DNA of 64,000 nucleotides from assembly GCA_965215065.1 (NCBI GenBank), contig OZ244037.1, positions 3,779,371 to 3,843,370 of the forward strand, given 5' to 3'. This document shows positions 1 to 64,000 of this stretch, piece after piece. Source of the DNA: Longimicrobiales bacterium (GTDB taxonomy: Bacteria > Gemmatimonadota > Gemmatimonadetes > Longimicrobiales > Gaopeijiaceae). Below the pieces are notes generated by a model. That model had not been told where the DNA came from. It saw nothing but the letters and a program-made list of their open reading frames with translations, and did no database searches. Both the position numbers and the translations under genes were made by a program. The number at the start of each line of letters is the position of its first letter. The first letter of the stretch is position 1.

Positions 1-369
1 CTTCCCGAGGAATCCGGCCCGTATCGCATCCGGGGGAGCGGCCAGGGAGGCCGGTCTCTGTTCTCGCTGGACTTCACGCCCGGCGGCGACGAGTTCGGCG
101 GCAAGCACTTCTTATTCACGATTCCCATCGAGTCCGAGTGGGCGGACTCGCTGGAACGCATCACGCTGACGGGACCGGAGGGCGTCGTGACCGTGGACAG
201 AGATGACGAGCGCGCGATCTCGGTGGTGACGGAGCGCGGGACGGGACGGATACGCGCGATTCTGAGGGACTGGGAAGGCACCCTTCCGGCGGCGCTGCTG
301 GGCGGCGCGGGCGAAACGGAGGTCGTGACGACGCGCGGGCTGACGGAAGCGGTGCGGCTCCGGAGGTAG
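1..369 (+). CDS. 3-prime end of a CDS that begins upstream of the window; hypothetical protein
   Basis: Frame 1 is open from nt 1 to TAG at 367-369; the track lists only 187..369. The tail ...YRIRGSGQGGRSLFSLDFTPGGDEFGGKHFLFTIPIESEWADSLERITLTGPEGVVTVDRDDE... has balanced composition and G/C-rich third positions. No family recognised. Confidence 0.45.
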   Translation, partial: LPEESGPYRIRGSGQGGRSLFSLDFTPGGDEFGGKHFLFTIPIESEWADSLERITLTGPEGVVTVDRDDERAISVVTERGTGRIRAILRDWEGTLPAALLGGAGETEVVTTRGLTEAVRLRR

Positions 370-403
370 ACGAGTCAGACGAGCGGCGGAGCGAAGCGGT
401 CGA

Positions 404-449
404 GCCCGGATGCATCGCCGCTCGAATGGCGGAGATTTTGTCCACGGGC
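404..449. repeat. Degenerate copy of the palindromic intergenic element seen at 41503-41549
   Basis: gcccggatgcatcgccgctcgaatggcggagattttgtccacgggc lies between convergent stops at 369 and 461. It aligns with the reverse complement of the 41503-41549 hairpin (shared gcccg start, gctcgaatg core, tccacgggc end). Confidence 0.4.
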
Positions 450-460
450 TGCCGAGCCCG

Positions 461-1357
461 TCAGTCCCGGTCTCCTCCCACCGTCGCGAGGAACCGCTCG
501 AAGAGGGCTTGCGAAACGGGGCCGACGCGACCGTCGCCGATCTTGTTCCCATCGATCTTCACCGACGGGCGAACCTCGGTCGTGGTGCCGCTCAGGAAGA
601 CCTCGTCGGCGGCGTAGAGTTCGTCCAGCGTAAAGGTGCGTTCCTTGACGGGGATGCCCAGCTCCTGCGCAAGCTCGATCACGAACCGGCGCGTGACGCC
701 GTGCAGGATGTAGTTGGACTTGGGCGATGTGGTCAGCACGCCGCCGAAGACGGCGAAGAGGTTGGCGTGCGAGCCCTCCAGCGCCATCCCGTCGCGGACG
801 AAGACGGCGTCGGTCACCCCTGCGTCCGCCGCCGCCTGCTGGGCGAGGACGTTGGGCAGAAGCGCGATCGCCTTGATGTCGGCGCGCGCCCAGCGCTGGT
901 CGGGGACCGTGACCGCGTCGAATCCCCGCAGCCACCGCTCCATAGAGGGGCGGCGGTACTCCTTGGCGAAACCGTATACCGTGGGGGCGACGGGCGGATC
1001 GGGGAAGGCGTGGGTTCTGGGCGCGACGCCGCGCGTGACCTGGACGTACACATACGCCACCGGGACATCGGTAAGTCCGTTTCTGGCCAGAAGCGCTTCC
1101 TTTACTCCCAAGAGCGAAGCGGCGTCGAAATCGATGCCGATGGCCGCGAGCCCACTTTCCATCCTCGCCAGGTGACGATCCCAGCGGAACAGGCGTCCGC
1201 GGTAGGCGGGCGTGACCTCGTATACACCGTCGGCAAAGAGAAAGCCCCGGTCGCTGACCGGAACCTTGGCCTCGTCCGCGGGAAGGTACTCTCCCCTCAG
1301 GTAGACGATGCTCACAGCCGGTCGTGACTCGCGCATGGCCCGTCGTGACTCGCTCAC
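461..1357 (-). CDS. Class IV (D-amino-acid / branched-chain) aminotransferase
   Basis: 298-aa ORF with DRGFLFADGVYE, EGSHANLFAV and EVFLSGTTTEV, typical of fold-type IV PLP aminotransferases. Three in-frame candidate starts (GTG 1357, ATG 1336, GTG 1315) arise from a 21-bp triple repeat. GTG 1315 (VSIVYLRGEY...) matches homolog N-termini best. Confidence 0.85.
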   Translation of the reverse strand: MSESRRAMRESRPAVSIVYLRGEYLPADEAKVPVSDRGFLFADGVYEVTPAYRGRLFRWDRHLARMESGLAAIGIDFDAASLLGVKEALLARNGLTDVPVAYVYVQVTRGVAPRTHAFPDPPVAPTVYGFAKEYRRPSMERWLRGFDAVTVPDQRWARADIKAIALLPNVLAQQAAADAGVTDAVFVRDGMALEGSHANLFAVFGGVLTTSPKSNYILHGVTRRFVIELAQELGIPVKERTFTLDELYAADEVFLSGTTTEVRPSVKIDGNKIGDGRVGPVSQALFERFLATVGGDRD

Positions 1358-1375
1358 AGCCCGTTGTGACTCCCT
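1313..1375. repeat. 21-bp tandem repeat x3 at the pspA/aminotransferase junction
   Basis: Units are cacagccggtcgtgactcgcg, catggcccgtcgtgactcgct and cacagcccgttgtgactccct. Each begins with the complement of a start codon. Confidence 0.8.
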
Positions 1376-2196
1376 CTCCGCTCCATCCGCTCGAACTCCT
1401 CGATGAGTTCCGCGTCGCGGATCGGCGTGCTCGACGCCGCATCGGCTGCGCTGCCGTCTTCCTCCTGCCCGTCACCCGCCCGCAGCTGCTTCGGCGCTTC
1501 CGGCGCGCCGGAGGGAAGGAGGCCCATCTTGGCCTTCAGCGCCAGCAGTTTGTCGTCGAGATCGGTGGCGGTGGTTCCCGCTTCGAGGCGGACGAACTCC
1601 TTCTCCAGCGTGTCGCCGGCCAGCGCCTCGTTCACCTCGGCCTGGGCCAGGTTCCGCCGTTCCTCTTCCTCGATCCTCTCCGCCATGCGGTTGAACGCTT
1701 CAAAAGCCGATGTGTCGGACAGGCCGGACATGGTCTCGTGGATGCGCTTCTGCGCCTGCGCCCGCTTCTGCTTGGCGATCAGCAGATTCCTCTTGCGCTT
1801 CGCCTCTTCGATCTTTTCGTGGAGCTGACGAAGCGAAGCCTTGAGGTTCTCCGTTTCCTGCTTCTGAGCCTCCCAGCTACCCCGCAACGCCTTCACGTGC
1901 TCGGCCTGTTCCTCGTGCCGGACCAGCGCCTGCTTGGCCATGTCGTCCCGCTTCTCCTGCACGGCCAGCACGGCACGCCTCTCCCAGGCCTTCATCTGCT
2001 TCGTCGCCTCGTCCAGCTGACGCTTGAGCTTGCGTTCGTCGGCGATCGCGCCCGCGACTTCACGCTTCGCCTTGGCCAGCTGGTCCCGCATGTCCAGGAT
2101 GATCTGGTTCAACATCTTTTCCGGATCCTCCGCACGGGAGATCAGGTCGTTGATGTTGGATTTGATCATCGTCGAGAACCGGCTGAAAATGCTCAT
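1354..2196 (-). CDS. pspA: PspA/IM30 family phage-shock protein A
   Basis: The 280-aa ORF starts MSIFSRFSTMIKSNINDLISRAEDPEKMLNQIILDM, the canonical PspA/Vipp1 N-terminus. The rest is a long coiled-coil-type charged sequence. ATG at 2196 overlaps the upstream stop (ATGA). Confidence 0.9.
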   Translation of the reverse strand: MSIFSRFSTMIKSNINDLISRAEDPEKMLNQIILDMRDQLAKAKREVAGAIADERKLKRQLDEATKQMKAWERRAVLAVQEKRDDMAKQALVRHEEQAEHVKALRGSWEAQKQETENLKASLRQLHEKIEEAKRKRNLLIAKQKRAQAQKRIHETMSGLSDTSAFEAFNRMAERIEEEERRNLAQAEVNEALAGDTLEKEFVRLEAGTTATDLDDKLLALKAKMGLLPSGAPEAPKQLRAGDGQEEDGSAADAASSTPIRDAELIEEFERMERRGSHNGL

Positions 2197-2600
2197 TCCC
2201 GACCTCCCTCCGCCGCCTGGGTCAGATCGCGGATCCGTGAAAGGTGCGAGGATGCGGCAAGCTGGACGCTCTCGAGCGACGCCCGGAGCTCCTCGAAGTC
2301 GAGGGTTTCCAGCTGAAGCGTGTCGCTCAGAATCAGCTCGCCCTCCTCGATCCCGTAGGCACCGTGGATCACGTCCGTCGCGTTGAGTTTCAGCAGCGTC
2401 TCGTAGAGCCCGCCGAGCCCGTCCGAGTTCTCCGGCAGGTCCATCACCTTCATGCGGACCACCAGAACCGGATCCGAGTGGTGGACCACGATCGGCGCAC
2501 CGCCGTTGTCCGTGCTGACGAGGAACATCCCGTCGTCCACCTCTTCGAAATCGGTGCCGAGACGAACCAGATAGCTTTCAAGGTCTTCACGGGTGACCAT
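2193..2600 (-). CDS. YbjN-like (putative chaperone / sensory transduction regulator fold) protein
   Basis: Start taken at internal ATG 2600, preceded by GGAAGGAGAAGG. The 135-aa acidic protein MVTREDLESYLVRLGTDFEEVDDGMFLV... resembles YbjN-family proteins. Family call is from memory, not a computed alignment. Confidence 0.55.
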   Translation of the reverse strand: MVTREDLESYLVRLGTDFEEVDDGMFLVSTDNGGAPIVVHHSDPVLVVRMKVMDLPENSDGLGGLYETLLKLNATDVIHGAYGIEEGELILSDTLQLETLDFEELRASLESVQLAASSHLSRIRDLTQAAEGGRE

Positions 2601-2714
2601 GGCCTTCTCCTTCCAAGTGTTGGGGACCCAAGTCGCGGGCCGAGTGTCGCGGAGCCACATGTTGCGGAGCCAAGCAGGTGAAAGCTAACACGGCCTTGGG
2701 GTCGGTGCCCGAAG

Positions 2715-2801
2715 GACTGGCTCGGATCGAAAGGCGTGACGCATGCGGCGATGGAGTCTACGGGGGTGTACTGGCAGCCGGTCTACACTATGCTCGAGCC
2801 G
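2715..2801 (+). mobile_element. Relic fragment of an IS110-family (DEDD) transposase gene
   Basis: Translation DWLGSKGVTHAAMESTGVYWQPVYTMLEP matches the conserved ...GVTHVAME(A/S)TGVYWKPV..LE block of IS110/IS116/IS902 transposases. Only about 29 codons remain: a stop lies upstream at 2679-2681 and the dsbA-like gene end lies downstream. Confidence 0.5.
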
Positions 2802-2814
2802 CGGCGCTTTAGGC

Positions 2815-3324
2815 CTAGTTTTTCGCCAGCTGTACGAGATCCTCCAAGGTGGCCACACCACGGTGGAAACCGCCGTACGAAACGAAGGTCGGGGTCGCGC
2901 GGACCCCGATTTCCTTGGCAACGGCGATGTGCCGTGCCAACCCTTGCTCCGTGCCCGGCGCATCCAAGCACTCGTTGAATTGCTTCAGATCCGTAACCCC
3001 CGCATCGCGAGCCAATCGGCCCCAATCGGTATCGTCCATCCACTCACGGGTGGACATGAGGATGTGGTTCATCTCATCCGCGGATCGCTGCGCTTCCGCG
3101 CACAGACTTGCCTTGGCTGCGGGCTTCGCCAGAGGGTGGATCAACTCGAGCGGGAAGTGCATGACGACCACGTCGAACCCGTTCTCGTCAGCACCCTGCT
3201 TGAGGACATCGTGCATTTCCCGGCAGTAGGAGCACTGAAAGTCGATGAACTCGATGATCGTCGGCCGCTCCGGATCCACCTGCCCTTCGGAAACCAGCCG
3301 CTCGAGGAAGGCGTGGGCCGCCAT
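2815..3324 (-). CDS. DsbA-family thioredoxin-fold thiol:disulfide oxidoreductase-like protein
   Basis: 169 aa with a CxxC active-site motif in IIEFIDFQCSYCREMH and the late cis-Pro region GVRATPTFV, typical of DsbA-like proteins. No obvious signal peptide. Confidence 0.75.
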   Translation of the reverse strand: MAAHAFLERLVSEGQVDPERPTIIEFIDFQCSYCREMHDVLKQGADENGFDVVVMHFPLELIHPLAKPAAKASLCAEAQRSADEMNHILMSTREWMDDTDWGRLARDAGVTDLKQFNECLDAPGTEQGLARHIAVAKEIGVRATPTFVSYGGFHRGVATLEDLVQLAKN

Positions 3325-3337
3325 GCGTGCGTCTTCG

Positions 3338-4471
3338 TCACCTCTGCTCGCCTTCGAACCTGACGATGTGGTGCGCTTTCGTCTCGGGCTCTTCTCGCGC
3401 CGTGTAGAAGACGCCCGGGGGGCCGAATGCAGTCGGGAAGCCGGGCGGATTCAAGCGCCGGGATTCCCCGGAGGCCATCGAGACGACGAAGACCTGGAAC
3501 TCCTCGCTGGATTCCGTCCACGCCCGCAGCCAAGCATGACCGTCCGGGTCCACGATGAGTCCCGTCCACCGCTGGAGAAGCGCCGGCTCCCGATTCCGTG
3601 GTTGCGTGTGGCCGCCGATGCTCAGCACCTGACGGTCGGAGCGGAGCTCTCCGAACTCCGGCACCTCCCACTTCGGAAGGGAAATCGAATCCGTCTGCAA
3701 CGTCGCCAGGTCGACCACCCAGAGAAACCGCCTTCCACCATCCGAAACGACGACGCAGTCCTTATGTCGCGCCCAGTAGGACTCTGCCTCCCTCTTGTTG
3801 AGCTGCTGACGGGGTCGATCTTCGTAGCGGGCGCGCCAGGGAACGGGGCGTTCCCAGAGGAGCTCACGGTGGTCGCGGTCCAGGCTTTGGACCCTCCACA
3901 GCTGAAGGCGCCGGCTCTCGGCGTCCAGCGAGTCCGTCCCGAAGATCATCTTCTCTTCGTCCACCGGACTTACGAACCGCACGCCGTTAGAGCCCGTTAT
4001 GGTCGGCAGCCGAACAGCCCAGCGAAACTCCCCTTCGGCATCGAAGGCCGCCAGGTTTCGGCGGTCGTAGACGACCAGATGACGTCCGTCGAAGGCCACA
4101 TGTCCCTCGAAGAGGTCGACCAACCACGTGACGGGAAAGGACCTGTTGAACTCGCCGGGACCTTCCCCTATCCGTCCGAAGGCTTGCCGCTCCTCCAGCT
4201 CTCCCGTGAGGTGGACGATGCCCGGCCGCAAGTGGTCGTAGAGGAACAGGCTGTCGCCCGCGGCAGCCAGCCCGCCGTAGGAGGAGATCCACTCCTCCGA
4301 CCCCGTCCCGTCGCTCAGACCGAACGTGTGGGTCTCGCGGTACGACTCGGCCAGCCAACGCGTCTCCCGGGCCGACGCTCCGCACGACATCGGCGCGAGC
4401 TGGCCTTGTGCCGGCGTGCTCGTGCACGCCAGCGCCGTGGCCACCGCCAGTGCTCGCGCTGCCGTCTTCAC
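3338..4471 (-). CDS. GxGPGEF-motif beta-propeller-like secreted/lipoprotein (family copy P0)
   Basis: Only the last 377 codons of track ORF 3338..7450 are taken. GTG at 4471 overlaps the uvrA stop (GTGA). Signal-type N-terminus [23 protein letters not shown]. It carries FGRIGEGPGEF, and its C-terminal pattern is shared with the paralogs at 23845-27815 and 52190-53387. Confidence 0.75.
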   Translation of the reverse strand: MKTAARALAVATALACTSTPAQGQLAPMSCGASARETRWLAESYRETHTFGLSDGTGSEEWISSYGGLAAAGDSLFLYDHLRPGIVHLTGELEERQAFGRIGEGPGEFNRSFPVTWLVDLFEGHVAFDGRHLVVYDRRNLAAFDAEGEFRWAVRLPTITGSNGVRFVSPVDEEKMIFGTDSLDAESRRLQLWRVQSLDRDHRELLWERPVPWRARYEDRPRQQLNKREAESYWARHKDCVVVSDGGRRFLWVVDLATLQTDSISLPKWEVPEFGELRSDRQVLSIGGHTQPRNREPALLQRWTGLIVDPDGHAWLRAWTESSEEFQVFVVSMASGESRRLNPPGFPTAFGPPGVFYTAREEPETKAHHIVRFEGEQR

Positions 4472-7353
4472 CGTACGCGGGCCGACCCCAGGAGCGGCGC
4501 GAGGTACTCCCCGGTGTACGATGCGGGCTCTTCGGCCACGCGCTCCGGTGTTCCCTCGACCACGATGCGCCCGCCGGCGTCGCCGCCCTCCGGGCCGAGG
4601 TCGATGACCCAGTCGGCGGTCTTGACCACATGCAGATTGTGTTCGATGACCACGACGGTGTTGCCGCGGTCGACGAGGCGGTGCAGCACCTTGAGCAGGA
4701 TCCTGATGTCCTCGAAGTGCAGGCCGGTGGTGGGTTCGTCCAGGATGTAGACGGTACTGCCGGTGGCCTTCTTCGAGAGCTCGGCGGAGAGCTTGATCCG
4801 CTGGGCCTCCCCCCCCGAGAGGGTCGTGGCGCTCTGACCCAGGTGGATATAGCCGAGTCCCACATCGGACAGCGTCTGCAGGCGGCGCTTGATCCCGGGC
4901 ACGGCGTCGAAGAAGTCGAGCGCGTCGTCCACGGTCATTTCGAGGACATCGGCGATGTTGCGGCCCTTGTAGTGGACGTCGAGGGTCTCGCGGTTGTAGC
5001 GGCGGCCCCGGCACGCGTCGCAGGAGACGTAGACGTCCGGGAGAAAGTGCATCTCGATCTTGACCAGCCCGGCGCCCTGGCAGGACTCGCAGCGCCCTCC
5101 CTTCACGTTGAACGAAAAGCGCCCGGCCTGGTAGCCCCGGATCTGGGCCTCGGGAACTCCCGCGAAGAGTTGGCGGACGGGGGTGAAGAGGCCCGTGTAG
5201 GTGGCCGGATTGGAACGCGGCGTCCGGCCGATGGGCGACTGGTCGACTTCGATCACCTTGTCCACGCCGGACAGCCCGTCGATGCGGTCGTGCGCGCCGG
5301 CCACGGCGCGGCTCCGGTAGAACTGCCGGGACAGAGCGCGGTAGAGCGTGCCGTTCACGAGCGTGGACTTGCCCGAACCGCTCACGCCCGTCACGGCCAC
5401 GAAGCAGCCGAGAGGAAAGGCCGCGTCGATGCTCTTGAGGTTGTGCTGGCACGCGCCCCGAACGGTGAGACACCGGGCCGCGTCGGGTCTGCGCCGTTTT
5501 TCCGGCAGGGGTATCTCGCGCTCTCCGCGCAGGTAGGCGCCCGTGATCGATTCGGGGTGGGCGCGCACCCGCTCCACGGGCCCTGCCGCCACCACCTCTC
5601 CCCCGGCCCGGCCCGCTCCCGGACCCAGGTCGACCACGAAGTCGGCGGCGAGGATGGTGTCCTCGTCGTGCTCGACCACGATGACCGAATTCCCGAGGTC
5701 GCGAAGATCCTGCAGCGTGCGCAGAAGGCGGTGGTTGTCGCGCTGGTGCAGCCCGATGGACGGTTCGTCCAGGATGTACAGCACGCCCACGAGGCGGCTG
5801 CCGATCTGCGTCGCCAGCCGGATCCGCTGGGATTCGCCGCCCGACAGGGTATCGGCCGAGCGGCTCAGCGACAGATAGTCCAGCCCCACGTTTCTCAGGA
5901 AGCCCAGGCGTTCGCGCACCTCCTTGAGGATCGGGCCGGCAATCTCGCCGGACAGCGGGCTGCCGGGCGCGGGCTCGACACCGCGGGGAAGCGTCTCTCC
6001 CGTGACGGGAAGCGAGCGCATGAAAGCGAGGACCTCGCCGATGGGCCGGTCCACGATGCCGCTGATGCCGAGTCCCCCGATCCGCACCGACCTCCCCAGG
6101 GGACCGAGGCGCGAACCCCCGCACTCCGCACAGCTCCGGCTCGACATGTACTGGTCGAGCTGTTTGCGCACGTGTTCCGAGCCGGTCTCGCGGTAGCGGC
6201 GCTCGACGTTGGCGACCACGCCCTCCCAGTAGTCTTCGTAGTGGCCGCGCATCTTCCCCGCGTTGTAGGGGAACCGGATCTTCATGCCGCCCGAGCCGTT
6301 CAGGAGCGCGTCGCGCGCCTCGACGGGCAGGTCGCGCCAGGGGGTGCGCGGGTCGAACTCGTAGGCGCGGGCCAGCCCCGGTATCACCGAGCCGCGCAGA
6401 TGTCCGCCGGGCTCGCCCCAGGGGATGATGACGCCCTCCAGGACCGAGAGCGAGGGGCTGGCCAGGAGGAGCGACCCGTTGACCTCCTTCGTGGTGCCCA
6501 GGCCGCCGCACGACTGACAGGCTCCGTGAGGGGAGTTGAACGAGAAGACGCGCGGTTCGAGTTCCGGGAAGCTGGACCCGCAGTTCGCGCAGGCGTAATG
6601 CTCGCTGAAGAGGTGGGAGGTGTCGCGACCGCCCTGCCGCTCGATGATCTCGACCACTCCGTCCGCAGCCTGCAACGCCGTTTCGACGGAGTCGGACAGA
6701 CGCGTGCGGTCCTCCCCGCGGACGACCAGCCGGTCGACGATGATCCCGATGTAGTGATTCTCGTAGCGGTTGAGAGGCGGGATCTCGCGTAGGTCGTGCA
6801 CTTTGCCGTTGACTAGAGCGCGGACGAAACCGTCGCGGGCGGCCTTGTCGAACAGGTCGCGAAACTCTCCCTTGCGGCCTCGCACGAGAGGCGCCACCAC
6901 CTGGATCCGGGCTCCCTCTCCCAGCGCCAGCACCTGGTTGACGATCTGAGTCGCCGACTGCCGCATGACGGGCAGGTCGCAGTCCGCGCAGTACGGCGTC
7001 CCGGCGCGCGCGTAGAGGAGCCGGAGGTAATCGTAGATCTCGGTCACCGTGCCCACGGTGGAACGCGGGTTCCTGGACACGGACTTCTGTTCGATCGAGA
7101 TCGCCGGAGACAGTCCTTCGATGGCGTCCATGTCCGGCTTTTCCATCAACCCCAGGAACTGGCGCGCGTAGGCCGACAGCGACTCGATGTAGCGGCGCTG
7201 TCCCTCGGCGTAGATGGTGTCGAAGGCGAGCGAAGACTTTCCCGATCCGGAGAGCCCGGTGACCACCACGAGCCGTTCCCTCGGGATCTCCAGGCAGATG
7301 TCCCTGAGGTTGTGCTCTCTGGCTCCGCGGACGACGAGTGCGGGAGGACTCAA
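4468..7353 (-). CDS. uvrA: Excinuclease ABC subunit A
   Basis: 961 aa with two ABC ATPase modules ([41 protein letters not shown]) and zinc-finger Cys clusters. TTG start at 7353. Confidence 0.98.
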
Positions 7354-7356
7354 GGT

Positions 7357-10300
7357 TCAGTAGCCCCATTCCCGGAACAGGAGGAACCCCCAGATGTTCT
7401 CCAGCGCGAGGGAGGCGTCGCCCAGCCCCCGGTAGCGTTCCCGCGTGCACCGGCCCTCCATGAATCCTTGCAGCCTCACATCGCGCGGCATCCCCATCTC
7501 GATCCGCAGCCCGCCGCTGTTCCTCGGCAGCGTCGGATCGGTGCAGAAGCCTCTCTGGAACACGCCCGTCAGGAAGACATCGTCGAGGACGTACTTCCCG
7601 ACTTCGAGCTGAAGCGACGATGCGCCGAAGGCCGCGCTCGCCTGCCCCTCGGACCGTGAAACCGAGATGTGATCCACGCCGAGGCCCGTGGCGACGAGAT
7701 AGCTGATCTCGTTGGCGAACCGGCCCAGGAGCAGGTCCCGCCCCGCCCCGACCGATGCCCCGGCCTCTCCGATCAGGGCCGAAGTAGGACGCCCGAGGAA
7801 GAGGTAGTTGATCAGGTCCGCCTCGGACATCGCCGACTCGGCATCGCTGGAAAAGCTCGGGACGGGCGACAGGAGGGTGCCCGAAATGTCGGCGGTGATC
7901 ACGAGGGGCTGCCCTTCGCGGGTACGGAGCCTCGTCTCCGCCGTGACCGCAATGCCCGGGTTGAAGCCCGGGGTGCCCGGGAACCTGAAAACACCTTCCG
8001 TCAGCGTCAGAGGGCGCGGGCCCAGACTGTAGGTACCCCGCGCGACCTCCATTTCGCCCTGGAGGATCAGCTGGTTTCCGCGGCGGTCGAAGGTCAGCGT
8101 CAGGTCACCCGTCGTTTCCACGTTCATCTGGCGCGAGCGCAGGAAATTGCCCCGGCCCACGCGCATGTCGATCAGAACGCGCAGGTTCTGCAGGAACGGA
8201 ATCCGTTCTCCGCCGGCCTCGTCGTCGTCATCGGAGCCGATCTGCACGGTTGCGGCACTGAACAGGGCCGGGTCGTACAGGTCCACGACCTCGGCGGTGC
8301 GCTGGAACTCTTCCATGAAGACGGTGCCGCCCTCCACCTCCACGGTCCCCTCGATGTAGGGAAATTCGTAGGACCCGGTCAGCGTGATCGATTCACTGCT
8401 GACCGCAGCCTTCATGTCCGCCCGGTCCACGATCTGGAACCGATCGGTGCGGAAGGCCAGGTTCAGCGGCACGCTGTCGGCGAGCTGCCCCAAGTCAACC
8501 GTTCCCTCGACCTCCGCGGTGCCGTCGCCGGAAACGCCCGCTCCGGTGACCCTCACGACTCCGTGGGGGCTGAGACCCACGTCCGCTGCGACGGCGGACA
8601 GCCGGACTCCGAGGGGAGCCACCAGCGCGGAGAAGTCCTCCAGCCGGAGCTCGCCGTCGGGTGCCATGTCCGATGGGAGTCCGCCCAGCGTGACATCGCC
8701 GGTGATCGTTCCGTCGACCTCTTCGAGCGACTTCAGGGCACCCAGAACCATTCGGGCGGGGAACGAGTCGGCGGCGACGGCCAGATCCACCGGGCGGTCC
8801 GGCACCCTGTCCGCGACGGACGCCAGGCGGAGGTCCAGAGGCACGATTCCCTCGACCTGTATGGTGCGCCGGTGATTCGTCCAGCTTTCGAACTCGGTCT
8901 CGAGGGTGCGATCCGCGTAGGATCCGCGAACGGACACGCTGTCGAAGAGCAGCGTCTGATATTCCGCCCGGTCCACGCGAATCATCCCCTTCCACTCGGG
9001 ATCGTCTCCCGATCCCGTCGCATCGAGCGTCGCCGCCAGAATCCCGGTCGGCGGCGCGTCCATCTGGAGAAGGCGTCCCAACACTTGGAGATCAAGCCGG
9101 TCGGCCCGCAGCTGGAAGTCGGAATCGCTTCGGCCCCGGGACAGGCGGCCGTGCGCACGGAGACTCAGGCCGCCGAAGCCCGGACGGATCAGGCCGAAGT
9201 CCCTGACCTCGACGGCGTCAGGACCCCAGTCGAAGCGGGCCGGTCCCTGCAGATTCCATCGCCGTTCGTCGTCGAAGGCCAGCGTGAGGCGGTCCAGGTC
9301 GACTCGCCCTCCTTGCTCGTCGAGCTGTACCACGGCCTGCGCTTCGTAGGACTCGTCCTCCGCACGCCGGACCAGCGCACGCAACCGCCCCCGGTCGCCC
9401 AGGGCGAGATCCCCCTCGAGGGCGACGCGCTGGAATTCGCGGTCCCGGTAGGTGAGCGAGTCGCCCGTCACGGTGCCGCGGATCACCACGCGCGACGACG
9501 ACGGACTGTCGGCAGCGGACCGTCGGTCCTGCACGGCTGTCACGCCGCCCGCGCTCGTACCGGGATCGGCAAGGCTCATGCCGGTCACCCCGAGGTCCAC
9601 CCCCAGAGACCCGGCCGTGACGTGACCGTACTCGAGCCCTGCGAAGTCGACGGCGGCGGCCGCCGACAGATCGTCCAGGGCGCCGGTGAAGACGACTTCT
9701 CCGTCGACCCTGCCGTCAAAGCGGATGTCCCCGGCTCTCGGAAAGGTGTCCGGGTCTGCCCCGTCCACTGCGATCAGCAGATCCTGCTCGATGGGCGGCA
9801 GCTCGTCCCATGCGACCAGGTTCGGGCCCATGAAGATGTCGCGCAGAGGACGGATCGACGGCGACGACACGGACAGCACGACACCGTTCCCGGCGGCGTC
9901 CGAGGCGACACCGAGGCTGCCGCGACCCCGAACCGCAGTCCCTCCCGCCGCGGCGTAGACGGTCTCCACATGCAGCAGGCCCTCGGCGTCCACCCATGCG
10001 TCCAGCTCCGCGGAGTCCACCCGCAGGGGACCGATCGTGGAAGGTCCGGCGTCCAGCGCAAGGTTGCCCCGCAGGGACTCGCGGTCCAGTCCCCGTCCGT
10101 TGAGCATCGCTCTGCCGGCCACGATGGTCGAGTCGGGAAGCCGCGCGATGAGCCGTGACAGGTTCAGACCGTCGCTGGAGGCCGTGATGTTGTATCCGGC
10201 CGCAAGGTTCCGTGCATTGATCATGCCTTCGGCCGTCAGAGGACCGGCATCGGTTTCGAGGTCGACGGCGACGTTCAGGCGATCCATGGCGCCCCGGAGC

Positions 10301-11967
10301 GAAAACGATCCCCGGACCGATCCGGTGGAGCGGAAGGCGGGAAACAGCTCGCCGAGCGCGGACAGGGAGAGGGGACTCACCGTCCCGGCGAGGTCCACCA
10401 CCGAAATCGCGGTGTCCCCGTAGACGCTGCCGGCGAAGGCGACCGAACTCGAGGAACCCCCCGGCAGGGACTGGTCCGCCGCGATCTCGACGGTGATTCC
10501 CGTCTCGAGGGCTCCGTCGGCGCGGATCGTCATGTTCCCGTGCCCGCGCCACTCGGCCTGCGAAACGAACATATCCAGCAGCGCGTAGTCGAGCGTCGTG
10601 GCCGTCACCGCGACATCGGCAACCCCTTCGGAGCCCAGTGTCGTGCCGCTGCCCGAAAGGTGAACAAGCGTATCGAGGCCGGTCGCGGCGAGAAGCGTCA
10701 GCTCGCCCGCGACGCCCAGGACTCCCGCTGCGCCGTCGAACAGCAGATCTCCCGACAGGAATCCGGTCACCGGCAATGCTTCGGGAAGATACCGCTCCAG
10801 CTCCTCGGTCGCGAACCGCTCCGGCTCGGCGCGCAGCTGCCTCGGTCCGCCGGCGTCGCCCGGCAGGAACGAGCCGGTCAGGGTGATCCTTCCTCCCGCT
10901 CCGAAATCGGCCTCCATACGGTCGAATTCGATCCGAGGACCGGCGGGACCGCCGACGATCCCCACTCTGCCCCGCGCAACGCCGTGATCGAACCTTTCGT
11001 CGATCCAGCTCAGATCGGCCAACGCCAAGCGTGTCATATCGAGGTCGAACGTGGTGTGCAGCCGACCCCCGTCGGAACGGGCCTCCATCCAACGGGCCTC
11101 CATCCTTCCCTCCCCCTCCGACGCAGGCAGCCGGAACCGCGCGGCGTCGATCAGGACGCCCTCCGGCCCTATCTCCACCTCGCCCGTGATGCCGGACAGG
11201 TCGAGCACCCCGTCGCCGGCCGGATACGACAGCGCCACGTCGTCCGCGAAAGCGGCCAGAAAAACGCCGGATCCCGGCCGGATGTCCACCCGGGGAAAGT
11301 CCGCTTCGATGCCCGCGACCCGTTTCTGCGTTCCGTCGGCGTCATTCAGAATCAGCGAGCCGTCCCTTATACGCATGTTCCCGATGCGGAACGCCGGCGG
11401 CGGAGCGTGCGGACCGGACGACGGCAGTGTGTCCGGACCGGGCGGCGGCGCGCCCTCGGCCTCGGCACCGTCACGGAACACCACGAGGGAGCCGAGGTCG
11501 ACACGGCCGCCGGACGGAGCCAGATCGACCACTGCTCCCCAGACTTCAAGATCGCTGATCCCGGGGAGACTTCCCAGCATCCCCGCGACCGAATACCGCG
11601 CTCGAACCGAGTCGGTCGCCAGAACACGGTGCCCCGTACTGTCCTCCAGCCGGAGCTCGTACAGCGTCGCCCCACCGAGAATTCCCCCCGGGCCCACCGA
11701 ACCGACCGTAATCGACCCGTTGATCGCGGGACGCACCCGGGCCAAAGCCCAATCGAGCGCGAGCTCCCGCCCAGCTGCGGTACGGCTGATCCACACGGTT
11801 CCGGCAACTCCGGCCGCCAGAAACAGGCTGACGGCGACGACCGCCCACAGGAAGAAGGCGCGGATCCACCGTCCCCGTGCGGGCTTCTCTTCCCGGCCGC
11901 CCTTGCCGGACGAGCGCCTCGCCGCTCTCGGTGCTCGCGAGGGTTTCACCACGGGCTCAGGGGTCAT
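7357..11967 (-). CDS. tamB: TamB-like translocation and assembly module protein (DUF490-type)
   Basis: Start taken at ATG 11967, 2 nt after the Omp85 gene stop. About 1536 aa with one N-terminal anchor helix ([26 protein letters not shown]) and a long beta-rich body. It lies directly downstream of an Omp85 gene. Call rests on architecture and synteny. Confidence 0.8.
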
Positions 11968-11969
11968 GA

Positions 11970-14240
11970 TCAGAAGGCCTGGCCGATCGAAAAATGAAGC
12001 TGGAAGCGCCGGAGCGAAAACCCGGGATCGTCGCCGAAGAGAACCGGAGGACCCAGAATGGCCAAGTCCTCGGAAACGACCCAATCGATCCACTCGGGCC
12101 CTTCACCGGCAGGTGCGATGTCGATCCGGTCCTCCGCACTGTCCCGTCCGGGAGCATAGGGCCGGATCCGGGAGGTGACCACCTGGAGCGGTTCCTGCAG
12201 CCGGAAGGAATATGCCAGGTCCGCCCGAACGGGACCGAACCGCGTGTTGTAGCGGATCCCGAGCCCCGGGCTCACCTCCAGGTCTTCGAAGTCGGGGTCG
12301 CGCGGCCAGACCTGCCCGACATCGACGAACGCGGCACCGCCCAGAACGCCGTCGGCGAGCTCGAAGCGCAGTTCCGCGCTCGCTTCGAAGGTCGACAACC
12401 CGCCCACGGGGCGGAGCTGGAAGAGGTTGTCGTGCAGGGCGGATGCGTCGCAGGTCGAGTCTACGATTGCGGATGGAAGGCAGGTGGGCCGCGCCGCCCC
12501 GCCCCGCCGGCGGAGGAGCTCTTCCACGCCGACCGACAGGCTTCTGGGTCCCAGGCTGCTCTGGGCGAATCCGCGCACGCTGTTTGCGCCTCCGCCGTAG
12601 AAGCGCTTCTGCGACGGAACCACCTCGGAGAAGCGTTCGGTCTCGGACGCGATGCCCAGGAAGCCGCCGGGACCGATCCGGCCCGCGCGGAGCCGGAGCG
12701 CGAGTACCGTTCCCGCGCCGATCCCGTTGTAGAAGCTGGCGTCCGCGAAGGCCCGCACGTACGCGTATTCCGATCCCGTGAAGCTGTCGGCGACCTCCAG
12801 GTCCAACAGGGCTCTGGAGCCGCTCGAGGGGTTGAAGATGTTGTCGCTGCGGTCGCGGTTGAAGGACATCGCAACCGGCGAAAGCCGTGTCGTGTTGGAC
12901 AGAACTTCGATGTCCACCGGGGTGCAGGTCAGAAATGTCGCACACAGCGTGACTTCGGCGGCCTCCAGGCGGCTGAGCTGCGGGCGGAATCGCAGGCTCA
13001 TGAAGGAGCCGATGCCCAGGTTGCGGCTGAACCCCAGATCCATGCCGAACGCTTGGCGCACGAAGATGTTCTTCCGGCTCTGGCGCTCGGCGAACAGGCC
13101 CACTGCGAGATCGTTCCGTCGGGACAGCAGGGTCGGCTGGTTGAAATCGATGCTCGCAAGCCAGTTGAGGCGCCCGAAGCGGCCGGTCCCCGCCTGTGCG
13201 CAGAGAGGCGTGGCCTGAAGGAGTCCGGCAAGAAGGTTGGACAGGCGCACCCGGGCTTGAAGGGTGCGGCCGCCTCCCAGAAAATTCCTGCTCGTCCATC
13301 GCCCTTCGACGTTGAAGCAGTCTGCGCTGTTGGCGCCGCCGGCCGCCCGGACCCGGTGGACATCGTCCTCCACCACCTCCACAAGTATCGGCATTACAGA
13401 GTCGGTCGCCGTCCGGGCCGTGTCACGCCGCACCTGCGCCCGCGAAACGATGCCCAGATCGTGCAGGCTTCTCTGAGCCTCGCGGACCTGATCCTCGCGA
13501 AACAGCTGCCCTTCGCGGAACGGCAGGCGCGCCAGAATCACGTCGTCGGCGAGAAGCCTGTTTCCGGTCACTTCGATGGACCCGAAGGTCGTGCGCGGAC
13601 CAAGCTCCACGCGGTAGACGACGGAGGCGGTGTCGCTGTCCCGGGCACGGTCGAAGCCGTAGAAGACATCGGCGAAGGCGTATCCCGCGTTGCGAAGGCG
13701 TTGCGTGAGGGTGTCGCGCGCCACGATGAGCTGGTAGCTCGCGGGGTCGCCCGGTGCGACGGGGATATTCGATTCGATGTCCAGCGTCGGCGGGATCGGG
13801 TCGCCGCTGAACTCGATGGAGCCGACCCGGAACAGCAGACCCTCGCTGATTCGGAAGACGACCGCCACCGTACCGTCGCCGTCGTCGCGCACCAGCTCCG
13901 CGTCAACGGCCGTCCCCCGGAATCCGTTGGCGCGGTAGAGCCGGCGCAGCCGGTCCGTGTCGTCGCCGAGGACACGCGAGCTCACGTATTGACGATCCCG
14001 AAACCAGTCGATGCCCATGGCGCATGTGGTGACCGTCAGGATCGGGGGACAGCTCGAAGCCGTGGTGAGGACGGCGCGGCGCAGCTCGGCGTCCGAAAAA
14101 GTGCGGTTGCCCTGGAACTCGACCGCGGTGATCTCCTCACGAACCGTCTGCCCGGAAACGGTTTCGGAGATGGCGATCCCGAATACCGACGCGAGGATCG
14201 CTGCGAATGCCGTACCGGGTATTTTTAAGGGACGGTCCAT
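11970..14240 (-). CDS. Omp85-family outer membrane protein (BamA/TamA-like, POTRA plus surface-antigen barrel)
   Basis: 756 aa with a signal peptide (MDRPLKIPGTAFAAILASVFGIAISETVSGQ) and POTRA-like repeats (ITAVEFQGNRTFSDAELRR, IGSIEFSGD, FGSIEVTGN). The C-terminal barrel ends with an aromatic residue (...FSIGQAF). Confidence 0.85.
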   Translation of the reverse strand: MDRPLKIPGTAFAAILASVFGIAISETVSGQTVREEITAVEFQGNRTFSDAELRRAVLTTASSCPPILTVTTCAMGIDWFRDRQYVSSRVLGDDTDRLRRLYRANGFRGTAVDAELVRDDGDGTVAVVFRISEGLLFRVGSIEFSGDPIPPTLDIESNIPVAPGDPASYQLIVARDTLTQRLRNAGYAFADVFYGFDRARDSDTASVVYRVELGPRTTFGSIEVTGNRLLADDVILARLPFREGQLFREDQVREAQRSLHDLGIVSRAQVRRDTARTATDSVMPILVEVVEDDVHRVRAAGGANSADCFNVEGRWTSRNFLGGGRTLQARVRLSNLLAGLLQATPLCAQAGTGRFGRLNWLASIDFNQPTLLSRRNDLAVGLFAERQSRKNIFVRQAFGMDLGFSRNLGIGSFMSLRFRPQLSRLEAAEVTLCATFLTCTPVDIEVLSNTTRLSPVAMSFNRDRSDNIFNPSSGSRALLDLEVADSFTGSEYAYVRAFADASFYNGIGAGTVLALRLRAGRIGPGGFLGIASETERFSEVVPSQKRFYGGGANSVRGFAQSSLGPRSLSVGVEELLRRRGGAARPTCLPSAIVDSTCDASALHDNLFQLRPVGGLSTFEASAELRFELADGVLGGAAFVDVGQVWPRDPDFEDLEVSPGLGIRYNTRFGPVRADLAYSFRLQEPLQVVTSRIRPYAPGRDSAEDRIDIAPAGEGPEWIDWVVSEDLAILGPPVLFGDDPGFSLRRFQLHFSIGQAF

Positions 14241-14246
14241 CCCGTG

Positions 14247-15140
14247 CTATCCCGTGCGCCGGGGATACCGGCGGCTCCCCGCGGGTTCGAAGCAGCCGAC
14301 GTCCTCGGAATAAAGATAAACCGTGACATCGAGCCTCGAATCCCGAACCCTGACGACGTTGAGAGAGTTCCGCCCCTCTTCCGGCACCCGGCCGCGGCTG
14401 GACGACGCGGTGCCGGCCGTGACGACCGGCACAGCTTTTTCCCGGTCTTCCCGGTCGCTCGACGATGCGCACCGACCCAGGCCGAGGTGCGCCCGATGGA
14501 TGTGCCCCGAAAGCACCAGGTTCACGCCCCACTCCCTGGCCGCACACAGAATGCGCCGGGCCTCGGGGAGGGTGTGGACCGGCTCTCCGTCGTCCGGCTC
14601 CAAAAGATTATGGTGGACGACCAGCACGCGAAGGGTCCGGGGCGCGGCATTCGCAAAGGCCGTCGCCGCGAAGCTCAGCTGTGCGTCGGCCAGGCGGCCG
14701 TTGACGACGGCGGAGTAAGGGGCGGAGGAGTTGAGAGCGACGAACCGGGCACTGCCGCGTCCGTCCGCGCCTGCCCTCACGCGGCCTTGCGCGGGTGCGG
14801 GGACAGTCTCCCGGTCTCTCGCGCTGCCCATGTCGAGGACCGAATCGAGCTCGCTCCCGATGTACGTCCGGTAGTTGCGGTACGGTGCGAAGATGCGCTC
14901 CCACACGCGGTAGAGCGGAACATCGTGGTTTCCCGCCGTGACCACGACGGGGATCGGTGCGAGTCGGTCCAAGAAGCGTTTCGCGGCCCGGTACTCCCGC
15001 GCCTTGGCCCGTTGCGTGAGGTCTCCCGAAACGACGACGACATCGGGATCCTGCTCCCTCGCGAGGCGGACGATCGCCTCGGCGACGACCGGACGGTGCG
15101 GCGCGCCGAAGTGCAGATCGGACGCGTGGAGGATGATCAC
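14247..15140 (-). CDS. Calcineurin-like metallophosphoesterase
   Basis: 297 aa with ILHASDLHFG, VVVSGDLT, GNHD and GHIH metallophosphoesterase signature blocks. Confidence 0.85.
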   Translation of the reverse strand: MIILHASDLHFGAPHRPVVAEAIVRLAREQDPDVVVVSGDLTQRAKAREYRAAKRFLDRLAPIPVVVTAGNHDVPLYRVWERIFAPYRNYRTYIGSELDSVLDMGSARDRETVPAPAQGRVRAGADGRGSARFVALNSSAPYSAVVNGRLADAQLSFAATAFANAAPRTLRVLVVHHNLLEPDDGEPVHTLPEARRILCAAREWGVNLVLSGHIHRAHLGLGRCASSSDREDREKAVPVVTAGTASSSRGRVPEEGRNSLNVVRVRDSRLDVTVYLYSEDVGCFEPAGSRRYPRRTG

Positions 15141-15155
15141 CCGCGTGCGACGTCC

Positions 15156-16001
15156 TTATGCGGGCCGCTGGCCCGCCCGTCGCAGCTTGACCATCCAGGT
15201 GACGCCGACACCCACCAACAGCAGGGAGATCACCTGGGCGAGGGTCAGCACGCCGAAGAAGCGGTCGTCCTTCGCCCGGAAGATCTCGACCACGAAGCGC
15301 TCCGCGCCCGCCAGGGCAAGCCATGTCATGAAGATCCACCCGGCCCGGTGCCCTTTGCCGCGCAGGGTCCACAGCAGGAAGAAGATCAGGGTGGAGATCC
15401 CGGTCTCGTAGAGCTGCGTGGGGTGCACGGGAAGGATCTCGCCGTACTTCTCGATCATCGCCGGATCGACCGCGATTCCGAATTGTTCGCTGATCGTGCC
15501 GGCGTGCGAAGGCGGCGCGCCGTCGGGGAACGCGATGCCCACCCAGGAATCGGTCGGGCGGCCGTAGTCGTCTCCCACCAGGAAGCAGCCGATTCTCCCC
15601 ACCGCGTAGGCCAGGGCGAGAGCCGGAGCGGCCGCGTCGGCGGTCTTCCCCAACGGCAGACCGAGCTTGCGGATCCTCCACACCACCAAGGCCGCCGCCA
15701 GCAGAAAGCCTCCGTACCAGACCATCCCCCCCCGGGCGAAAAGCATGCCCGCGGGGTCGGCGAAGAAGCGGGGATAGTTGAGGAACACGTAGTAGAGCCT
15801 GGCCCCGGCGACTCCTCCCACCACGGCCATGAAAAGCAGATCCCATGCGATCTCGGGATCGCGGCCCATGCGGCCCAGTTCGGCCTTGAGAACATAGCCT
15901 CCCGTCAGAAAGGCCAGGAGCATCATGGCTCCGAACGAGGTGATCGGCGCGCCCCCCAGGATCGGGAACCAATCGGGCAAGTGGAATAGAACGGGATACA
16001 T
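15156..16001 (-). CDS. lgt: Prolipoprotein diacylglyceryl transferase
   Basis: 281-aa polytopic membrane protein with GARLYYV, GGMVWYGG, GRIGCFLVGDDYG and HPTQLYE, the conserved Lgt blocks. Confidence 0.95.
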   Translation of the reverse strand: MYPVLFHLPDWFPILGGAPITSFGAMMLLAFLTGGYVLKAELGRMGRDPEIAWDLLFMAVVGGVAGARLYYVFLNYPRFFADPAGMLFARGGMVWYGGFLLAAALVVWRIRKLGLPLGKTADAAAPALALAYAVGRIGCFLVGDDYGRPTDSWVGIAFPDGAPPSHAGTISEQFGIAVDPAMIEKYGEILPVHPTQLYETGISTLIFFLLWTLRGKGHRAGWIFMTWLALAGAERFVVEIFRAKDDRFFGVLTLAQVISLLLVGVGVTWMVKLRRAGQRPA

Positions 16002-16003
16002 GT

Positions 16004-17185
16004 CTATTGCGTCCTGTCAGTGTCGGTTCCTGTCGCCCGGGCCGCCGTCCACGGCTCGATTCCCGGGAGCGGAACGCTGGCTTGGGCATCGTGCAGTTCG
16101 CCGAAGTCGCCGTGATCCAACCGGAACTGTCCGGCGCGTGCGATCATGGCTCCGTTGTCGAGCGACACCCGAGGCGACCCGACGAAGAGGCGGCCGGAGG
16201 GTCCTGTTTCGCCACCGGCTGCCAGTCCTTCGCGGAACCGCGCCCGGAGGGGGCCGTTCGCGGACACCCCGCCCCCCAAGAGCACCCGGTCGCATCCGAC
16301 CGCATGCATCGCCGCGAAGGTCTTGCCGGTCAGGACGTCGACCACCGCCTCCTGGAACGAAGCGGCGACGTGCGCGCGTTCGTCTTCGAGCCTGCCCTTG
16401 CACACGAGGTCGGCGACGGTCCGCGCGACCGCGGTCTTCAGCCCGGAGAAAGAGAAGTCGAAGGCGGCGCTGCGGCCGGCTACGTTGCGGCCCGCTCCGC
16501 ACGCCGGTCGGCACCCTGTCCGTCCATGCTGTCGTTCCCTGGACGCGCGGCCGGCACGCGTCCTGCGGCCGCCCCGCATCATCGGCCTCGGAAAGCCGTA
16601 GCGGGCGGGATCGCCCTTCTCGGCCGCGGCCTGTACCGCGGGACCGCCCGGGTAGGGAAGACCGAGCAGCTTCCCGACCTTGTCGAAGGCCTCGCCGGCC
16701 GCGTCGTCCCTGGTCTGGCCGAGGAGGTAATAGCGTCCCCACGCAGGCACCCAAAGCAGCATCGTATGGCCCCCCGACACCAGCAGGGCGACGAACGGCG
16801 GAGTCGCGTCCGGGTCCTCGAGCACGGGACCGAACAGATGACCCTCCATGTGGTGCACGGGCACCCAGGGAACCCCGAGGGCGAAGGCGGCCGCGCGCGC
16901 CCAGGACACCCCGACCAGAAGCGCCCCGATGAGGCCCGGGCCCGCCGCCGCCGCGACCGCGCGAAGTTCGCGGCGGTCGACTCCCGCTTCTGCGAGCGCC
17001 GCCGTCACCACCGGCTCGATCCGTCTCAGGTGGTCGCGGGCCGCGAGCTCGGGCACCACCCCGCCGTAGATGCGGTGCATGTCCTGGGAGTGGATCACCA
17101 GCGCCAGGATCCTTCCACGCTCGTCGAGGACCCCTGCGGACGTTTCGTCGCATGTGGTCTCGACGCCGAGTACGGGACCGATCAC
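16004..17185 (-). CDS. tsaD: tRNA N6-adenosine threonylcarbamoyltransferase TsaD
   Basis: Only the last 393 codons of track ORF 16004..18094 are taken. GTG at 17185 overlaps the upstream stop (GTGA). Motifs: VLGVETTCDETS, VHHMEGHL, GGHT, FSFSGLKTAV. It contains an Arg-rich insertion of about 38 aa (see findings). Confidence 0.92.
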   Translation of the reverse strand: MIGPVLGVETTCDETSAGVLDERGRILALVIHSQDMHRIYGGVVPELAARDHLRRIEPVVTAALAEAGVDRRELRAVAAAAGPGLIGALLVGVSWARAAAFALGVPWVPVHHMEGHLFGPVLEDPDATPPFVALLVSGGHTMLLWVPAWGRYYLLGQTRDDAAGEAFDKVGKLLGLPYPGGPAVQAAAEKGDPARYGFPRPMMRGGRRTRAGRASRERQHGRTGCRPACGAGRNVAGRSAAFDFSFSGLKTAVARTVADLVCKGRLEDERAHVAASFQEAVVDVLTGKTFAAMHAVGCDRVLLGGGVSANGPLRARFREGLAAGGETGPSGRLFVGSPRVSLDNGAMIARAGQFRLDHGDFGELHDAQASVPLPGIEPWTAARATGTDTDRTQ

Positions 17186-18165
17186 GGCGAGCCGGTTCTT
17201 CGCAGGGTCACCGAGTCGGGCTCCGCGACGCCGTCCACGAACCGCGGCAGACCGCTCACTTCCACGGGAAGGCGAACCTCGCCGTATTCGTCGATCGCGC
17301 GCCGAATCTCCATCGGGTCGGTCGATACCCTCGCCACCAGACCGGCTGCACCGGACTCGCCGAGAAATGCGTCGAGAACCGCGCCCGCGCCCGACAGCCT
17401 CACGTTCACCGAGGCCGGCTCCACCGCTGGGGCCGCCACACGGTCTTCTCCGCCGCCGCCAAGCTCCACAGGTACCGGTCCCGTCGCACGGCTCTCCCTG
17501 GTCGCGGCCTCCACCGTAACCGTGGCCGTCATCGGGCTGACGACCAGTCCCGCCAGCCCGGTCGTGTCGATCCCGATGTCGAACCGTCCCGATCCGGTCA
17601 GGCCGCCGAGGTCGAAGGGGCGGAGGAAGACCGTCTCCAAAGCGTCCACTTCCGAAGCGGAACCCCGTACCTGTGCGAAGAGCAGGTTCGCGCGGGGCTC
17701 GGCGACCAGGGCCAGCGAGTCGGGAATCCGGCCGACAAGGCGCAGCGATACGGGGATGTCTTCGATCCTGTACCTTTCGAAGAGCAGCCGCACCGAACTC
17801 GGTGTGAAATCCTCGATGGCTACGCTCCCGCGGTCCACATGCTGCACCCAGTCCGACTCGAGTTCGAGCACCAGATCCTCCCCGGGAACCGAGTCCACGG
17901 GGATCACGACGACCGGCTCGGCCATCGCGACGCGAAAGAGATCCCGCATGGGACCGTCGACGGTCATGGCGACGGTGGAAGGCGAAGGCTCGCCTTTCAG
18001 GAGCCATTCCGAGTCCACCTGATCCACGCGCACCTGAACGCCCGGGATCGCCAGGCGGCTCACGCGGTCGTCGCTGAGCCGCATGGTGACCCACAGGAGA
18101 ACGGCCAAGGCCAGGGCGGCCAGTTTGATCCGCCAGTTGCGCGCGAGAAGACCGGGGAACGACAC
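17182..18165 (-). CDS. YbbR-like domain membrane-anchored protein
   Basis: 327 aa with an N-terminal anchor (WRIKLAALALAVLLWV) followed by repeated beta-rich modules of YbbR/CdaR style. GTG start. Family assignment by eye only. Confidence 0.5.
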   Translation of the reverse strand: MSFPGLLARNWRIKLAALALAVLLWVTMRLSDDRVSRLAIPGVQVRVDQVDSEWLLKGEPSPSTVAMTVDGPMRDLFRVAMAEPVVVIPVDSVPGEDLVLELESDWVQHVDRGSVAIEDFTPSSVRLLFERYRIEDIPVSLRLVGRIPDSLALVAEPRANLLFAQVRGSASEVDALETVFLRPFDLGGLTGSGRFDIGIDTTGLAGLVVSPMTATVTVEAATRESRATGPVPVELGGGGEDRVAAPAVEPASVNVRLSGAGAVLDAFLGESGAAGLVARVSTDPMEIRRAIDEYGEVRLPVEVSGLPRFVDGVAEPDSVTLRRTGSP

Positions 18166-18169
18166 GCTG

Positions 18170-18775
18170 CTATCCTCCTTCTCCGATGAGGCGTCTGACG
18201 AGACCGACGTTGGCGTCGGAGTCCCAAGCCGTGGCTCCGGCCACCTTCTTGTAGATCACGCCGTCCCCGCTGATGAGGAAGGACTCCGGCACGCCGGAAG
18301 TGCGATAGGTACGCTGGATGTCTCCGGAGGGGTTCAGGAGGATCGGGAAGGTAAGTCCCAGGTCGCGGGCGAAGGCCAGCGGATCGCCGCCGGGGTTGCC
18401 GGCCGCGTCGGCTTCGCCCTCGGCCGCGTCGATGCTTATCGCGGCGATCTCGAAGTCATCGGGTGAAAAGTTTTCGTAGAGGCGCTGCATCGACGGCATC
18501 TCCTCGCGGCAGGGCGCGCACCATGTCGCCCAGACGTTCAGAAGGAGGACCTTGCCTTCGTAGGTCGCCAGGGTCACTGCCGAGCCGTTTGCGTCGACAA
18601 CCTCGAAGTCCGGTGCCGGGTACCCTGAAACAACCGGCTGGACGCGATTCCGGGCGAGCCACGCGGCTGCGACCACGCCGCCCGCAACGACGATCGCCAG
18701 CAGATACGGCCAGCGGCCGACCCGTCGTGCGACGTCCCCGACCTGTCGTGCGCCGCCCGCGCGGTCCGATTTCAT
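18170..18775 (-). CDS. TlpA/ResA-like periplasmic thiol-disulfide oxidoreductase
   Basis: 201 aa with an anchor helix and the thioredoxin motif VWATWCAPCREEMP. The GVPESFLI cis-Pro block is present. Confidence 0.85.
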   Translation of the reverse strand: MKSDRAGGARQVGDVARRVGRWPYLLAIVVAGGVVAAAWLARNRVQPVVSGYPAPDFEVVDANGSAVTLATYEGKVLLLNVWATWCAPCREEMPSMQRLYENFSPDDFEIAAISIDAAEGEADAAGNPGGDPLAFARDLGLTFPILLNPSGDIQRTYRTSGVPESFLISGDGVIYKKVAGATAWDSDANVGLVRRLIGEGG

Positions 18776-19671
18776 CGCCAGGAAACCTCCCGCCCGACGA
18801 CCAGCCGGACATTCGTGCCCTCCGCGACGGGTTCGTCCGGTCTGGGATACTGGCCGAAGACCAGTCCGACATTCAGTAAACTGTACCGTATATCCACTTC
18901 TTCCAGGACCAGTCCCAAAGCCCGCACCAGAGCGAACGCCTCTCCCTGCGTCGTTCCGGCAAGGTCCGGCATGAGGAAGGTGGGGGGACCGCTGCTGACC
19001 ATGATCCGCACGCTGCCGGGAAGTGCGACTTCGGTCCCCGGTTCGGGATCGATCCCCAGAACGCGGCCGACGGCGACGGTCGACTCCACGGTGTCGACCT
19101 GCACCGCGAACCCGCCGGCCGCCAGCAGCTCGGCCGCCCGGCCGCCGCCGAGACGAGTCAGATCCGGCACGGGGCGCACCTCGCGGCCCGACGAGACCGT
19201 AACGCGCACGGGCGCATGAACCAGAGCGGTCAGCCCCGGCAAGGGACTCTGCCCGATGACCGCGCCGGCCGCCGCCACGGGATGCCGCACCGAATCGACC
19301 CGGCTCACGGCGAGCCCCGAGTCCTCCAGCTCCGAAAGGGCCAGCGCCAAAGGCCGACCGCGCAGATCCGGTACGCTCTGCAGCTGGACCGGGGTGTCGG
19401 GGACGGGAAAGACGAGGGTGACGGCGACCAGATACCCCAGACCCAGCCCGAACCCGGCGACCATGAGCGCGGCCAGCGCCGGATGCACCGAAATGCGCCT
19501 CGCCCGCACCGGTTCGGCTCCGGCACCCCTCGCCCCTCCACTTCCGGAACCGCGTGAACGGCGCCCGGAACCGCGTGGACGGCGCCCGGGCTCGCCTGGA
19601 CGGCGCGTCTTCTTCGCCGTGGCCCTGGCCGCGCTCCTCCGTCTCCGACGGATCGAACTGCCCAGATCCAT
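18772..19671 (-). CDS. Stand-alone PASTA-domain membrane protein
   Basis: Start taken at ATG 19671 (TGATG junction with the rsmB stop). Arg-rich cytoplasmic head, then one TM segment (ALAALMVAGFGLGLGYLVAVTLVF). Three PASTA-like repeats follow (VPDLRGRP...VTVSSG, VPDLTRLG...IMVSSG, MPDLAGTT...LVVGRE). Confidence 0.7.
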   Translation of the reverse strand: MDLGSSIRRRRRSAARATAKKTRRPGEPGRRPRGSGRRSRGSGSGGARGAGAEPVRARRISVHPALAALMVAGFGLGLGYLVAVTLVFPVPDTPVQLQSVPDLRGRPLALALSELEDSGLAVSRVDSVRHPVAAAGAVIGQSPLPGLTALVHAPVRVTVSSGREVRPVPDLTRLGGGRAAELLAAGGFAVQVDTVESTVAVGRVLGIDPEPGTEVALPGSVRIMVSSGPPTFLMPDLAGTTQGEAFALVRALGLVLEEVDIRYSLLNVGLVFGQYPRPDEPVAEGTNVRLVVGREVSWR

Positions 19672-21101
19672 CAGTCCCGAGCCCTCCTCATTCTGGCCGC
19701 GAAGGCACCGTCGAATCCGCTCTCGTGGGGCAGCACCGCCAAGCACCCCGTCCTGTTCAGAAATCGGGCCGGAGCGGTGCCCGCCTCGATGCGGAAGTCC
19801 GGATGGCGCTTCAGAAAATCCTCCACCTGCCCCCAGTTCTCCTCATGCTCGAGGGTACATGTAGCGTAAACTAGGAGGCCACCTCGGGGAACCACGGAAG
19901 CGCCGCCCTCCAGGATCGCGCGCTGCAGACCGGCGAGCGGGCGGATGTCGTTTTCTCCGATGCGCCACCTTCCGTCGGGGTGACGGCGCAAGGTTCCGGT
20001 CCCGCTGCACGGCACGTCCGCCAGCACCACGTCCGCAGTGCGTATCGGCGGGCGGCGGGCATCGGCGGCCACCGCCCAGATTCGCCTGCCGGGCTTACGG
20101 CGCCTGACGGCCGCGGCACCGCTCAACCGGCGCTCGCCCTCGACTACCCGGGCAAGACGGCGCTCCGAGAGATCACCGGCCAGCACGCGTCCCGCCGTTT
20201 CGCTCAGCGCGAGCGCCTTGCCGCCCGGGGCCGCACAGAGATCGGCGACCATGGCCCCGGCCTTTGAAGACACGTAGTCCACCACGAGCGACGCCGCCGG
20301 ATCCTGGATCACTCCCTCGACGACGGACAGCGCCGTCCCCGGGTCTGCGCCCTTGGTCAGGGGAATCCAGGAATGTCCGCGCGAGCCGGGCCGACACAGC
20401 CCGGCCTCGGCCAGCTTCCGCTCCGCCTCGGCCAGCCGTCGCCCCGCCGCGCAGCCGGTCTCGTCTCCTCCGCTCCGGGCCGAACTCCGCTCGACACCGC
20501 CCGAGCTTCCTCCCACAGGGCGCAGGTACACGGTCGGCTCCCGGTTGTTTGCCTCCACCAGTGCGCGAGCACCGGCGGGCCCGAAGGCGGCGATCCATCT
20601 GCGCACCAGCCACCGAGGGTGTGATCCCCACGTCGCCAGGTAGGCTTCCAAGTCTGTCCCGGGGTCCGGAAAGGACGATTCCGTCCAGCGACCTCGCGCG
20701 ACCCTCCGCAGGACGGCGTTCACCAGTCCCGCTGCGGCACGGCTGCGCGTGCCCCTGACCTGCTCGACGGCCTCGGAGACGGCGGCGTAGGCGGGAACGC
20801 CCCCCATTTCCAAAATCTGATAGGCGCCCATCCTGAGCCCGGCGAGCACCTCCGGGTCGAGTTCCGCCAAGTCTCGCCCGCAGAGCCGCGCGAGGATGTG
20901 ATCGATCCTTCCCCGCAGGCGAACCGTGCCGTAGACCAAGGTCCGGACCCAGCCGCGCTCCGGGGATCGGGCCGCACCGGAGGCCTCCCAGGCAACGTCG
21001 AGGCGGCGGCCCGATTCCACCCCTCTCAAGATCGACGCCGCCAGGACGCGGCCGGGAGACGGCCGCCGCTTCCCGCCTCGCCCGCCGCCCGCGCGGGTCA
21101 A
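19671..21101 (-). CDS. rsmB: 16S rRNA (cytosine967-C5)-methyltransferase RsmB/Sun
   Basis: Only the C-terminal ~476 codons of track ORF 19671..21659 are taken. Tentative TTG start at 21101 (TTGA overlap with the thiG stop). NusB-like N-domain, then DLCAAPGGK, DVPCSGTG and YATCTLEHEEN. Confidence 0.82.
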   Translation of the reverse strand: MTRAGGGRGGKRRPSPGRVLAASILRGVESGRRLDVAWEASGAARSPERGWVRTLVYGTVRLRGRIDHILARLCGRDLAELDPEVLAGLRMGAYQILEMGGVPAYAAVSEAVEQVRGTRSRAAAGLVNAVLRRVARGRWTESSFPDPGTDLEAYLATWGSHPRWLVRRWIAAFGPAGARALVEANNREPTVYLRPVGGSSGGVERSSARSGGDETGCAAGRRLAEAERKLAEAGLCRPGSRGHSWIPLTKGADPGTALSVVEGVIQDPAASLVVDYVSSKAGAMVADLCAAPGGKALALSETAGRVLAGDLSERRLARVVEGERRLSGAAAVRRRKPGRRIWAVAADARRPPIRTADVVLADVPCSGTGTLRRHPDGRWRIGENDIRPLAGLQRAILEGGASVVPRGGLLVYATCTLEHEENWGQVEDFLKRHPDFRIEAGTAPARFLNRTGCLAVLPHESGFDGAFAARMRRARD

Positions 21102-21925
21102 CCCTGCTCCCGATCCAGCATCCCCGTTGCGGGTGAAGACGGGACCGCGATCTCCCTCGCGGGCATGCGTCCGGCAAGGTACGCCGCCCTGCCGGCGAGG
21201 ACCGCGAGCTTCATGGCGCCAGCCATGCCCACCGGGTCGGACGCGGCGGCGATCGCCGTGTTCATCAACACGCCGTCCACGCCCTGCTCCATGGTGATGC
21301 ACGCATCCGAAGACGTCCCCACACCCGCATCCACGATGACCGGAACGGTGAGCCGGCGCTTGATCTCGCGGATGTAGTAGGGGTTGACCACGCCCAGGCC
21401 GCTTCCGATGGGACTCGCCAAGGGCATCACGGCCACGCATCCGGCGTCTTCCAAGCGCAGCGCGGTGATCAGGTCGTCGTTGGTGTAGGCCATGACCTTG
21501 AAGCCGTCGGCCACCAGCTCGGCCGCCGCCTCGAGAGTGGCGGCCGTGTCGGGCAGGAGGGTGCGCTCGTCGCCGATCACCTCCAGCTTGACCCAGTCGT
21601 TGAGCCCCGCGGCGCGTCCCAGGCGGGCGTAGCGCAACGCATCCTTCGCCGTGTAGCACCCTGCGGTATTGGGCAGCAGGAAGAACTCGTCCGGGGACAG
21701 GTGGTGGAGGATGCCTTCCTCCTGACTGCGGTCGAGATCCACCCTGCGCACCGCCACCGTCACCATCTCGGCACCGCTGGCGCGGACGGCGGCGACCATC
21801 TCGCCGTTGGTCCGGTACTTCCCGGTTCCGACGATGAGTCTCGAAGCGAAAGTCCTGCCCCCTATGTTCAACAGCCCATGGCAGTAGTCCGCCGCGGCAT
21901 TCGACCGGCGATGCATCCCGTCCAC
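21098..21925 (-). CDS. thiG: Thiazole synthase
   Basis: 275 aa with SRLIVGTGKY, LLPNTAGC, VKLEVIGD, VMPLASPIGSG and VIVDAGVG. Confidence 0.95.
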   Translation of the reverse strand: MDGMHRRSNAAADYCHGLLNIGGRTFASRLIVGTGKYRTNGEMVAAVRASGAEMVTVAVRRVDLDRSQEEGILHHLSPDEFFLLPNTAGCYTAKDALRYARLGRAAGLNDWVKLEVIGDERTLLPDTAATLEAAAELVADGFKVMAYTNDDLITALRLEDAGCVAVMPLASPIGSGLGVVNPYYIREIKRRLTVPVIVDAGVGTSSDACITMEQGVDGVLMNTAIAAASDPVGMAGAMKLAVLAGRAAYLAGRMPAREIAVPSSPATGMLDREQG

Positions 21926-21931
21926 GGGCGT

Positions 21932-22159
21932 CTATCCCCCTCCTACGAAGTGCACGAGTTCGATCCTGTCCCCTTCCTCGACCGGCGTGGTGTTCAGCGC
22001 CCCGCGCGCAAGGATCTCGCGGTTGCGTTCGACGACGACCATGCCCGCATGAAGTTGCAGATCACCCAGCAGGTCGGCCACGGTGAGCCCGGTGCGGACC
22101 GCGCGGCTCTCTCCGTTGAGCACGATCGACACGCGGCCCGACGCACGGCCCGGGATCAT
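21932..22159 (-). CDS. thiS: Sulfur-carrier protein ThiS
   Basis: 75 aa from internal ATG 22159, ending in the diagnostic C-terminal GG (...ELVHFVGGG). The track ORF extends to 22282 through a duplicated 18-bp repeat and would overlap thiE. Confidence 0.8.
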   Translation of the reverse strand: MIPGRASGRVSIVLNGESRAVRTGLTVADLLGDLQLHAGMVVVERNREILARGALNTTPVEEGDRIELVHFVGGG

Positions 22160-22172
22160 GCCGCACCCGGCC

Positions 22173-22208
22173 GCTTCAGCCTCGCGGCCAGCTTCAGCCT
22201 CGCGGCCA
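22173..22208. repeat. 18-bp perfect tandem duplication (gcttcagcctcgcggcca x2)
   Basis: Read directly. It lies between the thiE stop and the preferred thiS start. Confidence 0.85.
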
Positions 22209-22250
22209 TCGCCCGACCCGTCGTCGTCCTGGCGGCCATCGTCCGACCGG

Positions 22251-22898
22251 TCATGGTCCGTCCTCCTGACGGAGTACTTCAAGGTAGCGCGTCACGGCCC
22301 GCTGCGGGCTCTTCGTCCGCCACACCCCACTCAGCACGACCACGCCGTGCGCCCCGTGGGCCAGAACGCCGCGCACATCGGTCGGCGAGATTCCTCCGAT
22401 GGCGAGCACGGGAAGGTCTCCTCCGGCGACGGCCGCCGCCAACGCCTTGACGCCCAGCGCAGGTCTGCCCGGATGCGAACGCGTAGGGTTCACCGCCCCC
22501 AGCACCAGGTAGTCCAACCCGCTCCCGTGCAGCTCCGCCGCCTGCTCCGGCGAGTGGATCGATCTGCCCAGGCGCATCCGCGCCGCCGTGATCCGGCGCA
22601 CCGCCGGGGCGGGCAGAGAATCTTCCCGCAGGTGCACGCCGCCAGCACCCGCGGCCATCGCGATATCGATCCTGTCGTTGATCACCAGCAAGGTTCCGGT
22701 TTCCCGCGAAGCGTGCGCGACCCAGCACGCGGCATCGAAGAGACGTCGAGCCGGAGTGCTCCGCGTTCGGAGGTGCAGCGCCATGGCTCCTTTCCCCGCT
22801 GCGAGGACCGGACGGAGCCGTTCCCGACAGTCGTCCGCACCCACGACCCTGTCGTCGGCGATCACATGCAGCCGCGGCAGCCGCCCTGCTCCTCGCAC
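22251..22898 (-). CDS. thiE: Thiamine-phosphate synthase
   Basis: Last ~215 codons of track ORF 22251..23213, with GTG at 22898, 8 nt after the fmt stop. Motifs: LHVIAD, LVINDRIDIA, GVHL and AIGGI, typical of ThiE. Confidence 0.83.
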   Translation of the reverse strand: MRGAGRLPRLHVIADDRVVGADDCRERLRPVLAAGKGAMALHLRTRSTPARRLFDAACWVAHASRETGTLLVINDRIDIAMAAGAGGVHLREDSLPAPAVRRITAARMRLGRSIHSPEQAAELHGSGLDYLVLGAVNPTRSHPGRPALGVKALAAAVAGGDLPVLAIGGISPTDVRGVLAHGAHGVVVLSGVWRTKSPQRAVTRYLEVLRQEDGP

Positions 22899-22906
22899 GA
22901 CGCCCC

Positions 22907-23848
22907 CTACTCGAAGCGATCGCCGGGTCGGGGTCCTCGTCCCCGCAACCAGGCCGCGGCATCCATGCGCCGCTTTCCCGCGGGCTGGACCTCGCCGATC
23001 CGGAGCACGCCGTCCCCCGTGGCCACGAAGAGGCCGCGCCTGGGGCCCGCGGCCACGACCTCGCCGGCGAGCCCCTTCGTCGGCATCGGAGGGCTGGCCA
23101 CCACCGCCGGACGAAAGAGCTTTACCGGTGCTCCGCCGAGCCGCGTCCAGGCTCCCGGGATCTCGTCCATCGCTCTGATGAGGTCGGCCACCGCGCGGGC
23201 ATCCCTCCCCCATTCGATCCGTGCCGACCGGCGATCGACCTTCGGCGCGAAGGTGGCCGCCTCGTGATCCTGCTCCACCTCCTCCACCGATCCCGCCTCA
23301 AGCCGGGCCAAGACTTCCACCACGAGGCGCGCGCCCATGTCCGCGAGGCGACGCGAAAGCAGGAACGCCGTGTCGCCGCGGCCGATGGGAAGCGCCTGCT
23401 GTGCCAGCACCGGTCCCGCGTCCATCGCCTCGACCATGCGCATGACGGAGACGCCCGTGACCGCGTGTCCGCGCTCGATGGCCCGGTTGATGGGGGCCGC
23501 GCCCCTGAGCGCCGGAAGGAGCGACGCGTGCAGGTTCAGCGAACCGAGACGCGGGATGTCCAAGACCCGGCGCGTCAGGATGCGCCCGTAGGCGACGACA
23601 ACCGAAACATCGGGACACAGCGCCCGGATCGCGGTCTCGAAGGACTCGCCCCGCGGGCGCTCGGGAGTAAACACCCGATATCCTTCGGCGTCCGCGACCC
23701 GTCTCACGACCGATGGTTGCAGCGTGCGGCCACGTCCGCGTGGCCGGTCCGGCCGGGTCACGACCCCGATCACACTGTGCCCGGCAGCCGCGAGGGCCCG
23801 CAGCGTGGGGACCGCAAACTCGGGCGTGCCCCAGAAGAGGATCTTCAC
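22907..23848 (-). CDS. fmt: Methionyl-tRNA formyltransferase
   Basis: 313 aa with KILFWGTPEFAVP, NLHASLLPALRGAAPINRAI and a C-terminal Fmt domain. GTG start at 23848 overlaps the stop of the upstream paralog (GTGA). Confidence 0.95.
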   Translation of the reverse strand: MKILFWGTPEFAVPTLRALAAAGHSVIGVVTRPDRPRGRGRTLQPSVVRRVADAEGYRVFTPERPRGESFETAIRALCPDVSVVVAYGRILTRRVLDIPRLGSLNLHASLLPALRGAAPINRAIERGHAVTGVSVMRMVEAMDAGPVLAQQALPIGRGDTAFLLSRRLADMGARLVVEVLARLEAGSVEEVEQDHEAATFAPKVDRRSARIEWGRDARAVADLIRAMDEIPGAWTRLGGAPVKLFRPAVVASPPMPTKGLAGEVVAAGPRRGLFVATGDGVLRIGEVQPAGKRRMDAAAWLRGRGPRPGDRFE

Positions 23849-25077
23849 GGGCTGTCCGCGCTAACCTGCCCCGGAACCGACCTCGCCTGTTCCGGATCCA
23901 GCGGAAGCAACCTGCGCCCGACGATGTGCGGCACATCCAGCGAATCCCACCGGACCCCCCAGACATGGGTTGCCGTCGCGGTGCTGACCCGCAGGGACTC
24001 GGGCAGGAGCACGCGCCGCGGCTCCTCGCCCGGGTCCCTCGGCACCGCGTAGTGCGTCCTGAGCGTGTCCGAAACCTCGTGGGTCGCGAGCCAGACTTCG
24101 CCGGAGGCTGCAAGCGTGAACTCCTTCGCTGCCGGCAGTTCCGGCCTGTAGAGCGCTTCGTCGTACATGCGCCGAAGCTCCTGCCTGGACATTCTCTCGG
24201 CACGCAACGGCGGGAACACCCTTCCCTGCATCCAATCATCCACCATTCGGGAAGTCAGCCTTCGCGGCTCGAATTGCAGGTGCCGGTGCCAGACCGTATC
24301 CCCCTCCCCGTTCACTTCGAACAGTTCGACCGCACCGGGCGCTTCGTTCCGCCGCATCACCACCGCCCCGCCCGGCATCAGCCGGAACTGATCCGAATCT
24401 CGAAACGGCTGGGCTGAGTATGCCCCACCGTCGGGAAACCGGAGGGCGAGAGTCTTGTTGCGAACGTCCAGCCACAACAACCGCTCGGGAACATTCCACT
24501 GCCCGGTGGCGGAACGGCTGACGCGCAGCAGGGGCTGTCGGTCCATGGGGTCGACACCGTCCGCTCCGACTTGAAGGCGTGAAGGGATTCTCGCAGCGCC
24601 CACGAAGACGCCGTCCCCGGGAGGGGCCACCGCAACGGCGAAGCCCTGGTAGCTGACCCGCATTCCCGGTCCCAGCGCGGTCTCGATCAGCTCCCCATCC
24701 GCCGTGAAATAGGCGTGTCGGGTTCCCCAGAAGTCCACTACGGACAAGGTGCCGTCCGCCTCGAAGAACAGGTCTCCGGGAACACCGAACTCGCCGGGGC
24801 CCTCTCCCCTCCCGCCCACGACGAAGAGCAGGGAACCCTCCGGAGACCACGCGCTGATCTGGGGGCTGCCGTGGTCCACGACGAAAACCCGGTTCCGCAC
24901 GGGATCGGCGCGCACGACCGGCCGCCGGAAGATCACATCCCGTTCGGGGGCGTCGCCGAACTGGTACTCCGCTTCGGTGATCCACATCGAAGGGGCGTCG
25001 CCGGAGGTGGCGCTCTCGCCGCCGCCGCATGCGGCGCACAGGGAGAGGATCAGCGCGTTGCGCAGACGAACGGCCAC
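23845..25077 (-). CDS. GxGPGEF-motif beta-propeller-like lipoprotein, tandem copy P1
   Basis: 410 aa from GTG 25077; an in-frame stop lies just upstream, which fixes this start. Signal with Cys (LILSLCAACGGG), GGRGEGPGEF, and a C-terminal third nearly identical to P2 and P3. Confidence 0.8.
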   Translation of the reverse strand: MAVRLRNALILSLCAACGGGESATSGDAPSMWITEAEYQFGDAPERDVIFRRPVVRADPVRNRVFVVDHGSPQISAWSPEGSLLFVVGGRGEGPGEFGVPGDLFFEADGTLSVVDFWGTRHAYFTADGELIETALGPGMRVSYQGFAVAVAPPGDGVFVGAARIPSRLQVGADGVDPMDRQPLLRVSRSATGQWNVPERLLWLDVRNKTLALRFPDGGAYSAQPFRDSDQFRLMPGGAVVMRRNEAPGAVELFEVNGEGDTVWHRHLQFEPRRLTSRMVDDWMQGRVFPPLRAERMSRQELRRMYDEALYRPELPAAKEFTLAASGEVWLATHEVSDTLRTHYAVPRDPGEEPRRVLLPESLRVSTATATHVWGVRWDSLDVPHIVGRRLLPLDPEQARSVPGQVSADSP

Positions 25078-25145
25078 GGAATCACCGGTGGGGGGAAGAG
25101 GGCAGCCCTGACGAAGCTCGTGTGTGTTGTAGACCGTGGCGATCC

Positions 25146-25200
25146 CTACCCGCCAAGGGGGGCTCCGACCGCTGCGGTCGCATCTTCAGCTTCCAGCCGG
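25146..25200 (-). pseudogene. Relic of the 3-prime end of the Cys-rich protein gene, carried along by the duplication
   Basis: Minus-strand translation ...AEDATAAVGAPLGG-stop parallels the true gene end ...SSNVTAAVGAPLDG-stop at 27889-27945. Flanking nucleotides are also homologous. Confidence 0.55.
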
Positions 25201-25231
25201 CACTCTCGCACACGGTGCTTCCCCGCTAAGC

Positions 25232-25261
25232 TAAGGGACACTGTCGTAAGGGACACTGTCG
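25232..25261. repeat. 15-bp perfect tandem duplication (taagggacactgtcg x2)
   Basis: Read directly, in the 221-bp spacer between P2 and P1. Confidence 0.85.
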
Positions 25262-25298
25262 CCACAATCCCAACATACGCGAAGCGGTGCCCGCTAAC

Positions 25299-26537
25299 CT
25301 AACCTGCCCTCGGGACCGCCCTCGCCTGTTCCGGATCCAGCGGAACCAACCTGCGCCCGACGATGTGCGGCACATCCAGCGAATCCCACCAGACCCCCCA
25401 GACATGGGTCGCCGTCGCGGTGCTGACCCGCAGGGACTCGGGCAGGAGCACGCGCCGCGGCTCCTCGCCCGGGTCCCTCGGTACCGCGTAGTGCGTCCTG
25501 AGCGTGTCCGAGACCTCATGGGTCGCGAGCCAGACTTCGCCCGTGGCGGCAATCGTGAATTCCTTCGCTGCCGGCAGGTGTTCCGGCGCGTAGACCGCTT
25601 CGTCATATATGCGCCGAAGCTCCTGCTTGGACACTCTCTCGGTATAGTACGGCGCGAACGCCTCGACCTGTTTCTCGACCCAGTCGTCCACCATTCGGGA
25701 AGCCAGCGCTCGCGGCTCGAATTGCAGGCGGCGGTGCCAGACCGTATCCCCCTCCCCGTTCACTTCGACCAGTTCGACCGCACCGGGCGCTTCGTTCCGC
25801 CGCATCACCACCGCCCCGCCCGGCATCAGCCGCAACTGATCCGAATCTTTAAACGGCTGGGCTGAGTATGGCCGCCCACCGTCCGGAAACCGGAGGGCGA
25901 GGGTCTTGTTGCGAACATCCAGCCACAACAACCGTTCGGGATCATTCCACTGCCCGGCGGCAGAACGGCTGACGCGCAGCAGGGGCTCTCTGTACATGGG
26001 GCTGACACCGTCCGCTCCCACTCGGACGTCCAAAGGAATGCTCGCAACGCCCACGTAGACACTGTCTCCGGGAGGAGTCACCACGACGCGGAAGCCTTGG
26101 TAGCTGACCCTCATTCCCGGTCCCAGCGCGGTTTCAATCAGCTCCCCTTCCGCCGTGAAATACGCGTGCCGAGCTCCCCCCATATCCACTACGGACAAGG
26201 TGCCGTCCGCCTCGAAGAACAGGTCTCCGGGAATACTGAACTCACCGGGGCCCTCTCCTCTTCCGCCCACGACGAAGAGCAGGGAACCGTCCGGGGACCA
26301 CGCGCTGATCTGGGGGCTGCCGTGGTCCACGACGAAGACCCGGTTCCGCACGGGATCGGCGCGCACGACCGGCCGCCGGAAGATCACATCCCGTTCGGGG
26401 GCGTCGCCGAACTGGTGCTCCGCTTCGGTGATCCATGTCGAAGGGGCGTCGCCGGAGGAGGTGGCGCTATCGTCGCCGCCGCATGCGGCGCACAGGGCAA
26501 GGATCAGCGGCAGGGCGCTGCGCAGACGAACGGCCAC
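25299..26537 (-). CDS. GxGPGEF-motif beta-propeller-like lipoprotein, tandem copy P2
   Basis: Start set at GTG 26537, homologous to the P1 start; the track ORF runs to 26573. LILALCAACGGD signal and GGRGEGPGEF. TAG stop at 25299. Confidence 0.8.
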   Translation of the reverse strand: MAVRLRSALPLILALCAACGGDDSATSSGDAPSTWITEAEHQFGDAPERDVIFRRPVVRADPVRNRVFVVDHGSPQISAWSPDGSLLFVVGGRGEGPGEFSIPGDLFFEADGTLSVVDMGGARHAYFTAEGELIETALGPGMRVSYQGFRVVVTPPGDSVYVGVASIPLDVRVGADGVSPMYREPLLRVSRSAAGQWNDPERLLWLDVRNKTLALRFPDGGRPYSAQPFKDSDQLRLMPGGAVVMRRNEAPGAVELVEVNGEGDTVWHRRLQFEPRALASRMVDDWVEKQVEAFAPYYTERVSKQELRRIYDEAVYAPEHLPAAKEFTIAATGEVWLATHEVSDTLRTHYAVPRDPGEEPRRVLLPESLRVSTATATHVWGVWWDSLDVPHIVGRRLVPLDPEQARAVPRAG

Positions 26538-26588
26538 GGATTCACGGATCGACAAACGAACCGGCCCGGACAATGCTCGTGTCCGCCG

Positions 26589-27815
26589 CTAACCTGCCCC
26601 CGGAACCGCCCTCGCCTGTTCCGGGTCGAGCGGAACCAGCCTCCGCCCGACGATGTGCGGCACATCCAGCGAATCCCACCAGACCCCCCAGACATGGGTC
26701 GCCGTCGCGGTGCTGACCCGCAGGGACTCGGGCAGGAGCACGCGCCGCGGCTCCTCGTCCGGGTCCCTCGGCACCGCGTAGTGCGTCCTGAGCGTGTCCG
26801 AAACCTCGTGGGTCGCGAGCCAGACTTCGCCGGAGGCTGCAAGAGTGAATTCTTTCGCTGCCGGCAGGTGTTCCGGCGCGTAGAGCGCTTCGTCGTACAT
26901 GCGCCGAAGCTCCTGCCTGGGCACTCTCTCGGCATAGTACGGCGCGATCACCCTTCCCTGCATCCAATCATCCACCATTCGGGAAGTCAGCCTTCGCGGC
27001 CCGAAGTGCAGGTGCCGGTGCCAGACCGTATCCCCCTCCCCGTTCACTTCGACCAGTTCCACCGCACCGGGCGCTTCGTTCCGCCGCATCACCACCGCCC
27101 CGCCCGGCATCAGCCGGAACTGATCCGAATCTCGAAACGGCTGGGCTGAGTATGCCCCACCGTCGGGAAACCGGAGGGCGAGAGTCTTGTTGCGAACGTC
27201 CAGCCACAACAACCGCTCGGGATCTTTCCACTGCCCGGTGGCGGAACGCCTGACGCGCAGCAGGGGCTGTCGGTCCATGGGGGCGACACCGTCCGCTCCG
27301 ACTTCAAGGTGTGAAGGGATGCTCGCAGCGCCCACGTAGACACCGTCCCCGGGAGGGGCCACCGAGACGGCGAAGCCCTGGTAGCTGACCCGCATTCCCG
27401 GTCCCAGCGCGGTTTCGATCAGCTCCCCTTCCGCCGTGAAATACGTGTGCCGGCTTCCCCAGTAGTCCACTACGGACAAGGTGCCGTCCGGCTCGAAGAA
27501 CAGGTCTCCGGGAACACCGAACTCGCCGGGGCCCTCTCCTCTCCCGCCCACGACGAAGAGCAGGGAACCCTCCGGGGCCCACGCGCTGATCTGCGGGCTG
27601 CCGTGGTCCACGACGAAGACCCGGTTCCGCACGGGATCGGCGCGCACGACCGGCCGCCGGAAGATCACATCCATCTCCGGTGCGTCGCCGAACTGGTACT
27701 CCGCTTCGGTGATCCATGTCGAAGGGGCACCGCCGCCGGTGGCGCTCTCGCCGCCGCCGCAGGCAGCGCACAGGGCAAGGATCAGCGGCAGGGAGCTGCG
27801 CAGACGAACGGCCAC
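26589..27815 (-). CDS. GxGPGEF-motif beta-propeller-like lipoprotein, tandem copy P3
   Basis: Start set at GTG 27815, homologous to the P1 start; the track ORF runs to 27899 and would overlap the upstream gene. LILALCAACGGG signal and GGRGEGPGEF. Confidence 0.8.
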   Translation of the reverse strand: MAVRLRSSLPLILALCAACGGGESATGGGAPSTWITEAEYQFGDAPEMDVIFRRPVVRADPVRNRVFVVDHGSPQISAWAPEGSLLFVVGGRGEGPGEFGVPGDLFFEPDGTLSVVDYWGSRHTYFTAEGELIETALGPGMRVSYQGFAVSVAPPGDGVYVGAASIPSHLEVGADGVAPMDRQPLLRVRRSATGQWKDPERLLWLDVRNKTLALRFPDGGAYSAQPFRDSDQFRLMPGGAVVMRRNEAPGAVELVEVNGEGDTVWHRHLHFGPRRLTSRMVDDWMQGRVIAPYYAERVPRQELRRMYDEALYAPEHLPAAKEFTLAASGEVWLATHEVSDTLRTHYAVPRDPDEEPRRVLLPESLRVSTATATHVWGVWWDSLDVPHIVGRRLVPLDPEQARAVPGAG

Positions 27816-27888
27816 GGAATCACCGCCGTGGAGGAAGAAGGCAGCCCTACTAACGAAGCTCGTGTGTGTTGTAGACCCGTGGCGATCC

Positions 27889-28437
27889 CTACCCGTCAAG
27901 GGGGGCTCCGACCGCTGCGGTCACGTTTGAGCTTCCGGATGGTGGTGCCGGTGTGCCATCGCCAGTCGGCCGTGCATGTGTTCCACGCCAAGCCAAGCGA
28001 TCCTCGGCTGCGTGCTCAGACTCAAGCGCCCGCAGGGGTATTCGAGCGATGAGCGAACGATCGCACTTTCGCATGACGACCGCGTTCTCTCCGTCCATGA
28101 CGAAGAAGTGGCCACCGTCTGCCGGCAGCATTTCACGCGCCATGACCATCTCGATCGCCTGCTGATCGGTCGCCGCAGCTCCGGTATCGCAGTCTCCCCC
28201 ATGAGCCTGACACCAGTGGTCGTCCGGGGTACCTTGCTGTGCGCAGTCCGCAGAGCCTCCGTGCGCGCCCTTGCACTTGGAGCTGTCCTCATCGAAGGAA
28301 CTGGGGCCGCATACCACGCATTCGCCGATTGTCGGCTGCGCCGCACCCACGACGGGACTTGCCGCCAGCAGCGCGCCGAAGAGCAGAGGCACGGCAACGA
28401 TGGTGGTGGACAGGGGATTATGGGTCGTGTCCCTCAT
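27889..28437 (-). CDS. Cys-rich secreted protein, unknown family
   Basis: Internal ATG 28437 is preceded by GGGAGGA 8 nt upstream. 182 aa with a signal peptide (TTIVAVPLLFGALLAASPVVGAAQ). Cys-rich head: GECVVCGPSSFDEDSSKCKGAHGGSADCAQQGTPDDHWCQAHGGDCD. Confidence 0.65.
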   Translation of the reverse strand: MRDTTHNPLSTTIVAVPLLFGALLAASPVVGAAQPTIGECVVCGPSSFDEDSSKCKGAHGGSADCAQQGTPDDHWCQAHGGDCDTGAAATDQQAIEMVMAREMLPADGGHFFVMDGENAVVMRKCDRSLIARIPLRALESEHAAEDRLAWRGTHARPTGDGTPAPPSGSSNVTAAVGAPLDG

Positions 28438-28562
28438 GGAAGCATCCTCCCTATGGGGATTTGGTTTCGCCGCCTTGTGTCCGTAGGGGCGGCAGGCTCC
28501 AACAACATGAACGATCATACTGTAACCTCCGACGACCTTCGACGCCAGTCGACCACACAGCG

Positions 28563-29078
28563 CTATCGCCCCGCACCGCCCTGCATCTTTCGCCACTTCT
28601 TGAGGAGGATCCCCCGCTTCAGCGGTGACAGCCGGTCGATGAAGAGCACGCCGTCGAGATGATCGACCTCGTGCTGGAGAGCCCGGGCCAGCATCCCGTC
28701 GGCCTCGATGCGCACGGCGTCTCCATCCAGAGAGACGGCGTCGACCGTGACGCGCACCGAACGGGTCACCTTCTCCTCGATCCCCGGAATGCTCAGGCAC
28801 CCTTCGGTCGCCTTGTCCGTCCGCCTGCTCGACTCGACGATGACCGGATTGATCAGCGCGTGCACGTGCCGGCTCTCGTCCTCGTTCGTGACATCGGCGA
28901 CGACGATACGCCGCGACACCCCCACCTGCGGCCCCGCCAAGCCGATCCCCTCGGCCTGATACATCGTGTCGAACATGTCGCGGGCCAGACGCCGCACCTC
29001 GTCGGTGACCTCCTCGACGGGCTCCGCCGTCCTGCGCAGAACCTTCGCGCCCATGATCTCGATATCCAGCATTGCCAC
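28563..29078 (-). CDS. def: Peptide deformylase
   Basis: 171 aa with GIGLAGPQVG, EGCLSIPG and HEVDHLDG, the three PDF motifs. Start is GTG 29078 or ATG 29072. Confidence 0.95.
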   Translation of the reverse strand: MAMLDIEIMGAKVLRRTAEPVEEVTDEVRRLARDMFDTMYQAEGIGLAGPQVGVSRRIVVADVTNEDESRHVHALINPVIVESSRRTDKATEGCLSIPGIEEKVTRSVRVTVDAVSLDGDAVRIEADGMLARALQHEVDHLDGVLFIDRLSPLKRGILLKKWRKMQGGAGR

Positions 29079-29109
29079 GGAAACGCTCGCTCCGCCAGCC
29101 CGCGGGCCG

Positions 29110-32763
<3,654 letters not shown>

Positions 32764-32836
32764 TGACCGATCCGGTACGGCATCGCCGCGCCGGCATCGG
32801 CGGGATCACCGCATCTGCCGTCCCGGCCTGGCTTTG

Positions 32837-33433
32837 TCATCGGCTGCGACCGCGCTGCGACAGCACCTGCCGTATGATTTCCTCGGTGCTGTCGAAGGTG
32901 GACTGCTTCATCGCGTCGCGCACCGCCGCATGGGCATCCGTGAAGCTGTAGCCGAGACTCGCCAGACCGGTCACCGCCTCGCCCGCCAAACCGGAATCGA
33001 GGTCTTCGTCCTCGGTCACCAGCGCGAGCTCGCGGACCTTGTCGGCCAGCTCGAGAATGAGCCGGGCCGCGGTCTTCTTCCCCAGGCCGCCGACCTGCAC
33101 GAGGACCGGAACATCCTTCTCTGCCAGAGCGCGGGCCAGCCGCCGCGCATCGTAGGTGCTCAGCATGGAGATCGCCAGGCGGGGACCCACCATCCGCACG
33201 GTCATGAGCAGCCGGAAGAGCGCTCGTTCAGCCTCTTCGAGGAAGCCGTAGAGGCTCGGAACATCGTCGCGCACCACATACTCCGTCCGCAGCTCGAGCG
33301 TCGATCCCTCGGCGGGCAGGCGTTGGACGACCGTAAGGGGAACGTGGATCTCGTAGACGACCCCGCCCGAGGTGAGCACCTCGACCCGACCGACCTCGCT
33401 GCCGAGAAGCTCGCCCCTGACGCGGCTGATCAC
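32837..33433 (-). CDS. ruvA: Holliday junction DNA-binding protein RuvA
   Basis: GTG 33433 overlaps the ruvC stop (GTGA). 198 aa starting (V)ISRVRGEL, with LYGF, the helix-hairpin-helix region GVGPRLA-like MVGPRLAISML, and GLGKKTAARLILEL. Confidence 0.9.
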   Translation of the reverse strand: MISRVRGELLGSEVGRVEVLTSGGVVYEIHVPLTVVQRLPAEGSTLELRTEYVVRDDVPSLYGFLEEAERALFRLLMTVRMVGPRLAISMLSTYDARRLARALAEKDVPVLVQVGGLGKKTAARLILELADKVRELALVTEDEDLDSGLAGEAVTGLASLGYSFTDAHAAVRDAMKQSTFDSTEEIIRQVLSQRGRSR

Positions 33434-34032
33434 GGCACCCCCGCAGTGCGGGCCGGACGGAGCGGCAGTGTTCCATGGAATGCGTGGCAAAGCGCGGCAG
33501 CGACGCCGTCGGCCGCGTCGCTGGGCGCCGGGTCGGTGCGGAGGCGAAGGTGGCGGCGCACCATGTATGCGACCTGATCCTTCGTCGCCGCGCCCGTTCC
33601 CACCACGGCCTTCTTGATCTCGCGCGGCGCGTACTCCGCCACCTCGATCCCGCGCTGCGCCGCCGCCACGATGATCGCGCCCCGGGCCTGGCCCAGCGTA
33701 AGCGCGCTGCGCACGTTCTTCCCGTAGAACGTGCTCTCGATGGACAGCGCCGCCGGCGAGAACTCATCGATCAGAGCGGCCACGCCGTCATGGATCTCCA
33801 TCAGCCGCAGCGCGAGCGCCGACTTCGGCGATGTCCGGATCACCCCGCACCGGAGCAGCGCCGCCCGCCGCCGTGCGCCCACGGAGACGACGCCGAATCC
33901 CGTGACGGCGGTGCCCGGGTCGATCCCCAGCAGCACGCACCTCCCGTCGCCGCCGTCCGCGCTCCCGGCACCTGCACCGACGGCACCTGCGCCGACAGCG
34001 ACTCGTCCGCTCACAGCGTCCGCACGAGTCAC
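33430..34032 (-). CDS. ruvC: Crossover junction endodeoxyribonuclease RuvC
   Basis: 200 aa with LLGIDPGTAVTGFGVV, ALSIESTFYGKNV, EYAPREIKKAVVGTGAATKDQV and SDAADGVAAALCH. GTG 34032 overlaps the yebC stop (GTGA). Gly/Ala-rich N-terminal extension. Confidence 0.9.
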   Translation of the reverse strand: MTRADAVSGRVAVGAGAVGAGAGSADGGDGRCVLLGIDPGTAVTGFGVVSVGARRRAALLRCGVIRTSPKSALALRLMEIHDGVAALIDEFSPAALSIESTFYGKNVRSALTLGQARGAIIVAAAQRGIEVAEYAPREIKKAVVGTGAATKDQVAYMVRRHLRLRTDPAPSDAADGVAAALCHAFHGTLPLRPARTAGVP

Positions 34033-34775
34033 AGCGCCCGCGCAAGCACCGAATCGTCCAGATCGGCGTTGGAGTGCACCTGCTGGATGTCGTCGTGATC
34101 GTCGAGGGCGTTGAGCAACCTGAGGAGGCGCTCACCTTCCCGGCCCGCCACCTCGACCTCGTTCTTCGCCACCATCGTGAGCTGTGCCGAGGCGACCGCC
34201 AGCCCCGCCGCCGCCAGCGCCTCGCGCACGTCGTGCAGAGATCCGGCCTCGGTGGTCACCACGTATTCGCCGCCCTCGCTCGACACGTCGTCCGCCCCGC
34301 CCTCGACCGCGGCTTCGAAGACGGTGTCCTCGTCGACCCCGGATCCGGCCACGTAGATGACTCCCCTGCGGTCGAACTGCCACGCCACCGAGCCGGCCGT
34401 GCCCAGGTTCCCCCCGTTCTTGTCGAGCAGGTGACGCACCGCGGCCACAGTGCGCTTCTGGTTGTCCGTCAGGGTCTCGATGTACAGGGCGACGCCGCCG
34501 GGTCCGTACCCCTCGTAGACGATTTCCTCGTAGGCGACCCCTTCGAGCTCGCCGGTTCCCCGCTTGACGGCTCGTTCGATGTTCTCCTGGGGCATGTTCG
34601 CGGCCTTGGCCGCGTCGACCGCGAGCCTCAGCCGGGAGTTGAAGTTCGGGTCCCCCCCGCCCTCGCGCGCAGCGACGGTGAGCTCGCGGATGACCTTCGT
34701 GAACATCTGGCCGCGCTTCTGATCATTGACCGCCTTCTTCCGCTTGATCTGCGACCACTTGCTGTGTCCCGCCAC
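34029..34775 (-). CDS. yebC: YebC/PmpR (TACO1) family transcriptional/translational regulator
   Basis: GTG 34775 is preceded by GGAGGG 5 nt upstream. 248 aa starting (V)AGHSKWSQIKRKKA, the invariant family N-terminus. The track ORF extends further upstream. Confidence 0.92.
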   Translation of the reverse strand: MAGHSKWSQIKRKKAVNDQKRGQMFTKVIRELTVAAREGGGDPNFNSRLRLAVDAAKAANMPQENIERAVKRGTGELEGVAYEEIVYEGYGPGGVALYIETLTDNQKRTVAAVRHLLDKNGGNLGTAGSVAWQFDRRGVIYVAGSGVDEDTVFEAAVEGGADDVSSEGGEYVVTTEAGSLHDVREALAAAGLAVASAQLTMVAKNEVEVAGREGERLLRLLNALDDHDDIQQVHSNADLDDSVLARAL

Positions 34776-34791
34776 AGCTTCCCTCCATTGC

Positions 34792-34822
34792 GGGGAGTGC
34801 TTGAACCGGGGGAGTGCTTGAA
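34792..34822. promoter_or_regulatory. Direct repeat ggggagtgcttgaa x2 (17-bp period) in the divergent yebC / 34924 promoter region
   Basis: Read directly, 17-47 bp upstream of the yebC GTG. An AT-rich tract (aaacataatc...gatattatagg) follows. Function is unproven. Confidence 0.3.
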
Positions 34823-34923
34823 ACATAATCCGGTGCACCGAAGGAACGATATTATAGGTTAAGGGGTTCGATCTCCGAGAGTCCCCCGTCGCCGCGCAAG
34901 ACTTCCTCCGGCTTGGTTTCAGC

Positions 34924-36342
34924 ATGCGTATCAAGTGTCGAAATCTCCTCCCGTCCGAGTCCGGGGTCCGCATCTACCCGCTGCTTTGCGCCGCGGCCGG
35001 TCTCGCGGCCGCTCCCGCGGCCACGTCCCTGCCGCCCCTGCGCGCCGAGGCCCTGGGGGCTCAGGAAACCGGAGCGGCGACCGGGACGGTCGTCGGACTC
35101 GTCTACGACAGCACCACAAGCACCCCGTTGGCGGACGCTCGCGTCGCGGTCTACGGCACCAACGCCTTCACCGAATCGGACGAAGAGGGACAGTTCAGGC
35201 TCGACGACGTTCCGGTCGGGGAGCACACCGTGGTGTTTTTTCACCAGCGGCTGGGGACGCTCGGCGTCACCGCGGCTCCCCGACAGGTCGTGGTCGCAGA
35301 CCAGTCCGTATCCGAAGTCTATCTCACCGTGCCGTCCCGTTCGACGATCCTGTCCGGGTGGTGTTCGGTCGAGCCGGGAGAAGGCGACGCCTCCGTCGGC
35401 GGCGTCGTGACCGACGCTCTGACGGGCGTGCCGCTGCCCCGGGCCAAGGTGACCGCTTTCGGGGAAGCCTCCGGGGTCCTTCAGAGACGCCGCGTGGTCC
35501 GGGACGTGCGTACCGGGAGCTCGGGCGAGTTCCGGATGTGCCACCTTGACTCGTCGGAGTCGCTCACCGTCACAGTCGTCTTCGGAACCAACGAGGCGAT
35601 GCCCTTCGACATCACCCGTTCCGGCGCGCAGGTCCGGGACGTGCCCATCCATATTTCCGACCCGGTCACGATCACCGGTTCGGTCATCGATTACGCCACG
35701 CGTGCGCCCATCCCGGGGGCGCATGTCCAGCTCGTCGGTTCCAGCCATGCGGAGTTCGCCGATTCGGCGGGAGCCTTCGGGTTTGTCGGCGTGCCGCCGG
35801 GCAGGCAGATCATCGAAACGACTTTTCTGGGCTACTCGCCGCGGGTCGATTCTCTGACGGTCTTCAGCAACGAGGCCCTGGGCCTGGAGATCCTGCTCGC
35901 CACCGAGGCCATCGCCTTGGAGCCGCTCGTCGTGACCGGCCGCAGGCGGGACAGGGTGTTCACGACCCCGGGAACCCGTTTCTCCGGGCTCACCGAGGCG
36001 CAGGTGGACTCGATCATCCCCCGCGTGCTGGACTTCCCCTCGCTGGCGCGCGCTGCCCGCATGCCCGGGCTGTCGGTCACGGAGAAGCCGATGGCCACCG
36101 CCTTCGGCGATGTCCAGATGGGCGTCTGCGTCGAGATGCAGCGCAACCGCGGCGGCAATCCCAATGCCTGCAACATGGTGGAAGTCAGGATCAACGACGG
36201 CCCCGTGGTGGACCCCGGCTTCTTTCTCCTCGATCTCAACCCGCAGGATGTCGCCAGCATCCAGTTCATCACGCCCATCGAAGCCGGGCTCCTGTACGGA
36301 ACCCGGGGGGCGAACGGCGTGCTGCTGATCTACACGCGGTAG
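34924..36342 (+). CDS. Carboxypeptidase-regulatory-like domain repeats plus TonB-receptor plug-like C-terminus, no beta-barrel
   Basis: 472 aa with a signal peptide. Three CarbopepD_reg-like units: GTVVGLVYDSTTSTPLADARV, GGVVTDALTGVPLPRAKV, ITGSVIDYATRAPIPGAHV. The C-terminus ends in the plug motif AGLLYGTRGANGVLLIYTR. Confidence 0.7.
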   Translation: MRIKCRNLLPSESGVRIYPLLCAAAGLAAAPAATSLPPLRAEALGAQETGAATGTVVGLVYDSTTSTPLADARVAVYGTNAFTESDEEGQFRLDDVPVGEHTVVFFHQRLGTLGVTAAPRQVVVADQSVSEVYLTVPSRSTILSGWCSVEPGEGDASVGGVVTDALTGVPLPRAKVTAFGEASGVLQRRRVVRDVRTGSSGEFRMCHLDSSESLTVTVVFGTNEAMPFDITRSGAQVRDVPIHISDPVTITGSVIDYATRAPIPGAHVQLVGSSHAEFADSAGAFGFVGVPPGRQIIETTFLGYSPRVDSLTVFSNEALGLEILLATEAIALEPLVVTGRRRDRVFTTPGTRFSGLTEAQVDSIIPRVLDFPSLARAARMPGLSVTEKPMATAFGDVQMGVCVEMQRNRGGNPNACNMVEVRINDGPVVDPGFFLLDLNPQDVASIQFITPIEAGLLYGTRGANGVLLIYTR

Positions 36343-36345
36343 CAG

Positions 36346-36360
36346 CCCGTGGATTAATCC
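36346..36360. repeat. Half-copy of the cccgtggattaatcc element
   Basis: Identical 15-mer to 41504-41518, located 4 nt after the stop of the plus-strand gene at a convergent junction. The second arm is degenerate (ggattcgtgaccgg at about 36398). Confidence 0.4.
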
Positions 36361-36420
36361 GTCGCCGTCTCGGCGGTCTTCATGAGCGGGCGTCGGGCGG
36401 ATTCGTGACCGGAATTTTCG

Positions 36421-37416
36421 TCAATCCGGAGAATACCCGCCAAGCTCGAGGTCGTCGGCGTACCTCTTTCGGAGCAATGCCTTGTTCCGATCGGTCAGGC
36501 AGGCTTCCATCACCTCCGCCCGAGCTGTCTTCAGCGTGTCCGGCGACGCCTGCCACCCGGCCATCGTGTTCAACAACGGCAGCGCCGGCACCGGCATGCC
36601 GAGCCGCACCGCAACCCGGTGCATATCTTCTTCAAGGTGCTCGAAGCGGCCGACGAAGTCGGGCGGGCCGTCCCCGCTGCGTATCTGAACATGCTGGGAA
36701 CGGAAGTGCCGATCGGCGAACGCGTCCGAGCCGTAGGGCGTGTTCAGCCATCGGCAGACTCCGTCGAAGCTCTCTGCCCGCTCCAGTCCGTAGTAACGGT
36801 GGAAGAAGTACCGGCTCTTCTCTGCCTTGTGCCGACCGCTCGCCGCGTCGGCGAGAGTCCACCCGGTTGACACGGCTCGACCGGCGACCGGATCGAAGTA
36901 GCGCACTTGGTTCTTCCCCTCGTAGAGATGGTACTGGTCCGCATAGATGCGAGGTGCGGAAAAAACCTCCCGATGCCACGAAATCGTCCGGTGGAAGGGA
37001 TGCCTGATGAACGCAACGCGGTAGTAGTCCTTCACTTCCGGATGCGCCGCGCAGATTTCCCGGACGGGTGTGTCCAGCCATTGCGCATCGGGGTCCGCAT
37101 CGCGCAGCACCGCCTTGATGCTCCTCGAAGCAACCTTCGCCGTTAGCAGCCACAGGAACCGGTAGCGGCGGGAGATGACCATCTCGGCGGATATCGGCCT
37201 CTGCAACACGGTGCGCACCACATGTCGCACGTCGTCGAACGCCGACCGCGACAACGCGTCGGCGATGTCCTTGGCGATGATCGGATGCCGCGCAAGGGCA
37301 GACAGCGCTTTCGGCCATGCCCCCAACAGGACGCGAACTTGCTTGATGCGCGACATTCGACGTTGACTTGATGTCTTGGACACTTGCCTCGAGAGGGAAG
37401 ACGCGAGGGATTTCAT
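36421..37416 (-). CDS. Sulfotransferase family 2-like protein
   Basis: 331 aa with FLWLLTAKVASRSIKAVL (PAPS 5-prime phosphosulfate-binding-type block) and AFIRHPFHRTISW (the RxPxxRxxS block of Sulfotransfer_2). Two hand-counted lines give about 57-58% G+C, lower than neighbouring genes. Confidence 0.7.
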   Translation of the reverse strand: MKSLASSLSRQVSKTSSQRRMSRIKQVRVLLGAWPKALSALARHPIIAKDIADALSRSAFDDVRHVVRTVLQRPISAEMVISRRYRFLWLLTAKVASRSIKAVLRDADPDAQWLDTPVREICAAHPEVKDYYRVAFIRHPFHRTISWHREVFSAPRIYADQYHLYEGKNQVRYFDPVAGRAVSTGWTLADAASGRHKAEKSRYFFHRYYGLERAESFDGVCRWLNTPYGSDAFADRHFRSQHVQIRSGDGPPDFVGRFEHLEEDMHRVAVRLGMPVPALPLLNTMAGWQASPDTLKTARAEVMEACLTDRNKALLRKRYADDLELGGYSPD

Positions 37417-37426
37417 CCACTGGCTG

Positions 37427-39520
37427 CTAGGCCCGCTCCGCGGCCTCCGCCACGATCTTCTCCGCCCGCATCGGCGGCACCAGGTCGTAGCCCAGCATCT
37501 TTCGCCGATGGTGGCCCCTCCCCTGCGTGATCGAACGCAGCGCGGACGCGTACTTGTACAGCTCCGCCTCGGCGACCAAAGCCCGGATCACCGTGTTGCC
37601 GCCCAGAGGATCCATGCCGAGCACTCGGGCGGAACGCCCGTTCAGGTCGCCCATGATGTCGCCGACGTACTCGTCGGGCGCGGTCACCTTCACCTCGATG
37701 ATCGGCTCCAGGAGTGCCGGCCTGGCCTTCTCCGCCACGTTTCTGAACGCGTACGACCCCGCCACCTTGAACGCGATGTCCGACGAGTCCACCGAATGAT
37801 AGGATCCGTCGTAGCACTCGGCCTCGAAGTCCACCACCGGATACCCGGCGAGAACCCCTTTTGCGGCGGCCTCCTGAATACCCCGGTCCACCGACGGAAT
37901 GTACTTCGTCGGAATCACGCCGCCCTTGATCGAGCTGACGAATTCGTAGCCCTCGCCCCGGTCCTTGGGCCGGAGCCTGACCCAGCAGTCGCCGAACTGG
38001 CCCCTCCCGCCCGTCTGCCTCTTGAAACGACCCTGCCCTTCCGCGGGCGCCGTAACCGTCTCGCGGTACGCGATCCTGGGAGTCTCGGTCTCGACCGACA
38101 CGCCGTACTTCCGCTTCATCCGCTCGAAGTGCACCATGAAGTGAAGCTCGCCCATGCCGCGCACGATCGTCTGCCGCAATTCGGGATTGAATTCGGCGGT
38201 CAGCGTGGGGTCTTCGTCGTGCAGCCTGTTCAGCGCTTCGCCCAGCTTGTCCTCGTCCGCACGAGCGGCTCCCCGGACCGCAACCGCGATGTCGGGGCGC
38301 GGAAACTCCACGGATTCCAGCGTCACCGGGGTTCCCGCCGCCGCGAGAGTGTCGTTGGTGCGCGTGGACTTGAGCTTGGCGACGACACCGATGTCGCCCG
38401 CGTGCAGGGCCTCCGCCTCCACGCGTTCCTTCGCCTGAGGAATGGCCAGATGATTGATGCGCTCGGTGGTTCCCTGCCGCGTGTTACGGAGCTCGGAACC
38501 GTTGACGACCATTCCCGAGTAGACCCGGAAGAGGGAAAGCTCACCCACATGCGGTTCGGTGCTCGTCTTGAACACGAGGGCGGTCGCGCTCTCGTCGGGA
38601 GCCGGACGAAGCGCCGCCGGCTCGCCGTCGGCTCCGACCGCCTCGATCTCGCCGGCCTGGCCCGGGTGCGGAACCAGGTCCACGATTCCCTGCGCCAGCT
38701 CGCGCACCCCGAAGGACTGCTCCGCCGCGCCGCAGAACACCGGCACCACCTCTCCCTGCGCCATCGCCCCGGCCATGGCTTCGAGCAGCTCCCCGACTGC
38801 GATCTCCTCGCCCTCGAGGTAGCGGTCCAGCAGCTCCTCGTCCGCGGTCGCGAGCGTCAGCGTGTCCATGAGCTCCGTCGTCCACGTTTCGACATCGTCC
38901 GCCACCTCGTCGGGCACGGGAGTCTCTTCGTACTCTCCGGTGATCGTGCCGGACTTGTAGATGCGGGCTCTGCCCGTGAACAGGTCAACGACTCCACGGA
39001 AGCTGCTGTCGGCCCCGATGGGGATCTGCACGGGGACCGCACCGGGAGCCAGCTTCTCCTTCAGCTCCTCGAAGGCGCCCGCGAAGTCGGCATGAGCCTT
39101 GTCCATCATGGAGATGAAGGCCATGCGCGGGAGTCGGCGCTTTTCGCAAAGCTCCCACACCAGCTCGGTCCCCACCTCCACGCCCGCCGAAGCCCCCACG
39201 GTGATCATGGCGGCATCGGCGACCCGCACGCCCGCAGTGGCCTCGCCGATGAAATCCATGTAGCCGGGAGTGTCGAGCAGGTTGATCTTCGTCCCCCCCC
39301 GGATGGCGTGGGCCACCGTCAATTCGAGGGACATCCCGTGCGCCTTCTCCTCCGGCGTCGTCATCGTCAGCGCCGAACCGTCCCCCGCGCTGCCTTTCCG
39401 GCGGGATGTCCCCGAAGCGAAGCACAGCGCGTCGATCAGGGTCGTCTTGCCCGATCCGCCGTGTCCGAGAACCACCACGTTGCGGATGTCGTCCGTTCTG
39501 AAAGACCTGGCACCGGCCAT
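37427..39520 (-). CDS. Elongation factor G-like GTPase (EF-G paralog, not in an rpsL-rpsG-fusA context)
   Basis: 697 aa with the G-domain motifs GHGGSGKTTL, DTPGYMDF and SMMDK, then EF-G domains II-V. Strong SD AGGAGGTGGC precedes ATG 39520. Confidence 0.9.
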   Translation of the reverse strand: MAGARSFRTDDIRNVVVLGHGGSGKTTLIDALCFASGTSRRKGSAGDGSALTMTTPEEKAHGMSLELTVAHAIRGGTKINLLDTPGYMDFIGEATAGVRVADAAMITVGASAGVEVGTELVWELCEKRRLPRMAFISMMDKAHADFAGAFEELKEKLAPGAVPVQIPIGADSSFRGVVDLFTGRARIYKSGTITGEYEETPVPDEVADDVETWTTELMDTLTLATADEELLDRYLEGEEIAVGELLEAMAGAMAQGEVVPVFCGAAEQSFGVRELAQGIVDLVPHPGQAGEIEAVGADGEPAALRPAPDESATALVFKTSTEPHVGELSLFRVYSGMVVNGSELRNTRQGTTERINHLAIPQAKERVEAEALHAGDIGVVAKLKSTRTNDTLAAAGTPVTLESVEFPRPDIAVAVRGAARADEDKLGEALNRLHDEDPTLTAEFNPELRQTIVRGMGELHFMVHFERMKRKYGVSVETETPRIAYRETVTAPAEGQGRFKRQTGGRGQFGDCWVRLRPKDRGEGYEFVSSIKGGVIPTKYIPSVDRGIQEAAAKGVLAGYPVVDFEAECYDGSYHSVDSSDIAFKVAGSYAFRNVAEKARPALLEPIIEVKVTAPDEYVGDIMGDLNGRSARVLGMDPLGGNTVIRALVAEAELYKYASALRSITQGRGHHRRKMLGYDLVPPMRAEKIVAEAAERA

Positions 39521-40217
39521 GCCACCTCCTGTTTCGCGTTGTCGGCCGGTTGCCGGCCGCTCGATAACGGGCCACGCATTGTAGAAACCGCGTTACGGCA
39601 GGGTCAAGGCGCGACGGGCGGGATCGACCGGATAGCAGGCACTCGCGATCGCAGCCGTGAAGGCTGCCGGGGGGACCAACCGGCGTCGTAGCCTCGGGGG
39701 GTCGTCGATCTCGGGCCGCCGGCGAGGACTTTCGGGCGAGCGGGCGAGGGACCCGGAGAGACGGACCGCGACACTGTCCCCGCAGACGGCCTGCGAATCC
39801 CGACGAGTTCGGCCCCGGAGGCTGTTTGGGCGGCGTCACGGTCGGGGAGCGGATCGCGAGCTGGTGCGCCCCGTTCGTGTCTGCGGAGCCCGGCAAAGGG
39901 GGCTGGGTCTACATGATGGAGAACGGCTGCGGCTCTTCCTTTGGAACCTGAAGCATGTCGGGGGATGCCCATCCCGATGTTCCCCGAGTCATGATCAGCG
40001 TTCGGCCGCGGGTGTCGGGAACGCGGCAAGAAGTCGCTTGAGTGGCAGCCCCGGGCACGGAATTCCGGATCATCTTGGCCACCGTCCCCTCGGAGGACAT
40101 CCGGCGATTGCCGTATTAGATTAGATTGGAATAGGACGTGATGAAGTGAGATTCCACGCTACAAGCTCGGTCATGTCGCCGTCGGCACCGTTGCGGAGGT
40201 GACGCTCCGGGGGAGCA

Positions 40218-40256
40218 GCCGACGAAGGCGAGCACCGCCCGCCTCGCTTCGTCGGC
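40218..40256 (+). other. Imperfect 14-15-bp inverted repeat (gccgacgaaggcgag ... ctcgcttcgtcggc) in the methyltransferase leader
   Basis: Read directly. One bulged G and a 10-nt loop, 48 nt upstream of ATG 40304. No U-tract follows. Confidence 0.3.
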
Positions 40257-40303
40257 CTGTCCGACCCGGTTCTGGAGCTACGCCTAAGGAGACGCGCAAG
40301 AAA

Positions 40304-41500
40304 ATGGACTGGAAGGAATACGCCGGTCGGCTCAAGTCGCGGCTGGAAAAAGAACGGGACGAGTTGGAGCAGAAGGCCCGCCGGGCCACTCGGGACTTCC
40401 GTGAAGATCTGGAGGTCCTGGAAGACAAGTGGCACGCTTTCGTCGACCGACTCTCCGAGATCGAGCTGAGCGAAGTGACAGACGACATTCGGGACACGGC
40501 GGACGGGCTGGCGTCCGAGCTGCGAGAGGGCTACGCCAAGCTGAAGGACCGGCTCAGGGAGCACGGAAGCCGAGGCGAGCGCGGCAGAGGCGATGCTTCC
40601 CGTTCGAAGGTGTCCTATGAGCAGGACGACGACGATTCATCCGGCGCGGGGGCCGAAGATCATCCGGGAGGACCGGGACCGGACGAATCCAACGACGGCG
40701 AGGCCGGCTACACCATGGGCTACGGCGAGGAGTTTCTTCAGGTGCTCAGGCGCCGGAGCGCGGAGACACACGCGGCGGACCTGCTCCCGCACCTCCGGCC
40801 CGGGATGCGCGTGCTCGATGTCGGCTGCGGCACCGGAACGATCTCTGTAGGGCTCGCCGACGCTGTAGCCCCGGGCAAGCTCCACGGGATCGACATGGAA
40901 GCGTCCCAGATCGAGATCGCCCGGGCTGCGGCCAAGGCGGGAGATCACGCAAACGCGACATTTCGGACCGGCGACGTCACAAGCCTGTCGTTCGAGGACG
41001 ACTCGTTCGACGTGGTGCACTGCCACGCCGTGCTGATGCACGTGCCCGACACGCGGACTGCCCTGGCCGAGATCCGGCGCGTGCTCAAGCGGGGCGGAAT
41101 CCTTGCGGCGCGAGACCTCATCACGGCTTCGTCGTTCATTGAGCCCGTCCTGGGCGACATGGGCAGCGCGTGGGGCGCCTTCGCCGATCTTCTGGCCGTC
41201 AACCGAGGTCACCCGCAGATGGGCAAGGAGATCAAGAGGATCCTGGTGGACGCGGGCTTCGGCGACGTCAAGGCCAACGCTTCCTTCGAGATCTTCCAGT
41301 CCGCCGCCGATCGCGCATTCTACCACGGCTTCGTCACCGAGTGGTTCTTCTCGGACGGCGTGGTGGCGGCCGCGACCCGGCACGGTCTCGTTTCCGCCGA
41401 ACAGTTCGAATCGTGGCAGCGCTCGCTGGACGAATGGAAAGAGCATCCGGGCGGAATCGCCGCGCTGGCTTGGGGGGGAGCCATCGCTAGAAAGGGCTAG
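40304..41500 (+). CDS. Class I SAM-dependent methyltransferase with a ~130-aa charged helical N-terminal extension
   Basis: ATG 40304 with GGAG 12 nt upstream; the track ORF starts at 40199. Motif I VLDVGCGTGTIS and post-I/II blocks (HGIDMEASQIEIAR, FDVVHCHAVLMHV, LKRGGIL). Confidence 0.8.
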   Translation: MDWKEYAGRLKSRLEKERDELEQKARRATRDFREDLEVLEDKWHAFVDRLSEIELSEVTDDIRDTADGLASELREGYAKLKDRLREHGSRGERGRGDASRSKVSYEQDDDDSSGAGAEDHPGGPGPDESNDGEAGYTMGYGEEFLQVLRRRSAETHAADLLPHLRPGMRVLDVGCGTGTISVGLADAVAPGKLHGIDMEASQIEIARAAAKAGDHANATFRTGDVTSLSFEDDSFDVVHCHAVLMHVPDTRTALAEIRRVLKRGGILAARDLITASSFIEPVLGDMGSAWGAFADLLAVNRGHPQMGKEIKRILVDAGFGDVKANASFEIFQSAADRAFYHGFVTEWFFSDGVVAAATRHGLVSAEQFESWQRSLDEWKEHPGGIAALAWGGAIARKG

Positions 41501-41502
41501 CG

Positions 41503-41549
41503 GCCCGTGGATTAATCCCCCCGGCATTCGAGCGGATTAATCCACGGGC
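41503..41549. terminator. Perfect 16-bp-stem hairpin between convergent genes (candidate bidirectional terminator / REP-like element)
   Basis: gcccgtggattaatcc - 15 nt - ggattaatccacgggc fills the gap between stops at 41500 (+) and 41552 (-). Each arm contains the palindrome ggattaatcc. There are no flanking U-tracts. Confidence 0.55.
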
Positions 41550-41551
41550 TG

Positions 41552-42547
41552 TCAGTTGGCCCGGGTCTGTCTGGAAACCTTGTCGAGGAGATCCCGCTCC
41601 TCGTCTGTCAGCGAACCGATCCCCCGAGCGGATATCTTGTCGAGCACTGCATCCACCCTGTCGAGTTCGGCATGCTCTCCGGAGGCCCGCGTCGCCGCAC
41701 GGCGACGCTCGGACACCTCGATCACCCGCGCGGCGCCCCGGCCGCCAGTCCCACGGGAGACGCTGCGGCGGCTCTTCAGATCCCCTCGACCAAAGCGCCC
41801 GAAGCTCCTCGAGCGCAGCCCCCGCCAGCCGCGCCAGCCGACCGGACGACGCGCGCGGGCACGGTCGTGCCTGCCGCGCACACCGGGACCCCGGCCGCGC
41901 CCTCCAGCGGCGCTCCGCCCGGATCCCGGCAGCCAGCCGCTCTTCACGAGGAGGAACCCCGCGATCGCTCCGCCCAGGTGCGCGAGGTGCGCCACGCCGT
42001 CGCGACCCGGCCCGATGGCGCTGACGAAGCTGAGGGACACGAGGAAGATGACCAGCCACTTCACCCGGACGGGCACCAAGCCCCAGATGTAGACCGGCGC
42101 ATTCGGCCAGATCACCGCGAAGGAGAGCATGATCCCGTAGCAGGCCGCCGATGCGCCCACGATCGAGGCGCCCGAAAAGGCGAAGCTGAGCAGTACGCCT
42201 CCGAGCCCGCAGACCAGGTAGAACTTGATGAAGAGGTCCGAACCCCACCTCGACTCCAGCGGCGGTCCGAAGAAGAAGATGAACATAAGGTTGATGAGCA
42301 GGTGCCAGAGCCCCTGATGCACGAACATGTAGGTGAGCATGCCCCACGGTCTCGACAACAGTCGGCCGGGCGAGAAGGCGAAGAGGTCGGCAACGGCTTC
42401 GAAGCCGACCGCGATCGAGATGAGGAACACCACCGCGTTGGCGATCAGCAGCCTCTTCACCCACGGAGTCGCTCTGAAGCCGCTCATGGCGGCGCCATGA
42501 CCCGTCGAACCGGGCGTTCCGAATCTCACGACATCACTCCTGTCCAT
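41552..42547 (-). CDS. Rhomboid-family intramembrane serine protease with a C-terminal extension
   Basis: Rhomboid blocks MFVHQGLWHLLINLMFIFFFG, IVGASAACYG (catalytic Ser region) and AHLAHLGGAIAG (catalytic His). The start is uncertain (ATG 42547 or 42487; track 42574). Confidence 0.85.
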   Translation of the reverse strand: MDRSDVVRFGTPGSTGHGAAMSGFRATPWVKRLLIANAVVFLISIAVGFEAVADLFAFSPGRLLSRPWGMLTYMFVHQGLWHLLINLMFIFFFGPPLESRWGSDLFIKFYLVCGLGGVLLSFAFSGASIVGASAACYGIMLSFAVIWPNAPVYIWGLVPVRVKWLVIFLVSLSFVSAIGPGRDGVAHLAHLGGAIAGFLLVKSGWLPGSGRSAAGGRGRGPGVRGRHDRARARRPVGWRGWRGLRSRSFGRFGRGDLKSRRSVSRGTGGRGAARVIEVSERRRAATRASGEHAELDRVDAVLDKISARGIGSLTDEERDLLDKVSRQTRAN

Positions 42548-43581
42548 GCCGGGCGCCTCGCTCCGGCTTCCCACCCCGATCGACAGATGCGTTCACACAG
42601 CTCGGGGAATTCAATGCCGGCCGCCCCGGCCGCTTTCGGCAGCAGGCTGTTGGCGGTCAATCCCGGCAGCGCATTGGCTTCCAGGCACCAGGCCCGATCG
42701 TTTCCGTTAACGATGAAGTCGACACGCGAGAAGTGCCGCAGGCCCAGAATACGATGCACCCGGAGCGCGTCGGACTGCAAGGCATCCGCAAGATCGCGCG
42801 GAATGCGTGCCGGCGCGGTCTCGATCGCCATTCCCTGCTCATACTTGCAGTCGAAGTCGAATATCTCGCGTACAGGCTCGATCTCGACGACCGGCAGTGC
42901 TTCTCCATCCAGAATTCCCACCGTGAATTCACGCCCCCGCACATACCGCTCGTACATGACGGCATCGGCGCCCCCCGCCGCCACCTTCGTCGCGTCGTCC
43001 ACCTCCTCGACCGAGCGCGCGAGCACCAGGCGGACCGACGATCCCCCCGACACCGGCTTCACGATGACGGGGAGACCGAGCCGCTTCGCCACCGCTTCGC
43101 CCGCCGTTCGGCCTGCGATCCACTCGGGCGTCGCGATACCCGCGTCCCTCAGAAGGCGCTTCGTGAGGTCCTTGTTCATCGCCAGGACGCAACCGACCGG
43201 CCCGCTTCCCGCGTAGACGATGCCCGACGCTTCCAGAAGAGTCTGAATCGTCCCGTCCTCTCCTGCCCCACCGTGAAGCGCCGGAAACACCACGTCGGCC
43301 TCGGCGAGCGCCTCCGTGCGTGCGGTCACCTCGGCGTCCGGGAGCGCATGGGGGTTCCGGGGTGCGGGAACGGGAATCTCCGCGCGCCCGATGCCGGCTT
43401 CGAGGATGAGCTGTTCCTGGTCGGGGGAGAGCGGCCCTGCGGCAGAATCGATGCTGATCACGTCGTGTCCGGCCGATCTCAGGGCCGCGGCCACTTCGCA
43501 TCCGCTGGCCAGCGCCACGCCCCGCTCCTCGGAGCTGCCCCCCAACAGCACCGCGACCCGCAACCGGGGCGGCCGGCTCAT
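42526..43581 (-). CDS. ddl: D-alanine--D-alanine ligase
   Basis: 351 aa with RVAVLLGGSSEEREVSL-like RVAVLLGGSSEERGVAL, HGGAGEDGTIQ, the ATP-grasp core, and EANALPGLT. Confidence 0.95.
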   Translation of the reverse strand: MSRPPRLRVAVLLGGSSEERGVALASGCEVAAALRSAGHDVISIDSAAGPLSPDQEQLILEAGIGRAEIPVPAPRNPHALPDAEVTARTEALAEADVVFPALHGGAGEDGTIQTLLEASGIVYAGSGPVGCVLAMNKDLTKRLLRDAGIATPEWIAGRTAGEAVAKRLGLPVIVKPVSGGSSVRLVLARSVEEVDDATKVAAGGADAVMYERYVRGREFTVGILDGEALPVVEIEPVREIFDFDCKYEQGMAIETAPARIPRDLADALQSDALRVHRILGLRHFSRVDFIVNGNDRAWCLEANALPGLTANSLLPKAAGAAGIEFPELCERICRSGWEAGARRPAWTGVMS

Positions 43582-43645
43582 GGCGAGCCGCGCCGCATTG
43601 ACCGGACTGCGCGACGAACCACGACCCGCAGCCGAGGCGGCCGGC

Positions 43646-45106
43646 TCACGGCGAAGCCGCCAGAGAGCGGACCAGGTCGTACCGCGTCAGAATGCCGTCC
43701 ATGCGGCCTCCGGACCGGATCAGCACGGCCTCCGCTCCCCCCGTCAGCAGCCGGACCGCCGCGTCGGCGTCCGTGCGCTCGCCCAAAACCGGGTACGGTT
43801 CCCCCATGACGCGCTCTACCTCCGCATCGAGCAGCGACCGGTCGGACAGGACCGCGCCCATGAGCCTCCGTTCCGAGATGCTTCCCACGCAGTCCCCATC
43901 TACCACCACCGGAAGCTGCGAGACGTTGTGGGAGGACAGCGTCGAGACGGCCATGCGCACGGGCATGGCGGGGGTGGCCGTGAGGAGCCGCGGGAGCCGC
44001 TCGAACTTCGCGGCCGCCATGTCGGCCACCGTTGATTTCGGGCGCTGGAGGAAGCCGTTGTTGCGCATCCATTCGTCGTCGTACTGCTTGGTCAGGTATC
44101 GTTCGCCCCAGTCGCACAGGATCGTGACCACACACGCGTGAGGATCGTCGATCCGGCGCGCCTCCATGAGCGCGGCGTGGACGAGAAGCCCTGTGGATCC
44201 ACCCACGAACAGCCCCTCCTCCACCGCCAGGCGGCGCGCCATGCGGAAGGCGTCTCCGTCGGTCACGGTCACGTAGTCGTCCACGCAGTCGAGGTCGAGC
44301 GCGCCGGGGATCCGGTCGTTCCCCAGCCCTTCGACCTTGTACGGGCGGCCTTCGCCGAGCTCCCCGGTCGCGTAGAACCCGGAGATGGCCGACCCCACGG
44401 GATCGACCCCCGTCACGCGGACATCCGGATTCCGTTGCTTGAGGTACCTCCCGGTCCCCGAAATCGTACCCCCGGTACCGGCGCCCGCGACGAAGTGCGT
44501 GACCGCCCCTGCCGTCTGTTCCCAGATCTCGGGGCCGGTCGTACGGTAATGGGCGTCGGGGTTGTCGCGGTTCTCGAACTGGTCGGCGAGAAGGGCCCCC
44601 GGGGTCTCTGCGGCGATCGCGCGGGCGCGGTTCACATAGTGGTCCGGGTGGTCCGAAGGCACCGCCGTCGGTGTGATGACCACCTCGGCCCCGAAGGCTC
44701 GCAGCAGCTTGACCTTCTCGGTGCTCACCTTGTCGGGCATGGTGAAGATGCAGCGGTACCGGCGGATTGCGGCCACCATCGCCAGGGCCAGGCCGGTGTT
44801 GCCGCTGGTGGCCTCCACGACGGTTCCGCCCGGGCCGAGCCGGCCTGCGGCCTCCGCCGCATCGATCATCGCCACGCCGATCCGGTCCTTGACCGACCCG
44901 CCCGGACTCATGAATTCGGCCTTCCCGTAGACGGGCGTGCGAATTCCCTCGGTCACGCGGTTCAGGCGGATCAGCGGCGTCCATCCCACGAGCTCCAGGA
45001 CATCGCCGTAGGGCTCGCCGTGCCTCGCGGGCCTGCCTGCGGGCGCGTCCGCGCACGGTTCCCGGTGGTCGGACGGGGCGACCGCGGCCTCTCGCAGCTC
45101 TTCCAC
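43646..45106 (-). CDS. Cystathionine beta-synthase-like PLP enzyme (CysK fold plus C-terminal CBS pair)
   Basis: 486 aa with the PLP-lysine block GGSVKDRIG, SGNTGLALA and GTGGTISG. Two CBS motifs lie in the last ~130 aa. GTG start. Confidence 0.88.
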   Translation of the reverse strand: MEELREAAVAPSDHREPCADAPAGRPARHGEPYGDVLELVGWTPLIRLNRVTEGIRTPVYGKAEFMSPGGSVKDRIGVAMIDAAEAAGRLGPGGTVVEATSGNTGLALAMVAAIRRYRCIFTMPDKVSTEKVKLLRAFGAEVVITPTAVPSDHPDHYVNRARAIAAETPGALLADQFENRDNPDAHYRTTGPEIWEQTAGAVTHFVAGAGTGGTISGTGRYLKQRNPDVRVTGVDPVGSAISGFYATGELGEGRPYKVEGLGNDRIPGALDLDCVDDYVTVTDGDAFRMARRLAVEEGLFVGGSTGLLVHAALMEARRIDDPHACVVTILCDWGERYLTKQYDDEWMRNNGFLQRPKSTVADMAAAKFERLPRLLTATPAMPVRMAVSTLSSHNVSQLPVVVDGDCVGSISERRLMGAVLSDRSLLDAEVERVMGEPYPVLGERTDADAAVRLLTGGAEAVLIRSGGRMDGILTRYDLVRSLAASP

Positions 45107-45112
45107 GGGCTG

Positions 45113-45637
45113 CTATCTCCCTCTGCCGCCGGTCCGGGGTTCCTCCGGCACGAGCGTCGAATCCGCTTCGCCTTCCGGCGGACCCCCCGGGGGGGTATTT
45201 GCATTCTTCTCGAAGTGCACGGGGATCCGCGTCCACACCCGCAACGCCTCGCCTTCCCTCACGGCCGGTGCGAACCGCATCGCCCGCGCTCCTCGCGCGG
45301 CCGCGGAGTCCAGCAAGGCATACCCGCTGCTCTCGACCACCATTACGCTGTCCACCCCGCCTTCCTCGTTGACCAGCACCCGAACGAGCGCGGTCCCCTC
45401 GACGTTCTGATTCCACATCTCCAAGGGATACTCCACCGGGCTGACCGAAAAGACGGGTGTCGGCTTCTCGATCTCACCGCCGATGTCGCATCCCATGGCC
45501 AAGAACCCCGCGGCGAAACCCGGCAGTCCGTGGACGAATCCGCGCCGACACCGGGAGCGGCGAAGCGCTGTGCGAGCTCTCGCCTCGGTCCTCACGCCCT
45601 CCCCCCGGTCCTCATACACTCCATCGCCCCACTTCAA
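45113..45637 (-). CDS. TonB C-terminal domain protein, probable lipoprotein
   Basis: The C-terminal half (YPLEMWNQNVEGTALVRVLVNEEGGVDSVMVVESSGYALLDSAAARGARAMRFAPA) matches the TonB_C fold pattern. Lipobox-like FLAMGC. The start is uncertain (TTG 45637 gives a TTGA overlap with the mutS stop). Confidence 0.65.
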   Translation of the reverse strand: MKWGDGVYEDRGEGVRTEARARTALRRSRCRRGFVHGLPGFAAGFLAMGCDIGGEIEKPTPVFSVSPVEYPLEMWNQNVEGTALVRVLVNEEGGVDSVMVVESSGYALLDSAAARGARAMRFAPAVREGEALRVWTRIPVHFEKNANTPPGGPPEGEADSTLVPEEPRTGGRGR

Positions 45638-48306
45638 GCCTCCGTTGCCGCCTCCCGCAGAGAATAAACTAAACTCAATGCCTCGAGGGGCGTCATACGG
45701 TCGGGTTCCAGACTTCGAAGCCGCGCGACTACCGGATGCACCGCTTCGAAGAGCGAAAGCTGGTCCATGCCGGACCCCGCACCCCCTCCCCGGGCGCTCC
45801 CGCTCCGTCCGAAGGCAGCGCGGCCTCCCGCCCCGGCTCTCTCCGGCCCGGCTCCCTCGGGCCCGCTGCCCTCCAGCTCGGCGAGAAGCTGCTTCGCCCG
45901 AGCGATCACGGCAGCGGGGATGCCGGCGAGCCGCGCCACGTGGATCCCGTAGGATCGGTCCGCACCGCCCGCTTCCAAGCGCCGCAGAAATACGATGTCG
46001 TCTCCCGCCTCGCGCACCGCGACGTTCAGGTTCTTCACACGGGCAAGAACATCCGACAGCTGCGTCAGTTCATGATAATGCGTGGCGAAGATCGCCTTCG
46101 CGCCCACGTGATGGTGCAGGTGCTCGGTGACGGCCCACGCGATGGACACCCCGTCGTAGGTCGAGGTGCCCCGGCCGATTTCGTCGAGGAGGATGAGGCT
46201 CCGCTCGGTGGCTCCGTGAATGATCGCCGCGGTCTCGTTCATCTCCACCATGAACGTCGACTGGCCCGAGAGAAGGTCGTCCGATGCGCCGACGCGGGTG
46301 AACACGCGGTCGCACATACCCAGCTTCGCGCTGTCGGCGGGCACGAATGACCCGATCTGGGCCATGATCTGGATGAGTCCGGTCTGACGCAGCACCGTGC
46401 TCTTGCCGGCCATGTTCGGACCGGTCACGATCGCTATGCGGCCGTCTTCGTCGAGCCGAAGGTCGTTCGGGATGAAGTCGCTTCCGGGCATCACGGTCTC
46501 GACGACGGGGTGGCGGCCGGCGACGATGTCGAGCGTGAAACCGGTGGTGACCTCCGGGCGCACGTAACCGTTTCGCTCCGCCACCTCCGCCAATGCGGCA
46601 AGAACATCGAGAGCGGCGATCCGCCGGCTGGCCGTCTGGATCCGCGGGACCGTCAAGGCAAGCTCGCCGCGAACACGGACGAAGAGTGCGCGCTCGAGGT
46701 GCGTGATCCTGTCCTCGGCGTCAAAGGCTTTCTCCTCCCAGTCCTTAAGTTCGGGCGTAAAGTAGCGCTCTGCGTTGGTGAGCGTCTGTTTTCGTACGAA
46801 ATGCTCGGGGACTCTGGAGCGGTTCGCGTTCGTCACCTCCAAGTAGTATCCGAACACTTTGTTCTGGCCGACCTTCAGCGAGGCGATTCCGGTGCGTTCT
46901 CGTTCCATGGCCTCGAGATCGGCGATGAATTCCTCGGCGCTGTCACGGATTTCCCTGAGCCTGTCCAGCTCCCCGTCGAATCCCCGGCGGATCACGCCGC
47001 CTTCGCCCAACGTCGCAGGTGCGTCCCCGGATACGGCCTCCGTGATTCTGGCTTCGACATCTTGAAGCGTGTCGAGACTGTCCACGAGCTCGCACAGGAT
47101 GTCGCTCTCGGCCGCGGCGCCCGCATCGATCACCTCGGGGAGCCGACGCACCGACCGGGCCAGCGCCAGCACTTCCCTGGGCGTGGCGCGCCCCGAGCCG
47201 ATCTTGGCGGCGAGGCGGTCCAGATCACGGATGCCATCCAGGGCGGAACGGAGGCGGGAACGGAGGGGCGGCACGTCGAACAGCTCGGTGACGCCGTCCA
47301 GCCTCTTCCAGACTTCCCCCTCGTCGAGCAGCGGCCGCAGCACCCAGCTTCTCAGCAGGCGTGCGCCCATCGGTGTGGACGTGAGATCGAGCACGGAGAG
47401 CAGAGAAGACGCCTTGCGGTTCTGGTCCGGTCGCAGCGGCTCGACGAGCTCGAGGTTGCGGCGCGTCATGGAATCCAGGGCCATGACCGTGCCCAGGCGC
47501 TGAATCCTCGGGGGCCCGAGGATTTTGGCCGCGCCGGGCCTGATCTCCTCCACATATGCGACGAGTCCCCCGGCGGCCTGTACGAGCAGCTCGTCGCCGG
47601 CTTCAAAGCCGAACCCGTCCAGCGAATGGACGTTGTAGCGTTGCGTCAGCTCCTCGCGCGCCGTGACCGGATCGAAGAGCCAGTCCGGGCGGGTGGTCAG
47701 GATCGCCGGCGTGCGCCCTCCCAGATCCCGGTCTGCCGATTCGGGCGCCAGCAGCTCGCTGGGCTCCAGACGCTGGAGCTCGTCATCGATCCGGGAGCGC
47801 GGGACGCCGAACACGACGAGCTGTCCGGTGGAGATGTCCATCGCGGCCAGGCCGGCATCGGCCTCGCCCGCGGCCGGCCCGGCATCGGCCTCACCGACGA
47901 CCAGAGCCACGATGAAGTTGTTGCGGCCCGCGTCCAGGAGAGCATCCGAGACCACCGTTCCGGGCGTCACGGTCTCGACGACCTCCCTGCGCACGATCCC
48001 CCTGGCCTCGGCGGGGTCTTCGACCTGATCGCAGATCACGGCCTTCCGCCCGAGCCGGACCAGGCGGTCCACATATTCCTGCAGCGCTTTGGCCGGAACA
48101 CCGGCCAGCGGAACCCGCTGTGCGGCGCCGTTGTTGCGCGAGGTGAGCGTCAGCCCCAGAAGGCGCGAGGCCGCTTCCGCGTCCTCGCAGAACAGCTCGT
48201 AGAAGTCGCCCACGCGGAAGAAGACGAGGTCGTCGGCGTGACGGGACTTCACCTGCCGCCATTGCCGCATGAGCGGAGTGTCCAAGCCGGTGTTCGCTCT
48301 GGTCAC
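45634..48306 (-). CDS. mutS: DNA mismatch repair protein MutS
   Basis: 890 aa with [22 protein letters not shown], the Walker [11 protein letters not shown], and [15 protein letters not shown] start overlaps the copA stop (GTGA). Confidence 0.97.
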
Positions 48307-50597
48307 GCGGGTTCGTACCGTCGCAATCGGTTGGCGTTGGCCACCACGGTGACGGAACTGAACGCCATCGCCGCTCCGGCAATCATCGGCGACAGGAGAA
48401 GCCCCAGAGCGGGATACAGCACCCCTGCGGCCACGGGGATTCCGATCACGTTGTAGGCGAACGCGCCCACCAGGTTCTGCACGATGTTGCGGTGTGCGGC
48501 CCGCGAGATGAGGAGCAGCGTTTCGACGCCGCGCAGCGAGTCTCCGAGGAGGGCCGCGTCGCCGGTCTGCACGGCGACATCGGTCCCTCCCCCCATTGCG
48601 ATGCCCACATCCGCCGCGGCGAGCGCCGGTGCGTCGTTGACCCCGTCGCCGACCATCGCCACCACCCTGCCCCGCTCGCGCAGAGCGGCGATCTCCCGGG
48701 CCTTGTCCGCGGGCGAAACCCCGGCGCGGACATCCTTGATCCCCACCTGTCCGGCAACCCTGTCGGCGGCGGCCTCTTCGTCGCCGGTGAGCATCATGAC
48801 ATCGACACCCCGTTCGCTGAGGCGCTCGACGGCGGCCCGGGCATCTTCCCGAACGGCGTCGGACACACCGAAGACTCCTGCTGCGATCCCATCGACGGCA
48901 ACGACCACCGGCGTCGCTCCGTCCCGGGCAATTCGCTCCAAATGCCCGCTTAGGGATCCGGTCTCGACCCCCGCGGCCAGCAGAAACACGGGCGATCCGG
49001 CGAGCACCCGGCGGCCCTCCGCCACCGCCGAGACTCCCCTGCCCGGATGCGCCGCGAAGTTCGCCGCGTCACCGGGCCGAACGCCCATCTCGCGGGCATA
49101 CCGAACCACGGCGCGTGCGGCGGGGTGCTCCGACGACGCCTCCGCCGTCGCCGACATCCGCATGAACTCCACCTCGTCGAACGGCGGTGACGGCGCCGCG
49201 TGAACGACCGCCGGCTTGCCCAGAGTCAGGGTTCCGGTCTTGTCGAGAACCACGGTATCCACCCGGCGGGCCCTCTGGAGGGCCTCGCCGTCTCGGATCA
49301 GCACCCCGTGCGCCGCCGCCTTTCCGATGGCGATCATCACCGAAATGGGCGTGGCCAGACCCAGCGCGCAGGGGCACGCGATCACGAGAACCGAGACGGC
49401 GGTCACCATGGCGAAGTTCAGCCGGGGCTCGGGTCCGGCAAAGTACCATGTGGCGAAGGTGGCCAGAGCGACGGCGATCACCGCCGGAACGAAGCGGCCG
49501 GCCACCGCGTCGACCGTCTTCTGAATCTGCGGTTTGCTCCCCTGGGCGCGCCGCACCATGGCGACGATCCGGGCCAGCACGGTATCCTCTCCGACCCGGG
49601 TCACCTCGACGGTCAAGGCGCCGGTGCCGTTGACGGTGCCGCCCGCCACCTCGTCGCCCTGCGACTTGACGACGGGGACGCTTTCCCCGGTGAGCATCGA
49701 TTCATCGACCTCGCTGACGCCGCGCCGGACCCGTCCGTCCATGGGCACGCGACTGCCGGGGCGAACCAGGACAAGATCACCCGGATTCACCTCCGCCGCA
49801 GGAACGGTCTCGGTTCCGTCCGGCCCGAGCCGTTCGGCCGTTTCGGGGGAAAGGTCGAGCAGCGCCCTCAACGCCCTGGCGGTGCGGCCCTTCGCTCTCG
49901 ATTCCACGGCCTGGCCGAGAACCACCAGCGTGATCACTGCCGCGACCGCCTCGTAGAAGGGACGCCCGCTGCCCGCCGGAAAGAGCTCGGGCGCCAGCAA
50001 CACGGTCGTGGAGTAGAGCCACGCGGCGCCGGTTCCCAACGCCACGAGCGTGTCCATGTTCGCCGACCGCCTCCGGGCGGCGGCCCATGCCCCCGTAAAG
50101 AAACGCTGTCCCACATACAGGATGATCGGCAGCGTGAAGAGCCCCGAGAGCCACCAGGCCATGCGCAGCGCATCGGCGCTCATGCCCGGAAGTCCCGGAA
50201 TCATCTGAATCATCTCCCAGTGCCCGATCAGCACGACCGGGACGCCCAGGACCGCGCCGACCCGGAACCGGCGCATGAGGTCTCGATGCTCGGCTTCACG
50301 CTCCTCGTCCCCGGTGCGGGCCGCATCGACTGCATCGCGTCCGGTCCCCGCAAGCACTTCGGCCCGGTAGCCGGCCTCCTCGACCGCACCCACGAGCGAC
50401 GCGGGTTCGGCAACCCCTCCCGCCAGTCTCACCCGCGCGGTCTCGTCCACGAGATTCACGCTGGCCTCGGCGATGCCGTCCACCCCGGCGAGGGCTCTCT
50501 CCACCGTCGACACGCAGGAGGCGCAGTGCATCCCGCGTATGCGGAGCTGGATTTCGTCGCCTGCGTCTTCCAGCCGATTCAATCCCCGCCGATTCAC
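48303..50597 (-). CDS. copA: Copper-translocating P1B-type ATPase
   Basis: HMA domain [15 protein letters not shown], the CPC motif in [19 protein letters not shown], and [10 protein letters not shown]. Start set at GTG 50597 (GTGA overlap with the holA stop). ATG 50645 is the alternative and would overlap holA by 52 nt. Confidence 0.93.
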
Positions 50598-51598
50598 GAT
50601 CTCGCTCTCCCGGAGATCCGGGTCAGGCGGCACGAGAGAAGCCATTCCTCCATGAGTACGTCATCCGCAATCGCGCTGGCTTTGAGGAGTCGATCCAGCC
50701 GACGAAGGCCGCGGACGGCCCGTGCCAGCTCCGCCCGTGTCCAACGACTAGCCTGCCCTGCAATGCGACGGGCCGCAAAGCGCTGGAAAGGGGGCAGCAC
50801 GGACTGCACCGCCCGGGCTCCGCCTTCCGACGCGATACCGATCCGCAGCAGATGCGTCGCAAGCCAGATCACCAGCCCGACTGCCGTCTCCCCCTGTTGC
50901 AGCAGGATCGGGAGACCCCGCACCGCCTCCTCGATTCTGCGGTTTCCCACGAGATCGAACCAGGCCCAACGATCCTGGGTCGGCAACCTGAGCCCGCCGC
51001 GTCGCACCGCGTCGACATCCACCGGGGCATCATGACCCACCATCTCGGCCAGCTTCCTCACCTCTTGGGCGAGCACCCCGAGATCGGTCCCCGCGGCCCC
51101 CACCAATGCCTGCGCACCCTCGATCTCCACGGTCACGCCGATTTCCTCCCGAGCCCAGGCGACCAGCCAGCCGGGGATGCCGTCGACCGGCACGGGCTTG
51201 AAATCGACCGCCGTCGCAACCCGGGCCAGATCCTTGTAGAACTTGGCCTTGGAGCGCCGAGGCAGTGTGGCCTGAAGGATCAGGACCAATCCGGGGGGGG
51301 GATCCTGCGCGGCCGCCAAGATGACCTTGCGGGCCTTGGGACTTCCGGCCAGAGCTTCCACTTCCTTGAGGTGCACCACACGCCACTCCGCCATCATGGG
51401 CGGCGTCTCCACGACCGACGCCAGTCGCTCCACCGACACTTCGGATCCGAAGAGACGGTCGAGGTTGAAGTCGCGCGTCGCCGGATCGGCGTACCGCTCC
51501 ACGAGGAATTCGGCGGCGGCCCGCTTCCGGAAACCGTCATCGCCGTGAAGGAAGAAAGCCCCGCCTTCGCGGGCGGCGCGCAGAGAAACCGGGATCAA
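50594..51598 (-). CDS. holA: DNA polymerase III delta subunit
   Basis: 334 aa with [18 protein letters not shown] and [11 protein letters not shown], plus overall HolA length and pattern. TTG start. Confidence 0.82.
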
Positions 51599-51681
51599 GT
51601 TCGTCAGCGGTCGTTCGGCGTTTGGCAGCAGCGATGTCCGAAGCCTAATCGGGATGGACCGCTGCCGCGAGACCCTGGGAA

Positions 51682-51786
51682 GGCCGAGACGCGATTACCG
51701 CTTCTCGATGCACCGGACGCCCGCACGGGCAGCGCGCACGGAATGTGCGGGGGCCGAGACGCGATTACCGCTTCGAGATGCATCGG
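51682..51786. repeat. ~35-bp direct repeat with 70-bp period, duplicating the 3-prime end of the anti-sigma-like gene
   Basis: ggccgagacgcgattaccgcttc occurs at 51682-51704 and 51752-51774, with similar continuation. The second copy contains the real stop (RCISKR-stop). The first would read RCIEKR-stop. Confidence 0.7.
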
Positions 51787-52040
51787 GCCCCGTACTCGCC
51801 GGACAGCGACTCCGAGGTTCCGATCAGGTTCTGTGCCTCGCTTTCCAGCAGCACGGCGACGCCTGTTCGAATCACCCGGTCATAGCGCCGACACGACGAA
51901 CAGGAGTCCAGGTGAGCCAGCGCCCTGGTCCGCGCGGTCGGGTCAAGCTGATGGTCACGGTACTCCGAATACACATCGAGGAACCACCGACAGATCGGCG
52001 GTGAACCGAAGGGGCTGACTGCACTCGGATACTCGTTCAT
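51765..52040 (-). CDS. Zinc-finger (zf-HC2, HxxxCxxC) anti-sigma-factor-like protein, soluble
   Basis: 91 aa from ATG 52040: ...ICRWFLDVYSEYRDHQLDPTARTRALAHLDSCSSCRRY... This shows the C-x(n)-H-x3-C-x2-C ZAS pattern. No TM segment. Confidence 0.6.
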   Translation of the reverse strand: MNEYPSAVSPFGSPPICRWFLDVYSEYRDHQLDPTARTRALAHLDSCSSCRRYDRVIRTGVAVLLESEAQNLIGTSESLSGEYGARCISKR

Positions 52041-52105
52041 GGTCAAGACGCGCGTCAGCAGCACGCGACAACGGCTTAGGGAGACTTTCCGGCATCCACA
52101 CACTG

Positions 52106-52134
52106 TATACCGTCATGGATGCGTGTTTGTTTCC
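52106..52134 (-). promoter_or_regulatory. Candidate ECF-type promoter (GGAAAC - 16 nt - CGGTATA) upstream of the anti-sigma-like gene
   Basis: The minus strand reads GGAAAC aaacacgcatccatga CGGTATA. This resembles ECF consensus forms such as TGAAAC-N16-CGTA. It lies in an AT-rich spacer 66-94 nt upstream of ATG 52040. Confidence 0.2.
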
Positions 52135-52189
52135 CTAATCCTAACCCAAAGAGGACTCGAACTCCCGGGCCGGCGACTCGGGCGACCGT

Positions 52190-53387
52190 TCACGGATCGT
52201 CTGGATGTCGCTCGGTCGCGCCGGGCAGCATGGCCCTGTCGAACTGCAGCACGCGGATCACCGGTACATCGAGAGGCCCCCGGGCTATTCCGTAGATCCG
52301 ATTTCCGCCGACCGCCCGCACATCCAGATCGGACGGCAGCGTGACCGCCGTCGAGCCGGTGCCGAACGGCGCGAACACATGCCAGTCCGTGAAGCTCCAG
52401 TCCGTCGTGTCGATCATCCCGCGTACCCACACGAATCCTCTGGTGTCCACGATGATCTTCGATATACCGGGCTTCAACGCCGGCAGGACCCACCCCGCGT
52501 CCCGGGGGATCACCGTCCGCCTGGCCCGTTCTCGTGCAGTCAACCGCTCGCGATCCGTCGCCGACACCGGATCTCCCGCCAACCCGGTCTTCACGACGCT
52601 CGCGACCTTCGCGGAATCGGCCACCAGCGAATACCACGACATGGTTCCCGACAAGCCGTCAGCCACCACGACGACACTGTCCCCGGCCACGCCCCAGTGA
52701 CCTGCAATGCCGAAACGAGTGGCCGCCGGGCCCCAGGGCACACCCTCGCTGCGCTCGTACCAAATCGCGTCAAGCGATTCATACTCCAGCAACTCGGTCA
52801 TGACGCGACTGCTGTCCTGCAACAACAGAACATGTCCCGGAACGCCCACCTTGCCGCTCACCGGGTTCCAAGTGAATCTCGGCGGCGCCACCCCAAACCC
52901 AGGTGTCGGCACGCATCGGGATGACAAGCGCGAGCGGAGTGTCGCGAACCGTCGGCATCCGATGAGCCTCGATGAACTTTCCGTCCAAGCCGAAGTAGTG
53001 AACAAGGTACTGCCCGATGTCGAACACCAGGAGACGGTCTTCGCGCAATACGAGCTCAATGGCCCGGGAAAACTCGGCTGGGCCCGCGGCTCGTCTTCCG
53101 AATCTCCCGAATCTCCCGATCAACTCTCCGGTCGCCGAAAGATGGATGACGGACTGGTCGACCCCGTCCAGCACGTAGAAGTCTCCGTCGGGACCAACCT
53201 TGATGTCGACAGGCCGCGTCAGTTCGGTACCGGGACGCATTCCATCCACCACGAGCACTTCTTCAACGGCGAGCGCCGCACCGGACGGCGGTTCCTGAGC
53301 GACGACGGGCACCGCCGGAGGCAAGTATGATGCACCGATTGTTGCTAGCCCGATTCTTGGTGCTCTAGTCAACGCTGTCACGTCCAT
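52190..53387 (-). pseudogene. Fifth member of the GxGPGEF beta-propeller-like family, interrupted by a frameshift (or sequencing error)
   Basis: ATG 53387 follows GGGAGG. The N-terminal part lies in the frame of track ORF 52779..53447 (...GRFGRFGRRAAGPAEF...RADTWVWGG). The C-terminal part lies in the frame of 52190..53059 (APPRFTWNPVSG...GFVWVRG...IYGIARGPLDVPVIRVLQF). The frames switch near 52881-52900. The joined length of ~399 aa fits the family. Confidence 0.5.
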
Positions 53388-53401
53388 ATCCTCCCTGGTT
53401 G

Positions 53402-53584
53402 TCAAGCTAGATGACTTACCTTGGATCCCTTGTCGCCGCGACCGCAATACTGATCGCAGCTCTCGGGCGCCGGATCATTGTAGCACTCCAAGCAGACCGC
53501 CACCGCGGTGGATCCACCGGAGACGGCCACGAGGTAGGTGAGCGAAATGATCGCTCCGGACAGAAGAGTGCCGAGAATCTTCAT
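53402..53584 (-). CDS. 60-aa Cys-rich signal-peptide protein (candidate secreted peptide)
   Basis: ATG 53584 is preceded by GGAAAGGAAG and overlaps the upstream ORF stop (ATGA). Sequence: MKILGTLLSGAIISLTYLVAVSGGSTAVAVCLECYNDPAPESCDQYCGRGDKGSKVSHLA. It ends 14 nt before the propeller-family gene start. Confidence 0.5.
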   Translation of the reverse strand: MKILGTLLSGAIISLTYLVAVSGGSTAVAVCLECYNDPAPESCDQYCGRGDKGSKVSHLA

Positions 53585-53985
53585 GATGCTTCCTTTCCGC
53601 TTCTGGTTGACATTTCGGCTCTCAGTGGTCCCCATGACCACCGGAACTGAAGGATCTCGCGCTTCCCGCGGCGTAAGTCCGTAAACCGGAAATACGAGCC
53701 ACTTCGGCTAAACCAAGCCAGCTCATATGGATCACTCGACTGCGCATACAGAACTCCGCCCCGGTGTGCCGTGACGACATGACCATTCCCCGGAATAGTG
53801 ATAGTCGAACTCGGTGTTGAATGATCGGAAGTGTCACGAGCCACTACCCGCAACTGGAATTCTCCGTCGCGTATCTCGGCCAACAACCACATCGCGTCAT
53901 TTGTAACCGCAATGTCGCGTATGGTGATGTCGGATGCCACATACCGCTGAACCAGTGAATCTCGTTGGTCGATGATCCCAACCAT
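53581..53985 (-). CDS. Hypothetical protein, possibly the C-terminal remnant of a disrupted larger gene
   Basis: 134-aa ORF MVGIIDQRDSLVQRYVASDITIRDIAVTNDAMWLLAEIRDGEFQLRVVARD... The same frame stays protein-like upstream across an in-frame TGA at 54019-54021. Hand count gives about 54% G+C over 53701-53940. Confidence 0.35.
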   Translation of the reverse strand: MVGIIDQRDSLVQRYVASDITIRDIAVTNDAMWLLAEIRDGEFQLRVVARDTSDHSTPSSTITIPGNGHVVTAHRGGVLYAQSSDPYELAWFSRSGSYFRFTDLRRGKREILQFRWSWGPLRAEMSTRSGKEAS

Positions 53986-54211
53986 GGAGTCAGAAACCAG
54001 AAAGATCGTGTCATGGGTTCACGAGTACAGCTCTCCGGCCAGGGCGAAGTCCCTCGATTGACAGACCAAGGCCTTGTTACAATGGCGAGCGCGAAGATCA
54101 CTGCGAAAACGGCAAGTGCGCTCCTCCGGGTAATTCGGAAGTGCGACAGGCGTGCTCGATGCTGGGCAGAACGCCGTAGGTCAGCGAGTCGCCGTCCATT
54201 GGGGTCTCCAT
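53986..54211 (-). pseudogene. Fragments of a membrane-anchored protein directly after the ECF sigma gene (decayed anti-sigma-like gene?)
   Basis: Three successive frames carry fragments. The first is a 37-codon ORF from ATG 54211 (METPMDGDSLTYGVLPSIEHACRTSELPGG...). The second is a TM-like stretch, SALAVFAVIFALAIV. The third continues (...RDFALAGELYS-TGA-THDTIFLVSDS) into ORF 53581..53985. Confidence 0.3.
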
Positions 54212-54247
54212 CTGGGTCTGCCTTTCTCTCACAGATCTTCCACGACG

Positions 54248-54886
54248 CTACTTGATCATCGGAGCGATGATGTGCGCGAACCTGTTCCTGGCCCGGTTCA
54301 GCCGACTCTTGACGGTGCCCAAGGCGCAACCGGTGATTTCGGCCATCTCTTCGTAGGTCTTGCCGTGCAGCTCGCGCAGGACGAAGACCACCCGGTGATG
54401 CTCCGGCAAAAGGGCTGCCGCTTCGTCCACCTTCTCACGCAGGAAGCGCTTGCGGTAGAGGTCGTCCGGGCGCGTGGCCGGGTCTTCCCACTCCAACGGG
54501 CGGGAGTCGGCTTCCCAGCTCTTCGTCAGGGACTGGAAGAGCACCAGCGGGTCGCGGGAACGGCTGCGGAGCTCGTTCTTCGCCAAGTTTCCGGCGATGG
54601 TGTAGATCCAAGTGGAGAACTTCCGGGTCTGGTCGAAGCTGTGAAGGTGGCGATAGACACGAATGAAGGTTTCCTGGATCAGATCCTCCGCCCGTTCACG
54701 ATCTCGAATCATGCGGAAGACGAAATTCCGGAGGCGCTTGTCGTATCGGCGCACCAACTCGGTAAACGCGCGCTCCTCACCGTCGAGGCAGCACTGCACG
54801 ACCTGGCTGTCCTCGAGCTCAGCGAGTCTTTTCCTGCCCAGGCCGGTAGCTCTCCGGTCAGCGAGAATCGGGTTCGCGTGTCCCAT
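54248..54886 (-). CDS. ECF (group 4) RNA polymerase sigma-70 family factor
   Basis: 212 aa from ATG 54886. Region 2 is FTELVRRYDKRLRNFVFRMIRDRERAEDLIQETFIRVY. Region 4.2 HTH is YEEMAEITGCALGTVKSRLNRARNRF. One hand-counted line gives about 53% G+C. Confidence 0.9.
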   Translation of the reverse strand: MGHANPILADRRATGLGRKRLAELEDSQVVQCCLDGEERAFTELVRRYDKRLRNFVFRMIRDRERAEDLIQETFIRVYRHLHSFDQTRKFSTWIYTIAGNLAKNELRSRSRDPLVLFQSLTKSWEADSRPLEWEDPATRPDDLYRKRFLREKVDEAAALLPEHHRVVFVLRELHGKTYEEMAEITGCALGTVKSRLNRARNRFAHIIAPMIK

Positions 54887-55070
54887 GATTCCACCATCCT
54901 CTCGGCCATGGTCCGGGTTCAAAGTCACATTATTTATTGCGCATGAATCGTGCCGCCGCTCCAGACGCACCAAGACGCGGCTTGGCTCCGGCCATCTGTC
55001 CTCTGGGGGTGACACCGGATTCCCGCGCACAGGACACTACGCGTCTTGCCGACCCGGCGCGCTGCCGCTC

Positions 55071-55137
55071 CCGGGTGCTCATGCGGCCTCCCGGGTGCTC
55101 ATGCGGCCTCTCGGTGCTCATGCGGCCTCCCGGTGCC
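55071..55137. repeat. 20-bp tandem repeat x3.4 (ccgggtgctcatgcggcctc)
   Basis: Two perfect 20-bp units, one 19-bp unit and a partial unit. The repeat lies between the NUDIX stop (55146) and the ECF sigma start (54886). Confidence 0.85.
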
Positions 55138-55145
55138 CGCGCGGG

Positions 55146-55709
55146 TTATCCCCGGGCTGCCAGGAGGAACCGCACGGCGAAGAGTATGGTCACGATCGAC
55201 TTCGCGTCCGTCATTTCGCCGCGATGAATCAGCTCGACGGCCCGCGAAAGGGGCATGCGCTCGACCTCGAGGAACTCGTCCCGGTCGGCGCAGCTCGTGC
55301 CGGGCACAAGATTGAAGGCCGCATAGAGGTGGATCTGCTCGGTCGCGAACCCGGGCGTGGTATGAATGGTCGTGAGTTCCACGAGACGGGCGGCGCGGAA
55401 GCCTGTCTCTTCTTCGAGTTCGCGCCGGGCGCAGTCTTTCGGGGTCTCATCGGGCTCGATGATTCCCGCCGGCACCTCGTAGATGACGCCGCCCGCCGCG
55501 TAGCGATACTGCCGCAGCAGCAATACTTCCGATCCACCGCCGCGGTCCGGCTCCAACACGGGCAGGACCGCGGCAGCACCCCGGTGTCGGATCAGTTCCA
55601 GCTCGCCCACCGACCCGTCCGGAAACCGCACCGTGTCGACGCTCAGGTGAACGACCCTCCCGTCGTGGATGACGTCCGTCGAGACGCAGGCGCGACGATC
55701 TTCGGTCAT
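55146..55709 (-). CDS. NUDIX hydrolase (ADP-ribose pyrophosphatase-like)
   Basis: 187 aa with the Nudix box GIIEPDETPKDCARRELEEETG. Confidence 0.9.
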   Translation of the reverse strand: MTEDRRACVSTDVIHDGRVVHLSVDTVRFPDGSVGELELIRHRGAAAVLPVLEPDRGGGSEVLLLRQYRYAAGGVIYEVPAGIIEPDETPKDCARRELEEETGFRAARLVELTTIHTTPGFATEQIHLYAAFNLVPGTSCADRDEFLEVERMPLSRAVELIHRGEMTDAKSIVTILFAVRFLLAARG

Positions 55710-55729
55710 GCTTCGATCATGCGGACCCT

Positions 55730-57088
55730 TCAGCCCCCTTCGGCATGCACCGTTACCGGGCCGATCTTCAGATCCTCCAGCCCCGGGCCTACGGCATCGG
55801 CATCGCCGACCACGACCGTGCGCAACGTTTGCGGCCGGATGTATCTTCTCGCGGCTTCCGCGGCATCATCCCGCGTAACTTCTCTTACCCGCTCCCGATA
55901 GCTTCGGTAGTAGTCCCCAGGCAGGCCGAACACGATCAGGCTCGCGATTCTGGACGCGACCTGTCCCGTCGTTTCCATGCGCAGGGGGAAGACCCCCGCA
56001 AGATACCTCGTCGCAGCGTCGACCTCTCCGCTCGTCGGACCGGACTCCGCGAGCGCTTCGATCTCCTTGACCATCTCACGAACCGCTGCGGCCGTCACCG
56101 AGTTCTCGACCGCCGTCGAAACCGCGAACGGGCCGCGGTCCCGGCGCGCTGCGAACATCGAGCGGACTCCGTAGGTGAAGCCGTGCCGCTCCCGAAGGTT
56201 GAGGTTGAGACGCGACGAGAACGAACCGCCGAGCACGAGGTTCACCACCGTAAGGGGGAGGTAGTCCTCGATGAAGCGCGATACGCCGATATGGCCGAGG
56301 CGAATCTCGGACTGCACGGAGCCGGGGCGATGCACGACATGGATCGCCCGTTCGGGCTCGCGTCCCCGGACGACCGCCTCCGGCGGAGTGTCGACGATTG
56401 CGCTCCAGTCGCCGAATCCCTGCTCCGCGAGGTGACGCGCCTCTCGGCTCTCCACGTCGCCGACCACGACCAGCTCTGCCTGGGCGGGCCCGTAGCGCGC
56501 CGCCGCGTAATCGCGGGCGTGGCCGGACTCCACGGTGCTCAGCGAAGTCTCGGTGCCGCCCACGGGCCGGGCGTAGGTATCTCCCTCGGCGTAGATGAAG
56601 CGCGCGTGGGAATCGGCGGCGAGAGAAGCGGGGTCCATACGGCGGTGCGCCGCCGTCGCGAGACGCTGAGCCTTGTAACGGTCGAATTCCGCGGCATCGA
56701 ACGCCGGCGAACGCACCATTTCGGCAAGCAGCGGCATCGCATCGCCGAGGTGTTCCGCGAGGCAGGAAACGGCGACGGTGGTGGAGTCCCATCCGGTCGC
56801 GGTTCCGAAACTCGCGCCGATGTCTTCGAGCCTCCGGGCTAGTCGAGTGCCGGACAGCCGGGTGCTCCCTCCTTCCAGCGCGTGCCCGGCGAGGAGCGCC
56901 AGACCTTCGCGACCGGGGGACACCGAAGTTTCGCCTGCTCGCAGCACGACCATGGCCGTGACGAGGCGGAAGGGAAGCTTGTGCACGACACGCACGCCCA
57001 TCCCGTTTCCGAGACGATCGTCGACGACCGCAGGAAACTCGTAGGGGCGGATCGGGCCCGGCGGAGGAGGCGAGTTCCGGTCGGTCAT
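55730..57088 (-). CDS. M16-family (pitrilysin) peptidase-like protein, non-catalytic partner type
   Basis: 452 aa with M16 fold-like sequence. It has GLALLAGHALEGGS in place of the HxxEH zinc site. ATGA overlap with the upstream M16 gene. Confidence 0.82.
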   Translation of the reverse strand: MTDRNSPPPPGPIRPYEFPAVVDDRLGNGMGVRVVHKLPFRLVTAMVVLRAGETSVSPGREGLALLAGHALEGGSTRLSGTRLARRLEDIGASFGTATGWDSTTVAVSCLAEHLGDAMPLLAEMVRSPAFDAAEFDRYKAQRLATAAHRRMDPASLAADSHARFIYAEGDTYARPVGGTETSLSTVESGHARDYAAARYGPAQAELVVVGDVESREARHLAEQGFGDWSAIVDTPPEAVVRGREPERAIHVVHRPGSVQSEIRLGHIGVSRFIEDYLPLTVVNLVLGGSFSSRLNLNLRERHGFTYGVRSMFAARRDRGPFAVSTAVENSVTAAAVREMVKEIEALAESGPTSGEVDAATRYLAGVFPLRMETTGQVASRIASLIVFGLPGDYYRSYRERVREVTRDDAAEAARRYIRPQTLRTVVVGDADAVGPGLEDLKIGPVTVHAEGG

Positions 57089-58377
57089 GAGGCCTGCACC
57101 GGGATGTAGCGGACGAGGGCCCGGTTGCCGGGGTGCAGGTGGCTCCGGCTCCAGCTTCGGACTTCCTCTAGTGTGACCCGGCGAAGGCGTTTCAGATCAT
57201 CGTTCAGACGCGCCGGATCGTCGAAGTGCGTCGCGTACATCGAGAGAAGGTCGGCTCGCGTCGCAACCTGCTGCAATGCCCTCAGCATGCGCGTTTCAGC
57301 CCCGGTCACGGCGCGGGCGACCTCGTCGTCGGTCAGCGTCTCCGCGTTGTCGATCTCTCGGGCCAACGCAACCTCGAGGTCGTTCACGTCGGTGTCCGGG
57401 AAGCCCGTGGCGACCACCAGAAAAATACTCGCTCCCGACGTGAGCGGGAGAAGGTGGCAGGAAGCCGACTTGGCCAGCCGCCGCCGCACGAGGCGGTCAT
57501 ACAATCGCGAAGACCTGCCGGTGCCGAGGCAATGAGCCACCACGTCGCCGGCGTAGAAGAGATCGGTCGTAAACGGAGGCACCCGCGCCGCGGCGTACAG
57601 CCTGGGTAGAGGCACGGCCCCCGGCACATCTTCTCGAAGGGTCTCGCCGGTCGACAAGGGAATGCGATCGTTTCCGGGAAGGGGCGGCGGCGGTCCGGAC
57701 GGGATTGCGCCGAAGTAGCGGTCGACCCGGTCGCGCGCGTGCCCCGGATCGAAGTCTCCGCAGATCGAAATCACCGCGTTGTTCGGCACGTAGTGTGCGG
57801 CGAAGAAGTCGCGGACATCGTCCAGCGTTGCGGCCGCGATGTCCTCGAGCCTTCCGATCACCGTGTGATGGTACGGATGACTCTCGGGGAAAAGGAGGGC
57901 CTGAATGCGTTCGTCCCAGTCCCCGTAGGGCTGGTTGTCGTACCGTTCCTTCCGCTCGTTCATGACGACCCGGCGCTGGTTTTCCAGCTTCTCGGCGTTC
58001 ATCGCGGGAAGCATCCATCCCATCCGGTCCGCTTCCAGCCAGAGCGCCAGATCCAGGTAGTGGGACGGCACGGTGTCGAAGTAGTTGGTGCGATCGAACC
58101 AGGTGGTGGCGTTCGCGGAGCCTCCCACGCGTTCGATGTGCTTGAAGTGTCCGTTCTTGGGGACATGGGCCGAACCCTGGAACATCATGTGCTCGAACAG
58201 GTGGGCGAGACCCGTTCTGCCGGGCGCTTCATTCCGCGAACCGACTCCGTACCACAGGTTCACACTGGTGACCGGAGTCGTCGTGTCCGGCGCCATGACC
58301 AGCCTGAGCCCGTTGCCGAGCCTGTGCTCTTTGACCTCGATCATTTTTCGCACCCCCACTTCCTCATATTTTTCCAC
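57085..58377 (-). CDS. M16-family zinc metallopeptidase
   Basis: 430 aa with the inverted zincin motif in GLAHLFEHMMFQGS (HxxEH) and a downstream NATT...T.Y block. Confidence 0.9.
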   Translation of the reverse strand: MEKYEEVGVRKMIEVKEHRLGNGLRLVMAPDTTTPVTSVNLWYGVGSRNEAPGRTGLAHLFEHMMFQGSAHVPKNGHFKHIERVGGSANATTWFDRTNYFDTVPSHYLDLALWLEADRMGWMLPAMNAEKLENQRRVVMNERKERYDNQPYGDWDERIQALLFPESHPYHHTVIGRLEDIAAATLDDVRDFFAAHYVPNNAVISICGDFDPGHARDRVDRYFGAIPSGPPPPLPGNDRIPLSTGETLREDVPGAVPLPRLYAAARVPPFTTDLFYAGDVVAHCLGTGRSSRLYDRLVRRRLAKSASCHLLPLTSGASIFLVVATGFPDTDVNDLEVALAREIDNAETLTDDEVARAVTGAETRMLRALQQVATRADLLSMYATHFDDPARLNDDLKRLRRVTLEEVRSWSRSHLHPGNRALVRYIPVQAS

Positions 58378-58484
58378 TTCCCCCGTATTCTTGTTCGTCG
58401 CCCGGCGGCGGGTCCGCTCCCGATCCCGAGGCCCTGAGGCTATCCGCCGGCCACGACATCCACAACCAACGAGGAGTCGACATC

Positions 58485-59654
58485 GTGGGATTCACCCCGT
58501 TTCAGATGGAGCGCTGGCAGTCCACCTACGAACACAGGGTCGATTACAATCTGTCGGAGAGCGGCGTGCACCCGTTGACGGTCGGCGAACTGCTGTCGTA
58601 CGCAGGACCGTCGGCAGACCTTTCGCACATCCGGCTGGGATACAGTCAGTCCAACGGAACGGACAAGCTTCGAGCGCGGATCGCGTCCTTGCATGCGGGG
58701 GCGACGGACAGGTCCGTCCTCGTGACCGTCGGCGGTGCCGAAGCCAACTTCGTCGCGTCCTGGGAGCTGGCGCTCCCGGGCAGGCCGGCAGCGGTGATGC
58801 TGCCCAACTACATGCAGGTTCCGGGGCTCATGAAGAACTTCGGCGGGGAATGTATTCCGTTCCATCTCCGAGAGGACGCGGGATGGCGTCCGGACCTGGA
58901 TCAGCTCGAATCGGCTCTCAAGGCGGGCGCGGGATTCATCCTGATCACGCACCCCAACAACCCCACCGGCGTCGCGCTCACCCCCGACGAGATGGACAAC
59001 ATCGTCTCTCTGGCGGACAGGCACGGGGCGTGGATCCTCTCGGACGAAGTCTACCGGGGAGCGGAGGTCGGTTCCGATCCGGTACCGAGCTTCTGGGGAC
59101 GCGGCGACCGGGTCCTGGTCACGAATTCGCTGTCCAAGGCCTACGCGCTGCCCGGAGTGAGACTGGGGTGGGTGGTGGGACCGGACGATGTGGTCGAGCG
59201 GCTGTGGGCCCGCACCGACTACACGACCATTGCGCCCCCGTCGGTCTCCGACGCCCTCGCCGCCATCGCCCTGTCCCCCGAGGTGAGACCGAAGATTCTG
59301 GACCGCACCCGGGCCATCATCCGCCGCAACCTGGGGCTCATGACCGAATGGGTCGCGTCGCACGACGGACTGTTCAGCTTCACTCCTCCGGACGCCGGCG
59401 CGATCTCGATGGTCCGGTACAATGCGCGCATCGGTTCGCAGGAACTCGCCGAACGCCTCCGGGTGGAGCGCAGCGTACTGATCGTGCCGGGCGTTCACTT
59501 CGGAATCGAGTCCGCGATGCGTCTGGGCTTCGGGCCTCCCGAAGAGGAGCTTCAGCGCGGGCTCGACCGTATCGGTTCGGCCTTCGATTCGTTCCGACGA
59601 CGCCCTGCCGCCTCCCTCACGACGAAGAAGCCGTCATCGCCCAGTTCCTGGTAG
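58485..59654 (+). CDS. Class I/II PLP-dependent aminotransferase
   Basis: 389 aa with GTG 58485 and GGAG 8 nt upstream. PLP-lysine block NSLSKAYALPGVRLGW, NPNNPTG, and YRG. Confidence 0.88.
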   Translation: MGFTPFQMERWQSTYEHRVDYNLSESGVHPLTVGELLSYAGPSADLSHIRLGYSQSNGTDKLRARIASLHAGATDRSVLVTVGGAEANFVASWELALPGRPAAVMLPNYMQVPGLMKNFGGECIPFHLREDAGWRPDLDQLESALKAGAGFILITHPNNPTGVALTPDEMDNIVSLADRHGAWILSDEVYRGAEVGSDPVPSFWGRGDRVLVTNSLSKAYALPGVRLGWVVGPDDVVERLWARTDYTTIAPPSVSDALAAIALSPEVRPKILDRTRAIIRRNLGLMTEWVASHDGLFSFTPPDAGAISMVRYNARIGSQELAERLRVERSVLIVPGVHFGIESAMRLGFGPPEEELQRGLDRIGSAFDSFRRRPAASLTTKKPSSPSSW

Positions 59655-60553
59655 AGAGGCATCAGGAGCCTTCCCGTCAGGGGCGCCGCGACTTCGCCCC
59701 TGCGGTCGTCACCCACGACCTGGCCCGCCCGAACGGGCTGGAAATTGCTGAAGCCGGGGCGGGTCCGGTAACGGTCGTCCGGCGTGACCGCATGGCGGTG
59801 AACGGTCTCGAAGACATCGGGGAGCTGCCGACGGGCAGCCCGCATGATTCGATAGCTGGGCCTTACCTCGGGAATCGCCGTTTCCGGCAGGAGCCCCGCC
59901 GCCCGGATCGTCAGCCAGACGGCGGCGCGGGCCCTGGTCACGGCAAGCGGCTCCTCATGCTGTCCGCACTCGCAAACCGTGGTGGTGCAGCCCAGCTCGT
60001 CGAGGTAGCCGAGCAGAGTGCCCTCGATGTGTTCGGCGAGGCCGAGAACAAGCGGGACCGGGATCGCCATCGCGAAGCCGCGGTTCCGGGGAAGATCGGC
60101 CGTCGTCGTGAATGTTCCGCCCCGCCCCGAGGTGGTATGGAGGTCCAGGACATGCACGGAACCGCGGCGGCGCGCCGACACCATGTCGAGGAGACGCATC
60201 ATCCTGACCATTTCCGCGTCCTCCGGCGCGGCACGCGAAACCCCGTTCCTAGAACGGTCGACCTGGCCGGGACTCCATGCCCGGTTCAGGTCGTACGACA
60301 TGAAGCGCCTGCCTGCAGCCAGCGCGCTCAGGTTGCCCACGGCGGCCACGAAGTCGCCCGCCATGACGCCCCGGCGGGCACGTACCTCTTCGATCAGGGC
60401 TTCCAGAGCCCATACCCCGGCGGGTTCGTTCCCGTGAAGCCCCCCGATGCACAGCAGCAGCGGACCCTCCGATCTCCCTTCGACCCACCCGATAAGACCG
60501 CTGTTCGGATAAGGAGCCGACTCGCTTGCGAGACGCTCCGCGCCGGACCCCAC
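59552..60553 (-). CDS. Succinylglutamate desuccinylase/aspartoacylase (AstE/AspA, M14-like) family hydrolase
   Basis: 333 aa with the GGLHGNEPAG zinc-ligand block and VLDLHTTSG. GTG start 2 nt after the upstream ligase stop. Its 3-prime end overlaps the convergent aminotransferase gene by 103 nt. Confidence 0.8.
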   Translation of the reverse strand: MGSGAERLASESAPYPNSGLIGWVEGRSEGPLLLCIGGLHGNEPAGVWALEALIEEVRARRGVMAGDFVAAVGNLSALAAGRRFMSYDLNRAWSPGQVDRSRNGVSRAAPEDAEMVRMMRLLDMVSARRRGSVHVLDLHTTSGRGGTFTTTADLPRNRGFAMAIPVPLVLGLAEHIEGTLLGYLDELGCTTTVCECGQHEEPLAVTRARAAVWLTIRAAGLLPETAIPEVRPSYRIMRAARRQLPDVFETVHRHAVTPDDRYRTRPGFSNFQPVRAGQVVGDDRRGEVAAPLTGRLLMPLYQELGDDGFFVVREAAGRRRNESKAEPIRSSPR

Positions 60554-60555
60554 CG

Positions 60556-62475
60556 TCAGGCTCCGGCTCCTTGCAGGCGTTCCTCGAGAAGATGGTAGGC
60601 CATCGGCATGAAATCCGTCTCGCTCACGAGACCGACGAGCTGCCCGTCCTTGACCACCGGAAGCGCGGAAACCTTCTTCGTGCGCATGACGCGGATGGCC
60701 TCGAGAGTGGTCGTCTCGGGTGCAATCGTCACGGGCTCACGCACCATGACCTCGCTTACCGGCATGTTTTCTGCCTCGTCCAGAGTCCGCCCCTCGGCCA
60801 TGATCCTGAGAATGGAGCGGTAGGAAACCACGCCGACAAGGCGGTGATCGCTGTCCTCGATGAGCACATGCCTGATCTGGCGAAAGTCCATCAGGTAGGC
60901 GACCAGCTCCACCAGTTCGTCCTGATTCACCGTGGTGAGCGCGGTCGTCATGTATTGCTCCACCCGGACATAGTGGTGCTTCCACCCTCCCGCCTCGTGG
61001 ATCTGCGCCGACTCCCAGCACGCAACCGGGGCCCCTTCCACCTGCTGCCGGACGGCGGCGGCCGTGAGGGCGGCCAGTCGTTCGGCCCTGGTCCCGGACT
61101 TCTTGAGCTGGCTGAGCGACCGCAACGCCCAGGAGGCACCGGTGACTCCCGCGCGAGCACGCGCTTCGATCACGCCCAGATAGCGGGCGGCGTCTTCCTC
61201 GTCGATGGGGTATTGGGCAAGGCCCTTCTCGGCCAGAGGGAGCAGCGTCTCGAGTACGAGACGGTCGGATGGGCCGGTCTCGCCGTCCAGCCAGGCCAAC
61301 CCGGACCTGAGTCCCAGCCTGGACGCGGCAAGGAAGTTGCTCTTGGCATCGTCGAACTCGAAGCGCTCGGTGAGATCCGGGTACTCTCGGGCGACTCCCA
61401 GAACGGCGCCGATCCAGAAGACCGCGTTGGCCATCTCATCGAGAGTCGTGGGACCGGACGGGAGCACGCGGCACTCGATGCGCAGATGCGGCTTGCCGTT
61501 GGAGATGCCGTAGCACGGCCGGTTCCAGCGGTACACGGTTCCGTTGAACAGCTGCAATGCGCTCAGCTTCGGCACGCCTCCTTCGTTGAGCACGCCGAGC
61601 GGATCTTCGTCCGCCGGGGCGGCGAGCAGGACACGGAACGCGGCCATGTCTTCCTGGAAGAGCTCCACAACGGAGCGTTCCAGCCAGCTGCCGCCGAATC
61701 GCACGCGCGAACTCATCTCACGCAAGTGGAGATCGGCGCTCCGAGTATCGAGCGACTGCTGGAAAAGCGCGATCCGGGTTTCCGCCCAGAGCCTTCGGCC
61801 GAAGAGCAGGGGCGAGTTCACACACGCCGCCAGGACCGGTCCGGTGACCGCCTGCGCGGCGTTGTAGAAGTGGGCGAACTCCTCCGCCGAGACCTGAAGG
61901 TGGACCTGGAAACTCGTGTTGCACGCCTCGAGCATGACGGAGTCGTGCTGAATCATGAGTTCGTCGGTGCCCCGGATGCGCAGCCGGAACTCACCGCCGC
62001 CGACCTGGTTCATCGCTTCGTTCAGGGCGTAGTAGCGCGCCCGCGGCGTGATGTTGTCCAGAGACATGTCGGACTTGGTCAGCGTGGGGAGGATGCCGGT
62101 CAGCATGACCTCCGAATCCTGACGGCGCGCCGCCGCCCGGACACGCTCGACGTAGCCGTCGAGTTCCGCGTGCATGTCCGCAAAGCACGTTCCCTCCAGG
62201 ACGCGCGGCGACAGGTTGGCTTCTAGGTTGAAACGCGCCAGTTCCGTCGTGAAGGGCTCGTCGTTCAGGTCCTCCAGAACCTCGACCGCGACCGGCGACG
62301 GCCTCCAGGCCTTGTTGACCAGGAACATTTCCTGCTCGGCGCCGAAGCGCCGGATCCCGGATTCTATGAGCCCTTCAGCCAGCAGCCGCTCCATGGCCAG
62401 CAGATCCCTGAGCAACGCGCGGGTGAATACCCGGATCGCCTCGGGCGATGTCTGCGGCGCGAGGTCCACGCCCAT
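60556..62475 (-). CDS. Glutamate-cysteine-ligase family 2 (GCS2, carboxylate-amine ligase) domain fused to a C-terminal CBS pair
   Basis: 639 aa. The N-terminal ~480 aa have GCS2-type blocks (RFGAEQEMFLV, FNLEANLSP, SFQVHLQV). The last ~130 aa show two CBS motifs (IRHVLIEDSDHRLVGVVSYRSIL, VSALPVVKDGQLVGLVSETDF). Confidence 0.78.
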   Translation of the reverse strand: MGVDLAPQTSPEAIRVFTRALLRDLLAMERLLAEGLIESGIRRFGAEQEMFLVNKAWRPSPVAVEVLEDLNDEPFTTELARFNLEANLSPRVLEGTCFADMHAELDGYVERVRAAARRQDSEVMLTGILPTLTKSDMSLDNITPRARYYALNEAMNQVGGGEFRLRIRGTDELMIQHDSVMLEACNTSFQVHLQVSAEEFAHFYNAAQAVTGPVLAACVNSPLLFGRRLWAETRIALFQQSLDTRSADLHLREMSSRVRFGGSWLERSVVELFQEDMAAFRVLLAAPADEDPLGVLNEGGVPKLSALQLFNGTVYRWNRPCYGISNGKPHLRIECRVLPSGPTTLDEMANAVFWIGAVLGVAREYPDLTERFEFDDAKSNFLAASRLGLRSGLAWLDGETGPSDRLVLETLLPLAEKGLAQYPIDEEDAARYLGVIEARARAGVTGASWALRSLSQLKKSGTRAERLAALTAAAVRQQVEGAPVACWESAQIHEAGGWKHHYVRVEQYMTTALTTVNQDELVELVAYLMDFRQIRHVLIEDSDHRLVGVVSYRSILRIMAEGRTLDEAENMPVSEVMVREPVTIAPETTTLEAIRVMRTKKVSALPVVKDGQLVGLVSETDFMPMAYHLLEERLQGAGA

Positions 62476-62590
62476 TCAGTCTCCTTGACCGAAGAGAAAG
62501 CCGTCCGAAAAACGGAGGACCGGCCGGAACGCGGGCATATCCGCGCCGTCGGTCCGTGACTCCTCCTACATTGGCCCGAAAGTTCGCGGA

Positions 62591-63379
62591 TTACAAGAAG
62601 GTCGCGATCTCCTCGAGAGACTTCTTGGAAATCGCAGGTACCCGGGCGTCTCCGGCGGGGTAGCCGACCACCAGGATCAGGAACGGCCGTTCGTTCGACG
62701 GACGCCCGAGTATCTCGTTAAGAAAGTTCATCGGTGACGGCGTATGGGTGAGCGTGGCCAGTCCCGCGCGGTGAAGCCCGGTGATCAGCATACCGGTCGC
62801 GATTCCGACGCTTTCCTGAACATAGTAGTTCTTGGCCTTGCCGCCGTCCGGGCGACGCTGGTAACGCTCGGCGAAGATGACGACGAGATAGGGCGCCGTC
62901 TCAAGAAACGGCTTGTGTTCGTCGGTTCCCAGGGCCGCGAGAGCCTCCAACCACTCCGGTGGAGCCCCGCCGCCGTAGAATGCCCGCTCCTCCTCTTCGG
63001 CGGCCGCCCGGATGCGCGACTTCAACTCCGGGTCGGACACGACGACGAAATGCCACGGCTGGTGGTTCGCACCGTTTGGTGCGGTGCCCGCCGCTCGAAT
63101 GCACTCCTCGACGACATCGAGCGGAACCGGCCGGTCGCTGAAGTCGCGTACGGTGCGCCGCCGCCCCAGCTCCCGCCGAAAGCTCGCCGCCCGCCGCAGC
63201 ATCTCTGCGGGCGCGTACTCCGTGTAGGAATCCAGAGGGAGGAAGCGGGGCTTGCTCAATGCGTGCCGGGCGAGTGGGGCCGAGTGTGCCGTCGGCGCAG
63301 CATCACGGCCCGCTTCCGCCCCCGAGTCGCCGGAACGCTCCCACCATTCCTCCGCCCTGACCGAGCTCCTGAGCCGCAC
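62591..63379 (-). CDS. Iodotyrosine deiodinase-like flavin nitroreductase
   Basis: It aligns by eye to animal IYD: [82 protein letters not shown]. The start is uncertain: the track start, GTG 63379, overlaps the upstream gene by 77 nt. Confidence 0.85.
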
Positions 63380-63908
63380 GGCCCGGTGACACCCTCAGGT
63401 ATCTCGCCAGAAAGCTCACGTTTACGAGTCCCACCACCTCGTCGTCCGACAGCGAGATGTCCCGCCATTCGGAAGCGGGCCGACCGTTGAAGCGGTCGTA
63501 CACCCCGGCCAGGGGGCCGTAGGGACCATCGATCTGAACATGGAAGTCGCCTGCGTGGAGAGCATACGCCCCGGCGATGGCCATCCAGCTCTCTCCGATG
63601 CTCCTCTGTGTGACCAGGACATCCGGGGAAACTCCGGCGCGCCCGGCAAGGAACAGGACGACCGGGATTTCGCCGGAGGACAGGCCCCATCGCCGGATCA
63701 CCTCCAACTCGCTGTGCGGAAAGCCGAAGTTTTCACCGGCCGCACGCAGAAACGCCGCTTCATCGGCAGCGCTGGTCGCCTGGCCCTGAAGTAGTGCGGG
63801 TACGAGCAGGAATGCGGGTCCGAGCAGGAATGCGGGTACGAGCAGGAATGCGGGTCCGAACACGAAGAGCATCGGTACGGCGGAAGACAATCGCGGCAAC
63901 TTCTGCAT
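63303..63908 (-). CDS. Hypothetical secreted protein with repeat-expanded signal peptide
   Basis: 201 aa. The N-terminus [44 protein letters not shown] is encoded by an 18-bp tandem repeat. No family recognised. Confidence 0.5.
63795..63866. repeat. 18-bp tandem repeat x4 (tgcgggtmcgagcaggaa)
   Basis: Units at 63795, 63813, 63831 and 63849. They alternate a/c at one position, and the last unit is degenerate. The repeat is in-frame (6 codons) inside the signal peptide of 63303..63908. Confidence 0.85.
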
Positions 63909-64000
63909 CGGGACGCCCCTGTCGTTTCCTGGTGCGACGGTGATCGAATGTCGCCAAGGCCGCGGTGGTCGGTCAACCGGGCCGATCCGGTTGAGCCGCG

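What the first reader, a model, noticed from the sequence alone, without database searches (positions are those of the whole stretch)
23845..28437. def-fmt pair split by a Cys-rich secreted protein gene and a tandem triplication of lipoprotein genes
def (28563..29078) and fmt (22907..23848) are adjacent and co-transcribed in most bacteria (established). Here they are 4.7 kb apart on the same strand. The gap holds four same-strand genes: the 182-aa Cys-rich signal-peptide protein and three ~410-aa paralogs. The paralogs share a Cys-containing signal (LILALCAACGG), the GRGEGPGEF motif and near-identical 3-prime thirds. The last copy ends in a GTGA overlap with the fmt start. An essential translation gene is therefore physically coupled to a recently amplified accessory gene.
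Basis: partly seen in the sequence, partly recalled or inferred. Interest (0 to 1): 0.68.

Follow-up and report, generated by a model that had tools for sequence, protein, structure and literature searches.

The report
Accessory gene cassette inserted between def and fmt
In this Gemmatimonadota genome a young 4.7-kb insertion splits the normally fused def-fmt translation genes; it holds one secreted cysteine-rich protein gene and three copies of a beta-propeller lipoprotein gene, a real but fairly ordinary case of insertion plus tandem duplication.

Summary
Between them are a 182-aa Cys-rich signal-peptide protein and three paralogs that are 86-91% identical.

The split is a derived state. In 80 of 80 other Gemmatimonadota species, def and fmt are adjacent (-4 to +136 nt), and 38 of them show a 4-nt stop/start overlap. 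One sister genome (about 94% nt identity) carries the same insertion, so it is not an assembly artefact.

The four genes are not independent. Cys-rich gene plus propeller gene is a recurrent two-gene module. A paralogous copy (76% nt identity over 1.86 kb) lies elsewhere in the sister assembly, and its propeller protein is also on record for the source contig. The same pairing recurs in distant relatives, sometimes with 2-3 tandem propellers.

The paralogs are probable lipoproteins with a confidently predicted six-bladed NHL-type beta-propeller. The Cys-rich protein belongs to an unannotated family with seven conserved cysteines.

The GTGA overlap with fmt depends on one G in a G-run. The sister genome instead has TAG followed by 12 nt.

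No terminator-like site lies on the coding strand, so read-through from def to fmt is the likely mode of expression (inferred). The biochemical function is unknown. Interest is modest.

The parts
28563..29078 (-). def, peptide deformylase. It is the upstream flank of the insertion, with stop TAG at 28565-28563.
   Evidence: PF01327 E 2e-53 and TIGR00079 167 bits, above its cut-off. The EGCLS and HEVDH motifs are visible in the translation.
28438..28562 (-). 125-nt spacer between def and the Cys-rich gene. It is less GC-rich than the flanks and has GGGAGGA 8 nt before the ATG. Its proximal ~37 nt (up to 28474) align with the upstream region of the paralogous module, so they came in with the insert.
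   Evidence: Sequence. blastn colinearity L002:7322-9164 to window 28474-26637.
27889..28437 (-). Cys-rich secreted protein, 182 aa. It has a signal peptide ending ...GAAQ. Seven family-conserved Cys are present (C40, C43, C55, C65, C76, C83, C125). It also carries the motif EMLPADGGHFFVMDG..VVMRKCDRSLIAR and a variable tail.
   Evidence: 42 homologs among 1.84e9 representatives and alignment A3. No Pfam, NCBIfam, PADLOC or PDB match. dN/dS 0.49 against the sister genome.
26589..27815 (-). Propeller lipoprotein copy 3 (408 aa), next to the Cys-rich gene, which is the native position in the module.
25299..26537 (-). Propeller lipoprotein copy 2 (412 aa), the most divergent copy (86-87% aa identity to the others).
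   Evidence: It equals P0002.
25195..25298 (-). 104-nt stretch of the copy 2 / copy 1 spacer that is unique within the region compared. It contains a short tandem duplication (gacagtgtccctta twice).
   Evidence: (no match elsewhere in the region).
25078..25194 (-). Junction scar. It is a copy of the last 48 nt of the Cys-rich gene plus the Cys/propeller spacer (88% identical to 27816-27936). This shows that one duplication unit began inside the Cys-rich gene.
   Evidence: (family D5). The same scar is present in the sister genome L083.
23845..25077 (-). Propeller lipoprotein copy 1 (410 aa). A G-run one base shorter (23869-23872) skips the family's TAG (23863-23861) and extends the ORF by 5 codons to the TGA that overlaps the fmt GTG.
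   Evidence: Structure model pLDDT 88.5, six-bladed propeller.
22907..23848 (-). fmt, methionyl-tRNA formyltransferase. It is the downstream flank, with GTG start at 23848-23846 and no strong Shine-Dalgarno motif in the 15 nt before it.
   Evidence: TIGR00460 262 bits, PF00551 and PF02911. Sequence.

Best explanation
A two-gene envelope module was copied into the very short def-fmt junction. The module consists of a Sec-secreted Cys-rich protein followed by an NHL-type six-bladed beta-propeller lipoprotein, and it arrived with part of its own 5' region. The insertion happened in a recent ancestor of this Longimicrobiales-like lineage. The most likely source is a paralogous module elsewhere in the same genome.

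The propeller gene was then amplified in tandem to three copies by unequal recombination. One duplication unit started inside the Cys-rich gene and left a 117-nt scar.

All four genes kept the orientation of the operon, and no terminator-like site separates them. fmt is therefore most likely still transcribed from upstream, through the cassette. Its translation is most likely coupled to the ORF that now ends at or 12 nt before its start codon.

Shown: the gene content, the derived state, the shared insertion in a sister genome, the module's recurrence, the fold, and the duplication scar. Inferred: read-through transcription, translational coupling, the direction of copying, and that the Cys-rich protein and the propellers act together in the periplasm or at the cell surface.
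For: - Derived state. In 80/80 relatives def and fmt are adjacent, with a gap of -4 to +136 nt. No family member lies between them.
- Real and inherited. Sister genome L083 has def - Cys-rich - propellers - fmt at ~94% nt identity, including the same scar and filler.
- Module. L002 (the P0003 locus) is colinear with window 28474-26637 over 1.86 kb at 76%. P0003 is also on record for the 4,095,690-bp source contig.
- Recurrence. A Cys-family gene lies directly upstream of a propeller gene in L085, L086, L087, L088 (twice), L094 and L098.
- Tandem propellers occur elsewhere (L091 x3, L099 x2, L098 x2).
- Scar. 25078-25194 matches 27816-27936 at 88%.
- Fold. AF2 pLDDT 88.5 and pTM 0.87. Foldseek top hits are NHL domains, prob 1.0. 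The family profile hits NHL domains in the PDB at E 2e-28.
- Lipoprotein. The Cys is conserved in 72/80 members, with A or G at -1 in 70 of them.
- Selection. dN/dS is 0.47-0.54 between copies, against 0.09 for def.
- Expression signals. No terminator-like site on the minus strand and no sigma-70-like site in 22500-29600.
Against: - Transcription and coupling are not measured. The promoter and terminator scans are crude and not tuned to this phylum.
- The 125-nt def/Cys-rich spacer and the 221-nt spacer before copy 1 could each hold a promoter.
- The direction of copying (second locus to def-fmt, or the reverse, or both from a third source) is not resolved. One related module (L086) lies next to relaxase and MobC genes, so horizontal arrival is possible.
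- Only about half of the propeller loci examined have a Cys-family gene upstream, so the partnership is not obligatory.
- No functional data exist for either family.
- The copy number in the sister genome is hidden by a 100-N scaffold gap.
Confidence: 0.75

Rival explanations
1. Assembly artefact: the triplication (or the whole insertion) is a mis-join or an over-expanded repeat.
For: Tandem repeats are error-prone. The short-read sister assembly has a 100-N gap inside the array. Another contig breaks about 190 nt after the end of the Cys-rich gene (L084).
Against: The three copies differ at 6-10% of bases and by indels, and each has its own flanks. The def/Cys-rich junction, the scar and the copy 1/fmt junction are all reproduced in an independent assembly.
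Confidence: 0.03
2. Horizontally acquired islet: the cassette arrived from another organism on a mobile element and is not an intragenomic copy.
For: GC content of the insert (0.64-0.70) is slightly below the flanks (0.70-0.73). A related module sits beside relaxase and MobC genes in L086.
Against: There is no integrase, transposase, tRNA or inverted repeat at or in the insert. The closest homolog of the propellers outside the two arrays (69%) and the closest Cys-rich relative apart from the sister ortholog both lie at one second locus. That locus was read in the sister assembly, and its propeller is on record for the source contig. All homologs seen are Gemmatimonadota-type.
Confidence: 0.15
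3. The cassette is transcriptionally autonomous and fmt has acquired its own promoter. In that case the physical adjacency has no regulatory meaning.
For: About 40 nt or more of the module's own upstream DNA came with it. There are 125-nt and 221-nt spacers, and the first is relatively AT-rich.
Against: No promoter-like site was found. The fmt start lies 12 nt or less from the preceding stop and has no good Shine-Dalgarno motif, which fits dependence on upstream translation. No terminator-like site lies on the coding strand.
Confidence: 0.2
4. The module is an effector/immunity-like pair. The secreted disulfide-rich protein would be a toxin or effector. The tandemly amplified lipoproteins would be its binding or neutralising partners.
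For: The gene order is a small secreted protein followed by 1-3 lipoprotein genes. Tandem amplification recurs, constraint is relaxed (dN/dS ~0.5), and the distribution is patchy.
Against: There is no similarity to any toxin, immunity or defence family. Many propeller genes lack the partner. The evidence is purely architectural.
Confidence: 0.12

Closest known systems
def-fmt(-rsmB) operon of E. coli and most bacteria
   Same: The two genes are present, on the same strand and in the same order. In 80/80 relatives they are adjacent, often with a 4-nt stop/start overlap.
   Different: Here 4.7 kb of accessory genes separate them. In this phylum thiE-thiS-thiG also lies between fmt and rsmB.
PF17170 (DUF5128) six-bladed beta-propeller lipoproteins of Bacteroides, e.g. 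BF0058 (PDB 4raa)
   Same: Similar size, an N-terminal lipoprotein-like signal and a six-bladed propeller. There are weak direct Pfam hits, and several family members carry precomputed PF17170 hits. 4raa is found by both profile and fold search.
   Different: The window proteins score below the Pfam cut-off (19.2, 18.5 and 13.7 against 22.9 bits). They carry a helical insert at residues 276-308. The family is Gemmatimonadota-centred and often has a Cys-rich partner gene.
NHL-repeat domains of TRIM-NHL proteins (Brat, Mei-P26, TRIM2/3/71, Thin)
   Same: These are the best structural and profile matches: Foldseek E 6e-9, prob 1.0, and hmmsearch E 2e-28 over blades 1-2. The G-x-G-x-G-P-G-E-F type blade motif is shared.
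   Different: Sequence identity is 10-17%. The TRIM-NHL domains are RNA- or protein-binding domains of eukaryotic cytoplasmic proteins. This one is an exported bacterial lipoprotein, and no functional inference carries over.
Eukaryotic-like NHL-repeat proteins reported as enriched in sponge symbionts (PMC3977351)
   Same: It is an NHL-type repeat protein family that is expanded and tandemly amplified. From memory, several of the nearest relatives' isolate names (SB06xx, RHO, APA bins) belong to sponge metagenome studies. I did not verify this here.
   Different: The habitat of this genome was not established. No Pfam NHL (PF01436) hit appeared at E <= 0.1. A role in host interaction is speculation.

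Membership tests
Peptide deformylase (def) | Score above the curated cut-off of TIGR00079 / PF01327, and the metal-binding motifs EGCLS and HExxH | tested here: met
   167 bits against 104 (TIGR00079) and 180 bits against 22.8 (PF01327). EGCLSIPG and QHEVDH are in the translation.
Methionyl-tRNA formyltransferase (fmt) | Score above the TIGR00460 cut-off, with N- and C-terminal formyltransferase domains | tested here: met
   261.8 bits against 201.5, plus PF00551 and PF02911.
Canonical def-fmt operon | def immediately upstream of fmt on the same strand | tested here: not met
   The stop-to-start distance in the window is 4714 nt. In 80/80 relatives it is -4 to +136 nt.
Canonical def-fmt operon | Co-transcription of def and fmt | not testable with these tools
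   There is only indirect evidence: same strand throughout, and no terminator-like site on that strand.
PF17170 / DUF5128 six-bladed beta-propeller | Pfam gathering score (22.9 bits) | tested here: not met
   19.2, 18.5 and 13.7 bits for copies 1, 2 and 3. Some homologs at 45-58% identity carry a precomputed PF17170 hit.
NHL-type six-bladed beta-propeller fold | Six four-stranded blades, with closest structural neighbours being NHL propellers | tested here: met
   AF2 model pLDDT 88.5 with about 24 strands in a blade-like pattern. The top 23 Foldseek hits are NHL domains, prob 1.0, with TM 0.32-0.62 normalised by the target. Profile against PDB gives E 1.8e-28.
Bacterial lipoprotein (signal peptidase II substrate) | Lipobox [LVI][ASTVI][GAS]C after a short basic/hydrophobic N-terminus | tested here: inconclusive
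   The Cys is conserved in 72/80 family members, with A or G at -1 in 70 and L or V at -4 in 54. Only 39/72 fit the strict PROSITE-style pattern. The window copies have Cys at -3 (L-C-A-A-C).
Tandem segmental duplication | Head-to-tail copies on one strand with shared flanks or junction scars | tested here: met
   Three copies spaced 1.28-1.45 kb apart. A scar of the Cys-rich gene's 3' end lies before copy 1.
Mobile element / genomic island | Integrase or transposase, tRNA target, terminal inverted or direct repeats | tested here: not met
   There are no tRNAs in the window and no inverted repeats. The four ORFs have no such domains. Only a 6-nt TAGCGC is shared by the two outer junctions.
Known anti-phage defence or toxin-immunity systems | Match to a PADLOC or Pfam toxin/immunity model | tested here: not met
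   No hits for either protein.

The most novel reading that the evidence does not exclude
The Cys-rich secreted protein and the NHL-type propeller lipoproteins may constitute a previously undescribed two-component extracytoplasmic system of Gemmatimonadota. Examples would be a disulfide-rich effector or ligand with lipoprotein receptors or neutralisers, possibly used in host or neighbour interaction. In this lineage the system would have been wired into the constitutive, essential def-fmt operon, so that fmt expression now depends on transcription and translation through it.
Probability: 0.2. Interest if true: 0.5.

Novelty: new member of a known kind. Interest (0 to 1): 0.33.

Why it matters
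This is a clean, datable example of an accessory cassette being inserted into, and then amplified inside, one of the most conserved translation-gene pairs without breaking it. It shows that the def-fmt junction tolerates 4.7 kb of extra genes as long as strand and coupling are kept.

It also uncovers a recurrent gene pair of two uncharacterised exported protein families in a poorly studied phylum. One is a family with seven conserved cysteines that has no database annotation. The other is an NHL-type propeller lipoprotein. The pairing gives a concrete starting point for experiments. It does not reveal a new mechanism.

Tried and rejected
- Word-indexed homolog search with the Cys-rich protein found only the sister ortholog, which suggested an orphan. 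The exhaustive phmmer search then found 42 relatives, so the orphan reading was dropped.
- The metagenome scan with the Cys-family alignment failed. A3 was too divergent to derive a pattern, and A4 gave pattern hits but no true relative.
- A profile search of the Cys family through the word index returned only 7 proteins.
- The single-sequence AF2 model of the Cys-rich protein was poor (pLDDT 48). I therefore did not use it for fold search.
- Exact look-ups of P0121 and P0002 gave no record, so the source record name was not obtained.
- Rfam, tRNA and PADLOC searches were all empty.
- Literature searches for DUF5128 / PF17170 and for def-fmt gene order gave nothing useful.
- I considered and rejected three readings: assembly artefact, ancestral single-copy synteny, and a classical mobile element. 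The reasons are in the rival explanations and membership tests.


Full report
OBSERVATION

On the minus strand the window reads queA (30671-31723), tgt, yajC, def (28563-29078), four ORFs, fmt (22907-23848), thiE, thiS, thiG, rsmB. def and fmt are unambiguous: TIGR00079 scores 167 bits and TIGR00460 scores 262 bits, both above their curated cut-offs.

The four ORFs between them are:
- a 182-aa Cys-rich protein with a signal-like N-terminus (27889-28437);
- propeller copy 3 (26589-27815);
- propeller copy 2 (25299-26537);
- propeller copy 1 (23845-25077).

I set the paralog starts at the GTG that is conserved in all three (MAVRLR...). Each is preceded by GGTGAT or a close variant. The sequence upstream of that GTG in the longer mechanical ORFs is not conserved.

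The copies are 86-91% identical in protein and 90-94% in DNA. They are the only long repeat family in the 64-kb window. The stop of copy 1 overlaps the fmt GTG as GTGA.

IS THE SPLIT DERIVED?

A scan of one genome per species with the Fmt protein returned 80 Gemmatimonadota loci with fmt 52-76% identical.
- In all 80, def lies directly upstream of fmt. The stop-to-start distance is -4 nt in 38, -1 in 2 and +3 to +136 in the rest.
- The wider order queA-tgt-yajC-def-fmt-(thiE)-thiG is largely kept.
- Profile searches of all six frames of these loci found no Cys-family member anywhere. They found only weak hits (E >= 5e-9) to other propeller proteins, several kb from the def-fmt junction.
- The 4.7-kb gap is therefore a lineage-specific insertion, not ancestral synteny.

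IS IT REAL?

The only close homolog of the Cys-rich protein in the word-indexed database led to a sister genome, GCA_964347385.1 (locus L083).
- L083 is ~94% identical in DNA across the region. Its order is def, Cys-rich (164 aa), a propeller gene interrupted by a 100-N scaffold gap, the same spacer, a 408-aa propeller gene, then fmt.
- A second short-read contig (L084) ends about 190 nt after the end of the Cys-rich gene, as expected where a repeat begins.
- Two independent assemblies agree on both outer junctions and on the inner scar, and the three copies are clearly diverged. Together this rules out an assembly artefact for the insertion.
- Only the copy number in the sister genome (two or three) stays open.

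THE GTGA OVERLAP

Copies 2 and 3, and the last copy in L083, end ...CCGGGGGCAGGTTAG, translated ...PGAG followed by the stop. In L083 fmt starts 12 nt after that TAG.

Copy 1 in the window has one G fewer (the G-run at 23869-23872). This shifts the frame past the TAG and adds five codons (QVSADSP) up to the TGA of GTGA.

The overlap is therefore either a strain-specific 1-nt change or a homopolymer error. In both versions the upstream ORF ends within 12 nt of the fmt start. The 15 nt before fmt contain no strong Shine-Dalgarno motif, whereas relatives such as L003 have GGAGAGGGG there. Termination-reinitiation coupling is plausible but remains inferred.

The same 4-nt overlap is the most common def/fmt junction in relatives.

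THE FOUR GENES ARE ONE MODULE PLUS TWO EXTRA COPIES

- The closest propeller homolog outside the two def-fmt arrays, P0003 (69%), is on record for the same 4.10-Mb source contig. I read its locus from the sister assembly (L002).
- Directly upstream of P0003 lies a homolog of the Cys-rich gene (53-60% aa identity, frameshifted in that assembly). The whole 1.86 kb (L002:7322-9164) is colinear with window 28474-26637 at 76% nt identity. That span includes 37 nt upstream of the Cys-rich start codon.
- The Cys-rich protein is not an orphan. An exhaustive phmmer search found 42 representatives. They share a signal peptide ending in AQ and seven conserved cysteines. They also share a C-terminal motif, GEMLPADGxYFFVxDG...VVMRKCDxSxVAR.
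- No Pfam, NCBIfam, PADLOC or PDB family matches it.
- Wherever I could read the context of a Cys-family gene, a propeller gene follows it: L002, L085, L086, L087, L088 (two consecutive pairs), L089, L094, and L098 (one Cys gene plus two propellers). This holds down to 28% (Cys-rich) and 33-36% (propeller) identity to the window proteins.
- The reverse does not hold. About half of the propeller loci have no Cys-family gene upstream (L001, L091-L093, L095-L097, L099). Some of those are tandem arrays of two or three.
- Tandem amplification is therefore a habit of this family, and one Cys-family gene can precede several propellers.

DUPLICATION HISTORY

- The 221-nt spacer before copy 1 has two parts. 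One is 104 nt with no match elsewhere in the region. The other is 117 nt (25078-25194) that are 88% identical to the last 48 nt of the Cys-rich gene plus the spacer before copy 3. One duplication unit thus began inside the Cys-rich gene.
- The scar is also present in L083, so that duplication predates the split of the two genomes.
- dS between copies (0.10-0.16) is of the same order as dS between the two genomes for def, fmt and the propellers (0.06-0.10).
- In L083 the 5' part of the first copy is closer to window copy 1 (96%) than to its positional counterpart, copy 3 (92%). This hints at gene conversion or a chimeric short-read assembly.
- dN/dS is 0.47-0.54 between copies and 0.49 for the Cys-rich gene, against 0.09 for def. 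Both accessory genes are constrained, so they are real genes, but only loosely.
- There is no integrase, transposase, tRNA or inverted repeat.
- The two outer junctions share only TAGCGC, at the def stop and at the family stop of copy 1. That could be microhomology or chance.

WHAT THE PROTEINS ARE

- With an 80-sequence alignment, AlphaFold2 gives a confident model of copy 1 (pLDDT 88.5, pTM 0.87). It is a six-bladed beta-propeller with a helical insert at residues 276-308 and a disordered N-terminal 25 residues.
- Foldseek places it next to NHL domains (Mei-P26, Brat, Thin, TRIM2/3/71; prob 1.0). Further down the list comes Bacteroides BF0058 (4raa).
- The family profile hits the same NHL domains by sequence (E 2e-28 over blades 1-2) and 4raa at 7e-5.
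- Direct Pfam hits to PF17170 stay below the cut-off.
- The N-terminal Cys is conserved in 72 of 80 members, with A or G at -1. The window copies have an unusual Cys at -3. They are probable, not proven, lipoproteins.
- The biochemical function of both families is unknown.
- My working model is that the secreted disulfide-rich protein and the propeller lipoproteins act together in the periplasm or at the cell surface. An effector/immunity-like reading and a host-interaction reading are architectural guesses only. NHL repeats are listed among the eukaryotic-like domains enriched in sponge symbionts (PMC3977351).

EXPRESSION

No terminator-like site lies on the minus strand between 22500 and 29600, and no sigma-70-like site was found. 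The scans are crude for this phylum. The most economical reading is that the def-fmt transcript now runs through the cassette. Additional transcription starts are possible in the module's own upstream DNA (28438-28562).

VERDICT

The feature is a young, lineage-specific insertion of a recurrent two-gene envelope module into the def-fmt junction, followed by tandem amplification of the propeller gene.

It is a tidy evolutionary case, and it exposes an unannotated Cys-rich protein family with a consistent genomic partner. The processes involved (segmental duplication, unequal crossing-over, operon read-through) are well known, and nothing suggests a new mechanism. Interest is modest.

Noticed in passing
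window 21098-22901 (thiG, thiS, thiE) and L003-L082: thiE-thiS-thiG lies between fmt and rsmB here, and thiG sits about 1 kb downstream of fmt in nearly all 80 relatives. The classical def-fmt-rsmB string had therefore already taken up an older insertion in this phylum.
   Followed up: partly
L003-L082, def/fmt junction: In 38 of 80 Gemmatimonadota species the def stop overlaps the fmt start by 4 nt (GTGA type), and in 2 more by 1 nt. Several relatives (L007, L009, L010, L012) carry AGCCCGTG(A/G) at or just after the def stop. The same AGCCCGTGA sits at the fmt start in the window, possibly a remnant of the ancestral junction.
   Followed up: partly
window 28560-28565 and 23858-23863: TAGCGC occurs both at the def stop and at the family stop codon of copy 1, and TAGCGG follows copies 2 and 3. 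This may be microhomology at the insertion and duplication junctions, or chance.
   Followed up: no
L086 1736-2821: A related Cys-rich plus propeller module (P0005, 64% identical) lies next to relaxase and MobC genes, which suggests that some modules travel on mobilisable elements.
   Followed up: no
L002 ~7563: The Cys-rich paralog at the second locus is split over two frames in the sister assembly. It is either a pseudogene or a sequencing error. Its 3' part was called as an 84-aa gene.
   Followed up: partly
window 25195-25298: This is a 104-nt filler with no match elsewhere in the region. It contains gacagtgtccctta twice in tandem. The sister genome seems to have the unit only once, judging from the reverse-strand translation.
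   Followed up: no
L083 10445-10993 compared with window copies: The first propeller copy of the sister genome is closer to window copy 1 (96%) than to its positional counterpart, copy 3 (92%). This indicates gene conversion between copies or a chimeric short-read assembly.
   Followed up: no
window 3338-7450 (-), 7357-12093 (-), 11970-14240 (-): There is a 1578-aa TamB-like protein and an Omp85/POTRA protein (a TAM-like pair). Downstream of them lies a 1370-aa ORF with no Pfam hit. In this high-GC DNA that ORF may or may not be a real gene.
   Followed up: no
whole window: No Rfam family reached its gathering score and no tRNA was found in 64 kb. There is also no TPP riboswitch hit near the thi genes.
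   Followed up: yes

Follow-up and report, generated by a model that had tools for sequence, protein, structure and literature searches.

A phylum-conserved ECF sigma/anti-sigma locus in a Longimicrobiales bacterium, probably split by a decayed three-gene insert and left with a truncated anti-sigma gene

The 64,000-nucleotide stretch of a Longimicrobiales bacterium analysed here (hereafter the window) most probably contains a sigma/anti-sigma gene pair, conserved throughout the phylum Gemmatimonadota, that has been split by a now-decayed insert of three genes and in which the anti-sigma gene has been truncated. The ancestral state would have been a core of genes for an ECF sigma factor and a membrane-anchored zinc anti-sigma factor lying between a NUDIX hydrolase gene and holA. 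In this species a three-gene accessory module would have inserted between the stop codon of the sigma gene and the promoter of the anti-sigma gene; its genes would then have broken, with separate lesions gathered by the strains of the species, and the anti-sigma gene would have been stripped of its middle part, leaving a stump that changes mostly at nonsynonymous sites between strains. The resident genes are as follows.

55146..55709, minus strand: NUDIX hydrolase gene (Pfam NUDIX, E 1e-19), conserved on the upstream side of the sigma gene, with synteny in most of 89 loci examined
54248..54886, minus strand: gene for an ECF sigma factor of 212 aa, RpoE/SigW-like (Sigma70_r2 and r4_2; TIGR02937, 115.5 bits)
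51765..52040, minus strand: truncated zf-HC2 (ZAS) anti-sigma gene, 91 aa (zf-HC2, 32.5 bits, cutoff 22.2; HLDSCSSC kept)
50594..51598, minus strand: holA, DNA polymerase III delta (Pfam DNA_pol3_delta), conserved downstream neighbour, syntenic in 69 loci

Both the sigma gene and the zf-HC2 reading frame had been proposed in an initial annotation of this DNA and were found at these positions. The sigma factor has regions 2 and 4 and lacks region 3 (PF04542, 73 bits; PF08281, 55 bits; TIGR02937 above its cutoff of 42.9), which places it in the ECF class (group 4), and the named equivalog models are not reached (RpoE TIGR02939, 130 bits against a cutoff of 236; PRK09641 for SigW, 119.5 against 209). 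The protein is 84% identical to those of three close relatives (loci L001, L002 and L004) and has more than 513 relatives in metagenomes; the nearest relatives of the window genome are sponge-associated MAGs. The order NUDIX, ECF sigma, zf-HC2 anti-sigma, holA is common to about 70 related loci across the Gemmatimonadota, including the three close relatives and most of 80 metagenome loci, and a reading frame with HxxxCxxC lies between sigma and holA in 68 of 69 loci. What differs here is the spacing. The sigma gene and holA are 2649 nt apart against a median of 766 nt (69 loci), and the sigma stop is 2207 nt from the anti-sigma start against a median spacer of 119.5 nt (68 loci), so that the two genes are not adjacent and the abnormal separation of 2.2 kb initially noticed is borne out. 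The corresponding spacing in distant outgroups is 14-120 nt, and in the loci compared a median of 65 nt separates the anti-sigma stop from the start of holA.

The initial annotation had regarded the whole block at 51650-55140, sigma and anti-sigma genes included, as a horizontally acquired regulatory cassette bounded by short repeat clusters. Its G+C content is indeed low, 61.6% against 67.1% for the whole window, and is the minimum among all 3.5-kb windows (mean 0.672, sd 0.019), falling to 56-58% in 1-kb windows around 53-54 kb; the G+C of about 54% counted by hand at 53701-53940 was computed as 54.2%. The value of about 53% given for the sigma gene, counted from a single line, does not hold for the complete gene (61.8%), and its GC3 of 0.82 matches the 0.819 +/- 0.038 of the 40 window genes used as the reference for codon usage. 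The sigma orthologs have similar values (GC 60%, GC3 0.83). The low total G+C of the gene reflects its amino-acid composition, its codon usage being native. Codon-level anomaly is restricted to about 52880-54247 (GC3 0.56-0.69), with values of 0.56 for the membrane-protein remnant described below, 0.69 for the Cys gene, 0.69 for the N-terminal half of the propeller gene and 0.79, nearly native, for its C-terminal half. The codon-usage comparison that the initial annotation had called for thus yields a deviant stretch that leaves out the sigma gene, and the G+C dip has two sources, the amino-acid composition of the sigma gene and a low-GC3 insert.

Repeats are present at either end of the block, as had been claimed.

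55068..55133, no strand assigned: 20-bp tandem repeat, x3.3, just past the NUDIX stop (TRF score 118), particular to this strain
51682-51721 and 51752-51791: direct repeat with 70-bp spacing, 23 nt exact, local only

No match to either was expected from shuffled sequences. The two clusters are mutually unrelated, lie outside the borders of the insert and bracket the resident sigma/anti-sigma locus without flanking non-homologous DNA. The tandem repeat is missing from the aligned spacers of L001-L004, is 40 nt (2 units) shorter in a sister strain and has no second copy in the window. DNA homology with the relatives continues through the NUDIX-sigma spacer to the sigma stop. Both clusters are products of local slippage or duplication and not island borders. 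Acquisition of the entire block, in spite of its low total G+C and terminal repeats, is contradicted by the phylum-wide synteny of the sigma and anti-sigma genes, by the native GC3 of the former and by the homology of the spacer, and is considered extremely improbable. The sigma and zinc anti-sigma genes, judged from their conserved position, are long-standing residents of this site across the phylum and not newcomers.

The part of the block that is specific to this lineage is smaller and contains three genes.

52136..54245, minus strand: lineage-specific insert of about 2.1 kb, from the sigma stop to the anti-sigma promoter; homology to the three close relatives breaks off at 54246 and is picked up again at the promoter motif and the core of the anti-sigma domain (ASD)
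53581..54232, minus strand: pseudogene, originally for a membrane-anchored protein (about 330 aa), in three reading frames, with an in-frame TGA at 54019-54021 and the 3' third missing (six-frame reading)
53402..53584, minus strand: truncated gene for a Cys-rich secreted protein, 60 aa, with a signal peptide and C-x2-C ... ESCDQxC
52190..53387, minus strand: pseudogene of a DUF5128-type six-bladed beta-propeller, shifted by +1 through an additional A in the AAA run at 52895-52897 and read as two overlapping reading frames in different frames

Six-frame reading thus recovers the frame-broken fragments reported immediately after the sigma gene. The reported pair of Cys-peptide and propeller genes is also there, the former as a truncated gene and the latter frameshifted. 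The same three genes occur intact and in the same order on two metagenome contigs, L093 (GC 56%) and L098, where their products are a protein with a membrane anchor (about 330 aa), a secreted protein rich in Cys (about 150 aa) and a DUF5128 propeller (about 390 aa). The membrane-protein remnant aligns over 114 aa with residues 115-227 of the intact L093 gene product of 329 aa (37% identity, E 1.5e-16), and the Cys-rich product matches the first 51 aa of a 153-aa protein of L093 (E 9e-6) and a 142-aa protein of L098 (E 1e-3), its gene being about 90 codons short of these intact homologs. The propeller is 45% identical to the intact 389-aa protein P0007 and belongs to a family of 324 representatives, the close members of which match PF17170. 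Its own PF17170 score is 10.6-13 bits, below the Pfam cutoff of 22.9, which is passed by seven of the eight homologs tested (28-37% identity) and narrowly missed by the closest, P0007 (22.1 bits); it is therefore best described by these scores as a divergent relative of PF17170 and not a scored member. In common with DUF5128/BF3164-type propellers (PF17170; NHL-like), its homologs (28-45% identity) match PF17170, are 360-400 aa long and carry a G-x-GPxEF-like motif; the islet copy differs from them in its sub-threshold score and frameshift, and its sub-family in being associated with a secreted Cys-rich protein and a membrane-anchored one (about 330 aa), a pairing for which no description was found in the literature searched. 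By homology, the insert is a decayed copy of this recurrent three-gene module, all three genes now being pseudogenes.

The insert was not found in any of the 69 loci having both sigma and holA, and no propeller relative was found in them either. The initial annotation had named the presence of the same block in all relatives at this position as evidence against acquisition; the sigma and anti-sigma genes are present there, the 2.1-kb insert is not. Absence from the relatives holds for about 52136-54245, and more than one-third of the block initially delimited (sigma, anti-sigma and NUDIX-sigma spacer) is present in them. The idea of an acquired, eroding cassette therefore survives for a lineage-specific, compositionally deviant and decaying segment from which the sigma and anti-sigma genes are excluded. 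That the insert was ancestral to the clade and lost by the relatives would agree with the nearly native GC3 of the propeller C-terminal half but is hardly credible, as it is missing even from the distant outgroups with their short spacers. The borders of the insert in this strain yielded no donor, mobility gene or target-site duplication, and of the marks of a genomic island (mobility genes, tRNA/att site, matching flanking repeats) no tRNA, integrase or transposase was found in this strain. The composition of the insert probably reflects a lower-GC donor or long decay, and the GC3 of the propeller C-terminal half fits long residence better than recent transfer.

The lesions are real, and two strains of the species differ in theirs. 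The sequence of 51500-55200 is identical in four runs from four samples, at a depth of up to 112x. A sister strain, with flanks 98% identical, has the same insert with other lesions: it lacks the propeller frameshift of the window, reading ...RADTWVGVAPPRFTWNPVSGKV in a single frame across the shift site, and has two different frameshifts; its Cys gene is deleted and an IS3-type transposase stands at the position equal to 52626 of the window. Sequencing or assembly errors, or recoding by programmed frameshift or TGA read-through that would leave the module functional, could be suspected because the propeller gene has no more than one +1 shift, located in a short run of A, and because there is one in-frame TGA; considering the agreement of the four runs, the different lesions and IS in the sister strain, the spread of the membrane-protein remnant over three frames without its last third, the loss of about 90 codons from the Cys gene and the intactness of the remaining long genes of the window, this explanation is very unlikely. 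Strain-specific frameshifts, deletions and an IS confined to one accessory segment between nearly identical flanks resemble the pseudogene-bearing indel hot spots and IS-mediated decay of host-associated bacteria, whereas here the decay lies inside a phylum-conserved regulatory locus and has also removed the partner gene of the regulator.

The anti-sigma gene, initially described as intact, is cut to 91 aa compared with 155-294 aa in its orthologs (n=68), and two further segments belong to the ancestral gene region.

51680..51847, no strand assigned: replacement segment within the ancestral anti-sigma gene; from 51848 to 51679 there is no homology to the relatives, and the segment holds the 70-bp-spaced repeat
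51645..51679, minus strand: relic of the ancestral anti-sigma 3' end (...PD-TAG), then the conserved holA leader (blastn, 51679-50500 to L001 11804-12984; the L001 anti-sigma gene ends at 11838)

The 91-aa protein retains the HxxxCxxC of class I ZAS proteins. Its alignment with 20 orthologs diverges past helix 3, after ...RTGVAVL, and the helix-4 block (D/E)F..RL..R is missing, so that the four-helix anti-sigma domain is incomplete; in class I anti-sigma domains helix 4 touches sigma domain 2 (PMC7406223). A transmembrane-like segment, present in 67 of the 68 orthologs, is absent (highest 19-residue Kyte-Doolittle mean 0.83). The alignments indicate that the gene lost its middle, comprising helix 4, the membrane-spanning helix and the greater part of the outer domain, by deletion and replacement, with a 91-aa open stump left. 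The sister strain carries 195 unlike letters at the replacement segment.

Alternatively, the stump could be a working, newly soluble, redox-sensing anti-sigma factor of the RsrA type, in a locus that is remodelled and not degraded. In favour of an RsrA-like function are the open reading frame, the HxxxCxxC motif, the zf-HC2 score above cutoff and the conserved ECF-type promoter retained in this strain, and zinc motifs are enriched among soluble class I anti-sigma domain proteins (PMC7406223). As in the soluble ZAS systems SigR-RsrA and SigH-RshA (ECF12), the stump is short, predicted to be soluble and equipped with HxxxCxxC. In contrast to them, it is a truncated membrane-anchored ortholog (TIGR03988, 22 bits, cutoff 62.5) under relaxed constraint between strains, and model scores do not mark the sigma factor as SigR-like. 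Between the window and the sister strain, 11 of the 13 differences in the gene comprise 9 nonsynonymous and 2 synonymous changes, the divergence being about 5%, compared with about 2% in the flanks. The DNA upstream of 52072, with the ECF-type promoter-like element, is replaced in the sister strain, and the relative L003 has no anti-sigma gene at all. With the helix-4 motif also gone, a soluble working anti-sigma factor appears rather unlikely. In the preferred reading of a truncated, decaying gene, the sigma factor now probably acts without a functional anti-sigma factor, like that of L003.

Two promoter-like elements are associated with the locus.

52106..52135, minus strand: ECF-type promoter-like element ahead of the anti-sigma gene, GGGAAAC-N16-CGGTATA (orthologous GGGAAC-N15-CGGTATAC in the three close relatives)
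54940..54955, minus strand: sigma-54-type -24/-12 element CGGCACG-ATTC-ATGC (CGGCACGATTCATGC at 54941-54955), beginning 69 nt before the start codon of the sigma gene, an invariant block in alignment A1

The former had been suggested initially as an ECF-like promoter and is kept at the orthologous place in relatives. Of 47 sigma/anti-sigma spacers with a length of at least 70 nt, 19 contain the motif GGAAC-N15-18-CG(G/T)TA, a density of 1.86 per kb against a background of 0.0115 per kb. Survival of the predicted promoter ahead of the stump may be due to its reading into holA as well. In SigW-RsiW of Bacillus subtilis and RpoE-ChrR of Rhodobacter sphaeroides, as here, the sigma factor has regions 2 and 4 only, the neighbour encodes a zf-HC2 anti-sigma domain, to which 67 of the 68 orthologous loci add a single transmembrane helix and an outer domain, and an AAC/CGT-type promoter is present. 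The window differs in that 2.1 kb of pseudogenes separate the two genes, the anti-sigma protein lacks helix 4 and the transmembrane segment, the sigma factor reaches no equivalog model, and the ECF-type promoter precedes the anti-sigma gene, the sigma gene having a sigma-54-type element instead.

The latter element has the GG and GC dinucleotides 10 nt apart, in a TGGCAC-N5-TTGCA-like sequence upstream of a gene, by which sigma-54 promoters were recognised. Of 78 loci, 67 have the pattern nGGnAnG-N4-nTGC in the 260 nt that precede the sigma gene, compared with a frequency of 0.065 per kb elsewhere, and many relatives have TGGCAC-N5-nTGCA there. Expression of the sigma gene is probably set chiefly by this conserved predicted promoter. 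It is tentatively proposed, as a possibility somewhat short of even, that the locus represents a previously undescribed core unit of the Gemmatimonadota in which a sigma-54-type promoter and a conserved upstream palindrome would drive the ECF sigma gene, and the sigma factor would in many lineages activate the gene of its zinc anti-sigma factor, and probably holA, via the intergenic ECF-type promoter. If so, the window species and L003 would be natural mutants without the anti-sigma arm of a phylum-wide regulatory loop.

A putative sigma-54-type promoter was observed ahead of the sigma gene throughout the phylum.

At 51650-55140, a conserved ECF sigma/ZAS anti-sigma locus has been disrupted by an accessory insert that is itself decaying. 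The genes of the locus and its neighbourhood are listed below; a scan of the region found no Rfam families and no tRNA.

55730-58377, minus strand: two M16 peptidase genes
55146-55709, minus strand: NUDIX gene
54248-54886, minus strand: ECF sigma factor gene (212 aa, regions 2 and 4)
53581-54232, minus strand: broken gene, spread over three frames, with an in-frame TGA at 54019-54021
53402-53584, minus strand: Cys-rich ORF (60 aa)
52190-53387, minus strand: propeller gene, in two frames
51765-52040, minus strand: zf-HC2 ORF (91 aa)
50594-51598, minus strand: holA
downstream of holA, minus strand: copA and mutS

Species-representative genomes were scanned with the neighbouring M16 peptidase as query. 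Gemmatimonadota MAGs were retrieved, among them several sponge-associated bins and a complete Longimicrobiales chromosome, with 77-80% identity in the peptidase. In three close relatives (loci L001, L002 and L004) the gene order is M16b-M16a-NUDIX-sigma-antisigma-holA-copA-mutS and the sigma factor is 84% identical; in two distant Gemmatimonadales loci (L005 and L006) the sigma gene is likewise flanked by NUDIX and holA. Used as a metagenome query, the sigma factor yielded more than 513 relatives, and nearly all sufficiently long loci among the 80 retained share identical synteny. An HxxxCxxC ORF lies between sigma and holA in 68 of the 69 loci containing both genes, with a median length of 186 aa (range 155-294) and a TM-like segment in 67 of the 68. 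The anti-sigma stop is separated from the holA start by a median of 65 nt and the sigma stop from the holA start by a median of 766 nt (5-95%: 577-1025), the 2649 nt of the window being the largest value. The conserved synteny therefore identifies the sigma and anti-sigma genes as ancestral residents of the locus. The initial annotation had read the block as an acquired, partly eroding regulatory cassette, of which the decaying lineage-specific insert is retained and the acquisition of the sigma/anti-sigma pair is not; the case is mostly an ordinary one, in which accessory DNA particular to one lineage decays within a locus that is conserved.

DNA homology with L001, L002 and L004 is unbroken from the M16 genes through the NUDIX gene, the NUDIX-sigma spacer and the sigma gene to 54246, just past the sigma stop, and restarts at a promoter-like element at 52106-52135 (GGGAAAC-N16-CGGTATACAGTGTG in the window, GGGAAC-N15-CGGTATACAACGTG in the relatives), which therefore places the insert at about 52136-54245. 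Homology then spans the anti-sigma domain core (51993-51848), drops out and returns at 51679, 81 nt upstream of holA, and the resumed stretch covers the 3' end of the ancestral anti-sigma gene (final codons and stop). A second lesion is thus present: the middle part of the anti-sigma gene has given way to about 170 nt of other sequence (51680-51847), which include a direct repeat of 70-bp spacing.

This direct repeat (51682-51721 and 51752-51791, 23 nt exact) and a 20-bp x3.3 tandem array at 55068-55133 are both real, with no further copies of either in the window and 0 matches in shuffles. The array is missing from the spacers of the relatives and is two units shorter in a sister strain. Interpretation of the two clusters as att-like borders was rejected, as their sequences are unrelated, both are confined to a single locus and neither lies at a homology breakpoint. 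The islet as first delineated thus keeps its repeat clusters and its GC dip, and loses the repeats as its boundaries.

The dip in G+C content is confirmed: 51650-55140 has 61.6% G+C as against 67.1% across the 64-kb window and is the minimum among all 3.5-kb windows (mean 0.672, sd 0.019), with values down to 56-58% in 1-kb windows at 53-54 kb and 54.2% at 53701-53940. Window-wide statistics served as the baseline for GC and codon usage, GC3 being 0.819 +/- 0.038 (mean +/- sd) in 40 window genes. The sigma gene has a GC3 of 0.82, followed by the C-terminal half of the propeller (0.79), the anti-sigma ORF (0.75), the N-terminal half of the propeller and the Cys-rich ORF (both 0.69) and the broken gene (0.56), and the codon-level anomaly is limited to about 52880-54247. 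Total GC of the sigma gene is 61.8%; its orthologs are alike, with about 60% total GC and a GC3 of 0.83, and its low GC is therefore due to amino-acid composition. The gene serves as a caution that low total GC may have no other source than the amino acids encoded.

A word-index search with the propeller gave almost no relatives and a metagenome scan gave no match; the family was found later by an exhaustive HMMER search with the C-terminal half, which returned 324 representatives, mostly of 360-400 aa. The Cys peptide matched only itself, and the sole match of the broken gene was the sister-strain protein P0006, leading to the sister-strain contigs L090-L092. Of eight propeller homologs scored against PF17170 (DUF5128, six-bladed beta-propeller), seven exceed the Pfam cutoff of 22.9 bits, and the closest homolog, P0007, narrowly misses it at 22.1 bits. 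The gene of this intact 389-aa protein, which is 45% identical to the islet propeller and has no plasmid match, lies on contig L093 (GC 56%) behind genes for a membrane-anchored protein of 329 aa and for two secreted proteins rich in Cys (153 and 150 aa). The broken gene is 37% identical to the 329-aa protein over 114 aa (E 1.5e-16, residues 115-227 only), and the 60-aa Cys ORF aligns to residues 1-51 of the longer Cys-rich protein (153 aa; E 9e-6). On contig L098 the three genes are again found in this order (353, 142 and 382 aa), and on contig L095 a Cys-rich gene adjoins a propeller gene. The homologs on L093 and L098, alike in order, mark the insert as the decayed copy of a three-gene module that recurs elsewhere, with gene 1 broken and lacking its last third, gene 2 reduced to about 40% of its full length and gene 3 frameshifted. 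The remnant following the sigma gene was also considered as a decayed anti-sigma gene, which was rejected, the remnant being homologous to the first gene of the module.

The module recurs on unrelated metagenome contigs (L093 98-3329, L098 654-3425 and L095 4538-6140). Its membrane-anchored protein has 330-350 aa and its DUF5128 propeller 380-390 aa; the Cys-rich secreted proteins, of which there are one or two, have 140-150 aa. Pfam gave no hits for the membrane-anchored and Cys-rich proteins. This recurrent combination is a lead that extends beyond the islet. In the window, distant paralogs of the islet Cys/propeller pair occur at 23845-28800 on the minus strand, where a Cys-rich secreted protein (ECVVC...) is followed by three propeller lipoproteins in tandem (410-436 aa, motif GRGEGPGEF), with native GC3. 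On the 3.4-Mb contig L096 (4001-7507) a propeller-family member adjoins IS21-type (IstB) and mutator-type transposase genes, which hints that the family is often located in mobile or variable regions.

The lesions of the insert are real and recent. Contigs from four runs, which represent four samples, match the window exactly over 51500-55200, with depth reaching 112x, and the sister strain (runs X5 and X6; NCBI and ENA contigs L090-L092) has flanks that are 98% identical and the same insert with other lesions. The sister strain does not carry the extra A of the window at 52895-52897, and ...RADTWVGVAPPRFTWNPVSGKV therefore reads in one frame; it shows an additional T near 53356 and lacks one nucleotide at 53023, the Cys ORF is absent, and 125 different letters replace 54017-54232. 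It is also unlike the window upstream of 52072, the anti-sigma promoter included. A 9-bp tandem repeat inside the propeller gene (53094-53119, TCTCCCGAA x2.9), encoding GRFGRFGRR, has one unit fewer in the sister strain. In the latter, the propeller pseudogene is disrupted, from the position of window 52626, by an IS3-type transposase of 387 aa (L091 1995-3158; HTH_21 plus rve), of which the 64-kb window has no copy.

The zf-HC2 ORF retains HLDSCSSC and a zf-HC2 score of 32.5 bits, and a soluble, RsrA-like role for this stump would accord with such retention. Compared with 20 orthologs, the stump diverges straight after helix 3, and the conserved (D/E)F..RL..R block and hydrophobic segment of the orthologs are absent from it. 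In class I anti-sigma domains helix 4 contacts sigma region 2 (PMC7406223). Across 236 nt of the stump, the window and the sister strain show 9 nonsynonymous and 2 synonymous differences; for the sigma gene (639 nt) the respective counts are 1 and 4. The soluble role is accordingly considered unlikely, and the stump is most likely non-functional. In one relative (L003) the anti-sigma gene is wholly lost and holA starts 109 nt after the sigma gene (L003 12880-12989). The two strains and this relative represent different stages in which an ECF sigma factor found throughout the phylum is naturally losing its anti-sigma partner. In L031 (2257-3825) an unrelated 522-aa transporter gene lies between sigma and anti-sigma, and the spacer thus seems to tolerate insertions; L006 (11893-15454) has 3.5 kb between NUDIX and sigma. 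The locus was remodelled independently in these other lineages (L031, L006 and L003).

A scan for sigma-70 promoters and terminators remained at chance level. A sigma-54-type element (CGGCACG-ATTC-ATGC; 54940-54955, minus strand) begins 69 nt upstream of the sigma start codon, the -24/-12 element in many relatives being TGGCAC-N5-nTGCA. Of 78 Gemmatimonadota loci among L001-L089, 67 carry the pattern no more than 260 nt upstream of the sigma gene; elsewhere in these loci it occurs at 0.065 per kb, a rate about 50-fold lower. An ECF-type motif, GGAAC-N15-18-CG(G/T)TA, precedes the anti-sigma gene and not the sigma gene; it is present in 19 of the 47 sigma/anti-sigma spacers of at least 70 nt in L010-L089 (1.86 per kb vs 0.0115 per kb background) and absent from loci with short spacers. 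A local regulon that this motif would mark together with the paralogous propeller cluster at 23.8-28.8 kb was rejected, the window holding no other strict match. The conserved elements and the short anti-sigma-to-holA gap suggest a regulatory loop in which sigma-54 would drive the ECF sigma gene and the ECF sigma factor would in turn drive the anti-sigma gene and perhaps holA. Apart from the islet, two leads each deserve a follow-up of their own, the three-gene module and this conserved promoter architecture (sigma-54-type before the ECF sigma gene, ECF-type before anti-sigma/holA). Upstream of the sigma-54-like element, a conserved block at 54996-55040 (minus strand) with inverted repeats, TGTCC...GGTGTCACC...GGACA, is invariant in five aligned relatives and could be an activator binding site.

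Follow-up and report, generated by a model that had tools for sequence, protein, structure and literature searches.

The closest described relatives of the locus reported here are the DUF5128 (PF17170) propellers of Bacteroides, or BF3164/BF0058-like proteins, beside which small signal-peptide proteins of the NVEALA family (PF14055) presumably sit; a literature search on NVEALA, DUF5128 and BF3164 returned nothing relevant to this adjacency. NHL-type propeller domains are also known from the eukaryotic proteins Brat and TRIM2/3/71, in which they are cytosolic RNA- or protein-binding modules. In quinoprotein amine dehydrogenases, a periplasmic propeller subunit is accompanied by a small, very Cys-rich subunit encoded adjacent to it.

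The window, i.e., the whole stretch of 64,000 nucleotides that was analysed, carries at 52190..54122 on the minus strand what is very probably the pseudogenised remnant of a three-gene operon, apparently acquired horizontally. A preliminary description of this DNA had proposed a two-gene extracytoplasmic module, a small Cys-rich secreted protein followed by a propeller. A Cys-rich signal-peptide protein is a conserved upstream partner of this propeller lineage, and the pairing is supported as real and apparently undescribed, but the unit really has three genes, the third of which, G1, is wrecked in the window and had been missed. The copy in the window is dead, whereas the intact operon is found in other Longimicrobiales-type bacteria. 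This copy being a pseudogene relic, there is therefore no working module here. The features of the region are as follows, in the order in which they are read on the minus strand.

54248..54889, minus strand: ECF sigma factor, context and not part of the cassette (Pfam Sigma70_r2 1e-20, Sigma70_r4_2 4e-15); syntenic in the sister genome
54015..54122, minus strand: N-terminal piece of the G1 remnant, with a hydrophobic leader and the motif SPWP.sC, in another frame than the rest of G1
53585..54018, minus strand: central and C-terminal pieces of the G1 remnant (tblastn, G1 HMM), including a 134-aa ORF at 53581..53985
53402..53584, minus strand: S1, a truncated member of the S family, with signal peptide, C-x2-C head and the first four Cys only
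52897..53387, minus strand: N-terminal part of propeller D up to the frameshift, 49% identical to residues 14-166 of the intact homologue P0005
52894..52896, minus strand: frameshift site of D, TTT where the sister genome L020 has TT (pairwise alignment)
52190..52893, minus strand: C-terminal part of D in the other frame, 50% identical to P0005 over a 251-aa tblastn alignment (query residues 136-385)
51765..52040, minus strand: RsrA-like zf-HC2 anti-sigma-like protein, context (Pfam zf-HC2 7e-8, 32.8 bits against a cut-off of 22.2)

Three neighbouring genes of one intact locus, L003, have homologues in S1, in the G1 pieces and in both D halves (tblastn E=1e-9, 6e-21 and 2e-74, respectively). 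The G+C content of the remnant is 0.54-0.62 against about 0.67 for the host in the window, and the cassette at L003 likewise has 0.557 against 0.634 for its host. As a signature of mobility, repeats flanking the cassette were looked for in the repeat search of the window, and none bracket the remnant. The sole notable repeat of the window is an unrelated 40-nt direct-repeat pair near holA.

The ORF at 53402..53584, which encodes MKILGTLLSGAIISLTYLVAVSGGSTAVAVCLECYNDPAPESCDQYCGRGDKGSKVSHLA, was confirmed together with its start and a ribosome-binding-like site: the Shine-Dalgarno-like GGAAAGGAAG lies upstream, the start overlaps the preceding ORF by ATGA, and NCBI/ENA call S1 as a gene. The mature head reads ...AVAVCLEC, so that C-x2-C stands right after the signal peptide. 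In L003, the match of S1 is confined to residues 29-72 of a 154-aa ORF (49% identity over 45 aa); S1 stops after the fourth Cys and lacks the conserved C-terminal domain S.AGT...C.GFVV.H with its invariant Cys and His. A search of protein databases with S1 matches S1 alone; the S-family HMM recognises it at E=5e-9, and none of 5000 shuffles reaches its score. A chance ORF was rejected on this homology and on that of tblastn. S1 retains a good ribosome-binding site and signal peptide, and a residual peptide might still be made.

Immediately 5′ of S1, an intact G1 is absent and only fragments in two frames are left. With the 319-aa G1 of L003 as a tblastn query, residues 2-34 match 54122..54015 in frame -3 and the next piece begins at 54018 in frame -2; between them the frame changes and some 64 residues are lost. 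The central and C-terminal remnant is 41% identical over 116 aa, retains the C-terminal motif RREILQFRWSW and scores E=9e-29 with the G1 HMM; it lacks about 75 internal residues of intact G1.

D had been described as one propeller gene at 52190..53387. A propeller-type gene does lie directly after S1, but it occupies two frames and is not a single ORF (N-part 52779..53387, C-part 52190..about 52870). GGGAGG stands ahead of its start at 53387, and its C-terminal part is called by NCBI as the 223-aa protein P0004, which is 100% identical to the query. The split results from one extra T at 52894-52896, and P0016 of the sister genome reads through this site as ADTWVGVAPPRFTWNPVSGK. The N-part further contains a 9-nt tandem duplication, TCGGGAGAT, at about 53119, which is not found in L020. 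The GxGPGEF motif noted before is recognisable but degenerate (RRAAGPAEF), with Ala in place of the family-invariant Gly of RRGAGP and of the near-invariant Gly of GPGEF. A programmed frameshift was considered and rejected, since the sister genome simply does not have the extra T and has other lesions. Taken singly, the extra T could stem from an error of assembly, an origin that is excluded for the other lesions. Decay has cost G1 two internal stretches and its reading frame, has cut S off after its fourth Cys to leave S1, and has put a one-base insertion and a 9-nt duplication into D.

The sister genome is 96-98% identical across the cassette region, and positions 54017..53836 of G1 are even 100% identical. 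Its lesions differ: the 5′ end of S1 is deleted, and D is both cut by an IS element and frameshifted at two other sites. Because these disabling lesions are not those of the window, the decay is real and ongoing and not a sequencing error. This bears on the possibility that S1 and D form a working two-gene module in this genome, in which S1 would be a genuine 60-aa secreted peptide and the split of D an error of sequencing. Such a module would agree with the Shine-Dalgarno-like sequence, start codon, signal peptide, four conserved Cys and database call of S1, with the ribosome-binding site of D itself and with the position of the frameshift in a short T run. It is very improbable, since the best-conserved half of the family is missing from S1, out-of-frame deletions have destroyed G1, D has lost the two Gly residues named above and the sister copy carries damage of its own. 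The working two-gene reading is thus largely refuted for this genome by the lesions, and the pseudogenised remnant of a three-gene operon is the reading followed below. Among propellers of the D subfamily, all three without partners are disrupted (an IS21 insertion in L007, an internal deletion in L008 and an in-frame TAA in L009), and both of those with partners are intact. The cassette genes may accordingly be regarded as mutually dependent, in which case the loss of G1 and S would let D decay.

Five intact loci were found, on two metagenome contigs and in three Longimicrobium MAGs. All have the same order: a lipoprotein-like G1, then S in one or two copies, then a six-bladed propeller of the DUF5128/NHL type. 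A Cys-rich signal-peptide ORF upstream of the propeller had been expected in relatives, and inspection of the neighbourhoods indeed found S immediately upstream of the propeller in L003/L004, L005 (two S copies), L010, L011 and L012. The propellers of these loci are only about 27-50% identical among themselves. L010, L011 and L012 were found with a propeller-only anchor, and S and G1 were then recovered there with HMMs for which the distant subfamily was the sole source (E=3e-7 to 1e-4 for S, 4e-13 to 1e-8 for G1). The G1 and S reading frames share an ATGA overlap in the window as well as in L003, and in L010 and L012 the two genes are separated by 9 nt, which suggests coupled translation. In L010, G1 occupies 3557-4486, S 4496-4858 and the propeller 4926-6074. 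S homologues were recovered only by reading uncalled ORFs beside propeller homologues; the S gene of L003 was not called by the gene finder, so annotations can overlook such partners. The cassette is known from only six independent loci. Patterns for S, G1 or the D subfamily had no match in GTDB genomes, JGI metagenomes or viral contigs, nor did plasmids match by tblastn, and the cassette sample is therefore small. In the wider propeller family, L013, L014, L023, L025 and L024 (the last with only about 156 nt of upstream sequence) have intact propellers without G1 or S, and therefore the partnership is not universal.

Intact S proteins are signal-peptide proteins of 120-142 aa with 7-9 mature Cys. 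The C-x2-C predicted to follow the signal cleavage site is borne out in S1, in S2 (see below) and in 6/6 intact S homologues. His and Gln are invariant in the S alignment, and no Trp is among the invariant columns. G1 has about 310-330 aa and a lipoprotein-like leader, and is probably itself propeller-like: its profile matches the YncE beta-propeller (E=5e-4). Neither G1 nor S has a family match in Pfam, NCBIfam or PADLOC, and no paper was found on either.

The suggestion that the propellers are DUF5128-like proved right for intact relatives: P0005 scores 33.5 bits and the propeller of L010 32.7 bits against a cut-off of 22.9, in a Pfam match that spans only about 80 residues, or roughly two blades. 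The window copies fall below this threshold (A 19.2 bits, C 13.9 bits, N-part of D 13.3 bits, E without a match), and the N-part of D is also weak against NHL (15.6 bits, cut-off 20). Since intact relatives pass, the lineage belongs to DUF5128; divergence or breakage keeps the window copies from passing. P0006, a remote relative, matches NHL (PF01436) with 22.6 bits against a 20-bit cut-off. An AlphaFold2 model of P0005, which is not a window protein, is an all-beta propeller (pLDDT 88.6, pTM 0.84) with an extra helix insertion at residues 277-290. Its best Foldseek matches are six-bladed NHL domains, those of Brat and TRIM2/3/71 foremost (E=2.5e-11, TM up to 0.67, target-normalised), and Bacteroides BF0058 (4raa). 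The blade motif G.GPGEF...VLD is common to NHL proteins and cassette propellers, and giant NHL-repeat proteins dominate the 9675 sequence matches; the eukaryotic NHL domains differ in being cytosolic.

With the Bacteroides proteins, the cassette propellers further share export, multi-copy paralogy and presumably also a partner gene for a small signal-peptide protein. The small neighbours themselves do not match: S is Cys-rich, the cassette always has the third gene G1, S1 and S2 have no Pfam match at E<=1, the S protein of L003 has none at E<=5, and those of L010 and L012 have only unrelated ones (E 0.09 or worse), none of them NVEALA. As the S proteins have neither an NVEALA nor another Pfam match, the comparison with Bacteroides is at most an analogy, and the homology considered before is not borne out.

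A second pair of this kind occurs in the window.

27889..28437, minus strand: S2, a 182-aa signal-peptide protein with 7 mature Cys; its one homologue, P0003, is syntenic in the sister genome
23845..27815, minus strand: propellers C, B and A, tandem paralogues 85-90% identical to one another (tblastn; family HMM E=2e-61 to 7e-67)

S2 does lie directly upstream of propeller C (26589..27815), as described before. S2 and C/B/A are inserted between def and fmt, in synteny with L001, which has two propeller copies, one of them broken. The S2-propeller pair is conserved only in the sister genome; P0003 is 78% identical to S2 and keeps all 7 Cys, and a comparison of S2 between the two sister genomes gives a dN/dS of about 0.5 and hence no sign of positive selection. 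The five propellers A-E of the window had been grouped as one family, and one family HMM does unite them, but the family is uneven, with A/B/C as near copies and D and E remote. E is 34% identical to D over 84 aa, and tblastn at 1e-3 with A, B and C as queries matched neither D nor E.

The likeness of the S1 and S2 heads had been taken to suggest a relationship, and it is possible, though somewhat doubtful, that S1-D and S2-C are two divergent lineages of one ancient module, with S2 a true homologue of S. Like S, S2 directly precedes a propeller gene from the same superfamily, has C-x2-C at its mature N-terminus and, like Longimicrobium S, has 7 mature Cys, of which hhalign and hmmsearch pair six in register, including WCQ...DC; only 39/5000 composition-preserving shuffles equal or exceed its score with the S-family HMM (6.9 bits). 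However, this profile match is suggestive but not significant, and homology is not demonstrated: hhalign gives P=0.099 and a probability of 0.6%, E is 11 with the mature-only HMM against 4221 database sequences, and 220/5000 shuffles reach the score of the orthologue P0003. Moreover, S2 is without the invariant His of C.GFVV.H, its locus is without G1, and its AlphaFold2 model is unusable (pLDDT 46.5).

The genes around the remnant were also considered as clues to function. The ECF sigma factor and the ZAS-type anti-sigma-like protein reported beside S1-D have real Pfam matches, although NCBIfam anti-sigma and RsrA models match the zf-HC2 protein only below their cut-offs. These flanking genes agree with an ECF sigma/RsrA-type pair and the remnant lies between them, but they are merely its neighbours: sigma/anti-sigma genes are absent from the neighbourhoods of intact cassettes examined. 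The DsbA-like CxxC protein (2815..3324) that follows member E (3338..4471) has the thioredoxin-type motif FQCSYC, as had been noted. For the thiol/redox or metal role drawn from these neighbours, no direct evidence was found, and the sigma/anti-sigma neighbours are not conserved at intact loci.

For the intact cassette, our best inference from sequence is that G1, S and D would form a stoichiometric exported complex, in which a disulfide-rich protein meets two propeller-type partners. All three proteins are predicted to be exported. S would pass through Sec and fold into a disulfide-knotted head and a small beta domain, D would be a six-bladed NHL/DUF5128-type propeller of about 380-400 aa, S would join the two propeller-type proteins, and G1 would anchor the complex to a membrane. 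The propellers may serve as binding scaffolds rather than enzymes, because their invariant residues are only Gly, Pro and Trp (the near-invariant ones include Asp, Glu and Phe).

Other functions were weighed against this complex. S might be a secreted antimicrobial or toxin-like protein and the propellers its immunity, maturation or delivery factors, the whole being a mobile conflict module. The patchy distribution, frequent decay and low G+C of the cassette would fit, as would the duplication of S in L005, the position of D-subfamily loci among HEPN/nucleotidyltransferase, Fic, PIN-like, AAA_14/DUF4143 and transposase genes, and the matches of the S head profile in a PDB sequence search, which are to EGF domains only and non-significant (E about 1). 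This is rather unlikely, as PADLOC and bacteriocin/toxin families gave no matches, the Longimicrobium cassettes lie amid ordinary genes (an HtrA-like protease, a sigma-54 regulator and a GSDH-family gene), cassettes have no conserved exporter or processing protease nearby, and dN/dS of the analogous S2 is not above 1. A periplasmic redox or metal-handling complex, with S as the small subunit bearing a cofactor or metal, seems less probable still. It is suggested by analogy, since methylamine dehydrogenase and quinohemoprotein amine dehydrogenase likewise combine a small Cys-rich subunit with a propeller, and it would draw on the N-terminal C-x2-C, odd Cys count and invariant His and Gln of S and on the thioredoxin-fold CxxC protein that follows member E.

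Quinoprotein amine dehydrogenases, however, have seven-bladed propellers and a conserved quinone-forming Trp, and show no sequence similarity to the cassette. A tryptophan-derived quinone subunit was rejected for S, which has no conserved Trp. A haem c site (CxxCH) was rejected as well: the residue after C-x2-C in eight S/S1/S2 sequences is Y, Y, E, G, T, T, S or G, never His, and an NCBIfam ExtS match (E=0.068) is far below its cut-off. Cofactor-maturation genes (radical SAM, MauG-like) are not among the scanned neighbours, and the propellers themselves offer no conserved His or Cys. As a separate observation, the odd Cys count (7 or 9) of S, with its invariant His and Gln, could instead indicate a metal or catalytic site.

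For the host organism, the locus in the window is of little biological consequence. The independent lesions in two near-identical genomes give a clean, small example of a multi-gene module that decays stepwise after its first component is lost. Beyond this genome, a conserved operon is defined, with two families, G1 and S, that lack a model in Pfam, NCBIfam or PADLOC; their neighbours are exported propellers of a large, uncharacterised family, in a phylum that has been little studied. The operons of L010-L012 provide a defined trio that can be cloned and tested, and the operon would offer a concrete handle on the role of DUF5128-type propellers, namely, the binding of a small disulfide-rich partner. 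More tentatively, and with rather low probability, the G1-S-propeller operon might be an envelope system of three components, so far undescribed, in Longimicrobiales and other Gemmatimonadota, with a disulfide-rich, C-x2-C-headed protein as the obligate partner of two propellers. The system would spread horizontally and decay once any one partner is gone, and the S2 locus with its tandem propellers would represent another, strongly diverged lineage built on this principle. If this is true, a small exported partner combined with a DUF5128-type propeller would be a general theme, convergent or ancient, shared with Bacteroides.

The locus of the small Cys-rich ORF S1 and the propeller-like gene D stands out in base composition from the high-G+C bacterial DNA of the window (~67%), whose minimum, 60.6%, is found at 52001-54000. 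Its genes are all encoded on the minus strand, in the following order.

Genes of the S1/D locus in minus-strand order
54248..54889, minus strand: ECF sigma factor, the first gene
53581..53985, minus strand: 134-aa ORF, after the sigma factor and before S1
53402..53584, minus strand: S1, 60-aa ORF, between the 134-aa ORF and D
52190..53387, minus strand: propeller-like gene D, directly after S1
51765..52040, minus strand: zf-HC2 anti-sigma-like gene, after D and before holA
minus strand: holA, the last gene listed

The motif GGAAAGGAAG sits five bases 5′ of the S1 start, the ATG overlaps the stop codon of the upstream ORF (ATGA), and a hydrophobic leader is followed by CLECYNDPAPESCDQYC, so that S1 taken at face value reads as a plausible gene. 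D, which the preliminary description had treated as a single gene, is split over two frames (52779..53387, to ...ADTWVWGG, and 52190..~52870), and its NCBI/ENA annotation (P0004) comprises the C-terminal half only. A 40-nt direct repeat occurs twice (51682-51721 and 51752-51791; 88% identical, 70-nt spacing), overlapping the anti-sigma-like gene at its 3′ end and reaching into the gap before holA; the pair is possibly a regulatory or REP-like element.

An index of 5.8 billion proteins contains no relative of S1 other than S1 itself. Reconstructed D as a query retrieves P0005, an intact 391-aa propeller (50% identical) on the metagenome contig L003, which exceeds the Pfam DUF5128 threshold with 33.5 bits. 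Within 500 nt 5′ of its gene, an uncalled ORF encodes a longer S1 homolog of ~136 aa with 9 mature Cys, containing ...AMCKQCYNHPKPSCDQYCSAGDW..., which matches the window with 49% identity over 45 aa (tblastn, E=1e-9). Since this intact S gene (9443..9907, plus strand) was missed by the gene finder and its protein is missing from the protein index, annotations can miss S-family genes. The gene 5′ of it, G1, encodes a 319-aa protein matching by tblastn the 134-aa ORF of the window and a further piece in another frame (54015..54122); ~64 and ~75 residues of L003 G1 are missing from the window pieces. The gene order recurs on a second contig, L005, where two tandem S paralogs (1084..1512 and 1606..2028; 9 mature Cys each) separate G1 from the propeller P0007 (37% identity to P0005). 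More propeller-family fragments or copies occur in islands of the D subfamily (L003, 2000..3026, minus strand; L008, 2405..3601, plus strand), beside HEPN/nucleotidyltransferase, Fic, DUF433 and AAA_14/DUF4143 genes.

The cassette extends beyond these two contigs to more remote relatives. With P0005 as query, a full HMMER search covering 1.84 billion representative proteins returned 9675 matches, mostly giant NHL-repeat proteins but including ~40 single-domain relatives of 360-400 aa (24-37% identity). A GTDB genome scan with four of the latter as a propeller-only anchor recovered Longimicrobium, Longimicrobiales and Gemmatimonadetes MAGs and, from Acidimicrobiales, a single MAG encoding a giant NHL-repeat protein. 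HMMs built solely from the L003/L005 proteins detect G1 (E=4e-13 to 1e-8) and S (E=3e-7 to 1e-4) in three Longimicrobium MAGs (L010, L011 and L012) in the exact order G1-S-propeller, the genes being separated by 9-130 nt. Their S proteins (120 aa, 7 Cys) share with those of L003/L005 a C-x2-C at the mature N-terminus, a (W)CQ...DC motif and a C-terminal S.AGT...C.GFVV.H domain. Thus, the proposal that a Cys-rich exported protein is the partner of the propeller is supported by the gene order in L003, L005 and these MAGs, and the survey of related genomes places S 5′ of the propeller in all three; S1 does adjoin D, as had been described, but the unit consists of three genes rather than two. Approximately 6 of ~18 sampled loci carry the cassette, and many members of the wider propeller family are intact without G1/S (L013, L014, L023, L025 and L024, the last with only ~156 nt of upstream sequence). 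An HtrA/DegP-like protease gene is convergent to the cassette in L010 (6150..7670, minus strand; Trypsin_2 and PDZ domains) and L011 (6265..7782, minus strand; assigned by synteny and sequence similarity), and in L011 a sigma-54 response regulator is encoded divergently; these neighbors may link the cassette to envelope stress.

The window cassette itself is a decaying relic, a pseudogene remnant and not the working module once proposed. S1 lacks the C-terminal half of the S family together with the motif that is best conserved there; G1 survives as out-of-frame fragments, and the reading frame of D is shifted. At this locus, the sister genome GCA_964347385.1 is 96-98% identical and has the same upstream sigma factor; its lesions differ: the 5′ end of S1 (window 53668..53425) is deleted, and D has gained an A near window position 53358, lost a T near 53024 and been cut after ...WYSL by an IS element (rve integrase). 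The sister genome in turn lacks two lesions of the window: the additional T at 52894-52896 and, near 53119, a tandem duplication of 9 nt. Because both genomes retain a G1 fragment (54017..53836, 100% identical) and the 3′ end of truncated S1, comparison of the two sequences makes it likely that G1 and S were damaged first, and that D then decayed separately in each lineage. Among the other members of the D subfamily, both propellers with partners are intact and all three without G1 and S are disrupted.

D-subfamily propellers without G1/S
L007: IS21 insertion
L008: internal deletion
L009: in-frame TAA at 900-902

This pattern, small as the numbers are, is consistent with mutual dependence of the cassette genes. 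The TAA of L009 and the window frameshift are only a few codons apart (WIGV*EPRFTWN versus TWVWGG/PPRFTWN), which is treated as a coincidence.

The near-universal def-fmt pair is split in the window by S2 and three tandem propellers, A, B and C, in the same orientation (22907..29078), the stop of the last propeller overlapping the fmt start. The propellers are 85-90% identical to one another and are full-length, remote members of the family of D (~23-27% identity to several representatives). This arrangement is conserved in the sister genome only, where one of two propeller copies is broken by a frameshift; the array is therefore dynamic. Between the two genomes, S2 has diverged more than any other gene in the block (78% identity versus 89-100% for neighbors), with 7/7 Cys retained and dN/dS of ~0.5; the differences lie mainly in inter-Cys loops, and a 19-residue gap falls in the C-terminal low-complexity tail (27889..28437 versus 10001..10495 of L001 in the sister genome). 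S2 had been presented with C as a second pair of the same type, and it does resemble Longimicrobium S in its N-terminal C-x2-C and Cys count, six Cys being paired in register by both hhalign and hmmsearch. However, the hhalign match is weak (P=0.099), the HMM score of 6.9 bits is reached by 39/5000 composition-preserving shuffles (220/5000 for the score of the sister ortholog P0003), S2 lacks the invariant His, and its locus has no G1; we consider true homology with S possible but less likely than not. Elsewhere, a thioredoxin-fold protein (FQCSYC; 2815..3324, minus strand) begins 14 nt after the remote propeller E in another frame, and in its present extent the ORF shows no evident signal peptide; the start codon may be wrongly placed, or propeller and thioredoxin may descend from one fused gene that later split.

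Regarding family identity, the propeller lineage belongs to the DUF5128/NHL-type six-bladed propellers. The AlphaFold2 model of P0005 is a propeller (pLDDT 88.6) closest to six-bladed NHL domains and Bacteroides BF0058; the suggested DUF5128 likeness holds for P0005, whereas the window copies score under the Pfam cut-offs. Neither G1 nor S matches Pfam, NCBIfam or PADLOC, so profile searches place the propeller and leave S without a family, and S is not an NVEALA protein. The Bacteroides parallel of a small partner beside a propeller, on which a literature search found no relevant paper, we take to be at most an analogy. In a PDB sequence search, G1 weakly matches the YncE beta-propeller (E=5e-4), and the sole match of the S head, to EGF domains, is non-significant (E ~1).

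The cassette is characterized by signal or lipoprotein-like leaders (judged by eye), conserved gene order, G1-S start/stop overlap, lower G+C and a patchy, island-like distribution. S would be a disulfide-rich exported protein in a stoichiometric complex with two propeller-type proteins, and the latter would be binding scaffolds rather than enzymes, because the only invariant residues of the propeller family are Gly, Pro and Trp, with near-invariant Asp, Glu and Phe. The mobile, decaying and duplicated character of the cassette would also suit a secreted toxin or bacteriocin, with the other proteins for immunity or handling; given the ordinary neighbors in Longimicrobium and the lack of support from PADLOC or toxin-family searches, this is unlikely. 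Redox or metal handling in the manner of quinoprotein dehydrogenases, to which the CxxC, odd Cys count and invariant His of S could point, is quite improbable, as S has neither a conserved Trp nor a CxxCH motif and no maturation genes were seen among the scanned neighbors.

The sigma and anti-sigma genes that flank the S1/D locus are not part of the cassette at other loci. Within 51765..54889, ~2.2 kb separates the ECF sigma factor from the RsrA-like zf-HC2 gene, with the remnant in between, and the cassette may have been inserted inside a sigma/anti-sigma operon. If so, the remnant would be the second case in the window of such a module within a conserved gene pair.
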